Source of the DNA: Trypanosoma brucei
Lineage: Eukaryota
Direction of reading: 5' to 3'
NCBI GenBank assembly: GCA_000002445.1
Contig: CM000207.1
Location: forward strand, 832,001 to 896,000
DNA length: 64,000 bases
The notes beneath the pieces were generated by a model. The model was not told the DNA's origin. It did not search any database and worked only from the letters and a program-made list of their open reading frames with translations. A program made the translations under genes and the position numbers. This document shows positions 1 to 64,000 of the stretch, piece after piece. Position 1 is the first letter of the stretch; each line of letters begins with the position of its first letter.

Positions 1-61
1 GGTTAACACTTTCGTGCATAACACCTCCGCGCGTTCTTAAACGTACAAGCCAGCAAGTTAA

Positions 62-73
62 CCCCCCCCCCCC
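62..73. repeat. C12 homopolymer
   Basis: Direct read. Similar C10 to C13 runs occur at 11461-11470 and 52387-52399. Confidence 0.9.
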
Positions 74-3000
74 TCACAAGTAAAATTTTCTACGGCGTCA
101 CTGCAGAGGAGACTCGGGGCTGCGCACATACAGGAAGAGAAGGTCTAAAAGCGACCCGGGTCATTTTGCTGGGCTCGCACTCCGTGCGGCAGTGCCAAAA
201 AAGAGTCCCATTTCACCCCTGCACTGCACTCCCCCCTGGTTATGTGTCTCAAGCTGCGGACCGACAGCACACAGGGAAAAAAATGGGTGCAGTAAGTTCC
301 CGGTGGGTGGTATGCATCCCTCTCGCATCCGCCGTGTGTAATGAGAGCCGCCGCATGGCGGAGGAAAACCGGTGCCATGGAGTTCCGAGGGATTAGTCGT
401 TCCCTCCATTCACACGAAAGGTGTGGCAAAACGGGGGAGGGGTGACTGGCCTCTCGCCACAGTCCATCTAAGCCTGCCTGTACGGCAGCTGCAGTACTTC
501 CTTCCACGGTATTGGCGGAGGCTTCAGCGAATAATTTTTCCTCAAACCGTCTCTTACCCGCGGCGAAAGAGGGGCGAGTGAGTGGACTCTTATGCCCCTC
601 TTGTCAGGCTTCGAACGGTCTTGTCCCGATTGCCGGGTAAGGCCTAGCAGGAGTGTGAGAGCGGCCCTTCAAGGTGGCTCTGCAGGTGAACAAAGCCACT
701 GGACTTGGACAGGCAGTGGTTCTTTCATGATCCCGTCATCACAGCCGCGGTCCGGTACGCCGCGGAGTGGCGTTTGTGTTCCAAGGGAGACTTGCCGAGC
801 CGTTCACCTTCTGTGCGGGATGAGGCCGAACCTATTTCGTTCGGGAGCTCACCTCGGTGGTGACTGTGGTTTTGGTGGGTGCCTTGCTCCGCTGTGTTGA
901 AATTTGTCGAGGTGCGTGCTATTTTTTCCTTTTCTTTTTTTTTTTTGGTATCGAGTGTGACTTTCTGGGGGTAATGTGGTTGTTATTTCGCTGGAAGTGT
1001 GCGCTCCCTGAGGTGCACACATCTGGGCGGTGCGTGCCCCTCTGGGGTTCTGCGGCGTTGGGTAGCGTGCCCCTTGGTGTTATTGTTCTTTCTAGCGAGA
1101 CTGCCGGTCGAGAAGTGTGTGTGTGGAGACACGCTGCTACGTGGGGTCGTCCTCCTGGTGTGTGTGTGTTGCTCGCGCGCGCATGCCTGCCTGCGCGGGA
1201 TTCGCTGAGCAATGTGTCGCTGACTTCCCTTTATAAAAAAAAAAGAAAAATAGTTCGCGATATGTTCGTTTGCTTGACAGACGCCGAAGTACCGTGTTCA
1301 CGCAAAGGGTCGATGAAGATCTCGTCTCGCCTTTCGCGCTTTCGGGGTCCCGCAGTTATCGTATCTTTTCGAAGTGCACCGGGCTAAGATTCGCGTGGGG
1401 TGCCGTGCCGATTTCCCGACTGGTGATGCACTTCAGTTACTGCGGTGTTGTTTCCGTTCATTTTTTGATTTTGAATCACTTTTTTTTGTGTTTTTGACAA
1501 ATACAGGTTCTGGTGTACGCGAAGCGTATGCTTTTCTGGAGGTGGGCTTGCGCCCGGAATCTTCGTCAAACTCAGAAGATTTGTGACGTTTTTGGTCAAG
1601 TCACTACTACACATATATATGTGGTGAGGGTTGGTAACTTGCCCTGTGAACTAGCAACCACCTGCTGTTTGCTAAAGGACCAACTTTCGCTTTGTATTAT
1701 ATTTTATTTGATTCCCCCGGGAGGTGGAATGTGTTGTCATTTGTTCTAATCTGGGTGATAATCCTCGCCTGATTTAAAAAAAAGGAAAACGGCGACGGGT
1801 CAGTGTTATGTTATCTTTGCGACCAGAACTGTTTGTCAACAAATAAGTGGGTGTATTATTGTATAAGGGGGAGAGATTCTGTTTGGACCACAGCGGATAA
1901 ATAATAGGAGCAAATATAACTGTATGTACTCCTGAGCACAATAGAGTTTTGTTCGAAGAAAAGGATCACTTCATTGATCCTGCTTTTGCCAAATTTTTGC
2001 CTTTTGGTGACAAGAGCACTTGATAGCGGCGTGTCGCAATTCGGTTGTATGGTTTCTATAACTTAAATCCCGTGGATGGAAGCTGCGGATGAATATACAG
2101 TTAACTGTGTGCACGGCTGCCATTATGATTTCCCCCCTCTGCGTTCTAACCAACCCTAAGCTCGCTGGTAAGTTTGTACGAAGCTTTTCGGAGGAAAGTA
2201 AAATATTTTTCGGTTATTCGTTACGTACTGAAAACATCTTATGGTTTATTTATATTAGGGATTTGCGTTCTTGAGCTGAACAATTAGACGTGTCCGAAAT
2301 GTAAGTTTCGATTACTGCTTTCATTTTCCCGGTCTACATATATACATCCGCGCACACATATATGTATGCATATATTAAGTGCGTGGGCTTGAGTCTCCAT
2401 GTATATGTACATAGCTTCTATTTTCTGTAGTAATACGAAGGTCGTGTTGTGCGCAACCACTCGTGTACTGTGTGCGGTAATGTTTTCAAATGGTTAAAAT
2501 TTCCCCCCTTTTAATAGAGCGGCGTGCACACGCTAGCTTCGGTTTATATTATTTACTTCTATCAAACGCTCGTGATGTTTAAAGGTTTCCTCCCCTTTTT
2601 GGCGTGCATGGGTATGGGGACACAGGATGTCGCTTGTTTTTTTATTTTCTGCGCTCTTATCATAAGTTGCACGTGTGGAAAATGTTAATCTGAAATAAAG
2701 CGGGTGTAAATTGTATCGTTCAGTAAAGGAGGGATGCGTTCACAGTATCGAAAAAGTTTCAGATCACACTGAAGGCAATCGACCGTATTTAAATGTAAAG
2801 GTGCAGTGATATTCCGACGGCACTATTCCGTTAGTTGCTTACTGTAGGCGCCGTGATGTTTTGAAAATTTTCTTATTTACTCTGTGTTTACTCATTGGGC
2901 CTTCTGTTTTTGACTACACCAGTGGGAAAAAACGTTTTTTACACTTGAACCACTCATAAAATGCTTTTTGCAATGAAAAAAAAAGAGAGTAAATCCACTA

Positions 3001-4928
3001 ATATCCCAACGAGGTAGGGCATTTCTTTTACATCAACAATGCCGAAAGAATATGGATTGGGGAAGAAACCTTAATTCCGGTAGGCTGACGTGAACTTTTT
3101 TATTACTTTTCTAGTGGCCGAAGGGTTCTTCAAGGAAAAAAAAATAAGGATTGGGATCTTTTTTTTTTTTTGACGACAACATCTTTGTCACTGTTCAACT
3201 CTCTTGAAAAGAATGTGATAAAATTGTGAGGTTATCTTTTGATGACTTGGAAAATATTGAGTATTTCCCGAAGTGGCCTAATTACGTGTGAGGTAAGGTC
3301 GATCGACGGTCTGAGCCGGGCGGTGCCCATGTTTGTATCGTTTCCCCTTTGTTTCTCATCACGTTAGGTCTGCTAGCAAGGTGCCCTAAGGAGGACCTTT
3401 TATTTAGATTAATATTTCCCCGATCACGTGTAGTCTATGAAGCAGGTCTGTGCGCTTGCTCAAGAGAAAACTAAAGGAATGATGTTGTTTTATCCTCGTT
3501 GTTTCGTAGTGCGGCTCATAGTTTTACAATGCCCCACATATTGCCCGAAAGGTGGCCCGGGCACAATTTGTTCAATCTTCAGAGGATGAGTTGCCCCGTT
3601 TTGATTCATTCACAGCAATATATCCCCTCTCAGCCCCTTCCAACGAGTGTCGTGTTTAACCCTATGTGCGGGTTGGGGAAAAGAACGGTTGTTTTAATGT
3701 ACGGTGGCTTTATGACTTAGATTATGAACCACAAACTGTGTTTCATATTGGTTGCACCAACCAACGTAAGGAGACTTGTATTGGCCACTTTGGTCAAGAT
3801 AATTCGCGTACTCTTCCCCTTCCTGAGTGCAAGGGCTTTGTGAAGTTGACCGGGCTATTAATTAAAAAAAGGGTTATGCCTTACCGACTTGATTGCAGTT
3901 GGAGGATGTCTCCATTGTTTGTTATCGTTCTGTTACCAGCGCTTCTCCGATTTCGTTTATTAGGGCGTGTTCTTTACTAAATTGGCTTCCACACAGGGAA
4001 AAACAAAGATGAGAAAAGAGGCGGCGATGAAGTGCGCTTTGTTTGCTCAGATATTCTGGTTAGTGCTGTCAGGGGTTGATTGGAAACCAGATACCTCAAG
4101 ATTGTTCTGCCAAGTGTTGTTTTACAAAAATTCTACCTATTCTGCACCTCCTTTTGGTAGTGGTGTATAACTCAATTGGATAGCAAGACACATGACACTC
4201 TGCTTCCTTTTGTTTGTGATCGTCGTTGTGATTCGCTGTACTTGCCTATGTGGGGAAGAGAAATGTCATTCTACCTTTTTTCTTTTGAAATTTGTCTCTT
4301 TGCTAGAATTTGGATGGACTTGTTGTCACGTACGTATCAATGTGTAATTATTGATATTCGGAATAAGTGAAAAAAAAATGGACGGGTCTTCAGGGACATC
4401 CATCCCTTTTCTTGATGTGCTGGAAAGTGTTGCGGCAGGTACTGTTCTGTAGTTGGGTGAGCGCTTGCGTCAGGTTTCTGAGCTACTGATGTTTTCCTCA
4501 GGTACGGACGAAGTGGGGGATTATTGGAAAATGTTTTTATCTAGTTTCTAATGTTTATCATTTGTTTACGGTATGTTGCCGCTACAAAAATACTGGTAAT
4601 TATGACGTTTCTGCTGCCCTCGGTTATGACGTACTTGGAAGGATCGAACGTTACTTTTTTTTTTAAAAAAAATCAAAACTGTTTAAAAATTTTACGTTGC
4701 AGTCGCTTAAAAAAAATTTATGTGTGTATTTCCCCCTATGTGTTCCGTTCACTGTGCCTGTAGGTCAAAGGACGTTTATGATGCCTTAAAAAAAAAGAAA
4801 TTGGTCCCTTGAACCTCGTATTTTGTCTTCCTTTTCCTATTTTGCTTTATTTACACCATCATGTATTTAGGGACATCGAGCTTAGGACTCATAGGGAAAC
4901 GGGTTGCCAATAATTTATTACTTTAATA

Positions 4929-7900
4929 GTGGTTCGTCTCGGTAGGTATTTTGGGTGTGAGATGTCCGATCTCCTTGAGTTCTTTGTCCCAGCCTATGCC
5001 CGTGACTTGGAAAATATTGAAAAAGTTGGCGTGACTCAGTATCACATCAGTGAACCGTGTGATTTTGACGTCCCTCCACGGCAGCAGCTCGATGATCTTA
5101 CACGTCTTTTTGACAGTCTTCACAGGGAGAAGTCACCGACAGCTCTTTTTTCCAAACCGGAGCTGTTCGCAGCCCTTTTCACGTATATAAAGGCCATGGA
5201 GGACAAGGAAACAAGTTTTGCTGTCACGAGAGGTGCAAGACACAAAATATGTCATGAATCTGCCGAACGATTGAAGAAACTTCTCCAAATATGCGTGACA
5301 TATCTGAGGAGGAACGCCGAAAATGGTTTTAGAGATTCTCTGCTTTTGTGTTTGCGTTCAAATATTAAAATGTACGTTTTTGTTCTTTGCAATACCTTGC
5401 TGTCCACGGCACCGGGTATAGATGACGACGAGGGCATGTCTCCTTCATTCCAGAGGACGGGGCGAAAACGAAAGCGGAATAAGGGTAATCAAGAGGCAGG
5501 AATAGGTGAAGATGACAGTGGAGTCGATCAGGATGGCCGCGAACAGGCCCTTTCTGCACTTATAGATATTTTTTCACAGGACATTTTACAACTATGGACA
5601 GGGGAACTCATAGAAGAATCTATGCTGACTCTCATGCTGCGGATGCTACTTCACATGATCACCCAAAAGTGCAATATTCATGCCGATGTACAATCCGTGT
5701 CTGGTGCGCTTGTGGTTCTTCTTTCCAAGATATCTGCACAGATGATGGCCAGAGGTTCAATTGAGCCCAATGATTTTGTTTCTCCAATGATCGAACTGGT
5801 GTTGAAGTCTGAAGTAACCGCCCTTTTCTTCACGCGATTCGTCGCTGAAACAGAGAATGAGGGTGCGTCTGCTAATCACGCAGGCCGTGTAGTCACTGCG
5901 CTTATTGAAGGCGTTGCTGGTGTCGCCCTCTACGATGTTGTGGGTGATCCATCCGCTGCGAAAAATGTTGCTTTGTTTTTCAGTGAAGTCGCGAGGAGGT
6001 GCGTGAGCGTAACATCACGTATGTCCGATATTGTGATGCAAACCATTAACAGCGAAAGTTACGAAGTAAGGAAGTCGATCATCACTTGTGTCACTGAAAT
6101 GGTTATTCAGCGTTACAGTGGGCCTAACTGTAACGGCGAAGGTGAGGAGGAGATCCGTGATGGCTATCTCTCCGAGCTGCTGTGTCGCCTCATGGACTGT
6201 AATCCATATGTTCGTAATCACGTTGTGCACATGTGGGAGAAGTTGTTGGAGGCTCGAGCCGTCCCAAAACGCTTCCGCTTACCGCTAACGGGCGCTATTG
6301 TCGGCAGACTAGAAGACAGAAACTACCTTGTGAGGGACTCTGCCCTTCAGGTCGTCGTATCGATATTAAACAAGAGCTGGTTCGGCAGTGTATTGAGTCC
6401 ATCGTTGCTAGAAGAGAAGATTCGTGAGGCGACGGCTGCGGCCGAGGTTCTTTTTGAGTCCGTGGAAATGTATGTGAGGTGTCTAGAGGGCGTGAGAAAG
6501 TCCTCTACGTTTACGGAACCCCAAGCTAGTGGTTTGGCTGAAGAGGCAACGGGAGACGTTCCCGTTCCCATAGAGATGTCAAGCGAGCAAGAGTCTGCGA
6601 TTGATCGGGTTATCTCTTTTGAAGCATCAATGGAGTTCGCTAAATTGATAGCAAAATCACTAACGCATGCTACGTCCCTGCTGGATAGCCGAACTGAGCG
6701 AGATGCTATCGAGGCTATAAAGCTTGTGGTTGCCTGTAACCGACACCGGATCGATGAGGCTGAAAAAGCCTTTCTTCACGTACTGGTAATGGTTTACGAA
6801 GGGGAAATCAAGATTCAGTACGCTGTGCGAGACGCCCTCGTAGATGTTGTTTTCAACGCGTTTTCAAGGTCAACGACATCGTTAGCGGTGCAGAACACCG
6901 CCAGTGCTCATAAGTTGATTAGCTTTCTTCGCGGTGCAAAGGAGGGTGACATCAGCGCTGTTGATAGAGTATTCGCTCTCATTAGAACGAACCCTCCCCA
7001 CTGGCGACTCATTTCAGGCCACTTCATAGACGCTCTGTGGGGGATCGCAGGCGGTGCACTCGATGGCGGTGCCACTCTCGTTGAAAGGCGAATAGCTATG
7101 CGCCTTTTCAGCATTGTCTGCAAGCATGATTGGCACGCACTGGTATCCAGAAAAGAAAGCGTTGTGGAGTTTTTGAAGTCGGGCACTATGAAGGACAACG
7201 TTGTTTTGGCGTACTGCTTGAAGAGTCTCGAGGTTGAAGGTCAGGATCCACACTATCAGCCTATATCGTCCAAATTTGCGCCGGGTGAGCATGTAATTCT
7301 TGAGCAATTGGTTTTTCACTTGTGCAGAACCACAACTACGTTGTCTTCATGGCTAATCGTGGCCGATGCAGCTATTAGCGCTGTTCATCGCCTATGCGAA
7401 GTTCCCGCAGTTGTTTATATCTATGTATTGGAGTATCTCGCACAAAGAGTTGACGCTGATGTTAATACTCAGGCTCAGCTTTTTTTTGTATTGGGGCGTA
7501 CAGCGCTGAAACAGCTCGTTGCGGTTGATTGCCTAGAACGCCAGCATCTGAAAAGGGTCGATGTCGAAGCTATGGCTAAGAAGCCAGCAACGGAGCAGTC
7601 GGTTGTGGGTGATGCTGACGCTATGCACAAGGAATTGGGTTTGGGCTCTCACGAGTACAGAAGGCACGCGATCCAGGAACTAGCTCAACGCCGTAAGCAG
7701 GCTATCATGTCTGAGGGTTCAATCTGGCACCGTCTCTCCAAAGATGTTGTTGATGTCTGTCGGAAAAAGGCATCGCGGTCTGTGGGTAACCCACTAGAGA
7801 GGGTCTGCGCCGTCATGACTATGTCTGAGCTCATGATTGTGAGTGACCAGTTCTGTGAGCAGCATCTAGATCTTCTCTTCACCATCGTTTCCGACAAACG

Positions 7901-8738
7901 AGAATCGTGGGTTGTAAAGACGAACGCAGTCATTGCGTTGGGGGATCTGGCCTGCGTACACCCGAATCTTCTTTCTCCATATCTCAAGGTGCCAACAACG
8001 GGGTTCTTCAAACTTCTTAACGATGCTGATGTCAGAGTCCGTGCGGTAACGATTCAGGTGTGTTCCCACCTTGTTCTCGGGGAAATGCTCCGAATTCGAG
8101 ATCACCTTTATATCATAGTGAGGCTTGTGGCTGATCCTAATGAAACAATTGCTAGCAACGCGGTAACGTTCGTGCAGAACCTGGCGTTGAAGGAAAAAGA
8201 GAGGACGGGGAACCTAATTCCTCCTCTTGTTGTTCAACTAAGCCACGTCGTACCAGCTGATAAGTTTCAGCTGGCGATGCGGTCGCTTCTTGAGCGCGTT
8301 GAGGGCGATAAACCGACAGAATCACTAATAGAACGTTTGTGTCAACGGTTTGAACCATATTCGGAGCGCGGAACCAAAAAGCGGCAAATTGCACGCAATC
8401 TGGCTTTTTGCCTTCACGAGCTCACTTATGCAACTGAAAGGACTATCAAACGGATCACCTCGGAGGTCTGCTATCAACAGTATAAGCAATGGTTGCGGGA
8501 TGACGTCGTACTGGACTATTTTAAGGATATCGCCGCCAAGGCTAAAAAGGTTGGGCTTCGAATTGGAACAGAACGTCGTGATAAAGCGGCTATTGAGGAA
8601 TGGGAGGCTCGGATGCAGGCTGATTGCTGCGGACTGGATGACCCCAGAGGCAGTAGGCAGCTCACTGGTGACGAGTCTAGAGAAGCTGGAGACCAGAATG
8701 AACGCGACAACTGGGACACTACGGCTGACGGCTTGTAA
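4929..8738 (+). CDS. Condensin complex subunit 1 (CAP-D2/Cnd1-like), a HEAT-repeat protein. The true start may be the downstream Met at 4962 (MSDLLEFF).
   Basis: 1269-aa ORF. The C-terminal block NAVIALGDLACVHPNLLSPYL...DADVRVRAVTIQVCSHLVLGEMLRIRDHLYIIVRLVADPNETIASNAV closely matches the conserved Cnd1 C-terminal domain of CAP-D2 (human ...SNLIVALGDLSIRFPNLVEPWT...). The rest reads as HEAT-like helical repeats. Confidence 0.75.
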   Translation: MVRLGRYFGCEMSDLLEFFVPAYARDLENIEKVGVTQYHISEPCDFDVPPRQQLDDLTRLFDSLHREKSPTALFSKPELFAALFTYIKAMEDKETSFAVTRGARHKICHESAERLKKLLQICVTYLRRNAENGFRDSLLLCLRSNIKMYVFVLCNTLLSTAPGIDDDEGMSPSFQRTGRKRKRNKGNQEAGIGEDDSGVDQDGREQALSALIDIFSQDILQLWTGELIEESMLTLMLRMLLHMITQKCNIHADVQSVSGALVVLLSKISAQMMARGSIEPNDFVSPMIELVLKSEVTALFFTRFVAETENEGASANHAGRVVTALIEGVAGVALYDVVGDPSAAKNVALFFSEVARRCVSVTSRMSDIVMQTINSESYEVRKSIITCVTEMVIQRYSGPNCNGEGEEEIRDGYLSELLCRLMDCNPYVRNHVVHMWEKLLEARAVPKRFRLPLTGAIVGRLEDRNYLVRDSALQVVVSILNKSWFGSVLSPSLLEEKIREATAAAEVLFESVEMYVRCLEGVRKSSTFTEPQASGLAEEATGDVPVPIEMSSEQESAIDRVISFEASMEFAKLIAKSLTHATSLLDSRTERDAIEAIKLVVACNRHRIDEAEKAFLHVLVMVYEGEIKIQYAVRDALVDVVFNAFSRSTTSLAVQNTASAHKLISFLRGAKEGDISAVDRVFALIRTNPPHWRLISGHFIDALWGIAGGALDGGATLVERRIAMRLFSIVCKHDWHALVSRKESVVEFLKSGTMKDNVVLAYCLKSLEVEGQDPHYQPISSKFAPGEHVILEQLVFHLCRTTTTLSSWLIVADAAISAVHRLCEVPAVVYIYVLEYLAQRVDADVNTQAQLFFVLGRTALKQLVAVDCLERQHLKRVDVEAMAKKPATEQSVVGDADAMHKELGLGSHEYRRHAIQELAQRRKQAIMSEGSIWHRLSKDVVDVCRKKASRSVGNPLERVCAVMTMSELMIVSDQFCEQHLDLLFTIVSDKRESWVVKTNAVIALGDLACVHPNLLSPYLKVPTTGFFKLLNDADVRVRAVTIQVCSHLVLGEMLRIRDHLYIIVRLVADPNETIASNAVTFVQNLALKEKERTGNLIPPLVVQLSHVVPADKFQLAMRSLLERVEGDKPTESLIERLCQRFEPYSERGTKKRQIARNLAFCLHELTYATERTIKRITSEVCYQQYKQWLRDDVVLDYFKDIAAKAKKVGLRIGTERRDKAAIEEWEARMQADCCGLDDPRGSRQLTGDESREAGDQNERDNWDTTADGL

Positions 8739-9215
8739 CGGAATTATGCGACTTCACACGAGGTGCAGTTTCTTGTGCGAGTATCACGGAATTGTCATTC
8801 ACCAAGAAAAATGGTAGTTATATAGAAGAGTGCCAACGGCATAAAACTTTTTTTCTTTTCGGCCCATGGGGGTTATGTTTAGTGTTTTTTTCTTGCTTGG
8901 TACAGTTGATTGCCGGGAATCAAATGCGCGAAGGACACTCCCGTGGGGGCACTTCACATTTAGAAGGAAAAGCTTATGCGGCTACATTTTTGTATGCAGT
9001 TTGGACGAGGTGTCGTATAGCGCATGTGCCTTCCGGATGCTTTGAATAGGTCTTGAATGCCGTGTGCTTTTTTGTGCCTCCGTATTCTTCACATCTATTG
9101 CACCGATATGTAAATTGGCCGTGTTCCCAGGGGTTCTTTTGAGGTCCCCACCTTTCCTTTTCTTTATTCTTATTGTGCTTTAACCAGTTTCGATCGCGGG
9201 GAGGGTACCGGACTT

Positions 9216-10430
9216 GTGTCTGAACTGCAGCGGTGGGGCGCTCGTTCGCTGCCGTCGGTCATTGTCTGGGGAGACATGTCAGCGTCCCGGATGGTGCCGG
9301 CCGATTTTGAGCTCGGATCAGCTCTTGGTGCGGGATCCTTCAGTAAGGTGGTGACAGCCAGCCACGTACCAACCGGACGGCGCTATGCGATCAAGGTGGT
9401 TTCAAAGCAACAGATCTGTACCGCTCCCTCCGATGAAGAAAAGAGGCGTATGGCAGAAGTGGCCATAAGAGAGGCCCGCATGCTTCGTATGTGCAGCCAC
9501 CCCAACATTGTCCGGTTCCACGCCTCAATGCAAGGTCCGCAGGACCTTATGTACGTAACGGAACTTTGTGACGGGGGGGAGCTACTCGAAGCTATCAAAG
9601 CGTGGGGAACAATACCCCTTGAGGCTGCACGCCACGTCCTCGCCGAGCTTTTTTCGGCTATATGGTATTTGCATCATGCACCGAAACACACACAGCCCGG
9701 AGTTCCTGATGCCCCCCTTGAGTCAATAACAATATTACATAGAGATATAAAACCCGAAAATATTATGCTGATGAGCGATAGGCACGTCAGGCTCATTGAC
9801 TTCGGTACGGCGGTGGTGTGTCGGTCGGTTGACGAACGGCCGGAAGGTGAACACAGTAGCAAAGGAAGGGCGAAGACATTTTGTGGTACAGCACCTTACA
9901 TGTCACCTGAATTGTTACGGAACAACTACACTTGCACTGCTTCTGATTACTGGGCCTGTGGTTGCGTGTTATACCACATGCTGGTGGGCAAGCGTCCTTT
10001 TGATGGATCAACGGAGTACTTTCTTATACAGAGTATCCTCGAAAAGGAACCCGAGTATCCCGAGGACTTAGACGACGACGCGAAGGATTTGATACACAGG
10101 TTGCTGTCAAAATCACCGGATGAACGACCCGGTCGTGAAGAGGTGCAAAATCATCCATTTTTTGTGAGTATTGATTTTGATGGTCTCGCAACGAAGGAAG
10201 TGGCCCCTTTTTGGGTGAGGAACGTTGAGTGGGAGCCCAATTCCCTATTTAGCACCTGCGTAGTCTGTAGAAGGGCGTTCTTCCTCTGGAGGCGTCGCCG
10301 CCACTGTCATAATTGTGGGAAGTTGGTTTGTAGTTCCTGCTCCGCGAATCATATTACCATACCTGGTTGTTCCAGCGCCTCCCCTGAGAGGGTTTGTGAT
10401 TCTTGCTTTGGCAAGATTAGGGGGGATTGA
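9216..10430 (+). CDS. PDK1-like AGC protein kinase with a C-terminal FYVE-like zinc finger
   Basis: Kinase motifs LGAGSFSKV, YAIKV, HRDIKPENIML, DFGTA, GTAPYMSPELL, EYFLIQSIL and HPFF line up with human PDK1 (LGEGSFSTVV, YAIKIL, HRDLKPENIL, DFGTAK, GTAQYVSPELL, EYLIFQKII, HPFF). The C-terminus CVVCRRAFFLWRRRRHCHNCGKLVCSSCS...RVCDSCF carries the FYVE R(R/K)HHCRxCG and RVC signatures where PDK1 has a PH domain. Confidence 0.8.
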   Translation: MSELQRWGARSLPSVIVWGDMSASRMVPADFELGSALGAGSFSKVVTASHVPTGRRYAIKVVSKQQICTAPSDEEKRRMAEVAIREARMLRMCSHPNIVRFHASMQGPQDLMYVTELCDGGELLEAIKAWGTIPLEAARHVLAELFSAIWYLHHAPKHTQPGVPDAPLESITILHRDIKPENIMLMSDRHVRLIDFGTAVVCRSVDERPEGEHSSKGRAKTFCGTAPYMSPELLRNNYTCTASDYWACGCVLYHMLVGKRPFDGSTEYFLIQSILEKEPEYPEDLDDDAKDLIHRLLSKSPDERPGREEVQNHPFFVSIDFDGLATKEVAPFWVRNVEWEPNSLFSTCVVCRRAFFLWRRRRHCHNCGKLVCSSCSANHITIPGCSSASPERVCDSCFGKIRGD

Positions 10431-10668
10431 GCGGAAGCAGGAGGTCGCGTTTAACGTTTCGGAAGTTTCTTTATTAACTGTGTCGTTAGCAATAGTATTC
10501 ACGGAACGCAGCAAATAGGTGTTCACTCACTCACCCCTCTCCACTGACTCCCTCATTGGGTTATGTTATGCTTACACACGCATGCACATCTATAAAGTTG
10601 TGTAGATACATTCACGCATGCTCCGTGCACCTATATTTTTCTTGTTTGTAAACTGCAGAGCAGATACC

Positions 10669-11337
10669 ATGGCCGCGGATGATGAGTCTGCCGCACTGCT
10701 GCACCGCCTTGGGTGGTTAGTTGAGCGAAGCAAGGTCGGGTTCAAGGGGAACCCCCCTCCCTTTGAGTCAGCCAAAACTCAGAAAAGCGTGGAAATAATG
10801 AAAAGAAAAGAAAAGAGGAAACTTGCGGGGGGTACGAGCTTTAAGCCCTTTATCCACGGACCTCCGAGACTTGCCGAGGATTCACGGCCAACAAGACACT
10901 TGCGGGGCATAGACACCCAAAAATACGATGCTCAACTGAGCAAAACGGCCTTAAGCGGCCGTTGCCAGAAGTTAGATAGATCAACTGGATGCCCAGAGAT
11001 ACTGGCGGCTTTATGTTGGGATTTAGAAGCAAAGAAACCTGATGCCAATAAAGCTCAGAAGGATCCCGTTGGAACAGTTTGCCATCCTGATGATGGCCAT
11101 CGAGCGGCCACCGCTGGCAAAAATCAGTACCTTCTTACCCTGAGCAAGGAGGAAAGGGAAGCGTATTATAGATCTGAAGCGATAAATCACCCGAAGTTCA
11201 CCAGAAGGAGCCGCGAGTACCGGGAGGGCTTAGGATGGTACCACGGGTCTCAGCTTGTGGGGCCATTGCGTAAAGGCAGCTGTTCATCTGAACCTAAGAC
11301 TCGGAACTGCATTCGTCTGGTGAATAGAAATATTTAG
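10669..11337 (+). CDS. Hypothetical basic protein. The start is taken at MAADDE, after an upstream pyrimidine tract.
   Basis: ORF of about 222 aa on the coding strand of the polycistron. It lies downstream of a CT-rich tract and AG and has a basic, Lys/Arg-rich composition. No recognisable domain. Confidence 0.3.
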   Translation: MAADDESAALLHRLGWLVERSKVGFKGNPPPFESAKTQKSVEIMKRKEKRKLAGGTSFKPFIHGPPRLAEDSRPTRHLRGIDTQKYDAQLSKTALSGRCQKLDRSTGCPEILAALCWDLEAKKPDANKAQKDPVGTVCHPDDGHRAATAGKNQYLLTLSKEEREAYYRSEAINHPKFTRRSREYREGLGWYHGSQLVGPLRKGSCSSEPKTRNCIRLVNRNI

Positions 11338-11568
11338 CACTCGCTAGAGTTGCAAGTAAGGATGTGGCTTACCGGTGTGTAGGATTGGGTTAGTTACTGT
11401 TGCGTTATATTGTAAATCCCCCTTCACTGCTGCTACTGCTCTATGATGTGTTCCGTGCCTCCCCCCCCCCTATTCCCTTCGCCCGTAAGCTGGAAGCAGG
11501 AGCTTCGTTCATCGTCCGTGGCGCGCAGGGGCATCGCACTAGGCCTCACCTGGAATTTTTAGGGTCCA

Positions 11569-12807
11569 GTGGATGCCATGACTGTGTCTGAATTCGGCAG
11601 GTCTCGGGTGCTTTACAGACGTAATGGTGTCTCTGATGTCATCGAGGTGGGGAACACTACCGAACTGAATGATGTCATTGCATTACTTCGGTCCTTCTCT
11701 GGCGTTCCCAAGTCATATACAACTCTAGTTACCCCGTCTCTTGCCGAGCTGTGCGAGGATGCGGTTGGCGTGGAACGTTTGTGGACCAGCTCCGCCGAGC
11801 GCACTGAGCCGAAAGACTTTGCATGGCTTGAAGTTGAGACGGAGAGCGACGAAGTGATGAGACAGGTTCTCTCGGCGTTTCCCATCCATTCCAAAACGAG
11901 CGAGCTGGTACGGAGTAGTGAAAATAGAGTGGAGGTCGTGGAGATATTTCCGTCTTGCGGTTACGTATGGGTTAGCATCGCCGCCAAGGGGGCTGCATCA
12001 GAGTCTAGCGTTCCTGAGGATGATGAACCTGTTGTAGTCTCACTGATTGCGTATGAGCAGTTTCTTATCACGATGCATCGTAAACCTCTTTCGGGGTTTG
12101 AGGACATGAAGGCGCACATGGAAATGCTTGTTAAGTCCCCAGCTTCGTATGGGGCACCAGTTCCCACGGCCGTATGCTCTCTAATAAGTGGTTTTGTCAA
12201 GGAGTATCAAAAGGAGCTACTATCGTTACTTGTTGATGTTGATAACGTCAACGAATTAGTTCTCGAAATCCAACCCTCGGAGTGTGATCAGCTGGATTTG
12301 CTGCGACGTATCGATGATCTTCGGCACAGTCTCTCGCGGGTGCAGGCATCTTATTTCGCCAAGGAGCGCGTGCTGCAGAGACTTCTTCTTCCTGTTGTGA
12401 AGCGTACTTTCATATCCTCTGCCGTAGGTGTTGCCGCTCGGTACCAAAGGATGCTTTCCGGTTTAATTCTTTCTATTGAAAGGCTGCGGAAGGGTCGTGA
12501 TGTTCTCAATATGTCGAGCATGGGCCTTGTAAGTGGTGTTTCAATGCGGTTACTGCAGCGCTGTTATTGGATGGACTACTTGAATAATGTTATGACGATG
12601 ATGACGCTTGTTAGCATGCCTATATCTATTATCCCGGGCCTTTTCACCATGAACGTTCGTGTTCCCTTTGAGGACAGTGAGAGCTTCGTGCCCTTCTATG
12701 TTATTGTGGCAGTCACCGCTGGAATTTTTTTCCTAGGGATGTCGTACCCGGTGTATTTGTACCTCACCTTTAAGTCTCCGGGCGCGCTGGTGCCCACTTC
12801 GCACTAG
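11569..12807 (+). CDS. CorA/Mrs2-like divalent cation (Mg2+) transporter with an atypical TMN motif in place of GMN
   Basis: The C-terminus has two TM helices, ...LVSMPISIIPGLFTMNVRVPFEDSESFVP-FYVIVAVTAGIFFLGMSYPVYLYLTFKSP. This is the CorA layout of TM1 ending in (Y/F)GMN, an acidic loop, then TM2 followed by basic residues. The N-terminal region is soluble and about 300 aa long. Confidence 0.55.
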   Translation: MDAMTVSEFGRSRVLYRRNGVSDVIEVGNTTELNDVIALLRSFSGVPKSYTTLVTPSLAELCEDAVGVERLWTSSAERTEPKDFAWLEVETESDEVMRQVLSAFPIHSKTSELVRSSENRVEVVEIFPSCGYVWVSIAAKGAASESSVPEDDEPVVVSLIAYEQFLITMHRKPLSGFEDMKAHMEMLVKSPASYGAPVPTAVCSLISGFVKEYQKELLSLLVDVDNVNELVLEIQPSECDQLDLLRRIDDLRHSLSRVQASYFAKERVLQRLLLPVVKRTFISSAVGVAARYQRMLSGLILSIERLRKGRDVLNMSSMGLVSGVSMRLLQRCYWMDYLNNVMTMMTLVSMPISIIPGLFTMNVRVPFEDSESFVPFYVIVAVTAGIFFLGMSYPVYLYLTFKSPGALVPTSH

Positions 12808-13197
12808 CGAAAAGAGATGTTGCGAGAGATGACGGGTTTCCCTTATTTTTTTTTTTTACCGTTGTGTGAGAACGAAGAGAGGCAATGTGGTGGTATGAGG
12901 GGAATGTCATAGCGCGTTGCGATTGCGACGGTTGGTGTGAAGGGCAAAACAAGACTAAATCGTCGGGATTCCGATGGAAGGTTTCTCGAACTGTTCCCTC
13001 GCAGCGATAGCGCAACACACTCCTTTTCCTTTTTTTAAATCTGCTGGCTTGCACGTTTGTGCGAGCAAATTATTCTGTGTTGGCCCCTTGCCACCATTGT
13101 CGTTGGCTATGATACTGACTTTCCCTTATTCTGTTGTTGCCTTTGTTTTTTCCATAGTTAGAAGAAGCTTAACCTGCGTTAATCTGCTTGTCTATCG

Positions 13198-14295
13198 ATG
13201 AGGCGGAGCAGGGTACCCGCAGATGGCGTGAGCCACATTCTCGGTAAACGGGCCGTAGCGCTGCTCGTTCCCGTTTTAATAACACTGATGCTAGTGACAT
13301 GGTCTGTACTTAACCTGTCAAGTCTCATTGGGGAACGGCAAAATTCCCTTGTCATCGTTGAACCGTACGGAAACGAGTCAAGTTCGCTGCAGGTATTTGA
13401 GGCGTCTGTTATTAATGCTCTGGCAGTTGTTGCGCTTATTGTGGTCTTCACGTTCATTATGTTGGCGTTGTACAAGTTTGGGTTCGAAATAGTTCTCTAC
13501 GTGTGGCTGGGTGTGTCTGTGGGGTCAATCCTCTTTATCACGATGTGGGTTTTTTTGGATTTGGTACTTACCCGATTTCAAATACCGTATGATTTCATTA
13601 CAATGTTTCTGGTTCTGTGGAACACGGGTGTAGTTGGCCTGGTATCAATCTTTTATTATTCGCATCCGACGGTTGCGCAGGTGTACCTTATTGCCATATC
13701 GGTTATCGTTGCTTGGTCTGCTACGTCCCTGCCCGCCTGGACCACTTGGTGCTTGCTCGTAGCGGTTGCGATATATGATGTAGTCGCCGTGTTATGTCCG
13801 TACGGACCGCTTCGTATGCTCGTGGAGGCTGCTGATGAGCGCAACCGACCCATTCCAGCCCTTGTTTACGACAGTGACGCCCGGATTATTGTTGCAACTT
13901 CTTTCCCTGGAGAGGATGCGCAGATGGTTGAGATTGCGGCCAGGGCCCGAAAGCAAGAGGGAGGCAGGCAGCGACCCCGGAAGCGGCCCCCGTCTCCCCT
14001 GGACTCGCTTCTTGGCGACACTCCCTTTAAATTGGGGCTTGGCGATTTCATCTTCTACAGTTTGTTGTGTGGAATTGCTGCGAGCTACTCATTTATTCCG
14101 TGGTTGATGTCGGTGATTGCCGTCTTATTCGGCCTAGTTGGTACGTTGCTTTTCTTGGTGCTTTTCAAGGAAAAGTTGACGGCTCTTCCGGCACTTCCTA
14201 TATCGATAGCTCTGGGGGTGATCACCTACTTTTCATCCCGCTACTTGGTTGTGCCACTGGACTGGTTTGCGACTCTCTCTGTGCTTGCACTGTAG
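13198..14295 (+). CDS. Presenilin-like intramembrane aspartyl protease (peptidase family A22)
   Basis: Multi-pass membrane protein carrying AIYDVVAVLCPYGPLRMLVE (the TM6 YD motif; human PS1 has YDLVAVLCPKGPLRMLVE), GLGDFIFYSLL (the TM7 GxGD motif) and PALPISIALG (the PAL motif). Confidence 0.85.
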   Translation: MRRSRVPADGVSHILGKRAVALLVPVLITLMLVTWSVLNLSSLIGERQNSLVIVEPYGNESSSLQVFEASVINALAVVALIVVFTFIMLALYKFGFEIVLYVWLGVSVGSILFITMWVFLDLVLTRFQIPYDFITMFLVLWNTGVVGLVSIFYYSHPTVAQVYLIAISVIVAWSATSLPAWTTWCLLVAVAIYDVVAVLCPYGPLRMLVEAADERNRPIPALVYDSDARIIVATSFPGEDAQMVEIAARARKQEGGRQRPRKRPPSPLDSLLGDTPFKLGLGDFIFYSLLCGIAASYSFIPWLMSVIAVLFGLVGTLLFLVLFKEKLTALPALPISIALGVITYFSSRYLVVPLDWFATLSVLAL

Positions 14296-14484
14296 ATGAG
14301 TAGCATAGAACAGGTGATTCATTTTTTTTTCCATTCGTGTGTCCCCACCTGTGTTGCTCTGTAACATGTTCTTTTTGTGAGCGCTGCTGCTGCCGCTGCA
14401 TGCACCTGCTTCCGGGCCCCGAGCAAAACAACAACAATACACTATTACTGTTCTGATGTTTTCCGTCGCTGAGATACAGGCTCT

Positions 14485-15729
14485 TTGACGAGGGGGGAGG
14501 AGGAAAGGGTTTGTTGTCGCCGTCTTAGTGATTGGGTAAGGATGAACAAGTGCAAGCAAGCCGGTCGCCCGATGCTTTCGGAGCAGCGCCGGGAGACATT
14601 AGGTTCAATGTACAGTCTGGTCGGTAGCCACAGTGCAGTGAAACTATGCCGCTGGCAGAAGTCAATGATGCGTGGAATGGGCGGCTGTTACAAGTGGACG
14701 ATGTATGGCATTGAGTCCCATCGCTGCATGGAGGCAACACCCAGCATGGCATGTGCCAACAAGTGTGTGTTCTGCTGGCGATTAAATACTAATCCTACAG
14801 CGACAGAGTGGAAATGGCAAGTCGATAACCCACACGACATTGTCGAGGGGATGTTGACCAGCCACAAAACCCTTGTTCATGAGGTGCAGGGTATGCCCGG
14901 TGTAACGGCTGAAAGCTTGGAGGAAGCAAAGAACCCCAAGCACTGTGCCCTTTCTCTCGTGGGGGAGCCCATCTTATACCCCAAAGTTAATGAGTTTCTT
15001 CACATACTCCACACAAAGGGGATTTCTACGTTTCTTGTCAACAACGGTCAGTTCCCCGAAGCAGTGGAGAATTTGGCGACCGTCACACAGTTGTATTTGA
15101 GTGTTGACGCACCCAACAAGGAAGTGATGAAGATTTTAGACAGACCAGTTTTCGCTGATTACTGGGATCGCTTTAACCAAAGTGTCCTCTACATGAATCA
15201 AAGAAGGGAAAGAACCGTTTTTCGCCTGACGATGATCGATGGGTTCAATATGAGTGAGGACAACTTGCGAGAGTATAAGGTTCTCTTCGAGGTGGGTCGG
15301 CCAAACTTTATTGAGTTGAAACGGTTAACACCAGCGTTCTCTGGGAATGACAGGAGCATATTGAGGATGAAGAATGTTCCCACATGGGAGGGGTTGAAGA
15401 CATACGCCGCTCGCTTGTGTGAGACTATACTCGATGGTAAGGAGTATAGTGTGGCATCAGTACACGAGCACTCTGGGTGCATTCTCTTGGCGCAAAATCG
15501 CTTCAAAGTTGATGGTGTTTGGCACACGTGGATCGATTTTGACAAGTTCAATGCCATGGTGCTCGATCCTGCTGTTCGGCCGCGGATTGTAGCCGATGGT
15601 TACCTGCGCCCTACACCTGATTGGGCTCTACCAGATTCTCAGAGTGCTGGTTTCGACCCAGCTCAGTGTAGGCGCATCACACCCCGACGTCAGAAGTACA
15701 TGGATGCTAACGAGGGATCTGCCCCGTGA
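14485..15729 (+). CDS. TYW1: tRNA wybutosine-synthesizing protein 1 (TYW1), a short radical-SAM-only form without the N-terminal flavodoxin domain. An alternative start is the Met at 14545.
   Basis: The radical-SAM cluster motif CANKCVFCWR is identical to the TYW1 CxxxCxxC signature. The 414-aa length covers only the radical-SAM/TYW1 core. The first-Met N-terminus is Arg-rich (MTRGEEERVCCRRLSDWVRMNKCKQAGRP). Confidence 0.8.
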   Translation: MTRGEEERVCCRRLSDWVRMNKCKQAGRPMLSEQRRETLGSMYSLVGSHSAVKLCRWQKSMMRGMGGCYKWTMYGIESHRCMEATPSMACANKCVFCWRLNTNPTATEWKWQVDNPHDIVEGMLTSHKTLVHEVQGMPGVTAESLEEAKNPKHCALSLVGEPILYPKVNEFLHILHTKGISTFLVNNGQFPEAVENLATVTQLYLSVDAPNKEVMKILDRPVFADYWDRFNQSVLYMNQRRERTVFRLTMIDGFNMSEDNLREYKVLFEVGRPNFIELKRLTPAFSGNDRSILRMKNVPTWEGLKTYAARLCETILDGKEYSVASVHEHSGCILLAQNRFKVDGVWHTWIDFDKFNAMVLDPAVRPRIVADGYLRPTPDWALPDSQSAGFDPAQCRRITPRRQKYMDANEGSAP

Positions 15730-16752
15730 CCGACGTTTTTCGCCCATTTGTCGTCTTTGCGAATACTGAATTATCTAGGTGATGGTAACGGACAGGGCTG
15801 AAAAAGTGGTTGTGAGGGATTCGGTTTTTGTGTCATCGTAGCGACCAAGTTGCTCTGTATTATGCGCCTATGCTTGCTGTTTGTTTTCCCCCCTTTTTTA
15901 AAAAAAGAGGCAATCTTTTCTTTTCCCACGCCTATCAACGCTTTTAAAATCGAAAGCAAGTAACTCGCTAAGGACAAAGTTGTTTTTTCATCATCCCCCT
16001 GGAGACTCGTACCAGGCAAATAACAAAAACAGAGAAACCCGGTGGAGGTTCTACAGCATCGGCAGTGAAAACAATATGCCACCGAAGAGCAACGAAGATT
16101 ACGTGCCACCAAAGGACAAGGCTGAAGCCTTGGCCGAAGAGTACGAAAGTGCGCACCACGACCGCGCGGGATCTAACAAATCGGCCCCGAGTCACCAAAG
16201 CAAACCCAAGTCTGTGCGTTGATGCGGAGGCATCTATACCCGGCCTGCTCATTCTTTCTCTTTTCCCGATTTTGTCCATTTGAGTAATACGACCTCAATA
16301 GGGAATGACTATGGGTATGTGTAGCGTGGAGTGCCCTGCGTGAGCGGGTTGTGAAATTTGGGGGTTGGTGGGAGAAATTTTTTTTTTTTATGGTCGAGCG
16401 AAGGAAAGTTTAAACGAAAACGATCCAGTGCAAAGGGTAAAGAAAAGCAGGAATGCGAAGGAATGGAAGAAATATATTTTCGAAGCATTTATTATTATTA
16501 TTATTTCCATATATCTTTATATTTGTCTTTGTTCCGCTACTGAAATGGTGAAACAGAAAAGTGACGATACCGTTTCGTACGGAAGTATCAGGCACTGATC
16601 ATTGCCACTACTCTGTTGGCTTCCTTCCGTGTTTGGGCGTTGAAACTTTACTCATTTCAACGGTCTCTCTGCTCGGTTTTTTCTATGGTTGCCCTTTTTT
16701 TTTCCTTTTTACTGGTTCAACGCCGAACGGCGAAAAAAAAAAGCAGTCTCCC

Positions 16753-17343
16753 ATGGCGGACGTTGCTGACCCATCGTCAGAACTTATTAATGAGCTACGA
16801 GCACTTGTAGTTAGCGGCAGCGGCTTAGTACCACTTGACGAGAGGAAGGTACACACTGTTGTGGAAAACATGACTGATGCGTTTCGTCACTTGGAGTCCA
16901 TTTCACGGAACCCGTTTGCTGATCCTTCTCAACCTTATTACTCCGGCGCCATGAGGTTTTACAAAGCCAAATGCTTGAGGGATAAGCGCTGCGTGGTGGC
17001 ATACTTGCTGTGGAGACAGTCGCAGATCACGAAGTCATGGTGGGAGGCCCGGGACAACACAATCTCGAACATGTTAGCTCCGTGTGAGCGAACATTCTTG
17101 CAGGATTATAATGATGTCATGGTAGAGTACATGACGTCGTTTGCGGTTCCACTAGATCTTAGGTCATTCACGTGGCGTCCCCCTTCCACGCAGCAGTTGG
17201 AGGTGAGGGGACTGGTAAATCATGTGTTCGTTTCCTCCATCACCGGAGCTGTGATTAACCTTTACAAGGGTAAACAGATTCTTTTGGGATTTGAAGAGGC
17301 CGAATCGCTTATCCAGCAGGGGGTGGTAGAGCTTGTGGAGTAG
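16753..17343 (+). CDS. PSF1: GINS complex subunit Psf1
   Basis: The 196-aa product from [18 protein letters not shown] is the same length as human PSF1. [20 protein letters not shown] matches human [33 protein letters not shown] and the C-terminal [13 protein letters not shown] match human YIEVRCLKDYGEF and EQLIRQGVLEHI. The upstream part of the listed ORF is a pyrimidine tract. Confidence 0.75.
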   Translation: [196 protein letters not shown]

Positions 17344-17632
17344 TATCACCCTGATTGATAACCAACTGTTACCGTGAGGCAGTTAAGCTGGCGATGGCCT
17401 CGTGTGCGTGGTTCTGTGGGGTGACCCAGTTGAGGGAGGTTGTACTTTCCATCTTTTGTTTTTCATCACGTTACGGAAGTGTTCATGAGGGCAACTATGG
17501 GACTGCTCCCTTTTATCCTCTTTTCTTTTTCACTGTTTCCCGTTACAAGAGGTCTTTTTGCAACTTCTCTCATTTTGCTGCCTTCCACTCATTTTCTTGT
17601 GACACAGCCTCTATAGTTGCGACACCTTTTTA

Positions 17633-18469
17633 TTGTGTCTTTTTATGCTGATTAGTGCTGCTGATGTGAGCAGCGCTGCGCTTAGGGAGGAGATTCAACG
17701 GCGGAAAGATTTCTTTGCACTTCTGAATGTTGTGGCGCATCGGATGTATACACCTACGACCGTGGAGTGGCGACTTATAGATCACTGTCTGGGTGAGATA
17801 AACTATAGGTTTGCAGACTTTTCTTTTCTTGCGGGTTTTTTATTAGTGATGCCGATTTGCAGACATAAGCGTACAGCGTTTTCACGCTACGTCCTGCCAT
17901 TTTATGCGGGTCTTGTTGCTTATGACAATGCTCTGAGGTTGACGAACCCGTGCCCTGCAGTTACCTTCTGGAATTCCGTGGTGCTCCTTGACGGTCACTT
18001 GGGTGAAACGGCACGTCAGATATATGCGCCCAAGTGCTTTTACAAAGTTGAAAATGGGCATCGCCAGACCGGGGCACCGGTACGTTACGCCACTTTTCTG
18101 CACTTGTTGTGGGACACCGTTTCCGTTACCGCAGGTTCACTATTACTTCAGACGCTGTTGCGGTATACTTTCAATCGGTCGAGTTGGATGCACGAGTCGG
18201 GAGGCAGCACTGTCACATCTCTTGTCATAAGCACTCGGCTCTTTATTTGGAACGTGTTTGCGCTGAAATCGGAGGACACGAGTGTGGGGCGTGAATACAC
18301 TCTTAGGTTGAGTCTTCCCCACTTTATCGTATCACCGGGCCTTGTTCATTCTTACCGTAGTCGCCACCTGATTCTTTCACGGTCCTCATTTGGGAGTCAC
18401 ATGTGGTACCTTGCACACTTCCCGTGGGTATATTGCCTCAGTTCTAAAGGTAGAAGTCAAGGCGAGTGA
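17633..18469 (+). CDS. Hypothetical protein with no recognisable domain
   Basis: 278-aa ORF on the coding strand, filling the 1.5-kb gap between Psf1 and the next gene. It has some hydrophobic segments but no motif I can place. Confidence 0.3.
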   Translation: MCLFMLISAADVSSAALREEIQRRKDFFALLNVVAHRMYTPTTVEWRLIDHCLGEINYRFADFSFLAGFLLVMPICRHKRTAFSRYVLPFYAGLVAYDNALRLTNPCPAVTFWNSVVLLDGHLGETARQIYAPKCFYKVENGHRQTGAPVRYATFLHLLWDTVSVTAGSLLLQTLLRYTFNRSSWMHESGGSTVTSLVISTRLFIWNVFALKSEDTSVGREYTLRLSLPHFIVSPGLVHSYRSRHLILSRSSFGSHMWYLAHFPWVYCLSSKGRSQGE

Positions 18470-18764
18470 GGCGTGCACGTGTCTGCGATGACGGTAACCG
18501 ACTTAGCTTCCCTTCCTTTTGTTGCCTTCCTCACATTTTTGTTCATTGATGATAGGAGGACGCGTGACGCGGCATGATGCAACGAAATTAAAACAACCCT
18601 GAAAGTTCCTCTTCCTCCATCTGACATTAACTTTCCCTTCCGGTGGCATGTTCCTCCCGGGATGCCGCTGTTTGTGCAGTTGGGCAAGTGCCTCCGCACT
18701 TACATGCTTGCTGATTCCTTCAATGGAAAGGTGGATGGACGGATAACAATCACACTCTTCGTTT

Positions 18765-18821
18765 TTGTAGATCGCTTCGGATTTTTTCTCCGTTCTCCTT
18801 TTGTTTTCGCCTTTTTTTATT
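18765..18821 (+). promoter_or_regulatory. Polypyrimidine tract plus AG acceptor upstream of the HMG-box-like gene
   Basis: cttcggattttttctccgttctccttttgttttcgcctttttttatttttgcggcAG. The first in-frame Met follows 39 nt downstream. Confidence 0.5.
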
Positions 18822-18859
18822 TTTGCGGCAGAGACCCTGTGAGTCTCAGGAATAGAGAT

Positions 18860-20017
18860 ATGAGGCGGTGCTGTTGTGCCAAAAGCGGAAGGCCTCAGTT
18901 TCTCATTGACAGTCCGCACGTTCGCCACAGCATCAATGGCTTTGCTCTGTTCACCAAGGAACTCCAGATGGAGAAGGGTGTGCTGAAGGCGAAGGACCTG
19001 AAGAAGGGTCAAGATAATATGAAAGTTATTTCGTCACACTGGAAACAGCTTTCGAATAAAGAGCGAAATGATTATAATAGACGCGCGCGTGAAATAGGGG
19101 CCATGAGAGTGCCGAACACCGAAAAGGCATTCAACGACTTTAACCTTCTTATGCGTCTCATCTACCGGAGCGAGGACATCGCAGGCGCAGGGGACGAGAC
19201 CTTTACCGCACGCATGGTCAGCAATACAATGGCCCAACTCAATCCAGATCAAAAAAAGAAGCTGCGCAAGGAGTTTGTAACTCCGCCAACTAACATAGAA
19301 AACAAAACAAAGGAACAAATGAGACATATATCGTGGTATTACCCGCATATGCGGTATTTCGACTCTTTTACCGATATGCTTCAGTCTGTGGCACCCACGC
19401 GGAAGGAACTCTTTATCGCCGTCTCACGTGTCTTAAAAGTGAATCGCACCGCTTCCCAGCAGTCTTTGGCGGCGCTGAATCAAAAGTTTGAATCCCTTAA
19501 GGGGACTCATCTTAACAAGTTCCGACCCATCGGTGAGGAGGACATCACCTCTTTCGAGAAGTATTGTGCGTCGAATTGCGCCGGCTTTGACGTCCACGCC
19601 TTTAATATCATACGGCTATTTGCCCAGTTCCGTGGTCTGGTGACAGCGAAGAATTCTCCGAAGGGACAAGAAGCCATACAGTACAAAATGTTAATGGAAG
19701 CGGACCGCTTTCGTGAGAGTCTGTATTTCAAGGCCTTGCGCAATTTGGAGAGGGCCAAAGCTGGTCGAACTGCCGACCACGGGACGTACATTTCATACTT
19801 TTACCCAGATGGGGTATCCGTGCCACCCAAAACGTACGGGATAGAAACCCACTTGAACGATGTTCATGTCGCTACGCTGCTGGCTGAAACAAGGTTTGGG
19901 AGGTCTGTCTACGATGATGTTCTGGAGCGGACGGGCTGTTTCCGCAGCAAAGAAGCTAACCAGCTGCTTAGGGAGACGTACATAAACCCTACAAGCAAGA
20001 AAAAAGGGAAAGAATGA
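18860..20017 (+). CDS. Hypothetical protein with a possible N-terminal HMG-box-like segment. The start is taken at MRRCCC, after the pyrimidine tract and AG.
   Basis: The first 200 nt of the listed ORF translate a CT-rich pyrimidine tract (18765-18817) ending in AG at 18820, so the Met at 18860 is the likely start. RPQFLIDSPHVRHSINGFALFTKELQ...NMKVISSHWKQLSNKERNDYNRRA fits the HMG-box pattern (P..P.SA[YF]..F......W..L...EK..Y...A). Confidence 0.4.
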   Translation: MRRCCCAKSGRPQFLIDSPHVRHSINGFALFTKELQMEKGVLKAKDLKKGQDNMKVISSHWKQLSNKERNDYNRRAREIGAMRVPNTEKAFNDFNLLMRLIYRSEDIAGAGDETFTARMVSNTMAQLNPDQKKKLRKEFVTPPTNIENKTKEQMRHISWYYPHMRYFDSFTDMLQSVAPTRKELFIAVSRVLKVNRTASQQSLAALNQKFESLKGTHLNKFRPIGEEDITSFEKYCASNCAGFDVHAFNIIRLFAQFRGLVTAKNSPKGQEAIQYKMLMEADRFRESLYFKALRNLERAKAGRTADHGTYISYFYPDGVSVPPKTYGIETHLNDVHVATLLAETRFGRSVYDDVLERTGCFRSKEANQLLRETYINPTSKKKGKE

Positions 20018-20211
20018 AGTAACGATTATAGATACATAAACCATTTCCTCTCATTTTTTCCCTCTCTCATGATTACTTTTTATGTTTTCCTCCTTTTCTT
20101 GTTGCATTATGTTACTTGGGGGCATGCGCGTACGGGTGAGTGCTGGTGTTCGGGCTGTTAGGGAAGATGACAATTAATACATGTTCACGTGTGAAGGTCC
20201 CGACATATGGC

Positions 20212-20340
20212 ATTTGTACTTTTTTTTTTTGCGAACTGACGGAAGTTGGTTCTCCTTGCCGGTCGTGCATTCCGCCCTTCTCTCTCCCTTCCAATTCGCT
20301 ACCATTTTTTTTTTGAAATTTCCTTTCCCACTGCTCTGCT
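20212..20340 (+). promoter_or_regulatory. Polypyrimidine tract followed by AG, the presumed trans-splicing (spliced-leader) acceptor signal for PDEB1
   Basis: T12 followed by CT-rich runs (ccatttttttttttgaaatttcctttcccactgctctgcttt) about 200-300 nt upstream of the PDEB1 ATG, with several AG dinucleotides downstream. This is the usual kinetoplastid layout. Confidence 0.55.
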
Positions 20341-20555
20341 TTATGAGGTGTAGAAGCAGATTGTGACGGTGCGACATTTCAATGTATTCTATGACAGTAT
20401 AGCCTTTTCACTTGTTTGTAACTGCTGAATTCTTTAAACTCTCGGCATTTGTTACCTTTTCTCCCCGAGCATCGGCAGCATAACCTTTTGTTTTGCCTAG
20501 AGGACATCTCACTCTCTTAGCATAGTACTCATTGTGCACAGTTGGACACTACGTC

Positions 20556-23348
20556 ATGTTCATGAACAAGCCCTTTGGCAGCAAGCGCTGCGAACCCTTC
20601 CACGAGTCGGAGCACCTTTGTGAGGCGTTTGCCATCACTGAAGCAATCCTCGCTCGCTATCAGCGTGGGAAACGCAGCTTTACGTCCTCCGAAAAAAGTG
20701 GACTGGCAGCCCTTATCAAACGTATTCCTTATGATATCCTTGTTGAGGTTCTCGATCAAAGCGGATTTACTCCAACAAGCAATGCAACACCCCCCGTTGA
20801 TTATTTAGCTATGATGGAGCACACAATGACGCACGGTGCGTCTATTACACACGCCCTGCAGTACCTTAACGATTTGATGACTAAGTGTACCGGGTGCCCG
20901 GGGATTCGTACATATTACCATAACCCCAATGATGACGTTCTGGCCGACCCCGTTCACGACACGGCAGCATTGATTGATGAAACAACAGCCGTGGGAAAGT
21001 CGGTTGTAACTAAACAGTACCTTAATATAGCTGGGGCTCACTACATACCCTTGATCCACGGAGATATTGTGGTTGGTTGTGTTGAGGTACCCCGCTTTTC
21101 GGGAAATCTTGAGGAGTTGCCATCATTCCCATCTCTCATAAGAGCTGTGACATGCACCGCACACAAATTCATTGAGGAAGCGAGAATCAACTGGAACAGG
21201 GAGAAGGCGGAAGCTATGTTGCAAATGGCGACCAGGTTGGCCCGTGACAATCTTGATGAAACAGTACTTGCATCTTCTATCATGAACACTGTCAAGAGTC
21301 TCACGGAAAGTGCACGTTGCAGTCTCTTCCTTGTGAAAGACGACAAGCTTGAAGCGCATTTTGAGGATGGTAACGTCGTTTCCATACCCAAGGGAACAGG
21401 CATTGTAGGGTATGTGGCGCAAACTGGTGAGACTGTTAATATTGTTGATGCCTACGCCGATGACCGCTTTAACCGTGAGGTTGACAAGGCTACTGGGTAC
21501 CGTACAAAGACGATACTCTGCATGCCTGTGATGTACGAAGGAACGATTGTGGCTGTAACCCAGCTGATTAATAAATTGGATCTGACAACTGAGAGTGGAT
21601 TGCGCCTACCTCGTGTGTTCGGAAAACGTGACGAGGAGCTGTTCCAAACCTTCTCTATGTTTGCTGGCGCCTCACTACGTAACTGTCGTATCAATGACCG
21701 ACTCTTAAAGGAGAAGAAAAAGAGTGACGTGATTCTCGATGTTGTTACTGTTCTCTCGAACACGGATATCCGCGATGTGGATGGTATTGTTCGCCACGCA
21801 CTGCACGGAGCAAAGAAACTACTGAACGCGGATCGCTCTACTTTGTTTTTGGTGGACAAGGAACGGAACGAACTTTGCAGTCGTATGGCAGATAGCGTTG
21901 CTGGTAAGGAGATTCGTTTTCCGTGTGGCCAAGGTATTGCGGGCACTGTGGCGGCATCTGGAGTTGGTGAGAATATTCAGGACGCGTACCAGGATCCGCG
22001 TTTCAACCGTGAGGTTGACAAACAACTTGGATACCGCACGCAGACCATATTGTGCGAGCCCATCATACTAAATGGTGAGATCCTTGCTGTCGTGCAGCTC
22101 GTGAACAAGCTTGATACGTCTGGAGAAGTGACTGTGTTTACCGAGGATGATCGTGAGACCTTCCGTGTGTTTTCCTTATTTGCAGGTATATCCATCAACA
22201 ACTCTCACCTGCTTGAGTTCGCTGTGAAAGCGGGTCGTGAGGTGATGGAATTAAATGAACACCGAGCAACATTGTTTAATAAGAACGTTCCCTCACGTGC
22301 GGTTAAACGAGTCACTGCCATTACGAAGGTTGAAAGGGAAGCGGTCTTGGTCTGTGAACTTCCATCGTTTGACGTTACGGATGTTGAGTTCGACTTGTTC
22401 CGAGCGCGTGATACTACGGATAAACCGTTGGATGTTGCTGCTGCTATTGCATACAGACTACTGCTTGGAAGCGGCCTTCCACAAAAGTTTGGTTGCTCTG
22501 ACGAGGTGCTTCTTAACTTCATTCTGCAATGCCGTAAGAAATACCGTAATGTCCCTTATCACAACTTTTACCATGTTGTGGATGTATGCCAAACCATTCA
22601 CACATTCTTGTACAGGGGAAATGTGTATGAGAAGTTAACCGAGCTTGAGTGCTTTGTGCTGCTTATCACCGCACTGGTGCATGATCTTGATCATATGGGG
22701 CTGAACAACAGTTTCTACCTGAAAACAGAATCTCCACTTGGTATTCTTTCCAGCGCAAGTGGTAACACCTCTGTTCTTGAGGTGCATCACTGCAACCTTG
22801 CTGTTGAGATCCTCTCTGATCCGGAATCTGATGTGTTTGGTGGTCTGGAGGGTGCAGAGCGTACTCTTGCGTTCCGATCGATGATTGATTGTGTACTTGC
22901 GACAGATATGGCGAAGCATGGAAGTGCATTAGAGGCGTTTCTTGCATCTGCGGCGGACCAGTCGTCAGACGAGGCGGCGTTTCACCGCATGACGATGGAG
23001 ATACTCTTGAAAGCTGGAGATATCTCTAACGTAACGAAACCGTTCGACATTTCCCGTCAGTGGGCAATGGCTGTGACGGAGGAGTTCTACCGTCAAGGAG
23101 ACATGGAGAAGGAGAGGGGTGTGGAAGTATTGCCCATGTTTGACCGATCTAAGAATATGGAGCTTGCAAAAGGTCAAATTGGATTCATTGACTTTGTCGC
23201 AGCCCCATTTTTCCAGAAGATAGTTGATGCCTGCCTGCAAGGGATGCAATGGACAGTCGACCGTATCAAATCGAACCGCGCACAGTGGGAGCGAGTTCTG
23301 GAAACAAGACTATCAACGAGTTCTGGCAACAACAGCAGTACTCGTTGA
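20556..23348 (+). CDS. PDEB1: cAMP-specific phosphodiesterase with tandem GAF-A and GAF-B domains and a class I PDE catalytic domain (PDEB1)
   Basis: Starting at MFMNKPFGS gives 930 aa, matching TbrPDEB1. Two GAF domains are present (GIVGYVAQTGETVNIVDAYADDRFN and GIAGTVAASGVGENIQDAYQDPRFN). The catalytic domain carries the PDE metal-binding signature YHNFYHVVDVCQ...LLITALVHDLDHMGLNN. It is the upstream copy of a tandem pair. Confidence 0.9.
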   Translation: MFMNKPFGSKRCEPFHESEHLCEAFAITEAILARYQRGKRSFTSSEKSGLAALIKRIPYDILVEVLDQSGFTPTSNATPPVDYLAMMEHTMTHGASITHALQYLNDLMTKCTGCPGIRTYYHNPNDDVLADPVHDTAALIDETTAVGKSVVTKQYLNIAGAHYIPLIHGDIVVGCVEVPRFSGNLEELPSFPSLIRAVTCTAHKFIEEARINWNREKAEAMLQMATRLARDNLDETVLASSIMNTVKSLTESARCSLFLVKDDKLEAHFEDGNVVSIPKGTGIVGYVAQTGETVNIVDAYADDRFNREVDKATGYRTKTILCMPVMYEGTIVAVTQLINKLDLTTESGLRLPRVFGKRDEELFQTFSMFAGASLRNCRINDRLLKEKKKSDVILDVVTVLSNTDIRDVDGIVRHALHGAKKLLNADRSTLFLVDKERNELCSRMADSVAGKEIRFPCGQGIAGTVAASGVGENIQDAYQDPRFNREVDKQLGYRTQTILCEPIILNGEILAVVQLVNKLDTSGEVTVFTEDDRETFRVFSLFAGISINNSHLLEFAVKAGREVMELNEHRATLFNKNVPSRAVKRVTAITKVEREAVLVCELPSFDVTDVEFDLFRARDTTDKPLDVAAAIAYRLLLGSGLPQKFGCSDEVLLNFILQCRKKYRNVPYHNFYHVVDVCQTIHTFLYRGNVYEKLTELECFVLLITALVHDLDHMGLNNSFYLKTESPLGILSSASGNTSVLEVHHCNLAVEILSDPESDVFGGLEGAERTLAFRSMIDCVLATDMAKHGSALEAFLASAADQSSDEAAFHRMTMEILLKAGDISNVTKPFDISRQWAMAVTEEFYRQGDMEKERGVEVLPMFDRSKNMELAKGQIGFIDFVAAPFFQKIVDACLQGMQWTVDRIKSNRAQWERVLETRLSTSSGNNSSTR
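21240..23300 (+). repeat. Tandem-duplicated segment, copy 1 (PDEB1, GAF-B to catalytic domain). It is nearly identical at the DNA level to 26411-28471.
   Basis: Long runs of identical nucleotides shared with copy 2 at a constant offset of 5171 nt. Identity is broken by short divergent patches at about 22300-22420 and 22900-22990 and at the 3' end. The same antisense ORFs appear in both copies as a by-product. Confidence 0.9.
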
Positions 23349-24412
23349 GTGAAATTGAAGAAGTCAGTTGACCGGTGGTAGATGTACGTTCTTGTCAATG
23401 GTGATTTGACTGTGTATTTAAAAAGTGAAATGGAGTTCTGGGAGTACTGTAGTGGATGTGAACACTATCACAATCAAATATTTTCCATGCCTACAGATAT
23501 ACATGATACGTTTGGTACGTGGGTTGCCTTCACGGAAGTATGTACAAATCTTACCAATTTTACCCCCTTGTTTTTTATCTTTTATTGAGTGGTTTCTCTG
23601 TTGTTTTGATTGAGCATGTTTGGAGGTGCAAAGAATTTTTTCCCCCTCCTTTTTTTTCTTTTTTCATTCTGTGTCTTGATCAATATAATTTGGGGTGTTT
23701 CCCCCATGTATATTTTATTTGGATACTGGGAGGGATGCATTTTTTTTCTTTTTTCTTCTTTGGTCTTACTTTGGTTTTTCTAATTTTTTGGGAACTTTGT
23801 ACTGCATGGGTAGCTGACCTCTTAACGCCTACCCATGCGAGACTCCTATCTCTTCTCCCCTGTTTCCCCGTCGCATGGAAGGGAAATGAAGTTGGCTGCA
23901 CCAATTTTTTCTTCCCTCCTTTTCATTCCTATCGCAGTATTTTTTTTTTTTTTGCTGCAGGGAGGTGTAAGAGGGAGTTGTGGCGGTACAGAGTTTCATT
24001 CGAAAAGAACTGCAGTTGGAACGGTAGAGAAGAGGAGGAAGAAGGATATTTGTTTGTGGCAGCGGCAGTGGGAACCGCAACAGGTAAATGGGGGTAATGG
24101 AGGTATAATATGGAAGAAGGAGTGCATATCTTTGTGTTATTTATTCTTGTGCCCTTTTGTTTTTTTTATTGTAGGCATGGATGAGTTGTTGTCGTCATTA
24201 CTCACTTCACCATCGCAACTGCCATTAAATTTTTTTTTTGTAATTTTGTCTTTTTTTTTTCTTTCTTTACCAGTGGGGGAATATTGTGCATGTTGTTGTC
24301 AACGGCCCTGCAGCATACACATGCATGGATGTTTGTATAAAGTCTGAAGTGTGTGACCCTTTGATGTTTCCACCAGGATCGTGACATCCTACCTGATTGC
24401 ATCCGTTGTGCG

Positions 24413-24433
24413 TATATATATATATATATATAT
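24413..24433. repeat. (TA)n microsatellite
   Basis: Direct read of tatatatatatatatatatat in the PDEB1-PDEB2 spacer. Confidence 0.95.
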
Positions 24434-25470
24434 GTTTATACGTTTACACTGCGGTTGTGTGACATTTTATCCCCCTTTAGGGGGTGTTTCTTCCTTTATT
24501 TTACTACCGCAATCCCGTGGTTTCGTCCTTGTAAGGTTCCCTTTGTCGTCTAACTTACAGGTTGGTAGAGGCGGGACAGGGAGAGAAGTATTCGATTTTT
24601 TTTTTGGTGCTTCTCGGCTACAGGCTGCGTATCTGGTTCTATATTTTTGTTCTTTCTTTCCGTGTGGCACCGCAAAAGGTGTAAGTACCAACGGGAGGAG
24701 GCTGGAATCAACGAGGTGTGAGTTATATATGTATATATTGAATATGTGAGTAGTGGAGAGAAGAGAGAAAAGTAAGCAAGCAATCAAACCTGTAAAGAGG
24801 AGATAAAAGGAAAAAAAAATGTAAGGGAAAAAGAGAGCAAATATGCGGCAAATTTGGCGCGATCCAATGCGTGTATTTTTATTGTTGTTATCCTTTCCCT
24901 TTTGTCTGCACCACTACGCTTCTTGCACGAGCAGCACGGTCTTTACTGCAATTTCACTCCTTTGTTATAGTTTGTTATTCCTTCCTTTATTGAGGGAAGT
25001 GGGATTGACCAACCACTACCTCTCGCGCGTAGGAGGAGGAAAACAACAGGTTAACAATGAGGGGAAAACAAGTGGAGGGGATCATGACTACGGGAAAGGA
25101 AAGAGAACAGGATATTAAACACTAAATGCAACGCATGCAACGTTGCAACTCCTCGCAAATGTTTTTACTTCCTAATGAAATGTGGGAAGTGTTTGTGTGC
25201 ATGGCGGCAATGTACATGACAGAATAAAGCCAAGGATGTGCGCGGAGAGGAATAAAGGGGGATATATGAAAAGGAGCAAATAAAGGGTGTTTGACGATTT
25301 ACAACGTACTGTCTCCTCATATTGGTAGCAGTTTTGTTTGATTGTTATTTATTAATTTGATACTTGGCGGATGCCTTCCGTTACAACCATCAGTTTGCGG
25401 ATGGCAGTCACTACTGCCCATGTACACGTGTGGAGCACCTGCGCCGTTAGGTACGAGAAGGCAACTGAGT

Positions 25471-25600
25471 TTTTACACCCATTATTCCACCCTCTTCTAA
25501 GCATTCACCCACTAACTTTTCTCCTTTCGCCCTATTTCTCTTTGTTAATTGTTATGCATTTCGCATGTCGTGAGGCTTGTTTTCTGCCGTCGGTTAGGTA
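25471..25600 (+). promoter_or_regulatory. Polypyrimidine tract, the presumed trans-splicing signal for PDEB2
   Basis: A CT-rich stretch (ccaccctcttctaagcattcacccactaacttttctcctttcgccctatttctctttgtt...) about 130-250 nt upstream of the PDEB2 ATG. Confidence 0.5.
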
Positions 25601-25726
25601 AACTACGTCTGTTGGGCACAGAGATCAAGTGCTAGCACAAATACAGATATAAGTGCGCACAGGGAGAGAGAGAGAGGGACTGCTTCCCCCTTTGCAGATC
25701 CAGATAGCTGGGAAAGACAGAGACAG

Positions 25727-28504
25727 ATGACACACAACGGTGGTCGTCATCTGCTTGAGGCGGTTACGCTATGCGGGTCCATTCTTACCCGCTATAAGCG
25801 GAGCAACATGAAGCTCGACGAAGCTGAGGTAAGGGCATTAAAGGAGTTATTCGAGAAGTATCAAGATATCCTCGTGGATGGATCCCCTGGTTTGCCCACC
25901 CACGCTAGCGGGCCCATGATCCAGCCTCCCGTTACAAACATGGTCGCCCCTTATGATTCCCCCACGGATACTATAGTGAAGTTCGTTGAAGGAACGATAA
26001 ACCTGCAGAGACCAATTGTTGAGGTCCTTCACGTTATGAACGAGCATTTGTCCCTTGTCCTTCGCGCAAAGAACACTCATGTCTTTTATGTCGACCCCGT
26101 TAATAACCTGTTATACGACCCTATTCACGGGGTGGCCGCTGCACTCGATGAATCGTCACCAATAGGAAAGGCCATAGTTTCGGGTGAGCGGCTTAACGTA
26201 GCGGGGACACTATATATACCCATCATCTCCGAGGGGATGCCGTTGGGTTGCGTACTGAGTCCTTGTGGAAGGGCAGATTACCACGCCTCTACGATGCTTG
26301 AGTCATCACTCCGTGTTATTTCCACATCCCTCAAAAACATCATTCAGGCAGAGAAACTAAACTGGAACAAAGAAAAGGCGGAGGCTATGCTCCGGATGGC
26401 AACGCAGCTGGCCCGTGACAATCTTGAAGAAACAGTACTCGCATCTTCTATCATGAACACTGTCAAGAGTCTCACGGAAAGTGCGCGTTGCAGTCTCTTC
26501 CTTGTCAGGGGTGACGTTCTTGAAGCGCATTTTGAGGATGGTAACGTTGTTACAATCCCTAGGGGTGCAGGTATTGCCGGATATGTGGCGCAAACTGGTG
26601 AGACTGTTAATATTGTTGATGCCTACGCCGATGACCGCTTTAACCGTGAGGTTGACAAGGCTACTGGGTACCGTACAAAGACGATACTCTGCATGCCTGT
26701 GATGTACGAAGGAACGATTGTGGCTGTTGCCCAACTGATTAATAAATTGGATCTGACAACTGAGAGTGGATTGCGCCTACCTCGTGTGTTCGGAAGGCGT
26801 GATGAGGAGCTGTTCCAAACCTTCTCTATGTTTGCTGGCGCCTCACTACGTAACTGTCGTATCAACGACCGACTCTTAAAGGAGAAGAAAAAGAGTGACG
26901 TGATTCTCGATGTTGTTACTGTTCTCTCGAACACGGATATCCGCGATGTGGATGGTATTGTTCGCCACGCACTGCACGGAGCAAAGAAACTACTGAACGC
27001 GGATCGCTCTACTTTGTTTTTGGTGGACAAGGAACGGAACGAACTTTGCAGTCGTATGGCAGATAGCGTTGCTGGTAAGGAGATTCGTTTTCCGTGTGGC
27101 CAAGGTATTGCGGGCACTGTGGCGGCATCTGGAGTTGGTGAGAATATTCAGGACGCGTACCAGGATCCGCGTTTCAACCGTGAGGTTGACAAACAACTTG
27201 GATACCGCACGCAGGCCATATTGTGCGAGCCCATCATACTAAATGGTGAGATCCTTGCTGTCGTGCAGCTCGTGAACAAGCTTGATTCATCTGGAGAAGT
27301 GACTGTGTTTACCGAGGATGATCGTGACACCTTCCGTGTGTTTTCCTTATTTGCAGGTATATCCATCAACAACTCTCACCTGCTTGAGTTCGCTGTGAAG
27401 GCGGGTCGTGAGGTGATGGAATTAAATGAACACCGAGCAACATTGTTTAATAAGAACGTTCCCTCACGTGGAGTTAAACGAGTCACTGCCATCACAAATA
27501 GAGAAAGGGAGGCTGTGCTACGTATTGAGTTCCCCAACGTGGACGTTACGGATATTGACTTCGACTTGTTCCAGGCACGTGAAAGTACAGATAAACCGTT
27601 GGATGTTGCTGCTGCTATTGCATACAGACTACTGCTTGGAAGCGGCCTTCCACAAAAGTTTGGTTGCTCTGACGAGGTGCTTCTTAACTTCATTCTGCAA
27701 TGCCGTAAGAAATACCGTAATGTCCCTTATCACAACTTTTACCATGTTGTGGATGTATGCCAAACCATTTACACATTCTTGTACAGGGGAAATGTGTATG
27801 AGAAGTTAACCGAGCTTGAGTGCTTTGTGCTGCTTATCACCGCACTGGTGCATGATCTTGATCATATGGGGCTGAACAACAGTTTCTACCTGAAAACAGA
27901 ATCTCCACTTGGTATTCTTTCCAGCGCAAGTGGTAACAAGTCTGTTCTTGAGGTGCATCACTGCAACCTTGCTGTTGAGATCCTCTCTGATCCGGAATCT
28001 GATGTGTTTGGTGGTCTGGAGGGTGCAGAGCGTACTCTTGCGTTCCGATCGATGATTGATTGTGTACTTGCGACAGATATGGCGAGACATAGTGAATTTC
28101 TTGAGAAGTACCTAGAGCTTATGAAAACATCTTACAACGTTGATGATTCCGATCATCGGCAAATGACAATGGATGTGCTTATGAAAGCTGGAGATATCTC
28201 TAACGTAACGAAACCGTTCGACATTTCCCGTCAGTGGGCAATGGCTGTGACGGAGGAGTTCTACCGTCAAGGAGACATGGAAAAGGAGAGGGGTGTGGAA
28301 GTATTGCCCATGTTTGACCGATCTAAGAATATGGAGCTTGCAAAAGGTCAAATTGGATTCATTGACTTTGTCGCAGCCCCATTTTTCCAGAAGATAGTTG
28401 ATGCCTGCCTGCAAGGGATGCAATGGACAGTCGACCGTACAAAGTCGAACCGCGCACAGTGGGAGCGAGTTCTGGAAGCAAGGAGTACAGGGGCTTCGTC
28501 TTAG
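25727..28504 (+). CDS. PDEB2: cAMP-specific phosphodiesterase with tandem GAF domains and a PDE catalytic domain (PDEB2), the downstream tandem paralogue
   Basis: 925 aa, matching TbrPDEB2. The N-terminal GAF-A region differs from the upstream copy. From about residue 210 onward the nucleotide sequence is nearly identical to PDEB1 apart from short mosaic patches. It carries the same YHNFYHVVDVCQ...HDLDHMG catalytic signature. Confidence 0.9.
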   Translation: MTHNGGRHLLEAVTLCGSILTRYKRSNMKLDEAEVRALKELFEKYQDILVDGSPGLPTHASGPMIQPPVTNMVAPYDSPTDTIVKFVEGTINLQRPIVEVLHVMNEHLSLVLRAKNTHVFYVDPVNNLLYDPIHGVAAALDESSPIGKAIVSGERLNVAGTLYIPIISEGMPLGCVLSPCGRADYHASTMLESSLRVISTSLKNIIQAEKLNWNKEKAEAMLRMATQLARDNLEETVLASSIMNTVKSLTESARCSLFLVRGDVLEAHFEDGNVVTIPRGAGIAGYVAQTGETVNIVDAYADDRFNREVDKATGYRTKTILCMPVMYEGTIVAVAQLINKLDLTTESGLRLPRVFGRRDEELFQTFSMFAGASLRNCRINDRLLKEKKKSDVILDVVTVLSNTDIRDVDGIVRHALHGAKKLLNADRSTLFLVDKERNELCSRMADSVAGKEIRFPCGQGIAGTVAASGVGENIQDAYQDPRFNREVDKQLGYRTQAILCEPIILNGEILAVVQLVNKLDSSGEVTVFTEDDRDTFRVFSLFAGISINNSHLLEFAVKAGREVMELNEHRATLFNKNVPSRGVKRVTAITNREREAVLRIEFPNVDVTDIDFDLFQARESTDKPLDVAAAIAYRLLLGSGLPQKFGCSDEVLLNFILQCRKKYRNVPYHNFYHVVDVCQTIYTFLYRGNVYEKLTELECFVLLITALVHDLDHMGLNNSFYLKTESPLGILSSASGNKSVLEVHHCNLAVEILSDPESDVFGGLEGAERTLAFRSMIDCVLATDMARHSEFLEKYLELMKTSYNVDDSDHRQMTMDVLMKAGDISNVTKPFDISRQWAMAVTEEFYRQGDMEKERGVEVLPMFDRSKNMELAKGQIGFIDFVAAPFFQKIVDACLQGMQWTVDRTKSNRAQWERVLEARSTGASS
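26411..28471 (+). repeat. Tandem-duplicated segment, copy 2 (PDEB2)
   Basis: See copy 1. Matching blocks include 26411-27470 against 21240-22299 and 27590-28070 against 22419-22899. Confidence 0.9.
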
Positions 28505-29527
28505 GCGGAAGGTTAATAATCGTGAGCCTGGTTGACGAAGATAGGCCACTTACCTTATCTAATGTTGCAGAGTGCAACACCGTAAAACCTTTTTGGCAGT
28601 GGTGATATGACGTTGAAAGAGGGTGCCAAATCTACTTGCGTTGACATACCCATGTATTTGCACTCTGTCGTTAATTTTACGGTGTGTTTGTGTCCCCGTT
28701 TTGCCAAATAGCTAGTTATTGTTTCAATTTGTAAGTAAGTTTGGTGATGTTCTTCTTTATGCCTGTCTATAATCTTTCGTTTTGTTGTTTTGATTTTTTT
28801 TCCTTAGCATATTGACTTTTTTACCTCTCTTCCCTCTCTGTCTTCGTACATGTCCCTTCTATCTGCTTTGTCCCTCCATCTCATAATTCTGTTTTTTTAT
28901 TGGTTTATTTTGCTTTTTTTTTTCATTATCTTTATCATTTTAATCATCATCATCATGACAAAAATGTCTCCTTACACTGTGCACCTTGCCTTGTGGTGAT
29001 TTGCTTGGTTCCGTATCAAAGGGTATTTACTCTGTCATGCACTTTTGTATGCCTTATGAGCACCATCGAGTTCGCTCCTTGTTTGCGCGTCGATGCGCAT
29101 GCTTAGCTTTGTGCATATATATCTGCTTGTTTATGTATATATCTTTTTCTGGACACGTGATGTACTGTGCCTTTTCTGTGTTTTTTTTTGAGATTTAATT
29201 ATGTAGATATACCCAGATATAAATATTTCCGTATGTTTGTATATATGTTGTGGTGGAGGGAAGGGGCAGTGAGCCATGTGATAAAACGGGATAAACGATA
29301 AAAGAAAAAGTGATGAGAAGGGGAAGGAGATAGAGGATAGGAGAAAAGGGGAAGAGGAAAAAAGGGGGATGGGGGTGGGCAATACTATTAGGGTTTGTTT
29401 CCGCGGGTTAGGGTCGGAGAGGGTGAAGGAGATAAGAAAGCAACTTGGGAATGGGGACGCAGTGTCACAAATTTTTATTTGCTCATTCCTTGGCCTTTAT
29501 AGGCGCTGCTGTTTTACTTCCTTTTCC

Positions 29528-29593
29528 GTGTCTGTGTCTGTGTGTGTTTCTTCGCGTGTCTACGTGCGTGTGTATGTGTGTCTGTGTGCGTGC
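29528..29593. repeat. Imperfect GT-rich (TGTG/CGTG) tract
   Basis: Direct read of ccgtgtctgtgtctgtgtgtgtttcttcgcgtgtctacgtgcgtgtgtatgtgtgtctgtgtgcgtgc in the PDEB2-SNU13 spacer. Confidence 0.85.
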
Positions 29594-29951
29594 TTTTGGA
29601 TCGGCAACTGGCATTCTCTCCAGAAAGCCACACCTCTTTTTCCTTTTTGTACTGATGATATGTAATGTTTTATCTATGTTTTCAATTGCTTGATTCTAAG
29701 CTCACCTGCAGCACTCCTTTAATAGGTGATGTGCGGAAAGATATTTAACTCTTACCCTATTAAACAATAGACTCATTTTGTCACTGTTGCCGCACTGTCT
29801 ATTTTCTTCTTCTTCTTCCTTTTTGTATTCGCCAATAATACTTTCACGTACCCGCATAAACTTATGTGTCTGTGTGTGTACGCGTCCGTGCGAATCTCAC
29901 ATTTCTATCAAACATTATTGCTTGCAAGGTGCATATCTAACGTTTATCGCG

Positions 29952-30332
29952 ATGACGGCTGAAATCAGCGAAAAGGCTTTCCCTCTTGCTGGCGATCGCC
30001 TCACGCAGACCATCCTGGACATAGTACAGGAAGCCAGTAATGCAAAGATGATTAAGAAGGGAGCCAATGAGGCCACGAAGGCGCTCAACCGTGGTATTGC
30101 GGACCTGATCGTGCTTGCGGGCGATACGAACCCTATCGAGATCCTTCTTCACCTCCCGCTTCTATGCGAAGACAAAAATGTGCCGTACGTGTTTGTTCCC
30201 TCAAAGACGGCATTAGGGCGCGCGGCGCAAGTGTCACGGAATGCGGTGGCTCTAGCGATCCTCCAGATGGAGAACAGCCCCATTTCGGCTAAGATACAGG
30301 CGGTTAAATTGGAGATTGAACGGCTCCTGTAG
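29952..30332 (+). CDS. SNU13: Snu13 / 15.5K (NHP2L1), an L7Ae-family K-turn RNA-binding protein found in U4 snRNP and box C/D snoRNPs
   Basis: The 126-aa product [91 protein letters not shown] aligns almost residue-for-residue with human NHP2L1 ([20 protein letters not shown]...[56 protein letters not shown]). Confidence 0.85.
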   Translation: [126 protein letters not shown]

Positions 30333-31823
30333 TGATGCGTCTTCACTGTAAAGGGGATGCAGACTGAAAAAAGGAAAGCAAAGTACAACGGAGGCTGAAA
30401 CTTAAACCAAAAAAAAATAATTATAACAAAACAAAAAGAAAAGATACAAAATCAAGGAAGAGAAAAGAAGAAGAGAGAGGAGCGTAAAGTAAAGGGAAGG
30501 AATGGTGGGCGAGACTGGGATGCACGAGTATAATAACGAGCAAACGGTAAACCTGCATTTTTAAATGTCGTTAATAAGCTGGGGGGATAGGCGACGAAAA
30601 GGAAAAGAGAATCAAGTGTTGATTGCGGAAGCGGACCGCGGGAGGAGAGAAGAGAGATGCTGTGTGAAACTATTATTTAAACAGAGAGAAAGTCAGAGGA
30701 GGTCGACGGGAAGGGGAGGTACCTTTTCCTTGTTTGTGTTCATGTGTGTGCTATTGTGCTAAAGGAGCTGGAGGGGATGTGGATGTGGGTGACACTGGGT
30801 CGACGCCTCTTCATCCTCTCCTTCGTTAATATCTCTTAAGTTCCTTGAAGCAATCACGACAAGATCACTCACAATCAAATTTTTGAGGGTGAGAATAAGA
30901 ACAAACTGGAGGAGGAGAGGGGTGGGTGGAAGGATGGGATTGAGGACCAAGGACTGATGAGGGGGGAGGCGTTTCATCGAGTCACAAAAAATGTTAGGGG
31001 TGAACCCACTGCAACCGCGCTCACCCCCACGCACGCTCTCACGTGCACATGTGTGTGTGTGTGTGCTTGTCCTCTGCTCCCGTGCCGTCTTTCCTTCCCC
31101 GTCTCCTTGGTGTCAATAATATCTAACACATTTTCAACTCTTTCTAACTACGCTTCCGCATATTTTCCGCCTTCCCTTACCCCTTGAGGAAATATGAAAC
31201 GCTTATATAATGTGGTTCACGTACATGTGCCTTTTTGTCGTTAAATACCCTCTTATTCCATGGTCGCGGGAGCGCATATGCTTTTGATTAGTTGTCCTAT
31301 GTTTTCCCTTTAACTGTTTCTTTCTTAGAGTTCTGTCACTTTCACTGGCGCATGCATGCGTACGTCTGTGGAAAGTCTTAGGCTTCAGAAGGGTTAAATG
31401 AAACTTTGAGACCGACGAAGCGGCCCATGTCGGCAATCCAGCGGTGCACCACCGCCAAGTGAATTATTCGGTCAAGCTGGGTGTGAAAGGCATTTGGTAT
31501 AATCCCATCCTTTCACAATAAAGAGACAAGCACCGAATATGTTTTTTTCCTTTTTGATACGTTTTTAGATGAATTCTGCATAGACATGCGTGTGGAGTAC
31601 CTGTTGGCAGTTGCTCCATTTATTTCACTAACTTTCTTCGATTTGGTATCGGGTAGTTTACCTCTAGTCACGGTGCCTCCCCCTTTGTCCTTGTAGGTGC
31701 GACAAGAAGGAGACGCGCACTCACCATTGCGTGTATGCCATGTCTGAAACCAACCTTTTTGCCCCATTCACGTTCAATCACAAAAAAAAATCTCTCTTTG
31801 CTGCCTTACTGCTAGTTACTGCA

Positions 31824-31842
31824 ATATATATATATATATATA
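31824..31842. repeat. (AT)n microsatellite upstream of PMK
   Basis: Direct read. Confidence 0.9.
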
Positions 31843-31906
31843 GTCGCTTCATCTACTCGTCAAAGGAGGAAACCAGGGAAAATAAGAGGAGGGGGACGAC
31901 CAACTA

Positions 31907-33331
31907 TTGGCAGTAATGGTCGTGGCATCGTGTCCGGGAAAAGTGCTGATTCTTGGTGGTTACCTAATAGTTGAGGAGCCAAATGTTGGTATTTCCGTAG
32001 GAACAACCGCGCGCTTCGTGACACGTGTGGCGTCGTGGAAAAAATGCTCTGATGGAAAGTGTCGAGTGCACATCGTCTCGTCACAGTTCAACAAGGAGTT
32101 TACGTTTGAATGCGCGGCTGAAGAGGACAGTGATTCCACTATCAAGATTGTGCAATTAGAGGGTGCACCATCGCCGTTTCTCTTCTACGGTATTTTGTAC
32201 TCGGTTGCCGGCGCTCTATTATTTGGTGGTGATATTTTTCGTGATGTTACCCTAGAGTTGTTGGCGGATAACGATTTCTACAGCCAAAGGAATTATTTGG
32301 AGTCCCAAGGCAAGCCGGTGACCGCAGCCAACCTGCGGCTCATCCCCCGTTATACGCCCCTCTTGGGGGAGGTTTCCAAAACTGGTCTAGGATCTTCAGC
32401 GGCAATGACCACTAGTGTCGTAGCGTGCCTGCTCCAACTTTATGTTTTTGATTCGAAGAAAAACAATGCCACTGAGTCCGTGGAGAGGGCACCGGAGCTA
32501 CCTCTACGTTTGGAGGATGTAACAGAGTTTATTCATCGTATTAGTCAGGTTGCCCACTGCGTAGCACAGGGAAAAGTGGGGAGCGGGTTTGATGTCTACA
32601 CGGCCACGTTCGGGACGTGTGTGTACCGACGGTTCTCCGCACGCGTGCTGGAAAAGCTCGTAAAGGGTAATGAACCTCCGAAGCGCGTCACTATTCCTCT
32701 TTTACGTGAGTGTGTCGAGACGGATGAAGTGTGGGTTCAGAGGATACCCTTCCGGCTTCCTACCGGGTTGCAGCTTCTTTTAGGGGATGTACACAAGGGA
32801 GGAACAGAAACACCTGGCATGGTGTCGAAGGTCATGTCATGGAGGCGGTCGGTGACCACGGACCCCAACAGCTTGTGGGAGCGACTTCGCATGAGTAATG
32901 AAAAATATGTAGAGGCGCTCCAGGGGCTAATCAAACAGTCTCAGGAGGCCCCGGTTGCATACACCGAGGCAGTGAAAAATTTGAAGAGCGTCGTATTGGC
33001 TAAACACAACCCCTCCACGGAGGCTGAGAGGCTATGGGTGGAGGCGGCGTCAGTTGCCTCAACAAGTCGCCGTTACCTTAGGGAGATGGGAGAGGCGGCT
33101 CAGGTGCAAATAGAACCTCCCGAACTCACCTCACTCCTTGATGCCACGTGCTCTATTCCCGGTGTGTTTGCCGTGGGTTGCCCTGGCGCTGGCGGATATG
33201 ACGCCGTGTTTGCCTTAGTTCTCGGCGAGGAGGTTTGCTCTGCGGTGGAGCGCTTCTGGGAGTGCTACAATGACCTTCAGGTATGTCCTTTGCTAGTGCG
33301 AGGGGATGCAAATGGGCTTGTTCTTGATTAA
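31907..33331 (+). CDS. PMK: Phosphomevalonate kinase (ERG8-type GHMP kinase)
   Basis: The N-terminal SCPGKVLILGGYLIVE matches the yeast Erg8 motif APGKALLAGGYLVL. The GHMP ATP-binding loop TGLGSSAAMTTSVVACLL is present. 474 aa is in the ERG8 size range. Confidence 0.8.
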   Translation: MAVMVVASCPGKVLILGGYLIVEEPNVGISVGTTARFVTRVASWKKCSDGKCRVHIVSSQFNKEFTFECAAEEDSDSTIKIVQLEGAPSPFLFYGILYSVAGALLFGGDIFRDVTLELLADNDFYSQRNYLESQGKPVTAANLRLIPRYTPLLGEVSKTGLGSSAAMTTSVVACLLQLYVFDSKKNNATESVERAPELPLRLEDVTEFIHRISQVAHCVAQGKVGSGFDVYTATFGTCVYRRFSARVLEKLVKGNEPPKRVTIPLLRECVETDEVWVQRIPFRLPTGLQLLLGDVHKGGTETPGMVSKVMSWRRSVTTDPNSLWERLRMSNEKYVEALQGLIKQSQEAPVAYTEAVKNLKSVVLAKHNPSTEAERLWVEAASVASTSRRYLREMGEAAQVQIEPPELTSLLDATCSIPGVFAVGCPGAGGYDAVFALVLGEEVCSAVERFWECYNDLQVCPLLVRGDANGLVLD

Positions 33332-33853
33332 ACACGCTGGGCGTCGGTGACACGAGATATAATTCCGGTGGGTGGCGCCATTATGTGTGTGTGCGTGCGG
33401 TCGCTCTTTTATTTTCTTTCACCACTATTGTTATGGTTACCGTCATGATTTCTATTATTATTTTTTTAAAAAATCCGTTTGTTATTTTTATTTACACCTC
33501 TTTTACTGGTATGCTCATTTTACCATATTGCATTCGTGCCACGAAAAGCCAGCATTATGAGTTTTTTGCTTGGTTCTTTTATATTTGTGCACGCGATTAC
33601 GGACGTTTCAGCTCAGTGGAGCTTATTCCGTTTCAATCCCCTTTCTTTTCTCTTCCGTGTGTTTTCTTTATTTCTTTTGGTCTTCACTCTTTGGTACTGT
33701 GGCTTTTGTATTGTAGTTGCGGTGGTCTTGACTGAATAGAATTAACCTGACAGGACAGGCGTCCAAGTGGTGATTAACAACTGCAGAAAGGGAGTAAGTA
33801 AGAGAAGACCGAAAACAAAAGCAAGTGAGACATTCGCTTTCACCCGGTTCAGT

Positions 33854-34732
33854 ATGCTTGAGGCTCAGGTTCTGCACGCTAACTTGTGGAAGCGTCTCAT
33901 TGAATGCATTAACGGTCTTGTTAATGAGGCGAACTTCGATTGTAATCCCGGTGGCCTCTCCATTCAAGCTATGGATACGAGCCACGTTGCCCTCGTGCAC
34001 ATGCTGCTTCGCGATGATTGCTTCACGAAGTACCAGTGTGAGCGCAACAGTGTCCTCGGGCTTAACCTCGCTTCCCTTTCCAAGGTGTTGAAGATTGTGG
34101 AAGCAACTGATAGCCTAACGCTCCGCCACGAAGATGATTCCGACGTTGTCACACTAACATCGGAGAATGGAGAGAGGTCTCGCAAGTGTGAGTATCAACT
34201 CAAATTGCTGGAGATTGAGACTGAGGCTATGGGTATTCCTGAGATGGATTACAAATCCATTGTGACCCTAAGTTCCCAGGAATTTGCCAAAATCGTCCGC
34301 GACATGACCGTTTTTGGTGATACTGTCAACATTGAGATTCTCAAGGAGAGCGTTAAGTTCAGTTCGTGTGGCGATGTGGGCGAAGGTTACGCGTTGCTGC
34401 GGGCGAGCCATGCCCCAACAGTTGACCCCCGATCAAAAGGTGAGTCGGATGTCAAAACAGAAGATGAAGAGGCTGACGCTTGCAGTGTCCGCACTCATTC
34501 AGCAAAAGGGAAGGATGGGCCACTGGGTATTGGTGTTGATGTCCGCACTAATGAGCCTATCACGCTGTCATTCGCCCTGCGATTCATGAACATATTCGCA
34601 AAAGGGGCAACACTTAGTGACCGCGTGTCGCTCAAGTTCGCCAAGGAGAGTCCTTGTATGGTGGAGTACAGCATTGATCAAGTTGGGTATCTCCGTTACT
34701 ATCTTGCTCCAAAGGTGGACGACGCCGAGTAA
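33854..34732 (+). CDS. PCNA: Proliferating cell nuclear antigen (PCNA), the DNA sliding clamp
   Basis: MLEAQVLHANLWKRLIECINGLVNEANFDCNPGGLSIQAMDTSHVALVHMLL matches human PCNA [52 protein letters not shown]. The C-terminal LRYYLAPKVDD matches human LKYYLAPKIED. About 292 aa from the MLEAQ start. Confidence 0.9.
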   Translation: MLEAQVLHANLWKRLIECINGLVNEANFDCNPGGLSIQAMDTSHVALVHMLLRDDCFTKYQCERNSVLGLNLASLSKVLKIVEATDSLTLRHEDDSDVVTLTSENGERSRKCEYQLKLLEIETEAMGIPEMDYKSIVTLSSQEFAKIVRDMTVFGDTVNIEILKESVKFSSCGDVGEGYALLRASHAPTVDPRSKGESDVKTEDEEADACSVRTHSAKGKDGPLGIGVDVRTNEPITLSFALRFMNIFAKGATLSDRVSLKFAKESPCMVEYSIDQVGYLRYYLAPKVDDAE

Positions 34733-35535
34733 GTAATGCCTGTTCTCGCGACGCAGAATTTTTGCATTTGTTATCAAGCAGTCATTGAATGGATGAAAGG
34801 AGAAGCGATAGAGGTAAGCATAATGCTTTCTGGGCGTGCATATACATACGTGTGTATGCTTCATAAACGAAAGCTAAAAACAAGACAAGGAAGAAGAAGT
34901 GTGCGTAGAGCGAGCGCCGGCCGCGTCTAAAAGCTTCATCCACAGACTAAGCAAATCATAGATGACCAAGCGGTGATTTCTTTTTTTTCTTTTACCATCA
35001 TTTCCCCCCCCCTGGTGACGCCGGTTCTGAGTCACACTTGTGCGGCGCGTGAAGTGAAATTGCTATAGGGTTCAACTAGCTCTGTCATTTTACTCTTCTG
35101 CGTTTATTGTGGGGATATCCATTTGCCCTTTAGTGATTCGGTGCCATTCATTTGGTGAAGTTGGGGCATGTGAAAATGAGAATCAGATTGAAAGGTACAA
35201 AAGAGGGGTATGTGTGTACGAGCGGAAGTATGTTTAGCCCATTTTCACATATTATTTCCTCTCTTTTTCGTTTGTTTCAGCTGCGTATTTGCCTCATTTT
35301 AATTATTTTTATTATTATTATGGGGAAGCCATACTCTCCAGTCACTTTCGCGGCTACGTATGCAAATGTTTTTCGGTGTCCTGATGTTTCTCTTTCACTT
35401 GTTTTAATTACTCATTCATCTGATGATGCTTCTCTCTGCAGTGGGCACGTGCCTCAGCTACTATAACTCTCTGTTTCGTGTTGAACTTCAGGTTTCCGCA
35501 ACGCCATTCTGCTTCACTTCTTGTCCCTCAAATGT

Positions 35536-35540
<5 letters not shown>

Positions 35541-35567
<27 letters not shown>
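35541..35567. repeat. (TA)n microsatellite in the 5' flank of GlnRS
   Basis: Direct read of (ta)13. It is translated as YIYIYIY in the listed ORF, which shows this stretch is UTR. Confidence 0.95.
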
Positions 35568-35681
35568 GACTTCTGTCGTCGCCTGCGTCTCGGTATGCGC
35601 CTTGGACCAGCTGCAAAAATCCTGATTCATAGGCTATCCCCACCAACGTTCCGCCGCCTTTCTTTGGCCTTTCGTGGACTC

Positions 35682-37415
35682 ATGACAACAACGGTTGATT
35701 CCGCCCCCACTGCTGCCGAGCCCATGTTGGAGGTGAAAAAGGACCTCCGTTTATTGGAGACGGGCCGACCAGTGCAGGGATACTCCAACACGCCAGAGCT
35801 GCTGGCGAAACACCGATCCGTAACGGGTGGTGCTCCGTACTTCCGGTTCCCTCCAGAGCCCAACGGATTTCTTCACATTGGACACGCTAAGAGCATGAAC
35901 CTGAACTTTGGCTGCGCCGTTTCTCATAAAGGAAAGTGCTATTTGCGTTACGACGACACGAACCCGGAGACGGAGGAGCAGCTTTACATTGATTCCATCC
36001 ACGAAATGGTAAAGTGGATGGGATGGGAGCCAGATTGGATTACATACTCTTCAGACTACTTCCAGCAACTTTATGAATTCGCCATTCAGCTCATTAAGGA
36101 TGGAAAGGCGTACGTGGATCACAGCACCGCTGATGAAATGAAGAGGCAGCGTGAAAATCGGGAAGAGAGCCCGTGGCGTAACCGACCGGTGGAAGAGAGT
36201 TTACGACTGTTTGAGCACATGCGTCAGGGGCGCTATGCGGAGGGCGAAGCGACACTCCGCGTAAAGATTGATATGAAGAGCGACAACCCAAATATGAGGG
36301 ACTTTGTTGCCTACCGTGTAAAGTATAATGAGCACCCACACGCCAAGGACAAGTGGTGCATATATCCCAGCTACGATTACACGCATTGTTTAATTGACAG
36401 TTTGGAGAACATTGACTACAGCCTGTGCACCCTCGAGTTTGAGACCCGACGTGAGAGTTACTTTTGGTTGCTCGAGCAGCTGAACCTTTGGCGGCCTCAC
36501 GTTTGGGAGTTCAGCCGCCTCAACGTCACCGGCTCGTTGCTTTCCAAACGCAAGATTAACGTATTGGTGAAGAAAGGTATTGTACGTGGTTTTGATGACC
36601 CAAGGTTGCTGACCCTTGCAGGGTTGCGTCGGAGGGGTTACACGCCAAGAGCTATCAACCGTTTCTGTGATCTTGTTGGTATAACTCGTTCAATGAATGT
36701 GATACAAATTACCATGCTCGAGCATACCCTTCGTGAAGATCTCGACGACTCAACGGAGCGGCGCCTGATGATTATAGACCCCATCAAGGTCGTGATTGAC
36801 AACTGGGACGGTGAGATGGAGGCGGAGTGCCCCAACCATCCACGCAAACCCGAGCTCGGATCGCGTAAGGTAATGTTTAAGAAAACCTTCTACATTGACC
36901 GTAGCGACTTCCGTGTGGAGGATAACGACAGCAAATTCTATGGGCTGGCGCCTGGACGTCGTGCTGTCGGCTTAAAGTACTCTGGCAACATCATGTGCAC
37001 CCACTTTGATTTCGATGAAGCTGGTCAGCCATCGCTTATTCATGTGGAAGTCGACTTCGAGCGTACGACGAAACCGAAGACGAACATCAGTTGGGTTAGT
37101 GAGGCAGGAGCGGTTCCGGTGGAGTTCCGTCTTTACGACTACCTTCTGAGGGATGACCGTGCAGCTGTCGACTCTGACTTCCTAAAGTACATTAACGAAG
37201 ATAGCGAGAAAGTTGTCCACGGTTACGCCGAGGCAGCGATAAGAGAAGCGAAGGTATTTGAATCTGTGCAAGCGGAGCGCTTCGGGTACTTTGTGGTGGA
37301 TCCCGAAACCCGACCAGATCGCCTTGTAATGAATAGAGTGCTGACACTTAAAGAGGACAAGGAGAAAACGGCCATTAGCCGCGGGAACACGGGGGTGAAG
37401 GGAAAGAAACAGTAA
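35682..37415 (+). CDS. Glutaminyl-tRNA synthetase, a class I aminoacyl-tRNA synthetase. Upstream in-frame Mets at 35478 and about 35596 would add an N-terminal extension.
   Basis: The HIGH motif [23 protein letters not shown] is the GlnRS-type signature (NFNFG, as in [24 protein letters not shown]). A KMSKS-like [10 protein letters not shown] is present. The upstream part of the listed ORF translates a (TA)n microsatellite (YIYIYIYIY), so it is probably UTR. Confidence 0.85.
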   Translation: [577 protein letters not shown]

Positions 37416-37708
37416 GGAAGGGTAATCTGCGCAGAAGTGTCTTGTGTTCCATGCGCTTATTTATTACGAAAAACGCGAAGGGAGAAGCTTTAGCACGTCT
37501 CAAACTTTCTTTGGGGGGGTTAATGATAGTGCGGTTGCGTGACCGCTGTTTGTTATGTCACACTTGCCCCACCACCATTCTCTTTTACCGTTTTTCTTCT
37601 TGTTCTTTCTGCTCTATTTGGGGGGGGGGTTCGAGTAAATTTTCAACAACAGAGGCATTGAACTCACGCGCGCTCTGCGTGTACATTGATAGCACTTTAA
37701 GTTTGGTT

Positions 37709-38038
37709 ATGGGCGGCACCGGAGAGGGTAGCGGCCGCGCCGCCTCCCCGCGTGGGGAGTGTCGGAAGGATTATGTACAGTTGCTTCGGACGGCTCTTGG
37801 GGGCAATAAACCCGTAAGCGGATCCACAATAGCGCGACTTGTTAATCAGTACAACCCACAATATGATGTACCTTGTGGCCGGCAGGATATTGAAAACAGT
37901 CGCTACTTAAATGAGGAACTTTGCGAGTTGCTTCTGGACGACCGCCGTGCCAGCGCAAAGTATCATTTGCAAACTGACAAGAGTCTAAAAACGTTCTTGC
38001 AGCTCGTGAGCGAAAACAAGCACATTATGCGAACTTAG
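37709..38038 (+). CDS. Hypothetical small protein of about 109 aa, with weak support
   Basis: ORF on the coding strand. The start is taken at MGGTGEG because the upstream part of the listed ORF looks like UTR, with poly-G and a pyrimidine tract. No domain recognised. Confidence 0.2.
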   Translation: MGGTGEGSGRAASPRGECRKDYVQLLRTALGGNKPVSGSTIARLVNQYNPQYDVPCGRQDIENSRYLNEELCELLLDDRRASAKYHLQTDKSLKTFLQLVSENKHIMRT

Positions 38039-39370
38039 CTTCTTGCGAGTGTGCGCATTTGCTCGTGCTTCCTCGCCCCTCTCTTTTTTCCTCTTTTGAT
38101 TTTCCCTTCCTCAAGTTTTTCCCGTTTTCTGTTGCCTGTCCGTATGGAGATGTACGGAGTGTAGCGCTCATTTGTTGGCACTACCTTATTTTCCCTTTCT
38201 TCTTTCCCCTTACTTGCTTGTTTTCTCTTGGGGGTTCTCCTTTTTCGATATGTCCTCGTGTTGCATGTTTTTTTTTCTTCTGCGATATGAGATTTCCATG
38301 TTCGAGTCTGTTGGTTTCGCCGGCTTTTCCAATATTTTTATTGTGATTTTTTTTCCCCTCGCAAAACTTTTCTCCCCAGTTTTCTTTCTTTTTCTCTTTT
38401 TCTTTCCTCGAATGTATTTTAATGCTAAGGTCGTGTGTTTACCCTGCGCGCCCTTCTTCCTTTCCTTTTCACTTACCCCTATTTGATGATTGTGGATTTT
38501 TCTTTCCAATGATTCAGATCTAAAATGAGCGTTTGCAACTCTCCTTTTCTCTGTGCTTTTTGTGAGCTGTGTCAGTTCCTTTCTTTTTTTGTTTCCTTTG
38601 GGGGGGGGAGGACGGTGAGATGTGTGTGAATGATGCGAAAGAAAAAAGGGGTATAGGCTAAACTAAACCAAGTACTGGAAATGGAAAGGAAAAAACAAAA
38701 AAAAAGGAGGGAGGGCTTGGGAGCAATGAAGACAAGAAGAGTCGGGAGAAAAACGGAGTAGATGGTTAAGAGATATGAACTGGGGAGCGCACAAGTAAAG
38801 AAAAAAAAACGTCTGTGGCGACTGGAGGCAGGAAAAGGTCATTAAGAGTTAGGAAGGAGAAAGAGAGATCGAAATGAGGACAGCAGCAAGAGGGGAAGAA
38901 TTGTTAAGAAACTCGACTACATTTGGCAGAGTAAACGAATCACGTGTAGATGGAAAACGTCGTTGGTGTGCATATGAACTGTTACACCATTCGCTACGGG
39001 AAAATTTAGCGAAGGGTCTTTTGTCCCGTACCCCCACTCTCTTGCATATTTCCACACTGTAACTAAATGTACCCATTTTATTGAATTTCCGTAGGTGTGG
39101 ACATCCATGTTATTTTACTTTTTCCGCTGTTCAATACGTGTTGGATTCCCGCAATGCATGTTGCCCGTCTTCCCGCTTCACTATTATCACTCTCTTGACG
39201 TCTATTTCCCACATTCTCTCTTATACAATGTTGTCTTTACCTTTTCTTTTTTGCTTATTCCCCAGGTGCCTACACCGTATCAAGTGGGGGAGGTCGTTTC
39301 GGAAGACCGTGAAGAAGGGAGGTGGGGGTAACAAGAAATTCTCAAGAACCGAAGACAGCAAGCCGGCAAA

Positions 39371-42178
39371 ATGAGCAAACGCCGCCGTGGTGACGATGAA
39401 AGCGATATTTTCCGGAAGGCTATCGAGCTGCTGTGTCACCGCCGGGCCACAACTGAAGAACTGTCAGTTGCAACTAAGCTCACGCCTTTGGAAAGGCAGG
39501 TGGTGTGCCTCAAGGAGTCCCTTCCGCCCGATGTTATTCTGATGGTAGCGTGTGGTTACCGTGTGAAGTTTTACGGTCGTGACAGTCGCGTCGTCAGCCG
39601 CCGTTTTGGGATAATGTGCATTCAAGCAACTCCATTCGAGTATAGCAGTGTTCCTTACACAGGGGTCAATATTTATGTGCGCCGCCTGGTAGCGATGGGT
39701 TATCGTGTTGCTTTTGCGGATCAAGAGAGCGCTTCTATTCGGTCGACCAGTGGTAACTCGAAGGGGTTGTTTTCCCGAGAGATTGGGCGAGTGTACAGCC
39801 GAGGAACGATGTTGCCTGATGAGGTGGTTGTCACCGCTGGAACCCCTCAAGAAGGAAGCGCTACCGGTCAGGGGGATGAAGGGGCACCGGAAGGAGGAGA
39901 TCCCGTTGGTGTGGAGGAACTTCTCCCCTTGAAGGAGGGATCTTCGGAATTGTTTATTTGCTTCTTGTGGCCCTCAACTGGGTCGGCGGGTGTGAGCCTG
40001 GTCGAAGTGACGCTTCTCAGTTTCGTCACGTACTCTCTTTCTCGTCATCACCTGTCTTCAGGGGGAGAGCTTTTGGACATACTCAATCGCTACAATATTG
40101 TTGAGGTGGTTCTGTTTTATGATGAAGACGGAGCGCGGGAGCTCGACCGGCATCAGAACGCAGCAGCTACCGACGGCACTTTGCCTCCTTTTCGCTTGTG
40201 CGGTTTACCGGAGGCGTTTTACACACCCTTAAACACAATTCTATCGCTTCATCATGGACCGACGGTTAACGGTGAAGAGGATAATAATTCTGTAACTGTC
40301 TGCACCTCGCCATTCATCGGTTCTATCGATGACTCAATTGCAGAGTATTTAAAGCCTAGTCGATTTGATACGACCTTCAGGAAAATGTGCTCTAAATCTC
40401 CGCCGTTACTTGCGCGGAGCACGGCCGGTGGGGTGGCTGAGTTGGTAATGGAGATGCCCGGCACCACGATGAGCGCGTTGGACATATTTCACAGCAGCAT
40501 TGGGCTAAAAGGTTCTCTGCTGGCTCTATTGGACCACAGCCTTACGGTGCCTGGTCTGCGGCGGTTGCGTTCGTGGCTGGCGGCCCCGCTCTGCGACTTA
40601 CGGGCCATTAATTCTCGGCGTGAGGCGGTGGCGTTTTTACTTCGCGGCGAAGGGGGTGACTCAGTGGTGGGCCTGCTGCGAGAGTTTGCCAAGTTTGGTG
40701 ATCTCGAGGCAACACTGGGGAAGCTGCGGGCGCAGCGGTGCACTGTAACCGATTATCTTCGTTTGTTGCGTGCGGTGAAAGTGACGCATAAACTCGCTCT
40801 TGACATTTTATCACTTTGTGGCGAAGGCATGTGCGATCAGATTCGTGATGCTCTTGTTGCCGTCACGTCTGAGAATGTCGAGTTGTTCCTTCAATCGTGT
40901 AAGTGTGAGTTAAACTTGGATGCGGATTCCCCTCAGGAGTACTACGCAGCACTTGGTTCCCCCCTACCCGACCTTTTGCAGACTCATGCTAAGGAGCGCG
41001 ACGAAGTGCTACGTGCGTTGGACGTGGAGCTGGAATGCATTCGAAAGACACTCAAGTTACCTGCGTTGGAGTACCGTACAATCGCTGGCACCACATTCAT
41101 TGTGGACGTGCCCAACGTAAGGGCCAATGATGCACCGAAAGAGTGGATTGTGCTGACAAGAACAAAGACTCATGTGCGATTTCACACTCCAAGAATTGTC
41201 AATCTTACCGTGGAGCTCTGCTCCGCCAAGGAACGCCTTGCCATTGCAGCAAATGAGGCATGGTTAGCGAAGCAAGCCGAGTTGGAAGGTTCTGTCGACA
41301 CGATGGAGATATTTAAGAGTGTCATTAACTCTGTTGCTGTGCTTGACGCACTTCACTGTCTTGCTGTCGCATCTTCGGCCCCTGGATACACTGCTCCATC
41401 CATCTCAGACGATGAGCAGTCGATTGTGATCCGCGACGGACGCCACCCGATGCTTGAGTCGCTCATGCGTGGGGGCTACGTGGGGTGTGACGTTTCCCTT
41501 GTCAAGCACGGCGCGTGGATTCTCACAGGGCCCAACATGGGAGGTAAATCAGCTCTGATGCGTATGGTAGGTACGTTTGTGGTATTGGCACAACTGGGTT
41601 GCTACGTGCCTGCCAAGTCTGCGCAACTGCCCTTGTTTGGGGCTGTATACTGTCGAATGGGGTCGAGCGATTCTCTGCTGGAGGGAAGTTCCACCTTTTT
41701 GAAAGAGATGGAGGAAACAAGTCGGATCCTCCGCTCTGAGATTGTGTCCTCTTCGCTTGTACTACTGGATGAACTCGGCAGGGGAACGAGCAGTTATGAT
41801 GGTATTGCTATTGCCGCTGCGACACTGGAGTATCTGCTTCGGAAGGGTGCAACAACATTCTTCGTGACGCACTATTCGCAACTCTGTGAGCCCTATGTCA
41901 ATTCCAGCAACAACGGACTGGTGTCATGCTATTATATGGGATTTCATGAGGAAAAGATTGTGTCTAGAGAGGGCGAGGGGGAGGTAAAAATTGTATTTAC
42001 TTACAAACCAACACTTGGGGTCACGCCTTCTAGCTTTGGTGCGCGCGTGGCCCGCATGGCTGGGTTGCCCTCTGCAGTTGTAACTGAAGCGCAGCTGATC
42101 AGCGAGGAGGCGGAACGCACTCACGACTGGTGCTTGTCTCTTCTTGAATTGCGGCGCTTCGTCAAAAACAATTCTTAG
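39371..42178 (+). CDS. MSH3: MutS homologue for DNA mismatch repair, most like MSH3
   Basis: The N-terminal mismatch-binding domain LTPLERQVVCLKESLPPDVILMVACGYRVKFYGRDSRVVSRRFGI resembles MSH3 (...[20 protein letters not shown]) and lacks the Phe-x-Glu of MSH6/MutS. The ABC ATPase carries Walker A LTGPNMGGKSALMRMVG and the signature/Walker B region STFLKEMEETSRIL...LVLLDELGRGTSSYDGIAIA. 935 aa. Confidence 0.8.
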   Translation: MSKRRRGDDESDIFRKAIELLCHRRATTEELSVATKLTPLERQVVCLKESLPPDVILMVACGYRVKFYGRDSRVVSRRFGIMCIQATPFEYSSVPYTGVNIYVRRLVAMGYRVAFADQESASIRSTSGNSKGLFSREIGRVYSRGTMLPDEVVVTAGTPQEGSATGQGDEGAPEGGDPVGVEELLPLKEGSSELFICFLWPSTGSAGVSLVEVTLLSFVTYSLSRHHLSSGGELLDILNRYNIVEVVLFYDEDGARELDRHQNAAATDGTLPPFRLCGLPEAFYTPLNTILSLHHGPTVNGEEDNNSVTVCTSPFIGSIDDSIAEYLKPSRFDTTFRKMCSKSPPLLARSTAGGVAELVMEMPGTTMSALDIFHSSIGLKGSLLALLDHSLTVPGLRRLRSWLAAPLCDLRAINSRREAVAFLLRGEGGDSVVGLLREFAKFGDLEATLGKLRAQRCTVTDYLRLLRAVKVTHKLALDILSLCGEGMCDQIRDALVAVTSENVELFLQSCKCELNLDADSPQEYYAALGSPLPDLLQTHAKERDEVLRALDVELECIRKTLKLPALEYRTIAGTTFIVDVPNVRANDAPKEWIVLTRTKTHVRFHTPRIVNLTVELCSAKERLAIAANEAWLAKQAELEGSVDTMEIFKSVINSVAVLDALHCLAVASSAPGYTAPSISDDEQSIVIRDGRHPMLESLMRGGYVGCDVSLVKHGAWILTGPNMGGKSALMRMVGTFVVLAQLGCYVPAKSAQLPLFGAVYCRMGSSDSLLEGSSTFLKEMEETSRILRSEIVSSSLVLLDELGRGTSSYDGIAIAAATLEYLLRKGATTFFVTHYSQLCEPYVNSSNNGLVSCYYMGFHEEKIVSREGEGEVKIVFTYKPTLGVTPSSFGARVARMAGLPSAVVTEAQLISEEAERTHDWCLSLLELRRFVKNNS

Positions 42179-42582
42179 ACGATAAACATAGAGAAGTCGA
42201 GTCGAATGTGTGACCATACGTACATCCATAAAGTTTTGTTAATTTTTTCACTCTGCTTTCCTTCTGTTGTTTTCCTCCTGTAGTTTTTTCCTGCTTGATT
42301 TTCTTTGGAAGTGTGCGGGGTGTAATGTTATTCTCGAATTCTACAGTATCTAGCAGTATGCCGCTGCTGTTTCCTTTGTTTTATTTGTTTTGGCTTGACA
42401 CTGCTCGCTCTGGTGCATTACGTTCCGTGACTGGTAAGTGCGTTTTGCTCGGCACCTTTACTGAATATATTCTACCAACGGCTTCTTCCATGTATTCCCC
42501 TCTCGTAGTAGTGTGTGTGTGTGTGTGAAAGGGTCTTAGGGTTGTAGAAGAGAGAGCGAGGGAAAGTAGGAAGTAATTTTCG

Positions 42583-44049
42583 ATGCTTTCCCTATATGCG
42601 TACATTTTCCTAAGTTTGGTGGTGACTATAGGCTTCGTCGTCGACTATGCCACCGTTTACACTGATTTCTTTTCGTTAGTTGTTGCGCTGACAGACTCCC
42701 CCATATTCCGCCTCTTGTGCGTGAACAGCTTCATAGCGTTATCATGGGTCCTTTGGCTTGTTGCCCGCTTCACCTTCTTTGGCACGTTGAGCCGCACCGA
42801 AAGCGACGCGGTGCGGAGTGTTACGCCTGTGTATGCTATGGAATTTATTGTTTGCCCCCTTTATTTCGGTATCTCCACACTGAGTTCCGCAGGTGTGGTT
42901 TCACTTGTTACTGTGGTTGTTGCGGTTCTCCATCGCCTTGCACAGGAGCGCGTATCAACACTTCAAGTGATGGAGGATCGGGTGTTACGTACACCTATGC
43001 TTGTCCGGCTGCTGATTTTCCTGTACCTTTTCTCCATGATCGACCTCTATGTTGTGTTTGATATGATTGGGAATACGGCAGAGAGCTATGGAGATCAACT
43101 GTCTATGCAGTATTGCATAGCCTTATTGTATGTACAGTTCCTTATATCCATTCTCAAGTCGTTTACGCAACTCTTCTTCACCGTGGCCACCAAGGAGTCG
43201 ACGTACAACAGCCTGGCCTTCTATATGGAGATGTTTTTTTCCCTCTCCAACAATGTGGTGTTCTTCATTTCATTTCTGTACATTTGTACTTCATCGTACG
43301 TTCCCTTTCCGCTTATGCGCATGTTTTTACAAAACATGATAATGTGCGGGAAGAACGTTCGCCTCGTCGCGCGATACAGGAAACTTACGGCTCTTTTGAG
43401 AGAAATACCAAACGCCACCGAAGAGATTTTGTCCCGTGACCCGCACTGTGCTATATGTTACGATGATATGTCGCCTGATCAAACATGCAAGCAACTCCCA
43501 TGTGGGCACTGTTATCATGAGGCGTGCTTGCTCCACTGGTTTGAAAAAATGTCAACGTGCCCCTACTGCAGAAGCGACATCGCTCAGCGAACCAGTGCTA
43601 TGGCAGCGTATGCGAAAAGGGTTCGGGTTCCGGCGGATGCCACCACTACACCATCGGAGCAGACGGGATCTGATGCGTCAGCAACTCCGTCCCCCGAGGA
43701 CGATACGACAAGCATGCCAATGCCTAGCGAGGAGGAAATGCGGAGGTCATATGAGCGGTACCTAGCAGAAATGGCTTCGCGGCAGCGGGCGCAGGGGGCC
43801 GCCATCTCAGCTGAAGCCGATGCTTCGCGCTTGGGGGAGGAGGTTTCTGCAGCATCAACCGATCGCTTCTCAGTGGTTGAGGAGATAAACAAAAGTCTCA
43901 CTCAGAGTAACGCTGTCAGGTCAGTGGATGTCCCAGCAGTGAGTACGAAGGAGGCGCAACGTCTAGCAGCTTACGAGGAGCACGCTGCGGCTGTAAGGGC
44001 CGCGCAAGAGAAACTACAGCAACGTCTGAAATCCATTGATGCCTCCTAG
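42583..44049 (+). CDS. Polytopic membrane RING-H2 E3 ubiquitin ligase, HRD1/synoviolin-like
   Basis: The N-terminal ~270 aa contain five or six hydrophobic TM segments. They are followed by the RING-H2 finger CAICYDDMSPDQTCKQLPCGHCYHEACLLHWFEKMSTCPYCR (C3H2C3) and a long low-complexity acidic/Ala-rich tail. This is the HRD1 architecture. Confidence 0.7.
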   Translation: MLSLYAYIFLSLVVTIGFVVDYATVYTDFFSLVVALTDSPIFRLLCVNSFIALSWVLWLVARFTFFGTLSRTESDAVRSVTPVYAMEFIVCPLYFGISTLSSAGVVSLVTVVVAVLHRLAQERVSTLQVMEDRVLRTPMLVRLLIFLYLFSMIDLYVVFDMIGNTAESYGDQLSMQYCIALLYVQFLISILKSFTQLFFTVATKESTYNSLAFYMEMFFSLSNNVVFFISFLYICTSSYVPFPLMRMFLQNMIMCGKNVRLVARYRKLTALLREIPNATEEILSRDPHCAICYDDMSPDQTCKQLPCGHCYHEACLLHWFEKMSTCPYCRSDIAQRTSAMAAYAKRVRVPADATTTPSEQTGSDASATPSPEDDTTSMPMPSEEEMRRSYERYLAEMASRQRAQGAAISAEADASRLGEEVSAASTDRFSVVEEINKSLTQSNAVRSVDVPAVSTKEAQRLAAYEEHAAAVRAAQEKLQQRLKSIDAS

Positions 44050-44949
44050 GAGTTAGTAACACGAACCTGGTGAAACGTTCTGAGAGTGTTCGCGGTTACA
44101 ATTGTAATCTATTTTGCCTTACTGGATATACGCGCACCTGCAATTGCGCGTATATGTGTCCTTTCCTTTAGTTACTGTCGGGTTCTTTTTGTTCTCCGTG
44201 CTACGGTTTTTTTTCCTTTGGGGCGTGCGGGGAGAGGGTGGCGCCAATTTAACAGCATTTGGTGCACGACAGAGAGGGGAAAGGAGAGGAGGCGTGAAGA
44301 GGAGCAAGAGCAAACAGTTCACATGAAGCGTTGCTTGGAATGAGTGGACGAGAGTGCTTGGATGTGGGGTGAGAACGGACAGTTGAGTGCTTTAATCGCT
44401 CATTTGTTGCACTGTAGGGCGTTTGCTTCGGGGTCCTTATCAGCAAGCGAATATTCTCCCTCCTTTCATTGCAATAATGTGTCATATCATCCGGAGCGTG
44501 AAGGGTAGACACTGCGGTGGCAGTTCACCCGCCTTCGTATTCCCCCCCCCCGCTCATTTACTTACTGTGTTACCCTCACACTCGCTGATGCCTCTGTTGT
44601 ACCTTTCTTATTGGATTGCTCTCATTCTTTCCTGTTTGTATACGTTCTGTCCTGCATTGCTAAAGAGACTTCTTTCTGTTTCAAAGGGAGAGGGAGCGCG
44701 GGTGGAGTGCTGAGGTACGGTCTATCGGAAAGAGAAGGAACTGGGACGACGTGACCTGGATCTGTTGGAAACCTCGGCAGTTAGTTTTTGATCCCTCTGG
44801 GACGTGAACAAATAAATATAAATCTGAGCTGTGGAACAAAGGCATTTGTGAGGAAAAGAAAACGGGAGGGAGTGACATACATATCATCACATTTCCCACA
44901 TCCAGTTTTTAACTTCGCGCCACCTGTTGAGGGGAAGTGCAGTTAGCAG

Positions 44950-45786
44950 TTGAAGAGCAGAATGCTCCGCGGTACCCCAGTTCGTCGCGCATCCTTGCGA
45001 TACCGACGCCCATACTGGATGATGTTTCTCAAGGGTGTTGATAACTGGAAGATTTACACAGTTATTCAACAGCCTGATCATCAGCGTACGGAAATGTTAT
45101 ATCAGGCTTGGCTTGGTGGGCTGGATCGGCCGTACACTCGGCCCAAGTGCATGGCAAACCAACCGTTGTGGTTGAGTAAGAAACGCCACATGCTCCGCAA
45201 GGAGCGTCTGGATGGACCTGAAACACCGCTGGAGAAGTACGTATTAGAATGGCACAAGAAATTTCACTCTTTTCAGGGGACCGAGCGGCCAACACCGGAT
45301 GATTTGCACACGGCGCTTGATTTAGTAGAGCGACCTCTTGATTTAAGTTACGCACTGCAATTGCTAGGCCAGTGCCGTAACTTGAACAACATTCGGTTCG
45401 CGAAGGAGACATTCCTTGTCTTCCTGGAGGCGTGTTTGCGTGTAGGTAGAAGGGACTGTGCGGAGTACGCTCTGGAGCACGCCGAACCACTTGGTTTTTG
45501 GTTCATTGACGAAGATCACCGCCGTTATTTACAGGGAGAGCAAACTTGGTATAAGCTATCTCCTCTTGACAACCTCTATTATCCAGTTGAGGAGAACGCC
45601 AAATTGAACGAGGGGCGCAAACCAATAACCCGACTGAGTCCCGCCACTGAAAGTCCGGGGTCCGGAACCGCCATTTCTGATGGGGAGCCTTCAACGGACG
45701 TGGAGGGTGAAACCACAGTGGACGACGAGATTGCCCAATTGGAGGCGGAGCTGGCGGCACTTGAGAGGGAAGGAGGTGGGAAGTGA
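44950..45786 (+). CDS. Hypothetical protein with an Arg-rich N-terminus resembling a mitochondrial presequence and an acidic coiled C-terminus
   Basis: 278-aa ORF on the coding strand. The N-terminus MKSRMLRGTPVRRASLRYRRPYW is basic with no acidic residues. The C-terminus DDEIAQLEAELAALEREGGGK is coiled-coil-like. No domain recognised. Confidence 0.4.
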   Translation: MKSRMLRGTPVRRASLRYRRPYWMMFLKGVDNWKIYTVIQQPDHQRTEMLYQAWLGGLDRPYTRPKCMANQPLWLSKKRHMLRKERLDGPETPLEKYVLEWHKKFHSFQGTERPTPDDLHTALDLVERPLDLSYALQLLGQCRNLNNIRFAKETFLVFLEACLRVGRRDCAEYALEHAEPLGFWFIDEDHRRYLQGEQTWYKLSPLDNLYYPVEENAKLNEGRKPITRLSPATESPGSGTAISDGEPSTDVEGETTVDDEIAQLEAELAALEREGGGK

Positions 45787-46845
45787 CAGCGGTTGTTAGT
45801 GCATGTCACAGCTGGAAGCAACATGCTTTCCGTTTTTGTTTGTCGCATTACATTTGGCTTGTAAGTGGCTGAATGTAACTCATTATGGGTTCAGGTTGTT
45901 TGGGCAGCTACCATCGCTGTGCTTGGTTGTGTTTTGCCCTTGTCTACTATATCGTGACTTCCTACTTTGCCTAACGTCCCTTTCCCCGTTTTCATGTACC
46001 TGAAACCTCCCTGCTTACCATTGCACTCCGTCGCCGCCCACGCTGCCGCTGCGGCGCTAATTTTTCGTCGCACTTTCTTGTTTACTTCCCTTATAGTTAT
46101 CTTTATTCCATGCAAAAGCAAATATGTTGGCCCAAAAGGAAAGCCATTGTTTGCCATTTGTACAATTTGTGTTCCATGTCACAGACGAAAGTTGGGTTGT
46201 GGTCGGTTAAGTGTCTTGCGTCGCGGTTTATGGTCTTCTCTTTCCAACAGACCAGCTACAGCGATGGTATGCCAACTGAAGCCGACACGAGCGGAGAGGG
46301 TAAAGAAGCTGCGGGAAGGGGTTGCGGAGGAGTGTAAATCAACTTATCAGCCTTAGTACGCTGCATATCCTGAGTTGCAACGATGTGTTTTCACAATTCA
46401 CTGTTGGTGAGTTGGCGCGCGTTCTGCGGCGTGTGTGTGGTGGTGGAGGGAAACAACGGTTATCGCTTTTTCACTTTACCCTTTTGTGGCTCGCGGTGCT
46501 GTAAACTGATTCTTGTGCATACTTAATAGTTTTCAGGTGTAATTAAGAAAGCAATCGGCAGGAAGGAGTAATACGCGTTGTTGTTTCGTCTTACTCCTTC
46601 TGGTGGCTGCTCGTTTTGCTGTGATGAGTGGGGCCATATTGGTGTATATTATGTTGCACACGGCTTACAAAACCATCAGCAGTCCCACTAGGGTTGTAAT
46701 GGAGAAGTTGAACTTAGGGTGCAGAACAACATGTGACATCCGTGCTTGTCACTGTTCACCGGTGGCTGAATGCATGTTTCTTCCTTTGCTTTCACTTTCC
46801 ACATTTCTCTCGATAGTTTGTGCAGCTTTGTGTTTTCTGAGGAAA

Positions 46846-48129
46846 ATGGTTTTTGCCTTATTGGAGTTGCCTGCGGGTGTGGGGCTCTTTAAGGTGGACG
46901 GCGACAAGCAAAAACTGAAGGCACTATTAAGCTTCAAGAGTACTGCGGATGCTCTTGCCACCACAACACAAGTTGTGAATGGTGAGCTCGCGAAGCCCGT
47001 GCGCAAGTTCCTCAAGAAAAACTTTGTTGAGAAACAAATAACGGAGGAATTAGCAGTCGCCGATGCAAAGCTCGCAAAAGCCATAAAGGATGCCCTCGCT
47101 ATTCAGTGCGTGCATGGTGACGACACTTTGGCCACATTCCGCGCCCTGCGCGCAAACCTTGACGACCTGCTCGAGGATGTTTCAACAGAGCAACTCAACC
47201 AGACAGCACTAGGTCTCGCGCATAATTTGAACCGCTACAAGCTGAAATTTTCCCCGGACAAGGTGGACATGATGGTGGTGCAAGCCGTAGCGCTGCTGGA
47301 GGATTTGGACAAGGAGATCAACAAATATGCGATGCGAGCGCGTGAGTGGTACGGCTGGCACTTCCCTGAATTGGCGAAGATCGTCAATGATAATATACTT
47401 TATGCGAAGATTGTGTTGGCTGCGAAGACCCGCTTCAACGTCCGCGACACCGATTTCTCTGACTTCCTTGAGGAGGAGTTGGAGCAGAAGGTAAAGGATG
47501 CGGCGATGGTGTCAATGGGCACGGAGATCGCTGAGGAGGACATCGAGAACATTTGCCGGCTTTGTAGCGAGGTTGTTGCGGCGTCGAAGTATCGTGAGAG
47601 TCTTGCCGCGTACCTCAGCTCCCGCATGCAAACAATCGCTCCAAATCTCACCACAATGGTTGGTGAGCAGATTGGCGCCCGGCTGATTCAAAAGGCGGGT
47701 TCACTGCTATCACTTGCGAAGTACCCCTCTTCCACCCTACAGATCCTTGGTGCTGAGAAGGCACTCTTCCGTGCTCTCAAGCAACGGCAGGCAACGCCAA
47801 AATACGGTATTCTTTACAACGCTCAGGTGGTGGCAAAGGCGGCTGCCACCCACAAGGGCGCCATGTCCCGCGTGCTTGCCGCAAAGGCCTCTCTTAGCGC
47901 CCGTATTGACTCATTTGGCGAGGGCGACAACTCTGCAGCACTGGAGTACCGCGGTAAAGTTGAGGAACGCCTTCGGCAGTTTGAAGAGGGTGTCACATAT
48001 GGCCGTACGGGTAATGTACGAGGCAGGGGTGGTGGTATGCAGCTGCAACAGAAACGAGGACCTCCTAATGGCAATGGTGGGGGGGCTCCCTTCAAACGCC
48101 AACGGCTGGACGGCGGTGGGTTCAGGTAA
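46846..48129 (+). CDS. NOP58: NOP58 (Nop5), a core protein of box C/D snoRNPs
   Basis: The NOP5 N-terminal, coiled-coil and Nop domains are all present. [20 protein letters not shown] matches human NOP58 [59 protein letters not shown] matches [62 protein letters not shown] matches KGKISRMLAAKTVLAIRYDAFGE. The tail is Gly/Arg-rich. The start is taken at [11 protein letters not shown]; upstream in-frame sequence is probably UTR. Confidence 0.85.
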   Translation: [427 protein letters not shown]

Positions 48130-48548
48130 CGTGAGTAATAGGGAGGTGGTAGTGGTGGGGATATGGATAGGGAGAAGAACACAAGTGAAGAGGGAATTTG
48201 CGGGGAGCTGAAGGGGAGGGGAAGTGCGTTTGGACGGTAAACGGAGTGGGTTAGGGTTGAGCAGGAAACTTATGTGTGTGTGTTTATGTGAGATGCGTTA
48301 GCCAACGACCAAATAAAGCGCTGTGTGACTGAGGAGCGAAGCGGCGGAGAGGGCAAAGCAACGGTCGTTCTATTCAAGTGCATGCACATTCAAACGCAGA
48401 CGATGAAACATGCCGCTGAGGGTGAAATGAGGTCACGATTAAAAAGTTGTGAGTGAGAGGACGGGAGCACTTACGTCGGCCGCCTTGCACTGCCTAGGGA
48501 CATGTCGTAGCGGAAACTGGATAATGGAATGCGTGTCATTACCACGGC

Positions 48549-48617
48549 GTGCTGGTGCTGAGGACTAATGTAATGGACCATTACTTTGGTCTCCATGCAT
48601 TTCTGGTGCACCAGCAC
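48549..48617 (+). other. Perfect 10-bp inverted repeat (gtgctggtgc ... gcaccagcac) with a nested palindrome (gtaatgg a ccattac), a potential stable stem-loop in the NOP58 3' flank
   Basis: Direct read. The outer stems are exact reverse complements separated by 49 nt. The inner 7-bp palindrome lies at about 48571-48585. Confidence 0.4.
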
Positions 48618-49312
48618 ATCACCCCAATTCCCTTATTTACGATTCTTCTTCCTATTATTTTTTGTTTCGTTTACGTCGCTCTGACTTCGTCCCTTTGTTT
48701 TGACGTTTAAGAGAAATCGATGGCCTTTTGCTGTCTCTTCGTGATTCTTAAATTGTTGTGATGAGATGTGGCGTTTTTTAAAAAGAAAAAAAATGATATG
48801 GTACGAAGAAAAGAAACCAGTGCATTCGGAGGTGGGCAACGTACAGGTATTCTTCACACAGGGAGGTAAATGTGTGAGCGTCTGTGTGTGTATATATTTA
48901 AGGAGCGGGTAAACCAAAGTGAATGAGCGAACAAAGAATTTTTGCGCCCGTATGAATTTAGCTGAAACGTAATGTTGTGAGGATCACCTCGTACGTTGTA
49001 AGGGCCTACCTATGCATTTGATTAAGTTGATAAAAAAGAAAAAAACAAGTAATTAATACACGTGATGGTCTCGTAATGTGGTGATAATCGTTATTCCCTT
49101 CCGTTATTATCGAGGTTGCTTACTTCTGAGGTGGAGTAATGCAATTCGTCTAACTGATTTGTACGAACATTTTTTCTATTTCCTTTCCTTTTCACTTCTT
49201 CTCCACCTCGAACGTCTCGCTTCCATCGCGACTGGATTTGTTCTAATGGGATAGGCGTTTGCTTATTTCCGCGCTGTTAGTAGAGGAAGTTGCTGCTTAG
49301 GCAGAGTTGGAG

Positions 49313-49333
49313 GTGTGTGTGTGTGTGTGTGTG
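49313..49333. repeat. (GT)n microsatellite
   Basis: Direct read of gtgtgtgtgtgtgtgtgtgtg upstream of the DUF1796-like gene. Confidence 0.95.
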
Positions 49334-49495
49334 GCAGCGCACACGTTTGCTGTCTGTTCTCCATCCGTGCACGAGTTTTGGTTTCTTTCTCACGTGTTGT
49401 GGGCGTGAGTTCTTCTTCCTGAGGGAGCTTACCCTTCAACCGCACTGGGGCTAATATAGCAGTTTGTCACGTTACTGTTTGCACCCAACAATTGG

Positions 49496-50638
49496 ATGCA
49501 GCGCTGTAAGCTTCTGCGTTCTATTGATTTTAGCGGCGTTCGGCTACCCCGAAAGTACATATCTATGGGCGGATGGTGCGGCCCTGCGTTGTTGCTCGGG
49601 AAGGTGGGGCTACGCACTGAGGCCTATCCTTTTGACTTTAGCCGGTGTACCCTCGATGGTATTTTACATTTCATCCAGAACGGTTTCTCGTGCGGCTTTT
49701 ACCCACCGGAGCCGCCTCCATATAAACCTGAATGCGTTGGCATTTGGGTTTTATTTCGCGGACTGCATACAGCCTTTGCTCACTTCGACCTTAACGATCC
49801 CAAAATAAAGGCCCAGTTCAGTCGCAAGATGGCTCGTTGGAACAACATCATTGATAAACCAGATATGCCGGTCACCTTCTTTCGCTCTATAGTTTCCCGC
49901 GATCCTCTGGAGGAGGTTCATCTCATGCCCGCAGTTGAGGCCGCCATCGCGGCGCGAAACCCCTCTCTTGACTTTCGCATTGTTATGATTGCACATGATC
50001 AAGGTCTTGTTGCCCGCAGTGTGGAGCTCAAACCACTCTCCAAGAGGATATCGCTGTGGGTACTGACATATACTCGCGACGATACCTTCACTCTCTTTGA
50101 CCGCTCGCAGGAGGCTTATACTGATATTGTTTTGCACAGTGTCAACGAGGAGAACTGGCCGCTCGATCCAACGACGGTGCCACAGCCCGTCGGACTGACG
50201 GAGTCCGAGGCGGATTATCAGCAGTGCGTTTTGCGGAAGGCTGATGGAACAGACGTAAGTTTCGAATCCTTAACGGCCAGTGGGTTTCCATGGCGCAGCC
50301 ATACCAACCTTTCTCTTATCGACGGTGTGGCTAGTGTGGGCGGCACTTGCACTGGTATTGGTAGCACAAAGTGCGTTGGTGGACGCTGCGCGTTTTGCAG
50401 TAACACAGATTATCACAAGGCTGGGCGACCGTTTCACAGTGAGCGTCCCTTCACGATAGAGGAGGATGAGTTGATACTGGTTCATCTTTACCGCATCCTC
50501 ACCGGTGGGGACAAAGTAGAGGCAGTTGAAGACCTTGCTCACCAGATGAAACGGGGTGCGTTTGAAGTAATCTGTCGAATTCAGCATTTGACAAACTCCA
50601 GTGTGAAGATAATGGATTACTCAAGTGATGGAGCGTGA
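49496..50638 (+). CDS. DUF1796-like protein, a putative papain-fold family that is mostly bacterial or viral
   Basis: The N-terminus ...YISMGGWCGPALLLGKVGLRTEAYPFDFSRCTLDGILHFIQNGF fits the DUF1796 N-terminal pattern I-S-L-G-x-x-C-x-x-A-x-x-L-x-x-x-G-L-R-x-x-[AS]-[YF]-P-F-D-W as I remember it. 380 aa. The family call is from memory and not verified. Confidence 0.5.
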   Translation: MQRCKLLRSIDFSGVRLPRKYISMGGWCGPALLLGKVGLRTEAYPFDFSRCTLDGILHFIQNGFSCGFYPPEPPPYKPECVGIWVLFRGLHTAFAHFDLNDPKIKAQFSRKMARWNNIIDKPDMPVTFFRSIVSRDPLEEVHLMPAVEAAIAARNPSLDFRIVMIAHDQGLVARSVELKPLSKRISLWVLTYTRDDTFTLFDRSQEAYTDIVLHSVNEENWPLDPTTVPQPVGLTESEADYQQCVLRKADGTDVSFESLTASGFPWRSHTNLSLIDGVASVGGTCTGIGSTKCVGGRCAFCSNTDYHKAGRPFHSERPFTIEEDELILVHLYRILTGGDKVEAVEDLAHQMKRGAFEVICRIQHLTNSSVKIMDYSSDGA

Positions 50639-51017
50639 AGGAGTTAGGTGGGTGGATGTGCTCGTCCGCACATTAACTCTACCTTGCCAGGTACCATCTC
50701 AGCTCACCATACGTTTCTTATATTGGTTCATACATTCATTATTTTTGTTTCTACTACTGGGTTGAATACGAGTTGTAATATTACTTCCCAGTGTGTACTT
50801 CTTGCGTACATGTGCCTGTTTCGGGCTTTGCATGTGTTTTTTATTGGCGTACTGGTTCTGCCCTATGTAAACAGTGAGTCAGCTGTTGTGTCCGCTCTCA
50901 CTGGGCTGTGTTCATAGTATCATATAGAAAAGGAAAAGGATAGCAGAGTGAAGTGGAGTGGAGTGGTTAAAAAAAAAAAATCGGCGGCCAGCTAACACAT
51001 TAGGATTGCGTGCCGGC

Positions 51018-52268
51018 ATGGCCTACCCGGTAGTTGTAATCGACAATGGGACAGGCTACACAAAGATGGGCTACGCTGGAAACGAGGAGCCGACATATAT
51101 AATCCCAACAGCTTATGCGGATAATGAAGCGTCACGCCGCCGGTCCCATGATGTTTTTAGTGATCTCGACTTTTACGTTGGAGATGAGGCACTTGCTCAC
51201 TCTAGCTCTTGTAACCTTTATCATCCGATTAAGCACGGTATTGTTGAGGACTGGGACAAGATGGAGCGGATATGGCAGCACTGCGTATACAAATACCTCC
51301 GCGTAGATCCTGAAGAACATGGCTTCATACTCACTGAACCCCCTGCAAATCCCCCAGAGAACCGCGAACATACGGCGGAAGTTATGTTCGAAACCTTTGG
51401 TGTGAAGCAGTTGCACATTGCGGTGCAGGGTGCGCTAGCGTTGCGAGCGTCGTGGACGTCAGGAAAGGCGCAACAATTGGGTCTTGTGGGGGAAAACACG
51501 GGTGTTGTTGTGGATTCTGGCGATGGCGTGACGCACATCGTGCCTATTGTCGATGGTTTTGTAATGCATAACGCTATCCAACATATCCCACTTGCGGGGC
51601 GGGACATCACGAACTTTGTGCTCGAGTGGTTGCGCGAGCGGGGCGAGCCGGTGCCAGCTGACGATGCGCTATACTTAGCCCAACACATAAAGGAGAAGTA
51701 CTGCTACATCGCACGCAACATAGCACGGGAATTTGAGACGTATGATAGTGACCTTCCAAATCACATTACTAAGCACCACGCGGTGAACAGGAAGACAGGG
51801 GAGTCATATACGGTAGATGTCGGCTACGAGAAGTTTCTCGGACCCGAGATGTTCTTCAGCCCAGACATATTTAGCAGAGAGTGGACGTTGCCGCTCCCCG
51901 ATGTTATTGACAAGGCCATTTGGTCCTGTCCAATTGACTGTAGGCGGCCGCTTTATCGCAACGTTGTACTTTCAGGTGGGACGACGATGTTTCCCAAATT
52001 CGACAAACGGCTACAGAAGGATCTGCGTGCACTCGTGAGTCGTCGCGCAAAGAAATTCACAAAGGCTCTTGGGGACCCCAGTAAGCAAATTACATATGAT
52101 GTCAATGTGGTGGCGCATGAGCGGCAGCGGTATGCAGTGTGGTACGGTGGAAGTATGCTTGGGATGAGCCCAGACTTTGCAGCGGTGGCGAAGACAAAGC
52201 AGGAGTATGACGAACACGGTCCATATGTTTGTCGGCGGAACAACATGTTCCACTCTGTTTTTGAGTAG
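51018..52268 (+). CDS. ARP3: Actin-related protein 3 (ARP3), a subunit of the Arp2/3 complex
   Basis: The 416-aa product from MAYPVVVIDNGTGYTKMGYAGNEEPTYIIPT follows human ARP3 throughout. Matching blocks include HGIVEDWDKMER, FILTEPPANPPENREHTAEVMFETF, VDSGDGVTHIVPIVDGFV, HIPLAGRDIT, VGYEKFLGPEMFF, CPIDCRRPLYRNVVLSGGTTMF, ERQRYAVWYGGSML and GPYVCRRN. Confidence 0.9.
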   Translation: MAYPVVVIDNGTGYTKMGYAGNEEPTYIIPTAYADNEASRRRSHDVFSDLDFYVGDEALAHSSSCNLYHPIKHGIVEDWDKMERIWQHCVYKYLRVDPEEHGFILTEPPANPPENREHTAEVMFETFGVKQLHIAVQGALALRASWTSGKAQQLGLVGENTGVVVDSGDGVTHIVPIVDGFVMHNAIQHIPLAGRDITNFVLEWLRERGEPVPADDALYLAQHIKEKYCYIARNIAREFETYDSDLPNHITKHHAVNRKTGESYTVDVGYEKFLGPEMFFSPDIFSREWTLPLPDVIDKAIWSCPIDCRRPLYRNVVLSGGTTMFPKFDKRLQKDLRALVSRRAKKFTKALGDPSKQITYDVNVVAHERQRYAVWYGGSMLGMSPDFAAVAKTKQEYDEHGPYVCRRNNMFHSVFE

Positions 52269-52680
52269 TGGAACGTTATCTCCCATTGCTGATATTGTTC
52301 CGCTTTACTTGTGATTCCCTCCCCCGTTGTACATGAATAAATATTTGCTTTTGTGCACGTGTTTGTGCCTCTACCTGTGGGCGAGTCCAACCCACCCCCC
52401 CCCCCCTGCTGGGGGCTGGGGGCTCAACAGGCTGCAACTTTGTCGTGTAAAAGCAGTTTTTTTTTAAAAAATGTACTGTTTTGTGGGTTTGTGGAAAATA
52501 GATGAATTCCCACCGAGGGGAAAAAATTGTCCTCGACGGCCACAGTACGGGTAATACACGAGTCGTTTGCCTCTTTTTACTTTTGGTGTTGCTTGGAACT
52601 GTTGTCATATGCGCAGCGGCTGCATCTTGCAATTGCAGTAGGGCATATACAGTGCGGCGTGAGGTAGAAAAAGGAAGTGT

Positions 52681-53469
52681 TTGTGCGCGGTGTGTGCACG
52701 TGTACCTTTGTTAACGACGTCCGCCTCCTCATTGTTCCGCAAACTCTTCGCTCCTGAGGAGGTTGCCGCGGCGTATGCAACGCTCCAGGAGTCTCAACTA
52801 TTTGACAAGGCACCATCTCTTTTCCGCGTGAGTTGGCGTAACGATGGTCAAGTGCCAATGCGCTCTAAGATGGAACTGTCAGTCCCACTGCTTCGCATGC
52901 GGACCGGTGCAAAGCATGAAATTCCCTCGGCACTGCTACTAGTTGCTCAAGGTCTCGAGGCTGCGGCAATGGATTTTGCTTACGGTATAGCACAGCAACC
53001 GTCCATGCAATCTTGGGCGGGTGAGGACCTTCTCAAGGACATTGGACGACGTTCTGTCTTTCGAATATGGCGGTACGACGCTGGTGTTGGGTGTAGACCT
53101 CATTACGATCCTGGAATTTGCACTGCGCTTTTGAAAGCTTCTGCTGGGGGGTTGGAATTTGGCAAATATCCATGCAGAAGCCATGGTAATGATGAAAATA
53201 CATTGCTGCAACCCGACTGGTTTCCTCCACAACTGCCGGTGGATACTGCCGACACCATGGTATTGGCGGGGAACATGACAGGGCTCCTATCAAGAGGTGC
53301 GATTCCCGCCGTGCTGCACCGCGTGCGCTCCGACTGGGCCGACCATGTGGACTCCAAACGTTATAGTCTCGTTGTAGAGCTACGCCCGGCGGAGCCTAAC
53401 CGTTGGTATAAACTACTTGGGCATTGCAGCGTCGCTCACGGCTGCGTTTCTCTTAGAGGATGCGGCTAA
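52681..53469 (+). CDS. 2-oxoglutarate/Fe(II)-dependent dioxygenase family protein
   Basis: The facial triad and 2OG-binding residues are spaced as expected: RPHYDPG (HxD) ...about 75 aa... AVLHRV (distal His) ...10 aa... KRYSLVVELRP (RxS). The product is 262 aa. The start Met is uncertain, with several in-frame Mets. Confidence 0.5.
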   Translation: MCAVCARVPLLTTSASSLFRKLFAPEEVAAAYATLQESQLFDKAPSLFRVSWRNDGQVPMRSKMELSVPLLRMRTGAKHEIPSALLLVAQGLEAAAMDFAYGIAQQPSMQSWAGEDLLKDIGRRSVFRIWRYDAGVGCRPHYDPGICTALLKASAGGLEFGKYPCRSHGNDENTLLQPDWFPPQLPVDTADTMVLAGNMTGLLSRGAIPAVLHRVRSDWADHVDSKRYSLVVELRPAEPNRWYKLLGHCSVAHGCVSLRGCG

Positions 53470-53561
53470 GAGGTAGTTCACCCCAGCTCCGCGCGTATAA
53501 GCAATACACTCTGTGAGTCTCATTGAGCATAGCTTTGCCAGTAGTGTTACAAAGCAGTGAA

Positions 53562-53585
53562 TGTGTGTGTGTGTGTGTGTGTGTG
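53562..53585. repeat. (TG)n microsatellite
   Basis: Direct read downstream of the 2OG oxygenase gene. Confidence 0.95.
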
Positions 53586-54098
53586 CGTGGGGGTTGAGCG
53601 GTGTAAAAAAGGAGTGTGGATAAGAGTAGCCTCCCTTCGTGTATTTCTGCACCCTCACGTAGTGCCCGTTCATGATTTATGGGATTAGCTGTCGTATTAT
53701 GATCATGGGGAGGGTCTGGTGCGTGTTGTGTTAACGGACGCAGCTTCTCAAGCAAAACCTCACTTAACTTGTTCAACTTTGGGCATATTTTTGTTCCTTT
53801 GTTCTTAACCAAGTGCATGCTGTTTCCTTTCTTACCTTCTTAGTATTGCATTAAGGAAGAAAGTTTTCCTCCCTTTGTAGATTTGCAGAGATTTAGTAGA
53901 GTGACGAACAAGTGTGGATTCCCACACTTTTTTGTTATCGTCTCTTCCTCGAAGCATATACTTGCGCCTGTGTTTTAATAACAAAGAGGCCTAATCAAAT
54001 AAGCAATTTCATCAATACTCACGTACATATACATATCATTATCTTGATAGTGTCGTTAACGGGCTGTTCACTTCTCTTTTACTCATCGAGTCGGCGAT

Positions 54099-56324
54099 AT
54101 GATGACAAAAACCTATGGGTCGAAAAACCCGTCTTCCAATGTGCCCCTTCATTTGGCTGGACCACCTCCCTTTGCCTTCTCAGACGGACGCGCGCCGACC
54201 CGGGGGAACATGCGAAGTTTTCCAACGCCTTCATCAGCCGGGCTTTCGAGCTCGGTGCACCTCCCTCCCCGATCCCAGGGCAGCGACAGGCGGTCGTTTG
54301 TTTTGAGCGAGATCAGTGGTGCGAGTGACCAACTTCTAAGGACTCTGCACCGTGAACTGTGCAATCTCTCAGCGCACACTGAATCGGGTGTCTCGAGATC
54401 GTGTAGAGGTGAGAGCACTAACCGTGACAGTGCAAGTCCATCCCGTGCCAACATAACAGGACATGGCTTCGACGAGCAGGCACCTATATCCCAGTTATCA
54501 AGCGAAGAGGTACGAACTGCCCTCTCTCTGATAATTCACAAACAGAACCTAGACCTAAAGTCGAGACACCAGCGCCTGAGGCAACTTGCTGAAGAGAATA
54601 AAAAAGGAGATACAATGGGAACGTCATCTGACGGCGGTGTTCTCAACGAACCATGTTGCTTGGTGTTGCACAGAATACTTGCTGAGGCACGCCGCCGGTG
54701 GATGCGTATTCTTTCCTCGCGTGTGCAGGGGCTGAAGAAAGAATTGCCGGTGAGGGAACATCCACAGTCTAATGATGCCCATACTACGAGCGGTGTGAGC
54801 AATGCTAATGCCCTGGATGACAGCATTAGCGGTGTTGACAGTGACGAAGAAATGGAGTGGTCAGTAGAACATCTGTACGAGACACTGGTGTCTGGTCTCA
54901 ATAGCACTGTGACGGAGGAGTTGATCGTGACAGAAATACTGGGGGGAGACACGACGGCGTTACACGATGGTATCGACGCCTTTGGGTTGTTAACTGTGTT
55001 TCGCGCACCTGTTCAGGCAATGCTGGTCCAGCATCAGGAAGCTCTGGCACCGAGTCTCTCTACGCTCCGCCAATATTTCGCAGCGCTTCATCCGTCAGCG
55101 GGTTGCCCGCGGGCTCACGGGTCAGCGAGTCGTGCGGCTGCTTGCAGTGCTTACAGCCAATTGAATGACTTCTTGAATCCTGGTGGTAGCACCCCTAAAT
55201 CGGTGGCGGCCGCACTGCGAAGAGGTGCGAGTCCGTCGATGCGGCGTCTGCTCTACGCACGAGCACTTCAGCTGCAATTGGTCGTGTTGGAGGGTGGCTC
55301 AACAAACAATGCGCCCGGGGAATTGCATGGTAGCAACTGTGGAGATGTCATTGGAAGGTGCGTCTCTTTCGGAACGTCTCGAAATCTTGAGAGCATGAGG
55401 CGGCGCGTACACCACAAATACGCTGTGAAGGGAATGGAAGTTACCGTTAAGGTACTACAAGCTGTTGTGAAAGTAGACAACATGCAAAGCGTGGGTGACA
55501 GCGACAGGTACTTCATCTTCTTGGACGAAACGGAGGCGCTTGGAACCACATTAATTGTGGACAAGGATGTGTCCGATGTGCATCTGAAGTCTACTCTGGC
55601 ACAATTGGGGCGACCACCGGAGCAAATTGAATCATATTTGGTTTACCTTCTTCACGCGGACGTGCCGTCGGCTGACGCGGGACAACAGCGCACCCAACAG
55701 CAGCATCAGCAAACAAAAACACAGCACCTTCTCCCCTCGGGATTTTTTCCCGTTGAGAAGTGCACGTTGCTCATTGCACCTATTTGCTACATTACAGGCG
55801 ACACGACGGAGCAATATAGTCTCGTCGTAGCGCTTTTTGGGCAACTGTGGTGTCGCCTGCAAGGCCCCACTCCGGAGCTGGCGCAATGCTGTTGGATATT
55901 CGAGTCTTTGGTTGTACGCTTTGCCGCGCCTGCGTGTCTGCATGCAACGCGTGCTCTTCGGTACCCGCCACTGCGGCTGGCACTTCGGTGGATGATGACA
56001 GCCTTTGCGGATGTGCTTGAACCGAATGAGCTGCTAAACCTGTGGGATCTTGTCCTCTCTTATCACATCGAAGAGGTATTCAGTGGTCACACATCTTTAA
56101 GTTTGCCGATGTGTGCGTGTGGTCGTTCGAGGGGTTCTCAAAGGTTGCTTCCAGCGCCGTGTGCTCTGTGGCTTTTGCCCATAGTCGCTGCAAGCATATT
56201 TGTATACCGGGCCCCCCTGGTGGAACGTTGTGGAACTGCCGAAGAGATGTTGCTGCTTTTTACTACCGGTCATCATTTACGGTGCCGGCCGCTGTTGCAA
56301 TACCTTCTGTTTATGGCGAAGTGA
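54099..56324 (+). CDS. Hypothetical 741-aa protein. The C-terminal region resembles a Rab-GAP TBC fold only weakly, and no catalytic Arg/Gln fingers are evident.
   Basis: Long ORF on the coding strand. The N-terminal third is Ser/Pro-rich and low in complexity. The C-terminal segment RLALRWMMTAFADVLEPNELLNLWDLVLSYHIEEVF resembles the conserved late helices of TBC domains, but IxxDxxR and YxQ motifs were not found. Confidence 0.45.
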   Translation: MMTKTYGSKNPSSNVPLHLAGPPPFAFSDGRAPTRGNMRSFPTPSSAGLSSSVHLPPRSQGSDRRSFVLSEISGASDQLLRTLHRELCNLSAHTESGVSRSCRGESTNRDSASPSRANITGHGFDEQAPISQLSSEEVRTALSLIIHKQNLDLKSRHQRLRQLAEENKKGDTMGTSSDGGVLNEPCCLVLHRILAEARRRWMRILSSRVQGLKKELPVREHPQSNDAHTTSGVSNANALDDSISGVDSDEEMEWSVEHLYETLVSGLNSTVTEELIVTEILGGDTTALHDGIDAFGLLTVFRAPVQAMLVQHQEALAPSLSTLRQYFAALHPSAGCPRAHGSASRAAACSAYSQLNDFLNPGGSTPKSVAAALRRGASPSMRRLLYARALQLQLVVLEGGSTNNAPGELHGSNCGDVIGRCVSFGTSRNLESMRRRVHHKYAVKGMEVTVKVLQAVVKVDNMQSVGDSDRYFIFLDETEALGTTLIVDKDVSDVHLKSTLAQLGRPPEQIESYLVYLLHADVPSADAGQQRTQQQHQQTKTQHLLPSGFFPVEKCTLLIAPICYITGDTTEQYSLVVALFGQLWCRLQGPTPELAQCCWIFESLVVRFAAPACLHATRALRYPPLRLALRWMMTAFADVLEPNELLNLWDLVLSYHIEEVFSGHTSLSLPMCACGRSRGSQRLLPAPCALWLLPIVAASIFVYRAPLVERCGTAEEMLLLFTTGHHLRCRPLLQYLLFMAK

Positions 56325-56941
56325 TGTTAAAGCGGACAGGAAAAAAGGATAGTAGGGATGACGGTGTAGGTTCGCAACATGCTACTGAATACTCAAAATA
56401 TGTGTATGATGTCGGTGGTTCGTTTGTGAGAGTGTGCTTATGCTGTTGTATCTCTTACTCTCTACATTCCTGTAGTTTTTATCTTTCGTCGTGGAGAGCG
56501 TTAGTTGCGTGTAAGTGGAAAGTTTCGGCATGTATCTGGTGCGTGTATGTGTATATATATACATGGGAGGAGGAACCTTATTTGATCCGATTGCCTGTCA
56601 CACTTCCTTCCCTTTCTTTTTCTTCGTCGAAATTCTTCCCACTAGGGGAAGTAATAAATGTATCGTTTTATTTTCTTTTTTTATTCTTGTGCTACCCACC
56701 ATTTGTTGCGCAAATATTTAGAGGAATTTTCTTCGTAGCACATGGGGAGTGTTCGAATAGGTCGTCATTACTCACCTTTGCCTGTTAACTTGTTTTTGTT
56801 TCATATTGAGACATTCGTTGTCGCTTTGATTACCCGAACGAGTGCCACTGTTCCTTGTTGGGAGAATGGCCCCTATAAACTTTTTCATGTTTTTAACTCT
56901 TCCGTTCCCTTTTCTTTATCGTCTATTCTTAACTTCCTTCA

Positions 56942-57649
56942 ATGTCTTGCGATCAATTAACATGTGCTGATAAGAGAAACTTCGTTGTTATTATGTCTAT
57001 TGAGAGGCTTCGGCGTGAGGTTGAACAGCAGGAGCGCCGCGTGGCCGCCTTGCGAGAAAAAAAGGTCCGTCGCTACGCCGTGTTGTCGCAGGTGCGTCTT
57101 CTTATGAATACCACAGATCCCACAAGCTTTACTGCTTTGAGCAACAGTTTATGGCAGTTACTGCACGATATGGCCGCTGCGGAGACACTTGCGGTTAATG
57201 GTGATGATCCAACCATTACTGAATCGGTGTCTCGCAGCGCATCTGACGGCCTTTTTAGCAAGGAGATGGAGCAACGTATAATGCAGGAGGAGGAACCACC
57301 GTTGAAGGGAGAATGGAGCTATGAGGATGAGGATGAAAGTGTGGACCAAAAGAAAAGAAAGAAAAGGCGCAGAAGGCAAAAACAACGCAAAGAGCGACTA
57401 GGCGGAGTTGAGGCAACGGGTAGGACTTTGGCACTAGCGGAAGACAACGCAAGAAGTGCCCTTCTGGCCGCTGTGGATGCGTTGCAACTCGATGGTGCTC
57501 CACAGCAGGTAGTTGGTGTACCGGAATGGCTTGCAGACGTTGAGACCACTGAGCCGGGGGAATTGTACTCAGGCGGTAAAAGTGACGGTAGCGATAAGGA
57601 GGAAGAAAATGTCTACTCAGATGATTTCGATGAACTTAGCGATGATTAA
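56942..57649 (+). CDS. Hypothetical coiled-coil protein with an acidic C-terminus and a basic KKRKKRRRRQKQRKER patch
   Basis: 235-aa ORF on the coding strand. MSIERLRREVEQQERRVAALREKK is coiled-coil-like. A poly-basic, NLS-like stretch is followed by an acidic tail ending DDFDELSDD. Confidence 0.35.
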   Translation: MSCDQLTCADKRNFVVIMSIERLRREVEQQERRVAALREKKVRRYAVLSQVRLLMNTTDPTSFTALSNSLWQLLHDMAAAETLAVNGDDPTITESVSRSASDGLFSKEMEQRIMQEEEPPLKGEWSYEDEDESVDQKKRKKRRRRQKQRKERLGGVEATGRTLALAEDNARSALLAAVDALQLDGAPQQVVGVPEWLADVETTEPGELYSGGKSDGSDKEEENVYSDDFDELSDD

Positions 57650-57953
57650 ATGGATAACAACGCGAGTTAGAACCGATGACTGTCTTTCTGCGTCTTGTTT
57701 TCATTGCGATTGTTAACGTGATCTTTGCCAGCATCAGGGCACGTTCGCCTCCTTCACGTATTGTTCAAAAAAAGGGGGGGAATAAATTACCCTTAGCAGG
57801 TTTTTGCGGCGTAGAGCTGATTTTGCTTCGTCAGTGTTTGTACCAACGTTATGTTTTCCCAGAAATTGCCTCTGCGGCGTAAATTGGAACAAAACTGTGT
57901 ATCCTCCCCTTTTGACCACCCGGATGGTTTCGTGTGTGCAAACGCATGCATGC

Positions 57954-57973
57954 ATATATATATATATATATAT
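57954..57973. repeat. (AT)n microsatellite
   Basis: Direct read. Confidence 0.9.
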
Positions 57974-59123
57974 TAGCACACGTGTTCTCACACGCAGAAG
58001 TCATATTGTTGGAGCTTTTGACGCTCCTTCACTGTAAGATTACCGTCATTTTTGTCTTTGACCTTTAAGGCACACAAATTTCTGTTTTTGGTCCGCTTGC
58101 CAAAACCTTTCCAGCAGGCAACGGCTGCAGCTCATTTGTTTTCCATGGGTTCTTTCACGTCTGCGGGCCACTCGTGCTGTATTTTGCGGGAGGAGTGGAT
58201 GGCATCATCAAGTACGATGGACGCTGTTGCTGTTCGGTAGGTGGTGACTGTGACGAAGCAACTGTATTTTGCTGTGTGACTTAAGTGCGGAACTCACGGG
58301 GTTTTGTCACAACAACCATCGGCTTGCCAGAGGTGGCACTGACGGGAAAAGTATCGTCACGCTTAGTCTGTCGAAAAATTCGGAAAGCACGTGTTACGGT
58401 GTTTTGCTGGCTTCACAACCACGGGAACGTGAATGATGAGTCGCGACGCATCGCCGTTGAAGTAATCAAAGTATAGAGGGACAGATGCTTTGAACTCTGT
58501 TGCAATTTGCACCACGGCAACTCTTTTCCTTTTGTGTTCGAGAGTGTGGTATCACCACTGAACATATATTTCGGTATTTTCCTGTGCACATTTCTGCCCT
58601 TTACCTCCGTACCTTCCCATGTGAATTGGTCCTGTGGGGCTGGTGTTGTTGGACTTCCCCCCTCCCTCTTGCTCACTTTGTCAGAATTGCGTAACTCTTT
58701 GGTTCAGTTCTTTTCCATTTCACCTGTTTTTATTTTTGATCATTGTTTTCGTTTACTTCCTGTGCTCGGATGTGCTGCCGGAAAATGGATGGGTCTCACA
58801 GATCATTTTCCAGTGAACGTTTTGTCTTTTCACCGTGCGGCTGCCGCCATCCAATTCAGGGAAAGCATCATGCACCATGATAAAGGAATAATTTTATAAC
58901 GTCTGATCCTTACGGCGCTTCAGGTCATGTTTGCTCCATTTTCTCCTTTGATAGTGCGACTTATAGTGAGCTTTGACCATGTATTTTATTTTTCCCCTAT
59001 AAAACATCTGACCTCTCCCTGCTCTGTACACATGGGAGCGATTTATACTAGTATTTGTTGATACTATTGTCTCCGTCTTTTTCTTCCTAATCCTTTTTCC
59101 ATATCGTTGGTAGAGCCAACATA

Positions 59124-60017
59124 ATGATTTACAGCGATAACAACAATCCACGCGAGGACAGCGTATTCCTCCGCGTGAAGCGGGCCGTACGTTGTGGAGG
59201 TCGCGGACCTGTTACGGGCCCCATTCAAATGGTGGATTTTCTTCGCGACTTCCGCTGCTTGGAGGAGGAGCAGCGTGCCTCTGGTAGGAAAGGGGTGACT
59301 CACAAGCAGTTCGTAAAGCTCATGGAACAATACGGTACGAAACTGCGGGAAGGCGACGCTGCATACCTTTGTAAGGCCTTCGATGACGATAATGATGGTT
59401 ACATCAATCCGGAGCGTTTTGTCCGTCACTTTACTGGACTTAACCAGCGGCGTCATAATGCCGTTCTTCGTGCATGGGCATCACTTCCAAAAGACGCGAA
59501 GGGTCGCGTACGGCGGAATCATTTGAACGAGCGTTTCTCTGAGACCGTCACGCACGGAGACGTTTGGGGGACCTTTTCCTCTACCGTTCCACGGGAGGCG
59601 CAGGCCAACAATGCCGATGATGATAGTGATGATCCCACGCTGTGCTTTGAGGAGTTCCTCGCATTCTACGCCGCTGTTAGTGTAGAAATTCCTCTAGATG
59701 AGAAGTTTGAACTCTTCTTGCTGAGGGAGTGGTGTGCCGATTCTTCAAGGGCTCCCGTCATGAACTCGACTTTGCGGGAATGGGGGCAGGGCGGTGATCC
59801 TCTGGCGATTGGGAAACCGCTATACGTACAGGATGTTCTCGACCGCCCGCTAGGGCTCTCCACGAAGAGCTATAATTATGAACACATGAAACGTGTCCAC
59901 CCTTACATCCCCCCGTTGCCACCACTTCAGCTACCATATTTGAGCACGATGCGGAAGGACTACCGTGAATTTTCAACACAAGAGCGCGCCTTGTCGAATA
60001 CACTGCACGGGAGGTAA
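59124..60017 (+). CDS. EF-hand calcium-binding domain protein
   Basis: The canonical 12-residue EF loop DDDNDGYINPER (D-x-D-x-D-G-x-I-x-x-x-E) lies at residues about 86-97, flanked by helices. A second degenerate EF-like pair follows downstream. 297 aa. Confidence 0.55.
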   Translation: MIYSDNNNPREDSVFLRVKRAVRCGGRGPVTGPIQMVDFLRDFRCLEEEQRASGRKGVTHKQFVKLMEQYGTKLREGDAAYLCKAFDDDNDGYINPERFVRHFTGLNQRRHNAVLRAWASLPKDAKGRVRRNHLNERFSETVTHGDVWGTFSSTVPREAQANNADDDSDDPTLCFEEFLAFYAAVSVEIPLDEKFELFLLREWCADSSRAPVMNSTLREWGQGGDPLAIGKPLYVQDVLDRPLGLSTKSYNYEHMKRVHPYIPPLPPLQLPYLSTMRKDYREFSTQERALSNTLHGR

Positions 60018-60804
60018 GCCTGCTTTCTCCCCATGTTCACTGATTTTTCGCCTCTCTTTTCTTAGAATGTTCCATAGGTGTATAGTTGCCGTGACTTTAT
60101 TCTTTGTTTGTGGTGGTGGTGTGTGTTTGCACATCTCTCCTTCATTTATTCATTGCATCCGTTTCTAGAGGCATGAATTTCTGAACCTAGGGTAAATGGT
60201 GGAATGTGATGGAAGGACAAGGAATAATGCACTTGTGTGTGGGTTTGTGTGGAATAAAAAAAAGAAGCAGATACCACTGAAGCGATATGGGTGGGGAGTA
60301 TTGCTCCCCACAGCTTACCATCTCCTCCCATGCGCTTGATGTTTATTTCCTCATTTTCTTCTTTTTCCTTCGCTGTTTTCACTACCCGTTCTGGTGTCGC
60401 CGCGGGACCGCTTAGCGATGGCAAACCGTGCTTGCTATTAGTTTGTCTGCTTTGCTGCTCGCGCCTTGCTGACCAGTTCGTCGTGGATTGTGTGAAGGTT
60501 CGCTTTCAACCACGCATTAATAGTGACACATACCTATTTTTCTTTATCTGTACCATTCGCTATTATTTTCCTCCTTGCGCCTGGCGGCATCCAATGCATT
60601 GCTGTCTTCTCCCTTTCTCGCCTGGTGGCACATGTTCAATCATCATTTAAAAAAAAACAGTAGGGGGCAACTCTGGCCTCACTGAGCGATTTGGAGGGAG
60701 GAAAGGACGAGGAAAATACCAAAGGCAAAAGAGTGGAAGGTAAATAGCCCGATATATTTGGACTGACATCAGGGGTACAACAGTGTCCGTATCGACGTGC
60801 AAAA

Positions 60805-62070
60805 ATGCGTATCCCGGAAGGCACTGCTAAGATTCTCGCTAAGGTTCCGCTTCCCGATGAGGTGGCCGTCGTGCACCGAAACGCGGCCGTCGTCGACATT
60901 GGTGCTTGCAAAACTCGCATTGGGTTCGCAGGGGATGATATACCACGTGTCAACGAGCCCACGTGCGTTTTGCGTGGGGGAGAGCAGGAGAGCACGTTGT
61001 ACCTGCGAAAGGCATACGACAAGCGGGCGATAGGTGACACCGTCCGCGTTATCGAAGACAAGGAGGTGAATTGGGATGCCATGGAACTGTTACTGCAGCA
61101 TTTGGATGACATACTACACCTAAGCAATAGCGAAGTCCCAACACCTTTGTTGCTAACGGAGAAGATGCTCGTTCCCCGCGCCCACCGTCAACGGTTGGCG
61201 GAGATGCTGTTTGAGAAACATAATCTGTGTTCCGTTTATTTTGCACCGAGTCCCGCCCTCGCGCTCTATGCCTCGGGTGTGTGCAGCGGCGTATCAGTGG
61301 AAATGGGATACGACGCCTGTCACGTGGTGCCTGTGTTTCAGGGTTGTCCCATGTTTCATGCCGTGCATGCATTGGAGTATGGGGGTAAACTGTGCACGCA
61401 GTACATGATGAACACGGGTCAGCCACTTCCGGATGTTGTGCATCCCCGCCACCGGGTGGATGTGTGGGAACATATAAAGGAGAAAAATTGTGAGACATGC
61501 CCCAGCAGTGCCGCCTTCCGCAGGGCGGTAGAGATGGAGGCAAACATGAATAGTAGTAATGAAGAAAACGAGGATTACTCCGGTAGAAACAAAAATGTGG
61601 TTCACCACAAGTTACCGGATGGCACGATCATTTCTCTGGGCTCGAGTCGGTTTGTCCCATCTGAGATGTTGTTTGATCCCTCGCTTGCACCAACCACCGA
61701 GCACGAAAGCAACCACAAGTGGGTAGAACATTTCGAATACTTACACACGTATGCTTTCCCTCAGGGTATTCATAGGCTTCTCGTCGATTCGGTGCGGAAA
61801 TGCGATACCGACCTTCAGGGGTTGCTGTACGGCGCGCTACACCTGTCAGGAGGTTGCTCACTTTTAAGTGGCCTCCCTGAGAGGTTGCGGGATGATGTCG
61901 CATCTATTACGGCTCAGGCTGTGCACGTAGAGGCGCAAACGGAGCGAAGGGACGCAGCGTTTGTCGGAGGTTCCATTTTAGCATCGCTTCCGACATTCCA
62001 AAATTTTTGGGTTACCCGTGCGGAATACAGCGAGTTTGGTGCCGGTGCGGTGCTGCGGCGAGGTTTGTGA
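60805..62070 (+). CDS. Divergent actin-like / actin-related protein
   Basis: The 421-aa product has an actin fold. It carries VVDIGACKTRIGFAGDDIPR (the phosphate-1 loop), LLLTEKMLVPRAHRQRLAEMLFEKHNLCSVYFAPSPALALYASG, and the C-terminal LHLSGGCSLLSGLPERL...AFVGGSILASLPTFQNFWVTRAEY (the actin C-terminal signature). It is much more divergent than ARP3. Confidence 0.7.
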   Translation: MRIPEGTAKILAKVPLPDEVAVVHRNAAVVDIGACKTRIGFAGDDIPRVNEPTCVLRGGEQESTLYLRKAYDKRAIGDTVRVIEDKEVNWDAMELLLQHLDDILHLSNSEVPTPLLLTEKMLVPRAHRQRLAEMLFEKHNLCSVYFAPSPALALYASGVCSGVSVEMGYDACHVVPVFQGCPMFHAVHALEYGGKLCTQYMMNTGQPLPDVVHPRHRVDVWEHIKEKNCETCPSSAAFRRAVEMEANMNSSNEENEDYSGRNKNVVHHKLPDGTIISLGSSRFVPSEMLFDPSLAPTTEHESNHKWVEHFEYLHTYAFPQGIHRLLVDSVRKCDTDLQGLLYGALHLSGGCSLLSGLPERLRDDVASITAQAVHVEAQTERRDAAFVGGSILASLPTFQNFWVTRAEYSEFGAGAVLRRGL

Positions 62071-62497
62071 GGCATGATTCCACAGGAGGGTTGAGTGAAG
62101 TGATGTGTAGAGTGAAAGCATGAACGATATGTGCTGCTTGATCACATGTTCATGGATGTGCACGTATTGGGTTTGTGCATCGCGACATATAGATGTATGT
62201 ATATATATATAAACATGTTTGCATGTGGTACAGCCACTAGAGTCATTACAGTACAACCTGTTTGACGCCTTATGTGTTGCACATCCTGCGCTTCATCTCA
62301 TGGTAGTGTTTTGACACGGTGGCAATCATCGGCTTCTTTTTAATTTTTATTTTGACTCCTTTGGGTTTGTGAAACATTCTGCTTCTATTCAGGGTTGGAA
62401 AAGTTGTAGGACACAATATTTTTTCTTTGGCCATAGGAATTTGAGCAACTTGGCGCCTTTTCCCCTGTTGCCGGAACTATTTTGCATTGCTTTGTAA

Positions 62498-64000
62498 ATG
62501 GACTCACCTGAAGCATGCCGGGTGCAACGATTCCGGCGCACATCTTCCTCCCGGGACAGTTTTAACATTCCCACCTACGTACGTACTGTGCCCTCTGCCC
62601 TTGTAGAGGCTCTCACCGCCCCGCGGGAGAAGTTCGAGCGCTACCACAAATCCTCCCTTACTGATGGAAGTAAAGGACCCCGAGAAACGTCTCAGAAAGT
62701 CAACCAAGGCACACAGACAAACCCCATTGCGTCTGATTCGAAGGCCGCGCAGTTTAGTGGTTCGATTTCGGATTGTGAAGCAGTTGCCCCTTTAGGTAGC
62801 AAAGCGGTGACCGCACCCCCACGTGACGCCACGACGCCGGAGGGAGAGGAACTGCCAATGCGAACAACGGAGTCCAGTGCTAAACCTTCAACAAACATCA
62901 CTGAAGAGCGAAGTGAAGTAGAAGAGGCTAAAACTAATGACAACATCCCGAGATGTATTCCGTATGACCCAGAGGGCACGGTGCTCGCCATGCAGCGACT
63001 CCGGGATGTCAAACACCGTTGCCCTGCAAAAATTGCGAACTGCCTACAGAAGATCAACAAAGAAATCGCAGAGAAACTGACCAACGCAGGGGAAGCATTG
63101 TCTGCCTCTCCCTCCACGTCTTTATCATCGGTTACTGTCGCCGGACCTGACGGACGCCAACGAACTGGACCCCCCGCACCTCTCGCTGCGCTTCCTGAGC
63201 CGTGGGAGGATCGTTTGGATGCTCCCATCGCGGTGTCCAATACGTTAGGAAGAAAGCGCGGTCTCTTTGGTGACGTAGAGCGGAAGGAACTTCACCATCA
63301 CGTGATTTCTATCCTCAATCGCGTGGCCGGAGACGCGACTAAGTATCGTGAGGTGAAGAATGAATTGTTACGGCTGCCAATACCCGAGGCAAGCGATGAA
63401 ATGCTGAAGAACATTGTTAATGTCTTCTTCATGAAGGCTGTAAGAGAGCAGCATTTCGCGAACCTCTACGCCGACCTTGTAGTGGAGTTGTGCAAGGTAC
63501 CAGAGGGTCAACGGATTGTAGGCAACAAGTCGCAGAGCCTTGAATTTCGTATGCGACAGCAGCTCCTTTCTCGATGCCAGGAAGAGTTTCAGCGCTTAGA
63601 GGAGAAAAACATAGAGACTGCTAACCAAGGTGGAGAGGACCGCAATACACAGAGTGCGGATGAGAGCTTTAAGGAGCGTAGGGACCGTGCATGCGGTATT
63701 GTGGCGTTCGTTGGCCAGCTTTTCTTGCGTCACATTGTTACGGAGAAGGTAATCATGCAAATTTTAACCACAACAACTGCGGGACACTATGGAAGAGAAG
63801 GACTCGTTATGCCGCCCCCATACACACCATCGGAGGGACAGATGGATGAGTTAGTTAAACTTCTAGGTATTGTCGACTCGGCGTTCTTTGCCACGCCCCT
63901 TGGTTCTTCTATGCTAGTAGTGTTTACCGATATCATGGTGCATTGGTCGCAGCATCACCCTGTACTGCGTATTAGACTGCTCCTGCTTTCCGTTGTTGAA
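62498..64000 (+). CDS. eIF4G-family protein with a MIF4G domain. This is a 5'-partial CDS that runs off the 3' end of the window.
   Basis: An open frame runs from ATG 62498, immediately after an in-frame TAA, to the window end and is not in the ORF track because it has no stop. The segment ...ISILNRVAGDATKYREVKNELLRLPIPEASDEMLKNIVNVFFMKAVREQHFANLYADLVVELCK...IVAFVGQLFLRHIVTEKVIMQIL is the first HEAT pair of a MIF4G domain, as seen in eIF4G. Confidence 0.65.
   Translation, partial: MDSPEACRVQRFRRTSSSRDSFNIPTYVRTVPSALVEALTAPREKFERYHKSSLTDGSKGPRETSQKVNQGTQTNPIASDSKAAQFSGSISDCEAVAPLGSKAVTAPPRDATTPEGEELPMRTTESSAKPSTNITEERSEVEEAKTNDNIPRCIPYDPEGTVLAMQRLRDVKHRCPAKIANCLQKINKEIAEKLTNAGEALSASPSTSLSSVTVAGPDGRQRTGPPAPLAALPEPWEDRLDAPIAVSNTLGRKRGLFGDVERKELHHHVISILNRVAGDATKYREVKNELLRLPIPEASDEMLKNIVNVFFMKAVREQHFANLYADLVVELCKVPEGQRIVGNKSQSLEFRMRQQLLSRCQEEFQRLEEKNIETANQGGEDRNTQSADESFKERRDRACGIVAFVGQLFLRHIVTEKVIMQILTTTTAGHYGREGLVMPPPYTPSEGQMDELVKLLGIVDSAFFATPLGSSMLVVFTDIMVHWSQHHPVLRIRLLLLSVVE

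What the first reader, a model, noticed from the sequence alone, without database searches (positions are those of the whole stretch)
9216..10430. PDK1-like kinase in which the PH domain is replaced by a FYVE-type finger
The catalytic domain follows PDK1 motif by motif, including the PDK1-specific GTAxYxSPELL and EY(F/L)I(F/Q) blocks. The C-terminal lipid-binding module has the FYVE signatures RRRHCHNCG and RVCDSCF, not a PH domain. FYVE domains bind PI3P whereas the PDK1 PH domain binds PI(3,4,5)P3. Kinetoplastids are thought to have only a Vps34-type PI3-kinase and no class I enzyme. A domain swap from PIP3 reader to PI3P reader would therefore be a coherent rewiring of the PI3K-PDK1-AGC axis. 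The FYVE is non-canonical because its N-terminal WxxD motif is not obvious, so lipid specificity is uncertain.
Basis: partly seen in the sequence, partly recalled or inferred. Interest (0 to 1): 0.55.

Follow-up and report, generated by a model that had tools for sequence, protein, structure and literature searches.

The report
Known trypanosome PDK1-like kinase with FYVE
This is the already annotated Trypanosoma brucei gene Tb927.9.4910 ("TbPDK1"), a PDK1-type kinase that ends in a FYVE zinc finger rather than a PH domain. That architecture was published in 2005 and 2023, and here it turns out to be shared by all euglenozoans, with the lipid-binding residues partly eroded in T. brucei.

Summary
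It has a catalytically intact kinase domain whose closest solved relatives, by sequence and by fold, are human PDK1. The C-terminal zinc finger is a FYVE domain by Pfam, by sequence search against PDB and by predicted fold. It is not a RING, PHD or B-box finger.

It is not new. The gene is Tb927.9.4910 / Q38F57, named TbPDK1. The FYVE domain was tabulated in the 2005 trypanosomatid kinome paper, and the FYVE-versus-PH discrepancy was discussed explicitly in 2023. RNAi gives slow growth, and the activation-loop Thr201 is phosphorylated in vivo.

The proposed rationale (no class I PI3K, hence a switch to a PI3P reader) is weak:
- Published phylogenomics gives kinetoplastids a second, class I/II-like PI3K.
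- PIP3 has a reported function in T. brucei.
- The PDK1-FYVE architecture also occurs in euglenids and diplonemids.
- The PI3P-binding signature is canonical in most of these lineages, altered at three positions in T. brucei (WEPN, RRRHCH), and largely lost in Leishmania-type species.

Verdict: real, ordinary, already known. Lipid specificity and true PDK1 function remain untested.

Novelty: the gene and its FYVE-for-PH peculiarity are already published (PMC1266030, PMC3894213, PMC10720658).

The parts
9276..10430 (+). Coding sequence of Tb927.9.4910 (TbPDK1), 384 aa plus a TGA stop.
   Evidence: ORF. The product is identical to XP_803794.1 / Q38F57. Published RNAi primers for Tb927.9.4910 match 9534-9553 (+) and 9943-9962 (-). 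Synteny also fits: presenilin Tb927.9.4940 is three genes downstream and PCNA Tb927.9.5190 lies at 33767-34732.
9309..10163 (+). Protein kinase domain (residues 12-296) of PDK1 type. The catalytic signature is complete: K40, E66, HRD 155-157, N162, DFG 175-177, SPE 210-212. The Gly loop reads GAGSFS, as in PDK1 (GEGSFS).
   Evidence: Pfam Pkinase 202 bits. PDB phmmer top hit is human PDK1, 4e-49. Foldseek top 34 hits are PDK1. Invariant columns.
9423..9443 (+). Seven-residue insertion (A50-K56, APSDEEK) between helices alpha-B and alpha-C, next to the PIF-pocket region. It is found in the trypanosomatid and Trypanoplasma sequences aligned; two unidentified kinetoplastid-clade relatives carry a one-residue-shorter version.
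   Evidence: Gap in the alignment to human PDK1. Absent or shorter in P0045, P0047, Diplonema and P0049. The AF2 model shows a long helix at 53-72.
9681..9728 (+). Sixteen-residue insertion (P136-I151) between helix alpha-E and the catalytic loop, specific to kinetoplastids.
   Evidence: Gap against human PDK1. Absent from P0045, P0047, Diplonema and P0049. Block pLDDT 86-93.
9876..9878 (+). Codon for Thr201, the activation-loop phospho-acceptor equivalent to PDK1 Ser241.
   Evidence: RAKTFCGTAPY aligns with RANSFVGTAQY. The position is T or S in every row of alignment A2. Phospho-T201 was detected in vivo (supplement of PMC6907760).
10164..10226 (+). Linker (residues 297-317) between the kinase and FYVE domains, with a nearly invariant Trp313. 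There is no AGC C-terminal tail and no hydrophobic motif.
   Evidence: No Pkinase_C hit. W313 is nearly invariant. pLDDT 84-95.
10227..10418 (+). FYVE zinc finger (residues 318-381) with eight zinc-ligand cysteines: C328, C331, C344, C347, C352, C355, C374, C377.
   Evidence: Pfam PF01363, 62-63 bits. All 15 PDB sequence hits are FYVE domains. Foldseek top 13 hits are FYVE domains, EEA1 at rmsd 1.7 A. The cysteines are conserved in all complete orthologues.
10230..10241 (+). WEPN at the WxxD position. The Asp that contacts the inositol ring in canonical FYVE domains is Asn here.
   Evidence: Alignment to EEA1 WAED. The position is WxxD in T. vivax, Trypanoplasma, and the diplonemids and euglenids; T. 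cruzi (WVDD) also fits.
10293..10310 (+). Basic motif R340-R-R-H-C-H345 in place of the canonical R(R/K)HHCR. The first His is Arg and the Arg after the Cys is His. It is preceded by a hydrophobic FFLW loop.
   Evidence: Alignment to EEA1 RRHHCR. T. brucei is the only Trypanosoma with this variant.
10389..10397 (+). RVC motif (R372-V-C374), retained.
9149..9187 (+). Polypyrimidine tract followed by the first AG. This is a likely trans-splice acceptor about 90 nt upstream of the ATG (inferred only).
   Evidence: Read directly from the sequence. No experimental support was looked up.

Best explanation
The feature is the known T. brucei gene Tb927.9.4910 (TbPDK1). It encodes a catalytically competent AGC kinase of the PDK1 lineage with a C-terminal FYVE zinc finger where animal, fungal, plant, ciliate and oomycete PDK1s carry a PH domain.

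Shown:
- The gene identity.
- An intact catalytic signature.
- No hydrophobic-motif tail, as in PDK1.
- In vivo phosphorylation of the activation-loop Thr201, the equivalent of PDK1 Ser241.
- A FYVE fold with all eight zinc ligands.
- A PDK1-FYVE architecture that is ancestral to Euglenozoa.

Inferred: the ancestral protein was recruited by its canonical FYVE domain to PI3P on endosomal membranes (the product of Vps34). There it phosphorylated the activation loops of other AGC kinases. This parallels the way mammalian PDK1 meets PX-domain SGK3 on PI3P endosomes.

In T. brucei three signature positions have changed (D to N in WxxD; H to R and R to H in RRHHCR). The membrane-insertion loop (FFLW), the arginine cluster and RVC remain. 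I therefore expect weakened or broadened acidic-lipid binding rather than textbook PI3P specificity. I put about 50% on PI3P still being the main ligand in T. brucei.

The PIF pocket is only partly conserved: K115, I118, Q150 and L155 are kept, V124 and V127 are Ala, and the phosphate-binding R131 is lost. Docking on phosphorylated hydrophobic motifs is plausible but not assured.
For: Identity: an exact protein match to Q38F57, RNAi primer matches, synteny with Tb927.9.4940 and Tb927.9.5190, and phosphopeptide windows.

PDK1 lineage:
- Human PDK1 scores 170 bits in the PDB sequence search, against 137 bits for AKT2, the best hit that is not a PDK1-type kinase.
- The top 34 Foldseek hits are all human PDK1.
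- After other FYVE kinases, the FYVE kinase P0047 hits almost only PDK1s, most carrying the PH_3 domain (E about 1e-76 to 1e-82).
- P0047 and the Diplonema protein are 51% and 46% identical to the human PDK1 kinase domain.

FYVE.

Pan-euglenozoan spread and motif states.

PIF-pocket mapping.

Literature: slow growth on RNAi (PMC3894213) and annotation as PDK1 with FYVE (PMC10720658).
Against: - The neighbour-joining tree places the FYVE kinases with PDK1s, but bootstrap support is only 12-29%.
- Jensen and Parsons report that human PDK1's best T. brucei match is PKA. They also note that the mild RNAi phenotype is not what a master AGC activator should give.
- Three PI3P-contact positions are non-canonical in T. 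brucei, and the signature is largely lost in Leishmania-type orthologues.
- R131 of the phosphate pocket is absent.
- No lipid-binding, localisation or substrate data were found.
Confidence: 0.55

Rival explanations
1. In T. brucei the FYVE finger no longer reads PI3P. As in the Leishmania-type orthologues, it would be a FYVE-related zinc module kept for another purpose: intramolecular regulation of the kinase, dimerisation, or binding a protein partner. The kinase would then be soluble or targeted by other means.
For: WEPN and RRRHCH replace WxxD and RRHHCR. Leishmania, Leptomonas, Phytomonas and Strigomonas orthologues keep all eight cysteines but have lost most basic-motif residues, for example RSKRFCH and RKDYCR. 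So the fold is under selection independently of the PI3P signature. The AF2 full-length model gives a confident linker and FYVE domain and pTM 0.86, which is compatible with a fixed interdomain arrangement. In Phytophthora PsZFPK1 the FYVE domain did not affect localisation (PMC10381902).
Against: The T. brucei changes conserve charge (H to R) or keep a titratable base (R to H). RVC, the arginine cluster and a hydrophobic insertion loop remain. The close relatives T. congolense, T. vivax and T. cruzi keep the canonical RRHHCR. The interdomain contact could not be inspected because no coordinates were available.
Confidence: 0.35
2. One reading: kinetoplastids lack class I PI3K and PIP3, so PDK1 adaptively swapped its PIP3-reading PH domain for a PI3P-reading FYVE domain. 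That would rewire the PI3K-PDK1-AGC axis onto Vps34.
For: No PH domain is present, and a FYVE domain occupies the same C-terminal position. A review table of characterised T. brucei phosphoinositide enzymes lists TbVps34 (Tb927.8.6210) as its only PI3K. Canonical PI3P signatures occur in most euglenozoan orthologues.
Against: Kinetoplastids are reported to have a second PI3K intermediate between class I and II (PMC3024228), and class I enzymes are listed for T. cruzi and Leishmania. PIP3 has a described nuclear function in T. brucei. The architecture is shared with free-living euglenids and diplonemids, so it predates kinetoplastids. The PI3P signature is eroded in T. brucei itself and largely lost in Leishmania-type species. 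T. brucei retains a PH-bearing AKT-like AGC kinase (PH listed on AGC kinases in Table 2 of PMC1266030; RAC Tb927.6.2250).
Confidence: 0.1
3. The protein is PDK1-like in sequence only. Functionally it would be an ordinary AGC kinase with its own substrates, and trypanosome AGC kinases would autophosphorylate or use another upstream kinase. This rival is not exclusive of the explanations above about the FYVE domain.
For: RNAi gives only slow growth with no cell-cycle defect, and RIT-seq shows no loss of fitness (PMC3894213). Reciprocal similarity fails according to PMC10720658. PIF-pocket residues V124 and V127 are Ala and R131 is lost. Bootstrap support for the PDK1 clade is weak.
Against: There is a clear score gap to all non-PDK1 kinases in sequence and in fold. 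The less divergent euglenozoan members link it to canonical PH-bearing PDK1s. It shares PDK1 hallmarks: no hydrophobic motif, a GxGSFS loop, SPELL, a phosphorylated activation-loop Thr, and K115 and L155 retained. The extent of the RNAi knock-down was not verified.
Confidence: 0.3

Closest known systems
Human PDK1 (PDPK1) and its PH_3-bearing orthologues in animals, fungi, plants, ciliates and oomycetes
   Same: The kinase domain is 34-40% identical and is the best match by sequence and by fold. The Gly loop is GxGSFS. The activation loop reads xFxGTAxYxSPELL with a phosphorylated Ser/Thr. There is no C-terminal hydrophobic motif. K115, I118, Q150 and L155 of the PIF pocket are retained. A lipid-binding-type module follows the kinase domain.
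   Different: The C-terminal module is a FYVE zinc finger, not the PH domain (PF14593). There are kinetoplastid-specific insertions of 7 and 16 residues. V124 and V127 are Ala and R131 is lost. The protein is much shorter (384 against 556 aa), with no long linker.
Euglenozoan PDK1-FYVE kinases (T. cruzi, T. vivax, Trypanoplasma borreli, Papus, Diplonema papillatum 'PDK1', Euglena longa, Ploeotia, Entosiphon)
   Same: These are orthologues or close homologues with the same kinase-FYVE architecture and all eight zinc cysteines.
   Different: They carry the canonical WxxD, R(R/K)HHCR and RVC signature, whereas T. brucei has WEPN and RRRHCH. Euglenid and diplonemid members lack the kinetoplastid insertions and are closer to human PDK1 (46-51% identity).
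Mammalian SGK3 (PX domain plus AGC kinase)
   Same: It is an AGC kinase recruited to PI3P endosomes downstream of Vps34 (PMC4209782 and PMC8318898, abstracts listed). It is a functional analogue of PI3P-gated AGC signalling.
   Different: The lipid reader is an N-terminal PX domain. SGK3 is a PDK1 substrate with a hydrophobic motif, not a PDK1-type kinase.
T. brucei ZFK (Tb927.11.9270) and Phytophthora PsZFPK1
   Same: Both are protist AGC kinases that combine a kinase domain with FYVE or FYVE-related domains. FYVE plus Ser/Thr kinase is described as exclusive to protists (PMC10381902).
   Different: ZFK has PX plus a FYVE-related domain and is a separate AGC gene in the 2005 kinome table (gene 3 against gene 1). 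PsZFPK1 is described as AKT/SGK-like with a T-loop site thought to be a PDK1 target, so it would be a substrate rather than a PDK1 homologue.

Membership tests
PDK1 subfamily of AGC kinases | The kinase domain is closer to PDK1 than to any other kinase subfamily. | tested here: met
   PDB phmmer gives PDK1 170 bits, C. albicans Pkh-like 4c0t 165 bits and the next class (AKT2) 137 bits. The top 34 Foldseek hits are PDK1. The bridging search from P0047 returns PH_3-bearing PDK1s.
PDK1 subfamily of AGC kinases | Monophyly with bona fide PDK1s in a phylogeny, or a reciprocal best hit. | tested here: inconclusive
   The neighbour-joining topology groups the FYVE kinases with PDK1s, but bootstrap support is 12-29%. 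PMC10720658 states that human PDK1's best T. brucei match is PKA; this was not re-tested.
PDK1 subfamily of AGC kinases | No C-terminal AGC tail or hydrophobic motif of its own. | tested here: met
   There is no Pkinase_C hit. A 21-residue linker leads straight into the FYVE domain.
PDK1 subfamily of AGC kinases | An activation-loop Ser/Thr (S241) that is phosphorylated. | tested here: met
   T201 aligns with S241. The position is T or S in every row of alignment A2. Phospho-T201 appears in the published phosphoproteome.
PDK1 subfamily of AGC kinases | PIF pocket (K115, I118, I119, V124, V127, L155) with the adjacent phosphate site (K76, R131, T148, Q150). | tested here: inconclusive
   K44, I47, Q86 and L91 are conserved. 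S84 replaces T148 and R5 replaces K76. C48 replaces I119, and A60 and A63 replace V124 and V127. A67 replaces R131 (T, S or M in other kinetoplastids; R or K in diplonemid-type and canonical PDK1s).
PDK1 subfamily of AGC kinases | A C-terminal PH domain that binds PI(3,4,5)P3 or PI(3,4)P2. | tested here: not met
   No PH family was hit in any of the 20 orthologues scanned. FYVE is present instead.
PDK1 subfamily of AGC kinases | Phosphorylates the activation loops of other AGC kinases. | not testable with these tools
   No substrate data were found. RNAi gives slow growth only.
FYVE zinc finger (Pfam PF01363) | Profile match above the curated threshold. | tested here: met
   63.2 bits against a gathering cut-off of 27.8. 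All 20 orthologues scanned match.
FYVE zinc finger (Pfam PF01363) | Eight cysteines coordinating two zinc ions, and the FYVE fold. | tested here: met
   All eight Cys are conserved. The AF2 model (pLDDT 85) superposes on EEA1, Vps27, Hrs, RUFY1 and endofin at rmsd 1.1-1.9 A. PHD and RING fingers appear only at E > 0.07.
Canonical PI3P-binding FYVE | The N-terminal WxxD motif. | tested here: not met
   It reads WEPN in T. brucei and T. congolense. WxxD is present in T. vivax, Trypanoplasma, diplonemids and euglenids; T. cruzi (WVDD) also fits.
Canonical PI3P-binding FYVE | The R(R/K)HHCR basic motif. | tested here: not met
   It reads R-R-R-H-C-H, with two substitutions relative to EEA1 RRHHCR. 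The motif is canonical in the other Trypanosoma species.
Canonical PI3P-binding FYVE | The RVC motif. | tested here: met
   R372-V-C374.
Canonical PI3P-binding FYVE | Specific binding of PI3P. | not testable with these tools
   This needs liposome or lipid-strip assays and localisation experiments.

The most novel reading that the evidence does not exclude
PDK1-FYVE is the ancestral euglenozoan form of PDK1. It would define an ancient Vps34/PI3P-gated, endosome-based route for activating AGC kinases that stands in for PIP3-PH signalling across a whole eukaryotic phylum. It would have been uncoupled from PI3P secondarily and independently in the T. brucei group (partly) and in the Leishmania, Phytomonas and Strigomonas lineage (largely), with the zinc finger retained for a second role, for example autoregulation.
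Probability: 0.3. Interest if true: 0.5.

Novelty: already known. Interest (0 to 1): 0.2.

Why it matters
PDK1 is the master upstream kinase of AGC signalling in animals and fungi. Whether trypanosomes have a functional equivalent is an open question that Jensen and Parsons raised explicitly in 2023, and TbPDK1 has been modelled as a possible drug target. The gene and its FYVE-for-PH architecture are already annotated, so this finding adds no new entity.

- The architecture is pan-euglenozoan.
- The PI3P-reading residues are canonical in T. cruzi, T. vivax, bodonids, diplonemids and euglenids, altered in T. brucei, and largely lost in Leishmania-type species.

Lipid-binding and localisation tests should therefore compare T. 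cruzi, T. brucei and Leishmania proteins side by side. A result from one species should not be assumed to hold for the others.

Tried and rejected
It was redone with numpy Kimura distances. The topology agrees with PDK1 affiliation, but bootstrap support is too weak to count as proof.
- The look-up of encoding contigs found no record for the exact 384-aa product. Identity was established through the listing of cluster members, primer matches and synteny instead.
- Foldseek against afdb50 was not available, so structural neighbours with organism names could not be surveyed.
- The 2025 PI3K/AKT-in-parasites review (PMC12269711) and the endocytosis commentary (PMC4802737) say nothing useful about trypanosome PI3K classes or TbPDK1.
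- RING, PHD or B-box assignment of the C-terminus was considered and rejected. No such Pfam or PDB sequence hit appears, and PHD and RING structures appear only at Foldseek E > 0.07 with rmsd > 6 A.
- The GTG at 9216 was rejected as the start. The organism is a eukaryote, and the RefSeq protein and phosphosite numbering fit ATG 9276.
- The AF2 coordinates could not be inspected. A possible kinase-FYVE interface, and whether the conserved Trp313 docks on the N-lobe, remain unexamined.
Full report
**What is in the sequence**

An uninterrupted + strand reading frame runs from 9216 to 10430. The window is a trypanosomatid polycistronic unit: all 26 ORFs of 200 aa or more lie on the + strand. The GTG at 9216 is therefore not the start. 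The first ATG is at 9276 and gives a 384-aa protein. That protein is identical to XP_803794.1 / UniProt Q38F57 of Trypanosoma brucei brucei TREU927, on a 3.06-Mb contig.

Pfam finds a protein kinase domain (202 bits) and a FYVE zinc finger (PF01363). The FYVE score is 63.2 bits against a gathering cut-off of 27.8, E 2.4e-17. There is no PH domain and no AGC C-terminal tail.

**Which gene it is**

Four independent lines identify it as Tb927.9.4910, named TbPDK1.
- The exact protein match to Q38F57.
- The phosphoproteome supplement of Benz and Urbaniak (PMC6907760). [quoted passage not shown] Both are exact substrings, and the numbering fits the ATG at 9276.
- The RNAi primers OL3612 and OL3613 that Jones et al. 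used for Tb927.9.4910 match the window once each, at 9534-9553 (+) and 9943-9962 (-).
- Synteny. The presenilin ORF three genes downstream (13198-14295) is Tb927.9.4940 (PMC6027440). The PCNA ORF at 33767-34732 is Tb927.9.5190 (PMC4530879).

**Is the kinase PDK1-like?**

Against all PDB sequences, the 16 best hits are human PDK1 (167-171 bits, E about 4e-49). A Candida PDK1-type kinase and further human PDK1 entries follow (160-165 bits). The first other subfamily is AKT2 at 137 bits.

A full-length AlphaFold2 model built on a 54-sequence alignment is confident (mean pLDDT 90.2, pTM 0.86). Its top 34 Foldseek hits in the PDB are all human PDK1, with target TM-score 0.90-0.91 at 34% identity.

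The catalytic signature is complete. The Gly loop is GAGSFS, as in PDK1 (GEGSFS). The activation loop reads RAKTFCGTAPYMSPELL against PDK1 RANSFVGTAQYVSPELL. There is no hydrophobic motif. Thr201, the equivalent of PDK1 Ser241, is phosphorylated in vivo.

A neighbour-joining tree places the FYVE kinases with human, fungal, oomycete and plant PDK1s, but bootstrap support is only 12-29%. The tree is therefore consistent, not decisive.

Stronger evidence comes from a less divergent relative. P0047 is a Pkinase-FYVE protein of unidentified origin, most similar to euglenid sequences, and 51% identical to the human PDK1 kinase domain. When it is used as the query, the hits after other FYVE kinases are almost all PDK1s, most with the PH_3 domain, from animals and fungi. 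Their E-values are 1e-76 to 1e-82 at 45-47% identity.

I conclude that the kinase belongs to the PDK1 lineage and that the kinetoplastid branch is divergent. It has a 7-residue insertion between alpha-B and alpha-C and a 16-residue insertion before the catalytic loop.

The PIF pocket is only partly conserved.
- Kept: K115, I118, Q150, L155. T148 is Ser and K76 is Arg.
- Changed: I119 is Cys, and V124 and V127 are Ala.
- Lost: the phosphate-binding R131 is Ala. It is T, S or M in other kinetoplastids, but R or K in diplonemid-type and canonical PDK1s.

**Is the zinc finger a FYVE domain?**

Yes. Searching the last 76 residues against PDB sequences returns 15 hits, all FYVE domains: ZFYVE26, EEA1, Vps27, RUFY1, Leishmania LM5-1, Hrs and others.

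**Are the lipid-reading residues intact?**

Only partly. Aligned to EEA1:

| Canonical motif (EEA1) | T. brucei |
|---|---|
| W1348-x-x-D1351 | W-E-P-N |
| R1369-R-H-H-C-R1374 | R-R-R-H-C-H |
| R1399-V-C | R-V-C |

A hydrophobic FFLW loop sits where EEA1 has its membrane-insertion loop. That these EEA1 residues contact the PI3P head group is textbook knowledge recalled from memory. It was not re-derived here.

Across 46 complete orthologues the eight zinc cysteines never vary. The PI3P signature does vary.
- Canonical R(R/K)HHCR and RVC: T. congolense, T. vivax, T. grayi, T. cruzi, T. theileri, Trypanoplasma borreli, Papus, many environmental kinetoplastids, diplonemids and euglenids. Most of these also have WxxD; T. 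congolense has WEPN and T. grayi WVDE.
- Strongly degenerate: Leishmania, Porcisia, Leptomonas, Phytomonas and Strigomonas, for example RSKRFCH and RKDYCR, with RVC often replaced by HVC, NVC or PVC.
- T. brucei is the only Trypanosoma with RRRHCH. Each of its two changes needs a single transition.

**How widespread is the architecture?**

Cluster look-ups give the species for the distant Pkinase-FYVE relatives.
- Euglenids: Ploeotia vitrea, Euglena longa, Entosiphon sulcatum.
- Diplonemids: Diplonema japonicum, D. ambulator and D. papillatum (annotated there as PDK1), Rhynchopus euleeides, and a sequence labelled Hpha that I take to be Hemistasia.
- Kinetoplastids: the prokinetoplastid Papus ankaliazontas, Trypanoplasma, and trypanosomatids.

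PDK1-FYVE is therefore a pan-euglenozoan trait, not a kinetoplastid invention. I found no PDK1-type FYVE kinase outside Euglenozoa in these searches. Two relatives have no taxon label.

**What was already known**

- Parsons et al. 2005 list FYVE on one T. brucei, two T. cruzi and one L. major AGC kinase (Table 2). Their gene 1 (Tb09.160.3480 / LmjF15.1550 / two T. cruzi alleles) fits that count and is syntenic with presenilin, so it is this gene.
- Jones et al. 2014 named it PDK1 and found slow growth without a cell-cycle defect on RNAi.
- Jensen and Parsons 2023 state that it is annotated PDK1 because of kinase similarity and a putative phosphoinositide-binding domain. They note that the FYVE and PH domains are unrelated, that human PDK1's best T. 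brucei match is PKA, and that functional homology "should be revisited".
- A 2025 paper built a homology model of TbPDK1.

The finding is therefore already known.

The premise that kinetoplastids have only Vps34 does not hold in the literature.
- Brown and Auger report a second kinetoplastid PI3K intermediate between class I and II.
- Another survey lists class I enzymes as detected in T. cruzi and Leishmania.
- PIP3 is reported to regulate RAP1 and VSG silencing in T. brucei.
- T. brucei also keeps PH-bearing AGC kinases.

Combined with the pan-euglenozoan distribution and the erosion of the PI3P signature in T. brucei and Leishmania, a "coherent rewiring" driven by loss of class I PI3K is unlikely. 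I put it at about 0.1.

**Most likely mechanism**

The protein is an active PDK1-lineage kinase, and Thr201 is phosphorylated. Its ancestral form was recruited by a canonical FYVE domain to PI3P endosomes, where it could meet AGC substrates.

In T. brucei I expect weaker or less specific acidic-lipid binding. Alternatively the finger may be retained for a non-lipid role, as the Leishmania-type sequences suggest. Whether the protein really activates other AGC kinases is untested, and the mild RNAi phenotype argues for caution.

**Score**

Interest is low (0.2). The entity and its peculiarity are published. The residual value lies in the comparative pattern, which tells experimenters which species to compare.

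Noticed in passing
window 10428-10454: The TGA stop of TbPDK1 is polymorphic within the T. brucei group. TREU927 and one T. equiperdum record end at ...IRGD (384 aa). T. b. gambiense DAL972 and T. b. equiperdum RHW70046 read through to ...IRGDGAEAGGRV (392 aa). That extension matches the window sequence after the stop (gcg gaa gca gga ggt cgc gtt taa).
   Followed up: partly
window 20532-23348 and 25727-28504: Two tandem paralogous GAF-GAF-PDEase_I genes (938 and 925 aa), about 11 kb downstream of TbPDK1. By memory they look like the TbrPDEB1 and TbrPDEB2 cAMP phosphodiesterase drug-target pair. Gene IDs were not checked.
   Followed up: no
window 9336-9338 (Ser21 codon): A published phosphoproteome reports phosphorylation of Ser21 inside the glycine-rich ATP-binding loop (GAGS21FS) of TbPDK1. 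That is a potentially inhibitory site, seen alongside the activating T201 site.
   Followed up: partly
window 1-64000: All ORFs of 200 aa or more are on the + strand, forming a single polycistronic unit. Pfam content: condensin Cnd1 (4929-8738), CorA-like transporter, presenilin (Tb927.9.4940), TYW1-like radical SAM, GINS Sld5, HMG-box protein, GHMP kinase, PCNA (Tb927.9.5190), class I Glu/Gln-tRNA synthetase, MutS homologue, Hrd1/synoviolin-like RING ligase, Nop56/58, DUF1796 peptidase-like, two actin-family genes (50958-52268, 60805-62070), 2OG-Fe(II) oxygenase, and a TBC RabGAP.
   Followed up: partly
P0044 / P0240 (related proteins, not in the window): A kinetoplastid-type PDK1-FYVE sequence is filed in EukProt under Colpodella angusta and Colponema vietnamica transcriptomes. 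It groups with bodonid-like sequences. It is probably contamination from bodonid prey rather than an alveolate gene.
   Followed up: no
P0140 (ENA, 1.8-Mb contig; related protein): This diplonemid-like PDK1-FYVE gene prediction has an insertion of about 45 residues inside the FYVE domain, between the third and fourth zinc-ligand pairs. It looks like an unspliced intron in the gene model.
   Followed up: no

What the first reader, a model, noticed from the sequence alone, without database searches (positions are those of the whole stretch)
20556..28504. Tandem PDEB1/PDEB2 phosphodiesterase pair with mosaic, conversion-like identity
Two dual-GAF class I PDE genes of 930 and 925 aa sit head-to-tail 5.17 kb apart. 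Their N-terminal GAF-A regions are clearly different at both protein and DNA level. From about codon 230 onward the DNA is almost base-for-base identical for stretches of about 1.06 kb, 0.48 kb and 0.3 kb. These runs are separated by two short, strongly divergent patches: VCELPSFDVTDVEFDLFRARDTT against RIEFPNVDVTDIDFDLFQARESTD, and AKHGSALEAFLASAADQSSDEAAF against ARHSEFLEKYLELMKTSYNVDDSDHRQ. The two C-termini also differ. Identical blocks interleaved with divergent patches suggest ongoing gene conversion, with selection keeping GAF-A (ligand sensing) and a linker/helix patch distinct. The divergent patches would be natural sites for paralogue-specific regulation or localisation.
Basis: partly seen in the sequence, partly recalled or inferred. 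Interest (0 to 1): 0.5.

Follow-up and report, generated by a model that had tools for sequence, protein, structure and literature searches.

The report
PDEB1/PDEB2 tandem genes homogenised by conversion
These are the well-studied Trypanosoma brucei cAMP phosphodiesterase genes TbrPDEB1 and TbrPDEB2, whose patchwork of identical and divergent stretches comes from repeated gene conversion between the two neighbours, a process already shown experimentally at this locus, so the finding is real but not new.

Summary
Window 20556-23348 and 25727-28504 encode proteins 100% identical to T. b. brucei TREU927 TbrPDEB1 (930 aa) and TbrPDEB2 (925 aa). Synonymous divergence between them is bimodal. dS is 0.01-0.05 in three blocks (aa 286-589, 622-787, 818-913). 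It is at or near saturation in the N-terminus, patch 1 (aa 590-621) and patch 2 (aa 788-817).

Comparison with other trypanosomatids shows concerted evolution. The central blocks cluster by species (100% bootstrap in seven pairs; an eighth, T. congolense, has pS 0.000 over a 111-codon overlap). The N-terminus and patch 2 cluster by paralogue type. Flanking DNA shares no homology.

Gene conversion is therefore supported, but it is published. Kunz et al. 2009 demonstrated a B1-to-B2 conversion here. Johner et al. 2006 described the diverged N-terminus and the helix 12-13 patch in three species.

GAF-A (aa 238-374) lies inside the homogenised region. The divergent part lies upstream of it.

New here:
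- Patch 1 is divergent only in T. brucei and partly in T. congolense.
- The patch 2 difference has been erased in Lotmaria and Porcisia and probably in Viannia.

The parts
20556..23348 (+). TbrPDEB1 coding sequence (930 aa plus stop)
   Evidence: ORF. Translation identical to TREU927 XP_803808 / P0001. Pfam GAF x2 and PDEase_I.
25727..28504 (+). TbrPDEB2 coding sequence (925 aa plus stop), unconverted 'PDEB2a' allele
   Evidence: ORF. Identical to TREU927 XP_803815 / P0003. It carries R261 G262 V264 T276 R279 A281 A284 A335 R357, the wild-type states listed by Kunz 2009.
20556..21170 (+). PDEB1 N-terminal island that escapes conversion (aa 1-205): N-terminal helices plus a predicted cryptic GAF fold (aa ~97-180) and the start of a long connecting helix
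25727..26341 (+). PDEB2 N-terminal island (aa 1-205)
   Evidence: Same as for PDEB1. DNA homology between the two genes starts only at 21169 / 26340.
21171..21410 (+). PDEB1 soft 5' boundary zone (aa 206-285; end of connecting helix and first part of GAF-A), partly homogenised. PDEB2 counterpart: 26342-26581
   Evidence: pS 0.42 and pN 0.10; dS 0.46 for aa 228-285. This zone lies within the tract converted in Lister427 (ORF nt 702-1362 at most). In the other species it is homogenised (pS 0.04-0.15).
21411..22322 (+). Homogenised block 1 in PDEB1 (aa 286-589: rest of GAF-A, GAF-B, linker helix). PDEB2 counterpart: 26582-27493
   Evidence: dS 0.043, about 15 differences in 912 nt. Species-pair clades at 100% bootstrap.
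22323..22418 (+). Patch 1 in PDEB1 (aa 590-621: first two helices of the catalytic domain, H591-598 and H614-619). PDEB2 counterpart: 27494-27589
   Evidence: pS 0.69 and pN 0.23 in T. brucei, but 0.000 in T. cruzi, T. melophagium, L. infantum, L. martiniquensis, Novymonas and Lotmaria. Secondary structure.
22419..22916 (+). Homogenised block 2 in PDEB1 (aa 622-787, N-terminal half of the catalytic domain). PDEB2 counterpart: 27590-28087
   Evidence: dS 0.013, about 5 differences in 498 nt. Species-pair clades at 100%.
22917..23006 (+). Patch 2 in PDEB1 (aa 788-817: helix 12, loop, helix 13 of the catalytic domain). PDEB2 counterpart: 28088-28180 (31 codons)
   Evidence: pS 0.81-0.90 and pN 0.51-0.53. 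Divergent in 6 of 7 species pairs and clusters by paralogue type. Helices H785-800 and H806-822. Described as a 24-aa dissimilar stretch spanning helices 12-13 by Johner 2006.
23007..23294 (+). Homogenised block 3 in PDEB1 (aa 818-913, C-terminal part of the catalytic domain). PDEB2 counterpart: 28181-28468
   Evidence: dS 0.05, about 5 differences in 288 nt. Species-pair clades at 100%.
23295..23348 (+). Divergent C-terminal tail of PDEB1 (aa 914-930 plus stop). PDEB2 counterpart: 28469-28504
   Evidence: Tails differ. DNA homology ends at 23308 / 28482.
23349..25726 (.). Unique intergenic spacer (2378 nt) with no similarity to the regions flanking the pair
   Evidence: blastn of the two units. 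No Rfam family.
29778..30332 (+). Downstream syntenic L7Ae/NHP2-family gene that marks the conserved locus
   Evidence: ORF. A 126-aa L7Ae gene follows the last PDEB gene in T. cruzi, L. infantum, T. grayi, T. melophagium, L. martiniquensis, Novymonas, Lotmaria and Porcisia; in T. vivax the last PDEB ORF reads into an L7Ae-like C-terminus. Johner 2006.

Best explanation
This is the TbrPDEB1/TbrPDEB2 tandem pair on chromosome 9 of T. brucei TREU927. The duplication is ancient: it predates at least the diversification within Trypanosoma and within Leishmaniinae, and conserved synteny suggests it predates their split. Since then, about 2.1 kb of coding sequence, from just upstream of GAF-A to just before the stop codon, has been repeatedly overwritten between the two copies. 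The mechanism is short-tract, non-reciprocal homologous recombination (ectopic gene conversion). This has happened independently in each lineage and is still happening among T. brucei strains.

The flanks share no homology, so they cannot take part. Within the gene, some islands escape: the N-terminal ~200 residues, a ~30-codon patch at helices 12-13 of the catalytic domain, and, in T. brucei, a ~32-codon patch at the first two catalytic-domain helices.

Shown here: the concerted-evolution pattern, the tract limits and the orthology of the islands. Taken from the literature: one direct conversion event, and a different subcellular localisation of the two enzymes, attributed to the N-terminus. 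Inferred: the islands persist because converted variants are selected against, helped by the fact that strongly diverged sequence is itself a poor recombination substrate.
For: - Both proteins are 100% identical to TREU927 PDEB1 and PDEB2.
- dS is bimodal along the gene: 0.013-0.05 in the blocks, and about 1.9 to saturation in the islands.
- Differences are clustered far beyond chance.
- DNA homology is confined to 21169-23308 against 26340-28482, with no UTR or intergenic similarity. This excludes a recent whole-unit duplication.
- In seven species pairs, paralogue pS in the central blocks is 0.00-0.05, while orthologue pS in the same blocks is 0.28-0.83. T. congolense adds an eighth pair (pS 0.000 over aa 245-355, against about 0.75 between T. 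brucei and T. congolense).
- NJ bootstrap: species-pair clades reach 100% for all three central blocks. Paralogue-type clades reach 96-100% for the N-terminus and 59-97% for patch 2.
- Gene order B1, B2, L7Ae is conserved.
- Strain variants flip between B1 and B2 states at diagnostic sites: aa 513, 537, 550, 619-620 and 682.
- Kunz 2009: a Southern-verified 297-660 bp B1-to-B2 conversion in one allele of Lister427.
- Within a paralogue type, patch 2 has omega 0.19-0.46 and the N-terminus 0.21-0.36, so both are constrained rather than free-running.
- The title of Luginbuehl 2010 assigns the flagellar-skeleton signal to the PDEB1 N-terminus (seen only in a reference list).
Against: - Selection on patch 2 is not demonstrated. 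[quoted passage not shown]
- The patch 2 difference has been erased in Lotmaria and Porcisia, in an unnamed JGI pair, and apparently in Viannia, so it is dispensable in some lineages.
- Patch 2 evolves faster than its flanks, so some of its divergence could be relaxed constraint.
- Orthology of patch 2 types between Trypanosoma and Leishmaniinae is unresolved (0% bootstrap). An all-B1 clade for the N-terminus has only 36% support.
- Strain-level flips were scored on proteins only and cannot be polarised.
- Several database 'recombinants' may be assembly or PCR artefacts.
Confidence: 0.9

Rival explanations
1. Conversion occurs, but the islands persist only mechanically. Once a stretch is too diverged, strand invasion, heteroduplex extension and mismatch-repair surveillance stop tracts at its edges. 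No paralogue-specific function of patches 1 and 2 is then needed.
For: - Island edges are sharp, and the 5' edge of patch 2 coincides within a few codons in six species.
- Patch 2 lies in a fast-evolving part of the catalytic domain: orthologue pN is 0.15-0.44 against 0.03-0.10 in the flanks.
- The patch 2 difference was lost several times without loss of the gene pair.
- B1 and B2 kinetics are alike.
- Kunz 2009 cites dependence of T. brucei recombination on substrate length and sequence conservation.
Against: - Tracts of 297-660 bp are several times longer than the 90-nt patch, and both flanks are homogenised to pS of about 0 in every species. Tracts anchored in the two flanks should therefore span the patch often.
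- Yet the two types have persisted through species divergences at which synonymous sites are at or near saturation.
- Within each type the patch is under purifying selection (omega 0.19-0.46).
- A purely mechanical model does not explain how a patch first diverged while it was being homogenised.
Confidence: 0.3
2. A single recent event in T. brucei (partial re-duplication or one long conversion) created the identical blocks. There is no continuing process.
For: The residual differences in the three blocks are similar (dS 0.013-0.05), which one event followed by some drift could produce.
Against: - The same pattern, with independent species-specific homogenisation, occurs in seven other species.
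- The aa 206-285 zone has an intermediate dS of 0.46, which indicates events of different ages.
- One allele of Lister427 carries a further, strain-specific conversion.
- Diagnostic sites differ among strains.
Confidence: 0.03
3. The identity at synonymous sites reflects purifying selection on the nucleotide sequence itself (codon usage, mRNA structure or an antisense element), not recombination.
For: The blocks encode the most conserved protein domains. Between Leishmaniinae species, dS in the blocks (0.34-0.85) is mostly lower than in the islands (0.67-1.46).
Against: Orthologues of the same blocks differ at 28-83% of synonymous sites between species, so synonymous sites are free to change. 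No Rfam family is present. The 164-aa antisense ORFs are mirror copies with no other support.
Confidence: 0.02
4. Assembly artefact: reads from two similar genes were merged, giving falsely identical blocks.
For: This locus is prone to collapse. The L. major database once held a single chimera. T. congolense P0002, T. grayi and T. b. equiperdum show single or chimeric genes.
Against: - Both genes were independently cloned and sequenced and mapped by Southern blot.
- The catalytic domains of both were expressed and crystallised with these sequences (4I15 and 5G2B for B1, 5H2Q for B2).
- T. b. gambiense DAL972 has the same two genes.
- The blocks still contain scattered real differences.
Confidence: 0.01

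Closest known systems
TbrPDEB1/TbrPDEB2 gene conversion in Lister427 (Kunz, Luginbuehl, Seebeck 2009, PLoS Negl Trop Dis 3:e455)
   Same: Same locus, same two genes, same spacing (2379 bp reported, 2378 nt measured here), same mechanism. The paper gives the per-domain identities: N-terminus 44.8%, GAF-A 94.4%, GAF-B 100%, catalytic domain 90.8%.
   Different: The paper documents one strain-specific event covering the GAF-A tract. It does not analyse synonymous sites, other species or the two catalytic-domain patches. The window carries the unconverted PDEB2a allele.
LmjPDEB1/LmjPDEB2 of Leishmania major (Johner et al. 2006, BMC Microbiol 6:25)
   Same: Tandem pair followed by NHP2. The first ~230 aa are diverged and the rest 96.6% identical. 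[quoted passage not shown]
   Different: A protein-level description with no recombination interpretation. Patch 1 is absent from Leishmania. The paper does not show that patch 2 follows orthology or that it has been erased in some lineages.
Gene conversion among the tandem phosphoglycerate kinase genes of T. brucei (recalled from memory: Le Blancq et al. 1988, J Mol Biol; not read here)
   Same: Tandem paralogues in a trypanosome whose core is homogenised while the ends that set different subcellular locations stay distinct.
   Different: A different enzyme family and locus. The comparison rests on my recollection, not on a tool result.
Mammalian GAF-containing phosphodiesterases (PDE2, PDE5, PDE6, PDE10, PDE11)
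   Same: Tandem GAF domains followed by a class I catalytic domain joined by long helices. The best non-kinetoplastid sequence hits are PDE11 and PDE5. The best fold hits for the N-terminal region are the PDE2A, PDE5A and PDE6 GAF domains.
   Different: The mammalian enzymes are described with two GAF domains. The kinetoplastid PDEB model shows three GAF-fold units, the first of which lacks the segment that GAF-A has at 'AYADDRFNREVDKATGYRT'.

Membership tests
Kinetoplastid PDEB (class I cAMP phosphodiesterase with GAF-A and GAF-B) | Class I PDE catalytic domain | tested here: met
   Pfam PDEase_I, E 5e-74 and 3e-76, aa 668-903 in both. Sequence matches solved TbrPDEB1, TbrPDEB2 and LmjPDEB1 catalytic domains.
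Kinetoplastid PDEB (class I cAMP phosphodiesterase with GAF-A and GAF-B) | Two GAF domains N-terminal to the catalytic domain | tested here: met
   Pfam GAF / GAF_2 at aa 238-374 and 406-546 in both proteins.
Kinetoplastid PDEB (class I cAMP phosphodiesterase with GAF-A and GAF-B) | Identity with the named genes, and tandem position upstream of NHP2/L7Ae | tested here: met
   Exact identity to TREU927 XP_803808 and XP_803815. Conserved gene order in the other species, as shown in their assemblies.
Kinetoplastid PDEB (class I cAMP phosphodiesterase with GAF-A and GAF-B) | cAMP-specific hydrolysis; cAMP binding by GAF-A | not testable with these tools
   Taken from the literature only.
Concerted evolution by interlocus gene conversion | Paralogues within a species are more alike than orthologues between species, at synonymous sites, in the same region | tested here: met
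   Paralogue pS 0.00-0.05 against orthologue pS 0.28-0.83 in seven species pairs, plus T. congolense.
Concerted evolution by interlocus gene conversion | Phylogenetic discordance along the gene (mosaic history) | tested here: met
   Central blocks cluster by species at 100%. The N-terminus and patch 2 cluster by paralogue type.
Concerted evolution by interlocus gene conversion | Not explained by recent duplication of the whole unit | tested here: met
   No homology in UTRs or spacers in seven species. Contrast T. vivax, where whole 3496-nt units including spacers are 99.5-100% identical.
Concerted evolution by interlocus gene conversion | Direct observation of a non-reciprocal transfer with the donor unchanged | not testable with these tools
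   Shown by Kunz 2009 using sequencing and Southern blots. Here there are only protein-level state flips among strains.
GAF fold (for the divergent N-terminal region, aa ~97-231) | Six-stranded antiparallel sheet flanked by helices, superposable on known GAF domains | tested here: met
   [not shown]
GAF fold (for the divergent N-terminal region, aa ~97-231) | Match to a GAF sequence profile | tested here: inconclusive
   No Pfam hit at E<=10. hhalign against the protein's own GAF-A profile gives probability 63% and pairwise E 7e-5.
GAF fold (for the divergent N-terminal region, aa ~97-231) | Small-molecule binding pocket | not testable with these tools
   The alignment shows an 18-residue deletion relative to GAF-A. 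The binding capacity is unknown.

The most novel reading that the evidence does not exclude
The helix 12-13 patch is a paralogue-specific surface of the catalytic domain that selection has held in two forms through most of trypanosomatid evolution despite continuous homogenisation of everything around it. That would imply an undiscovered isoform-specific partner or regulatory contact. The real paralogue-specific module at the N-terminus would be a previously unrecognised third GAF-fold domain. In T. brucei, patch 1 would add a lineage-specific second distinguishing surface.
Probability: 0.35. Interest if true: 0.45.

Novelty: already known. Interest (0 to 1): 0.28.

Why it matters
TbrPDEB1 and TbrPDEB2 are jointly essential and are validated drug targets for sleeping sickness.

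Because conversion keeps their catalytic domains almost identical, one inhibitor hits both. A resistance mutation in one copy could be spread to the other, or erased, by the same process.

The islands that resist homogenisation are the logical places to look for what makes the two enzymes different, that is, flagellar skeleton versus cytosol. Knowing that GAF-A is not one of those islands, and that the N-terminus probably holds a third GAF-like fold, sharpens that search.

The locus is also a repeated trap for genome assemblers.

Tried and rejected
- Pfam scan of the 233 N-terminal residues of both proteins at E<=10: no hit. The cryptic GAF fold appeared only through profile-profile and structure comparison.
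- Rfam scan of 18000-31000: nothing. No RNA element explains the conservation or the spacer.
- Tree test for orthology of patch 2 types across the Trypanosoma/Leishmaniinae split: no support (0%). An all-B1 N-terminal clade reached only 36%.
- T. b. equiperdum 'B1 with a B2 tail' as evidence of a 3' conversion: rejected as such. The assembly has a single fused gene whose junction lies within aa 851-904, equivalent to deleting one 5.17-kb repeat unit. It is either an unequal crossover or an assembly collapse.
- T. congolense P0002 (B1 N-terminus with B2-type patch 2) as a natural swap: rejected. Contig L007 shows the standard arrangement.
- L. braziliensis locus, fetched to confirm that patch 2 is homogenised within one Viannia species: the assembly places the gene in a different context with no second copy. 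The Viannia inference rests on comparing L. braziliensis with L. guyanensis.
- Luginbuehl 2010 could not be read. Only its title is used.
- Literature searches for 'concerted evolution' with PDEB1/PDEB2, and for a third GAF domain in PDEB1, found nothing. This covers only the held library.
Full report
**What is there.** The window holds two head-to-tail ORFs, 20556-23348 (930 aa) and 25727-28504 (925 aa). Their starts are 5171 nt apart and the spacer is 2378 nt. Their translations are identical, residue for residue, to T. brucei brucei TREU927 XP_803808 and XP_803815, that is, TbrPDEB1 and TbrPDEB2. Pfam places GAF-A at aa 238-374, GAF-B at 406-546 and the class I phosphodiesterase domain at 668-903 in both.

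**Check of the observation.** I made a codon alignment and Nei-Gojobori estimates per segment.

| Segment (PDEB1 aa) | Result |
|---|---|
| 1-227 | dS about 2.0 |
| 228-285 | dS 0.46 |
| 286-589 | dS 0.043 |
| 590-621 (patch 1) | dS about 1.9 |
| 622-787 | dS 0.013 |
| 788-817 (patch 2) | pS 0.90, saturated |
| 818-913 | dS 0.05 |
| C-terminal tail | dS 0.55 |

The longest identical run is 348 nt. In 2000 shuffles of the differences the mean was 35 and the maximum 71. Third codon positions alone give 140 against a maximum of 49. Two corrections are needed. The first ~170 nt of the '1.06 kb' block are only about 86% identical. The strongly divergent N-terminal region ends upstream of GAF-A, so it is not GAF-A.

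**Where the homology stops.** blastn of the two repeat units finds similarity only between 21169-23308 and 26340-28482. The 5' flanks, 3' UTRs and spacer share nothing. This rules out a recent duplication of the whole unit.

**Other species.** A protein search returned PDEB pairs from many trypanosomatids. I fetched the DNA of the locus from the following:
- T. cruzi
- L. infantum
- T. grayi
- T. melophagium
- T. vivax
- T. congolense
- L. martiniquensis
- Novymonas
- Lotmaria
- Porcisia

Where the assembly is intact, the gene order is conserved: a B1-type gene, then a B2-type gene, then a 126-aa L7Ae/NHP2 gene. The window has that gene at 29778-30332.

- **Central blocks.** In seven species pairs, paralogue pS in the three central blocks is 0.00-0.05. 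Orthologue pS in the same blocks is 0.28-0.83. T. congolense adds an eighth pair: pS 0.000 over aa 245-355, against about 0.75 between T. brucei and T. congolense.
- **Trees.** Neighbour-joining trees with 200 bootstraps group the two paralogues of each species at 100% in all three central blocks. The N-terminus groups by paralogue type at 96-100% within Trypanosoma and within Leishmaniinae. Patch 2 groups by type at 59-97%.
- **Tract limits.** In every species the homogenised tract starts 420-700 nt into the coding sequence and ends between 56 nt before and 29 nt after the stop codon. In Lotmaria it is 2108 nt at 100% identity.

This is concerted evolution by recurrent conversion, not constraint on synonymous sites and not a single event.

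**The islands differ in history.**
- **N-terminal island.** It ends at PDEB1 residue ~198-211 in all species other than T. brucei. T. brucei has a soft boundary reaching residue ~285.
- **Patch 2.** It is divergent in T. brucei, T. cruzi, T. melophagium, L. infantum, L. martiniquensis and Novymonas (pN 0.33-0.56). Its 5' edge coincides within a few codons in all six, and each copy is closer to the same-type copy of another species. For example, T. brucei B1 against T. congolense B1 gives pN 0.144, but T. brucei B2 against T. congolense B1 gives 0.527. The two copies are identical in this patch in Lotmaria, Porcisia, an unnamed JGI pair and, judged across two species, Viannia.
- **Patch 1.** It is divergent only in T. 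brucei. Its first third is also divergent in T. congolense, where the B2-like copy shares 'NRERE' with T. brucei B2. Its pS is as high as the T. brucei/T. congolense divergence, so it is roughly as old as that split.
- **Constraint within type.** Among Leishmaniinae, omega is 0.19-0.46 for patch 2, 0.21-0.36 for the N-terminus, and 0.05-0.10 for the flanking catalytic blocks (0.08-0.13 for the GAF core, aa 286-589).

**Is conversion ongoing?** Database variants of the T. brucei genes carry the other paralogue's state at single diagnostic sites: aa 619-620 and 550 in some B1 alleles, and 513 and 537 in T. b. gambiense B2. Kunz et al. 2009 showed, by sequencing and Southern blots, that one TbrPDEB2 allele of Lister427 received 297-660 bp of TbrPDEB1 sequence covering GAF-A. 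TbrPDEB1 itself was unchanged and TbrPDEB2 localisation was unaffected. The window's PDEB2 has the unconverted states at all nine affected residues.

**What the divergent parts are.**
- **Patches.** An AlphaFold2 model of full-length PDEB1 (pLDDT 77.6) places patch 1 on the first two helices of the catalytic domain (H591-598 and H614-619). It places patch 2 on H785-800, a loop and H806-822. This matches Johner et al. 2006, who assigned it to predicted helices 12-13.

The part that escapes conversion is therefore a short helical N-terminus plus a cryptic GAF-like domain. I found no description of this in the held library. That is weak evidence of novelty, because public predicted models of these proteins exist.

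**Comparison with what is known.** The tandem arrangement, the diverged first ~230 residues, the near-identity of the rest and the dissimilar helix 12-13 stretch at the same position in L. major, T. brucei and T. cruzi were all published in 2006. Gene conversion at this locus was published in 2009. The two enzymes differ in localisation. The title of Luginbuehl et al. 2010 assigns the flagellar-skeleton signal to the PDEB1 N-terminus (reference list; the paper itself is not held).

This analysis adds five things:
- a synonymous-site and phylogenetic demonstration that homogenisation is recurrent and independent in eight species
- the orthology of patch 2 types within each major clade
- repeated loss of the patch 2 difference
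- the lineage restriction of patch 1
- the predicted third GAF fold

**Mechanism and its uncertain step.** Conversion itself is secure. Why the islands persist is inferred. I favour selection against converted variants, for three reasons. Tracts of 297-660 bp are several times longer than a 90-nt patch. Both flanks of the patch are homogenised to pS of about 0 in every species. Each patch type is under purifying selection. A purely mechanical barrier from sequence divergence is a serious rival, for two reasons: the kinetics of the two enzymes are alike, and the patch 2 difference has been lost in several lineages.

**Verdict.** This is a correct observation of a real and statistically unambiguous pattern. 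The mechanism was correctly guessed, but a domain was mislabelled, and both the locus and the mechanism are already in the literature. Interest is low to moderate.

Noticed in passing
[not shown]
   Followed up: yes
L006 (T. vivax) 1-16490: At least five tandem B2-type PDEB copies with a 3496-nt period. They are 99.5-100% identical including the spacers, so this is whole-unit amplification, unlike the B1/B2 mosaic. No B1-type copy lies within the locus. The last ORF (13383-16490) loses homology about 180 nt before the end of the coding sequence and reads on to an L7Ae-like C-terminus (fusion or misassembly).
   Followed up: partly
L012 (T. b. equiperdum) 10001-12775 and L004 (T. grayi) 10001-12781: Each assembly has a single PDEB gene that is B1-like at the 5' end and B2-like at the 3' end. 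In T. b. equiperdum the junction lies within aa 851-904 and the locus lacks exactly one repeat unit relative to the window. In T. grayi patch 2 and the tail are B2-type. No N runs lie next to the gene in either. These are either real unequal-crossover fusions or assembly collapses.
   Followed up: partly
P0002 (T. congolense G0UTQ6) against L007 5-2074 and 3960-5040: The full-length T. congolense model combines a B1 N-terminus with a B2-type patch 2. However, a 5-kb contig shows the standard arrangement: a copy with B1-type patch 2 followed by a B2-type N-terminus. The model is probably a collapsed chimera, as Johner 2006 reported for the early L. major database.
   Followed up: partly
P0131 (GenBank AAG43461, 930 aa, T. 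brucei): An early cloned 'phosphodiesterase' is B2-like up to aa 335 and B1-like from aa 357 to the end, including both patches and the tail. It is either a natural recombinant allele or a PCR/cloning chimera of the two genes.
   Followed up: partly
L011 (Porcisia hertigi) 1-18783: Four PDEB genes in tandem: one B1-type (partial in the locus) followed by three B2-type copies. Patch 2 is nearly identical in all of them (0-2 amino-acid differences between copies).
   Followed up: partly
window 21452-21946 (-) and 26623-27117 (-): Two 164-aa antisense ORFs that are near-identical mirror copies inside the homogenised GAF-A/GAF-B block. They are most likely a by-product of the duplication, not genes.
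   Followed up: no
Leishmaniinae orthologue comparisons (L002, L008, L009): Between species, dS in the islands that escape conversion (0.67-1.46) is mostly higher than in the homogenised blocks (0.34-0.85). The cause is undetermined; it could be codon constraint, biased conversion or alignment noise.
   Followed up: no
L013 (L. braziliensis M2904) 10001-12814: In this assembly the B2-type PDEB gene sits between a CorA-domain gene and a UCH-domain gene, with no second PDEB copy and no L7Ae gene nearby. Every other species examined has those neighbours. This is a rearrangement or a misassembly.
   Followed up: no
window 24411-24442: A short palindromic match (32 nt at 87.5%, with a 20-nt perfect core) in the PDEB1-PDEB2 spacer.
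   Followed up: no
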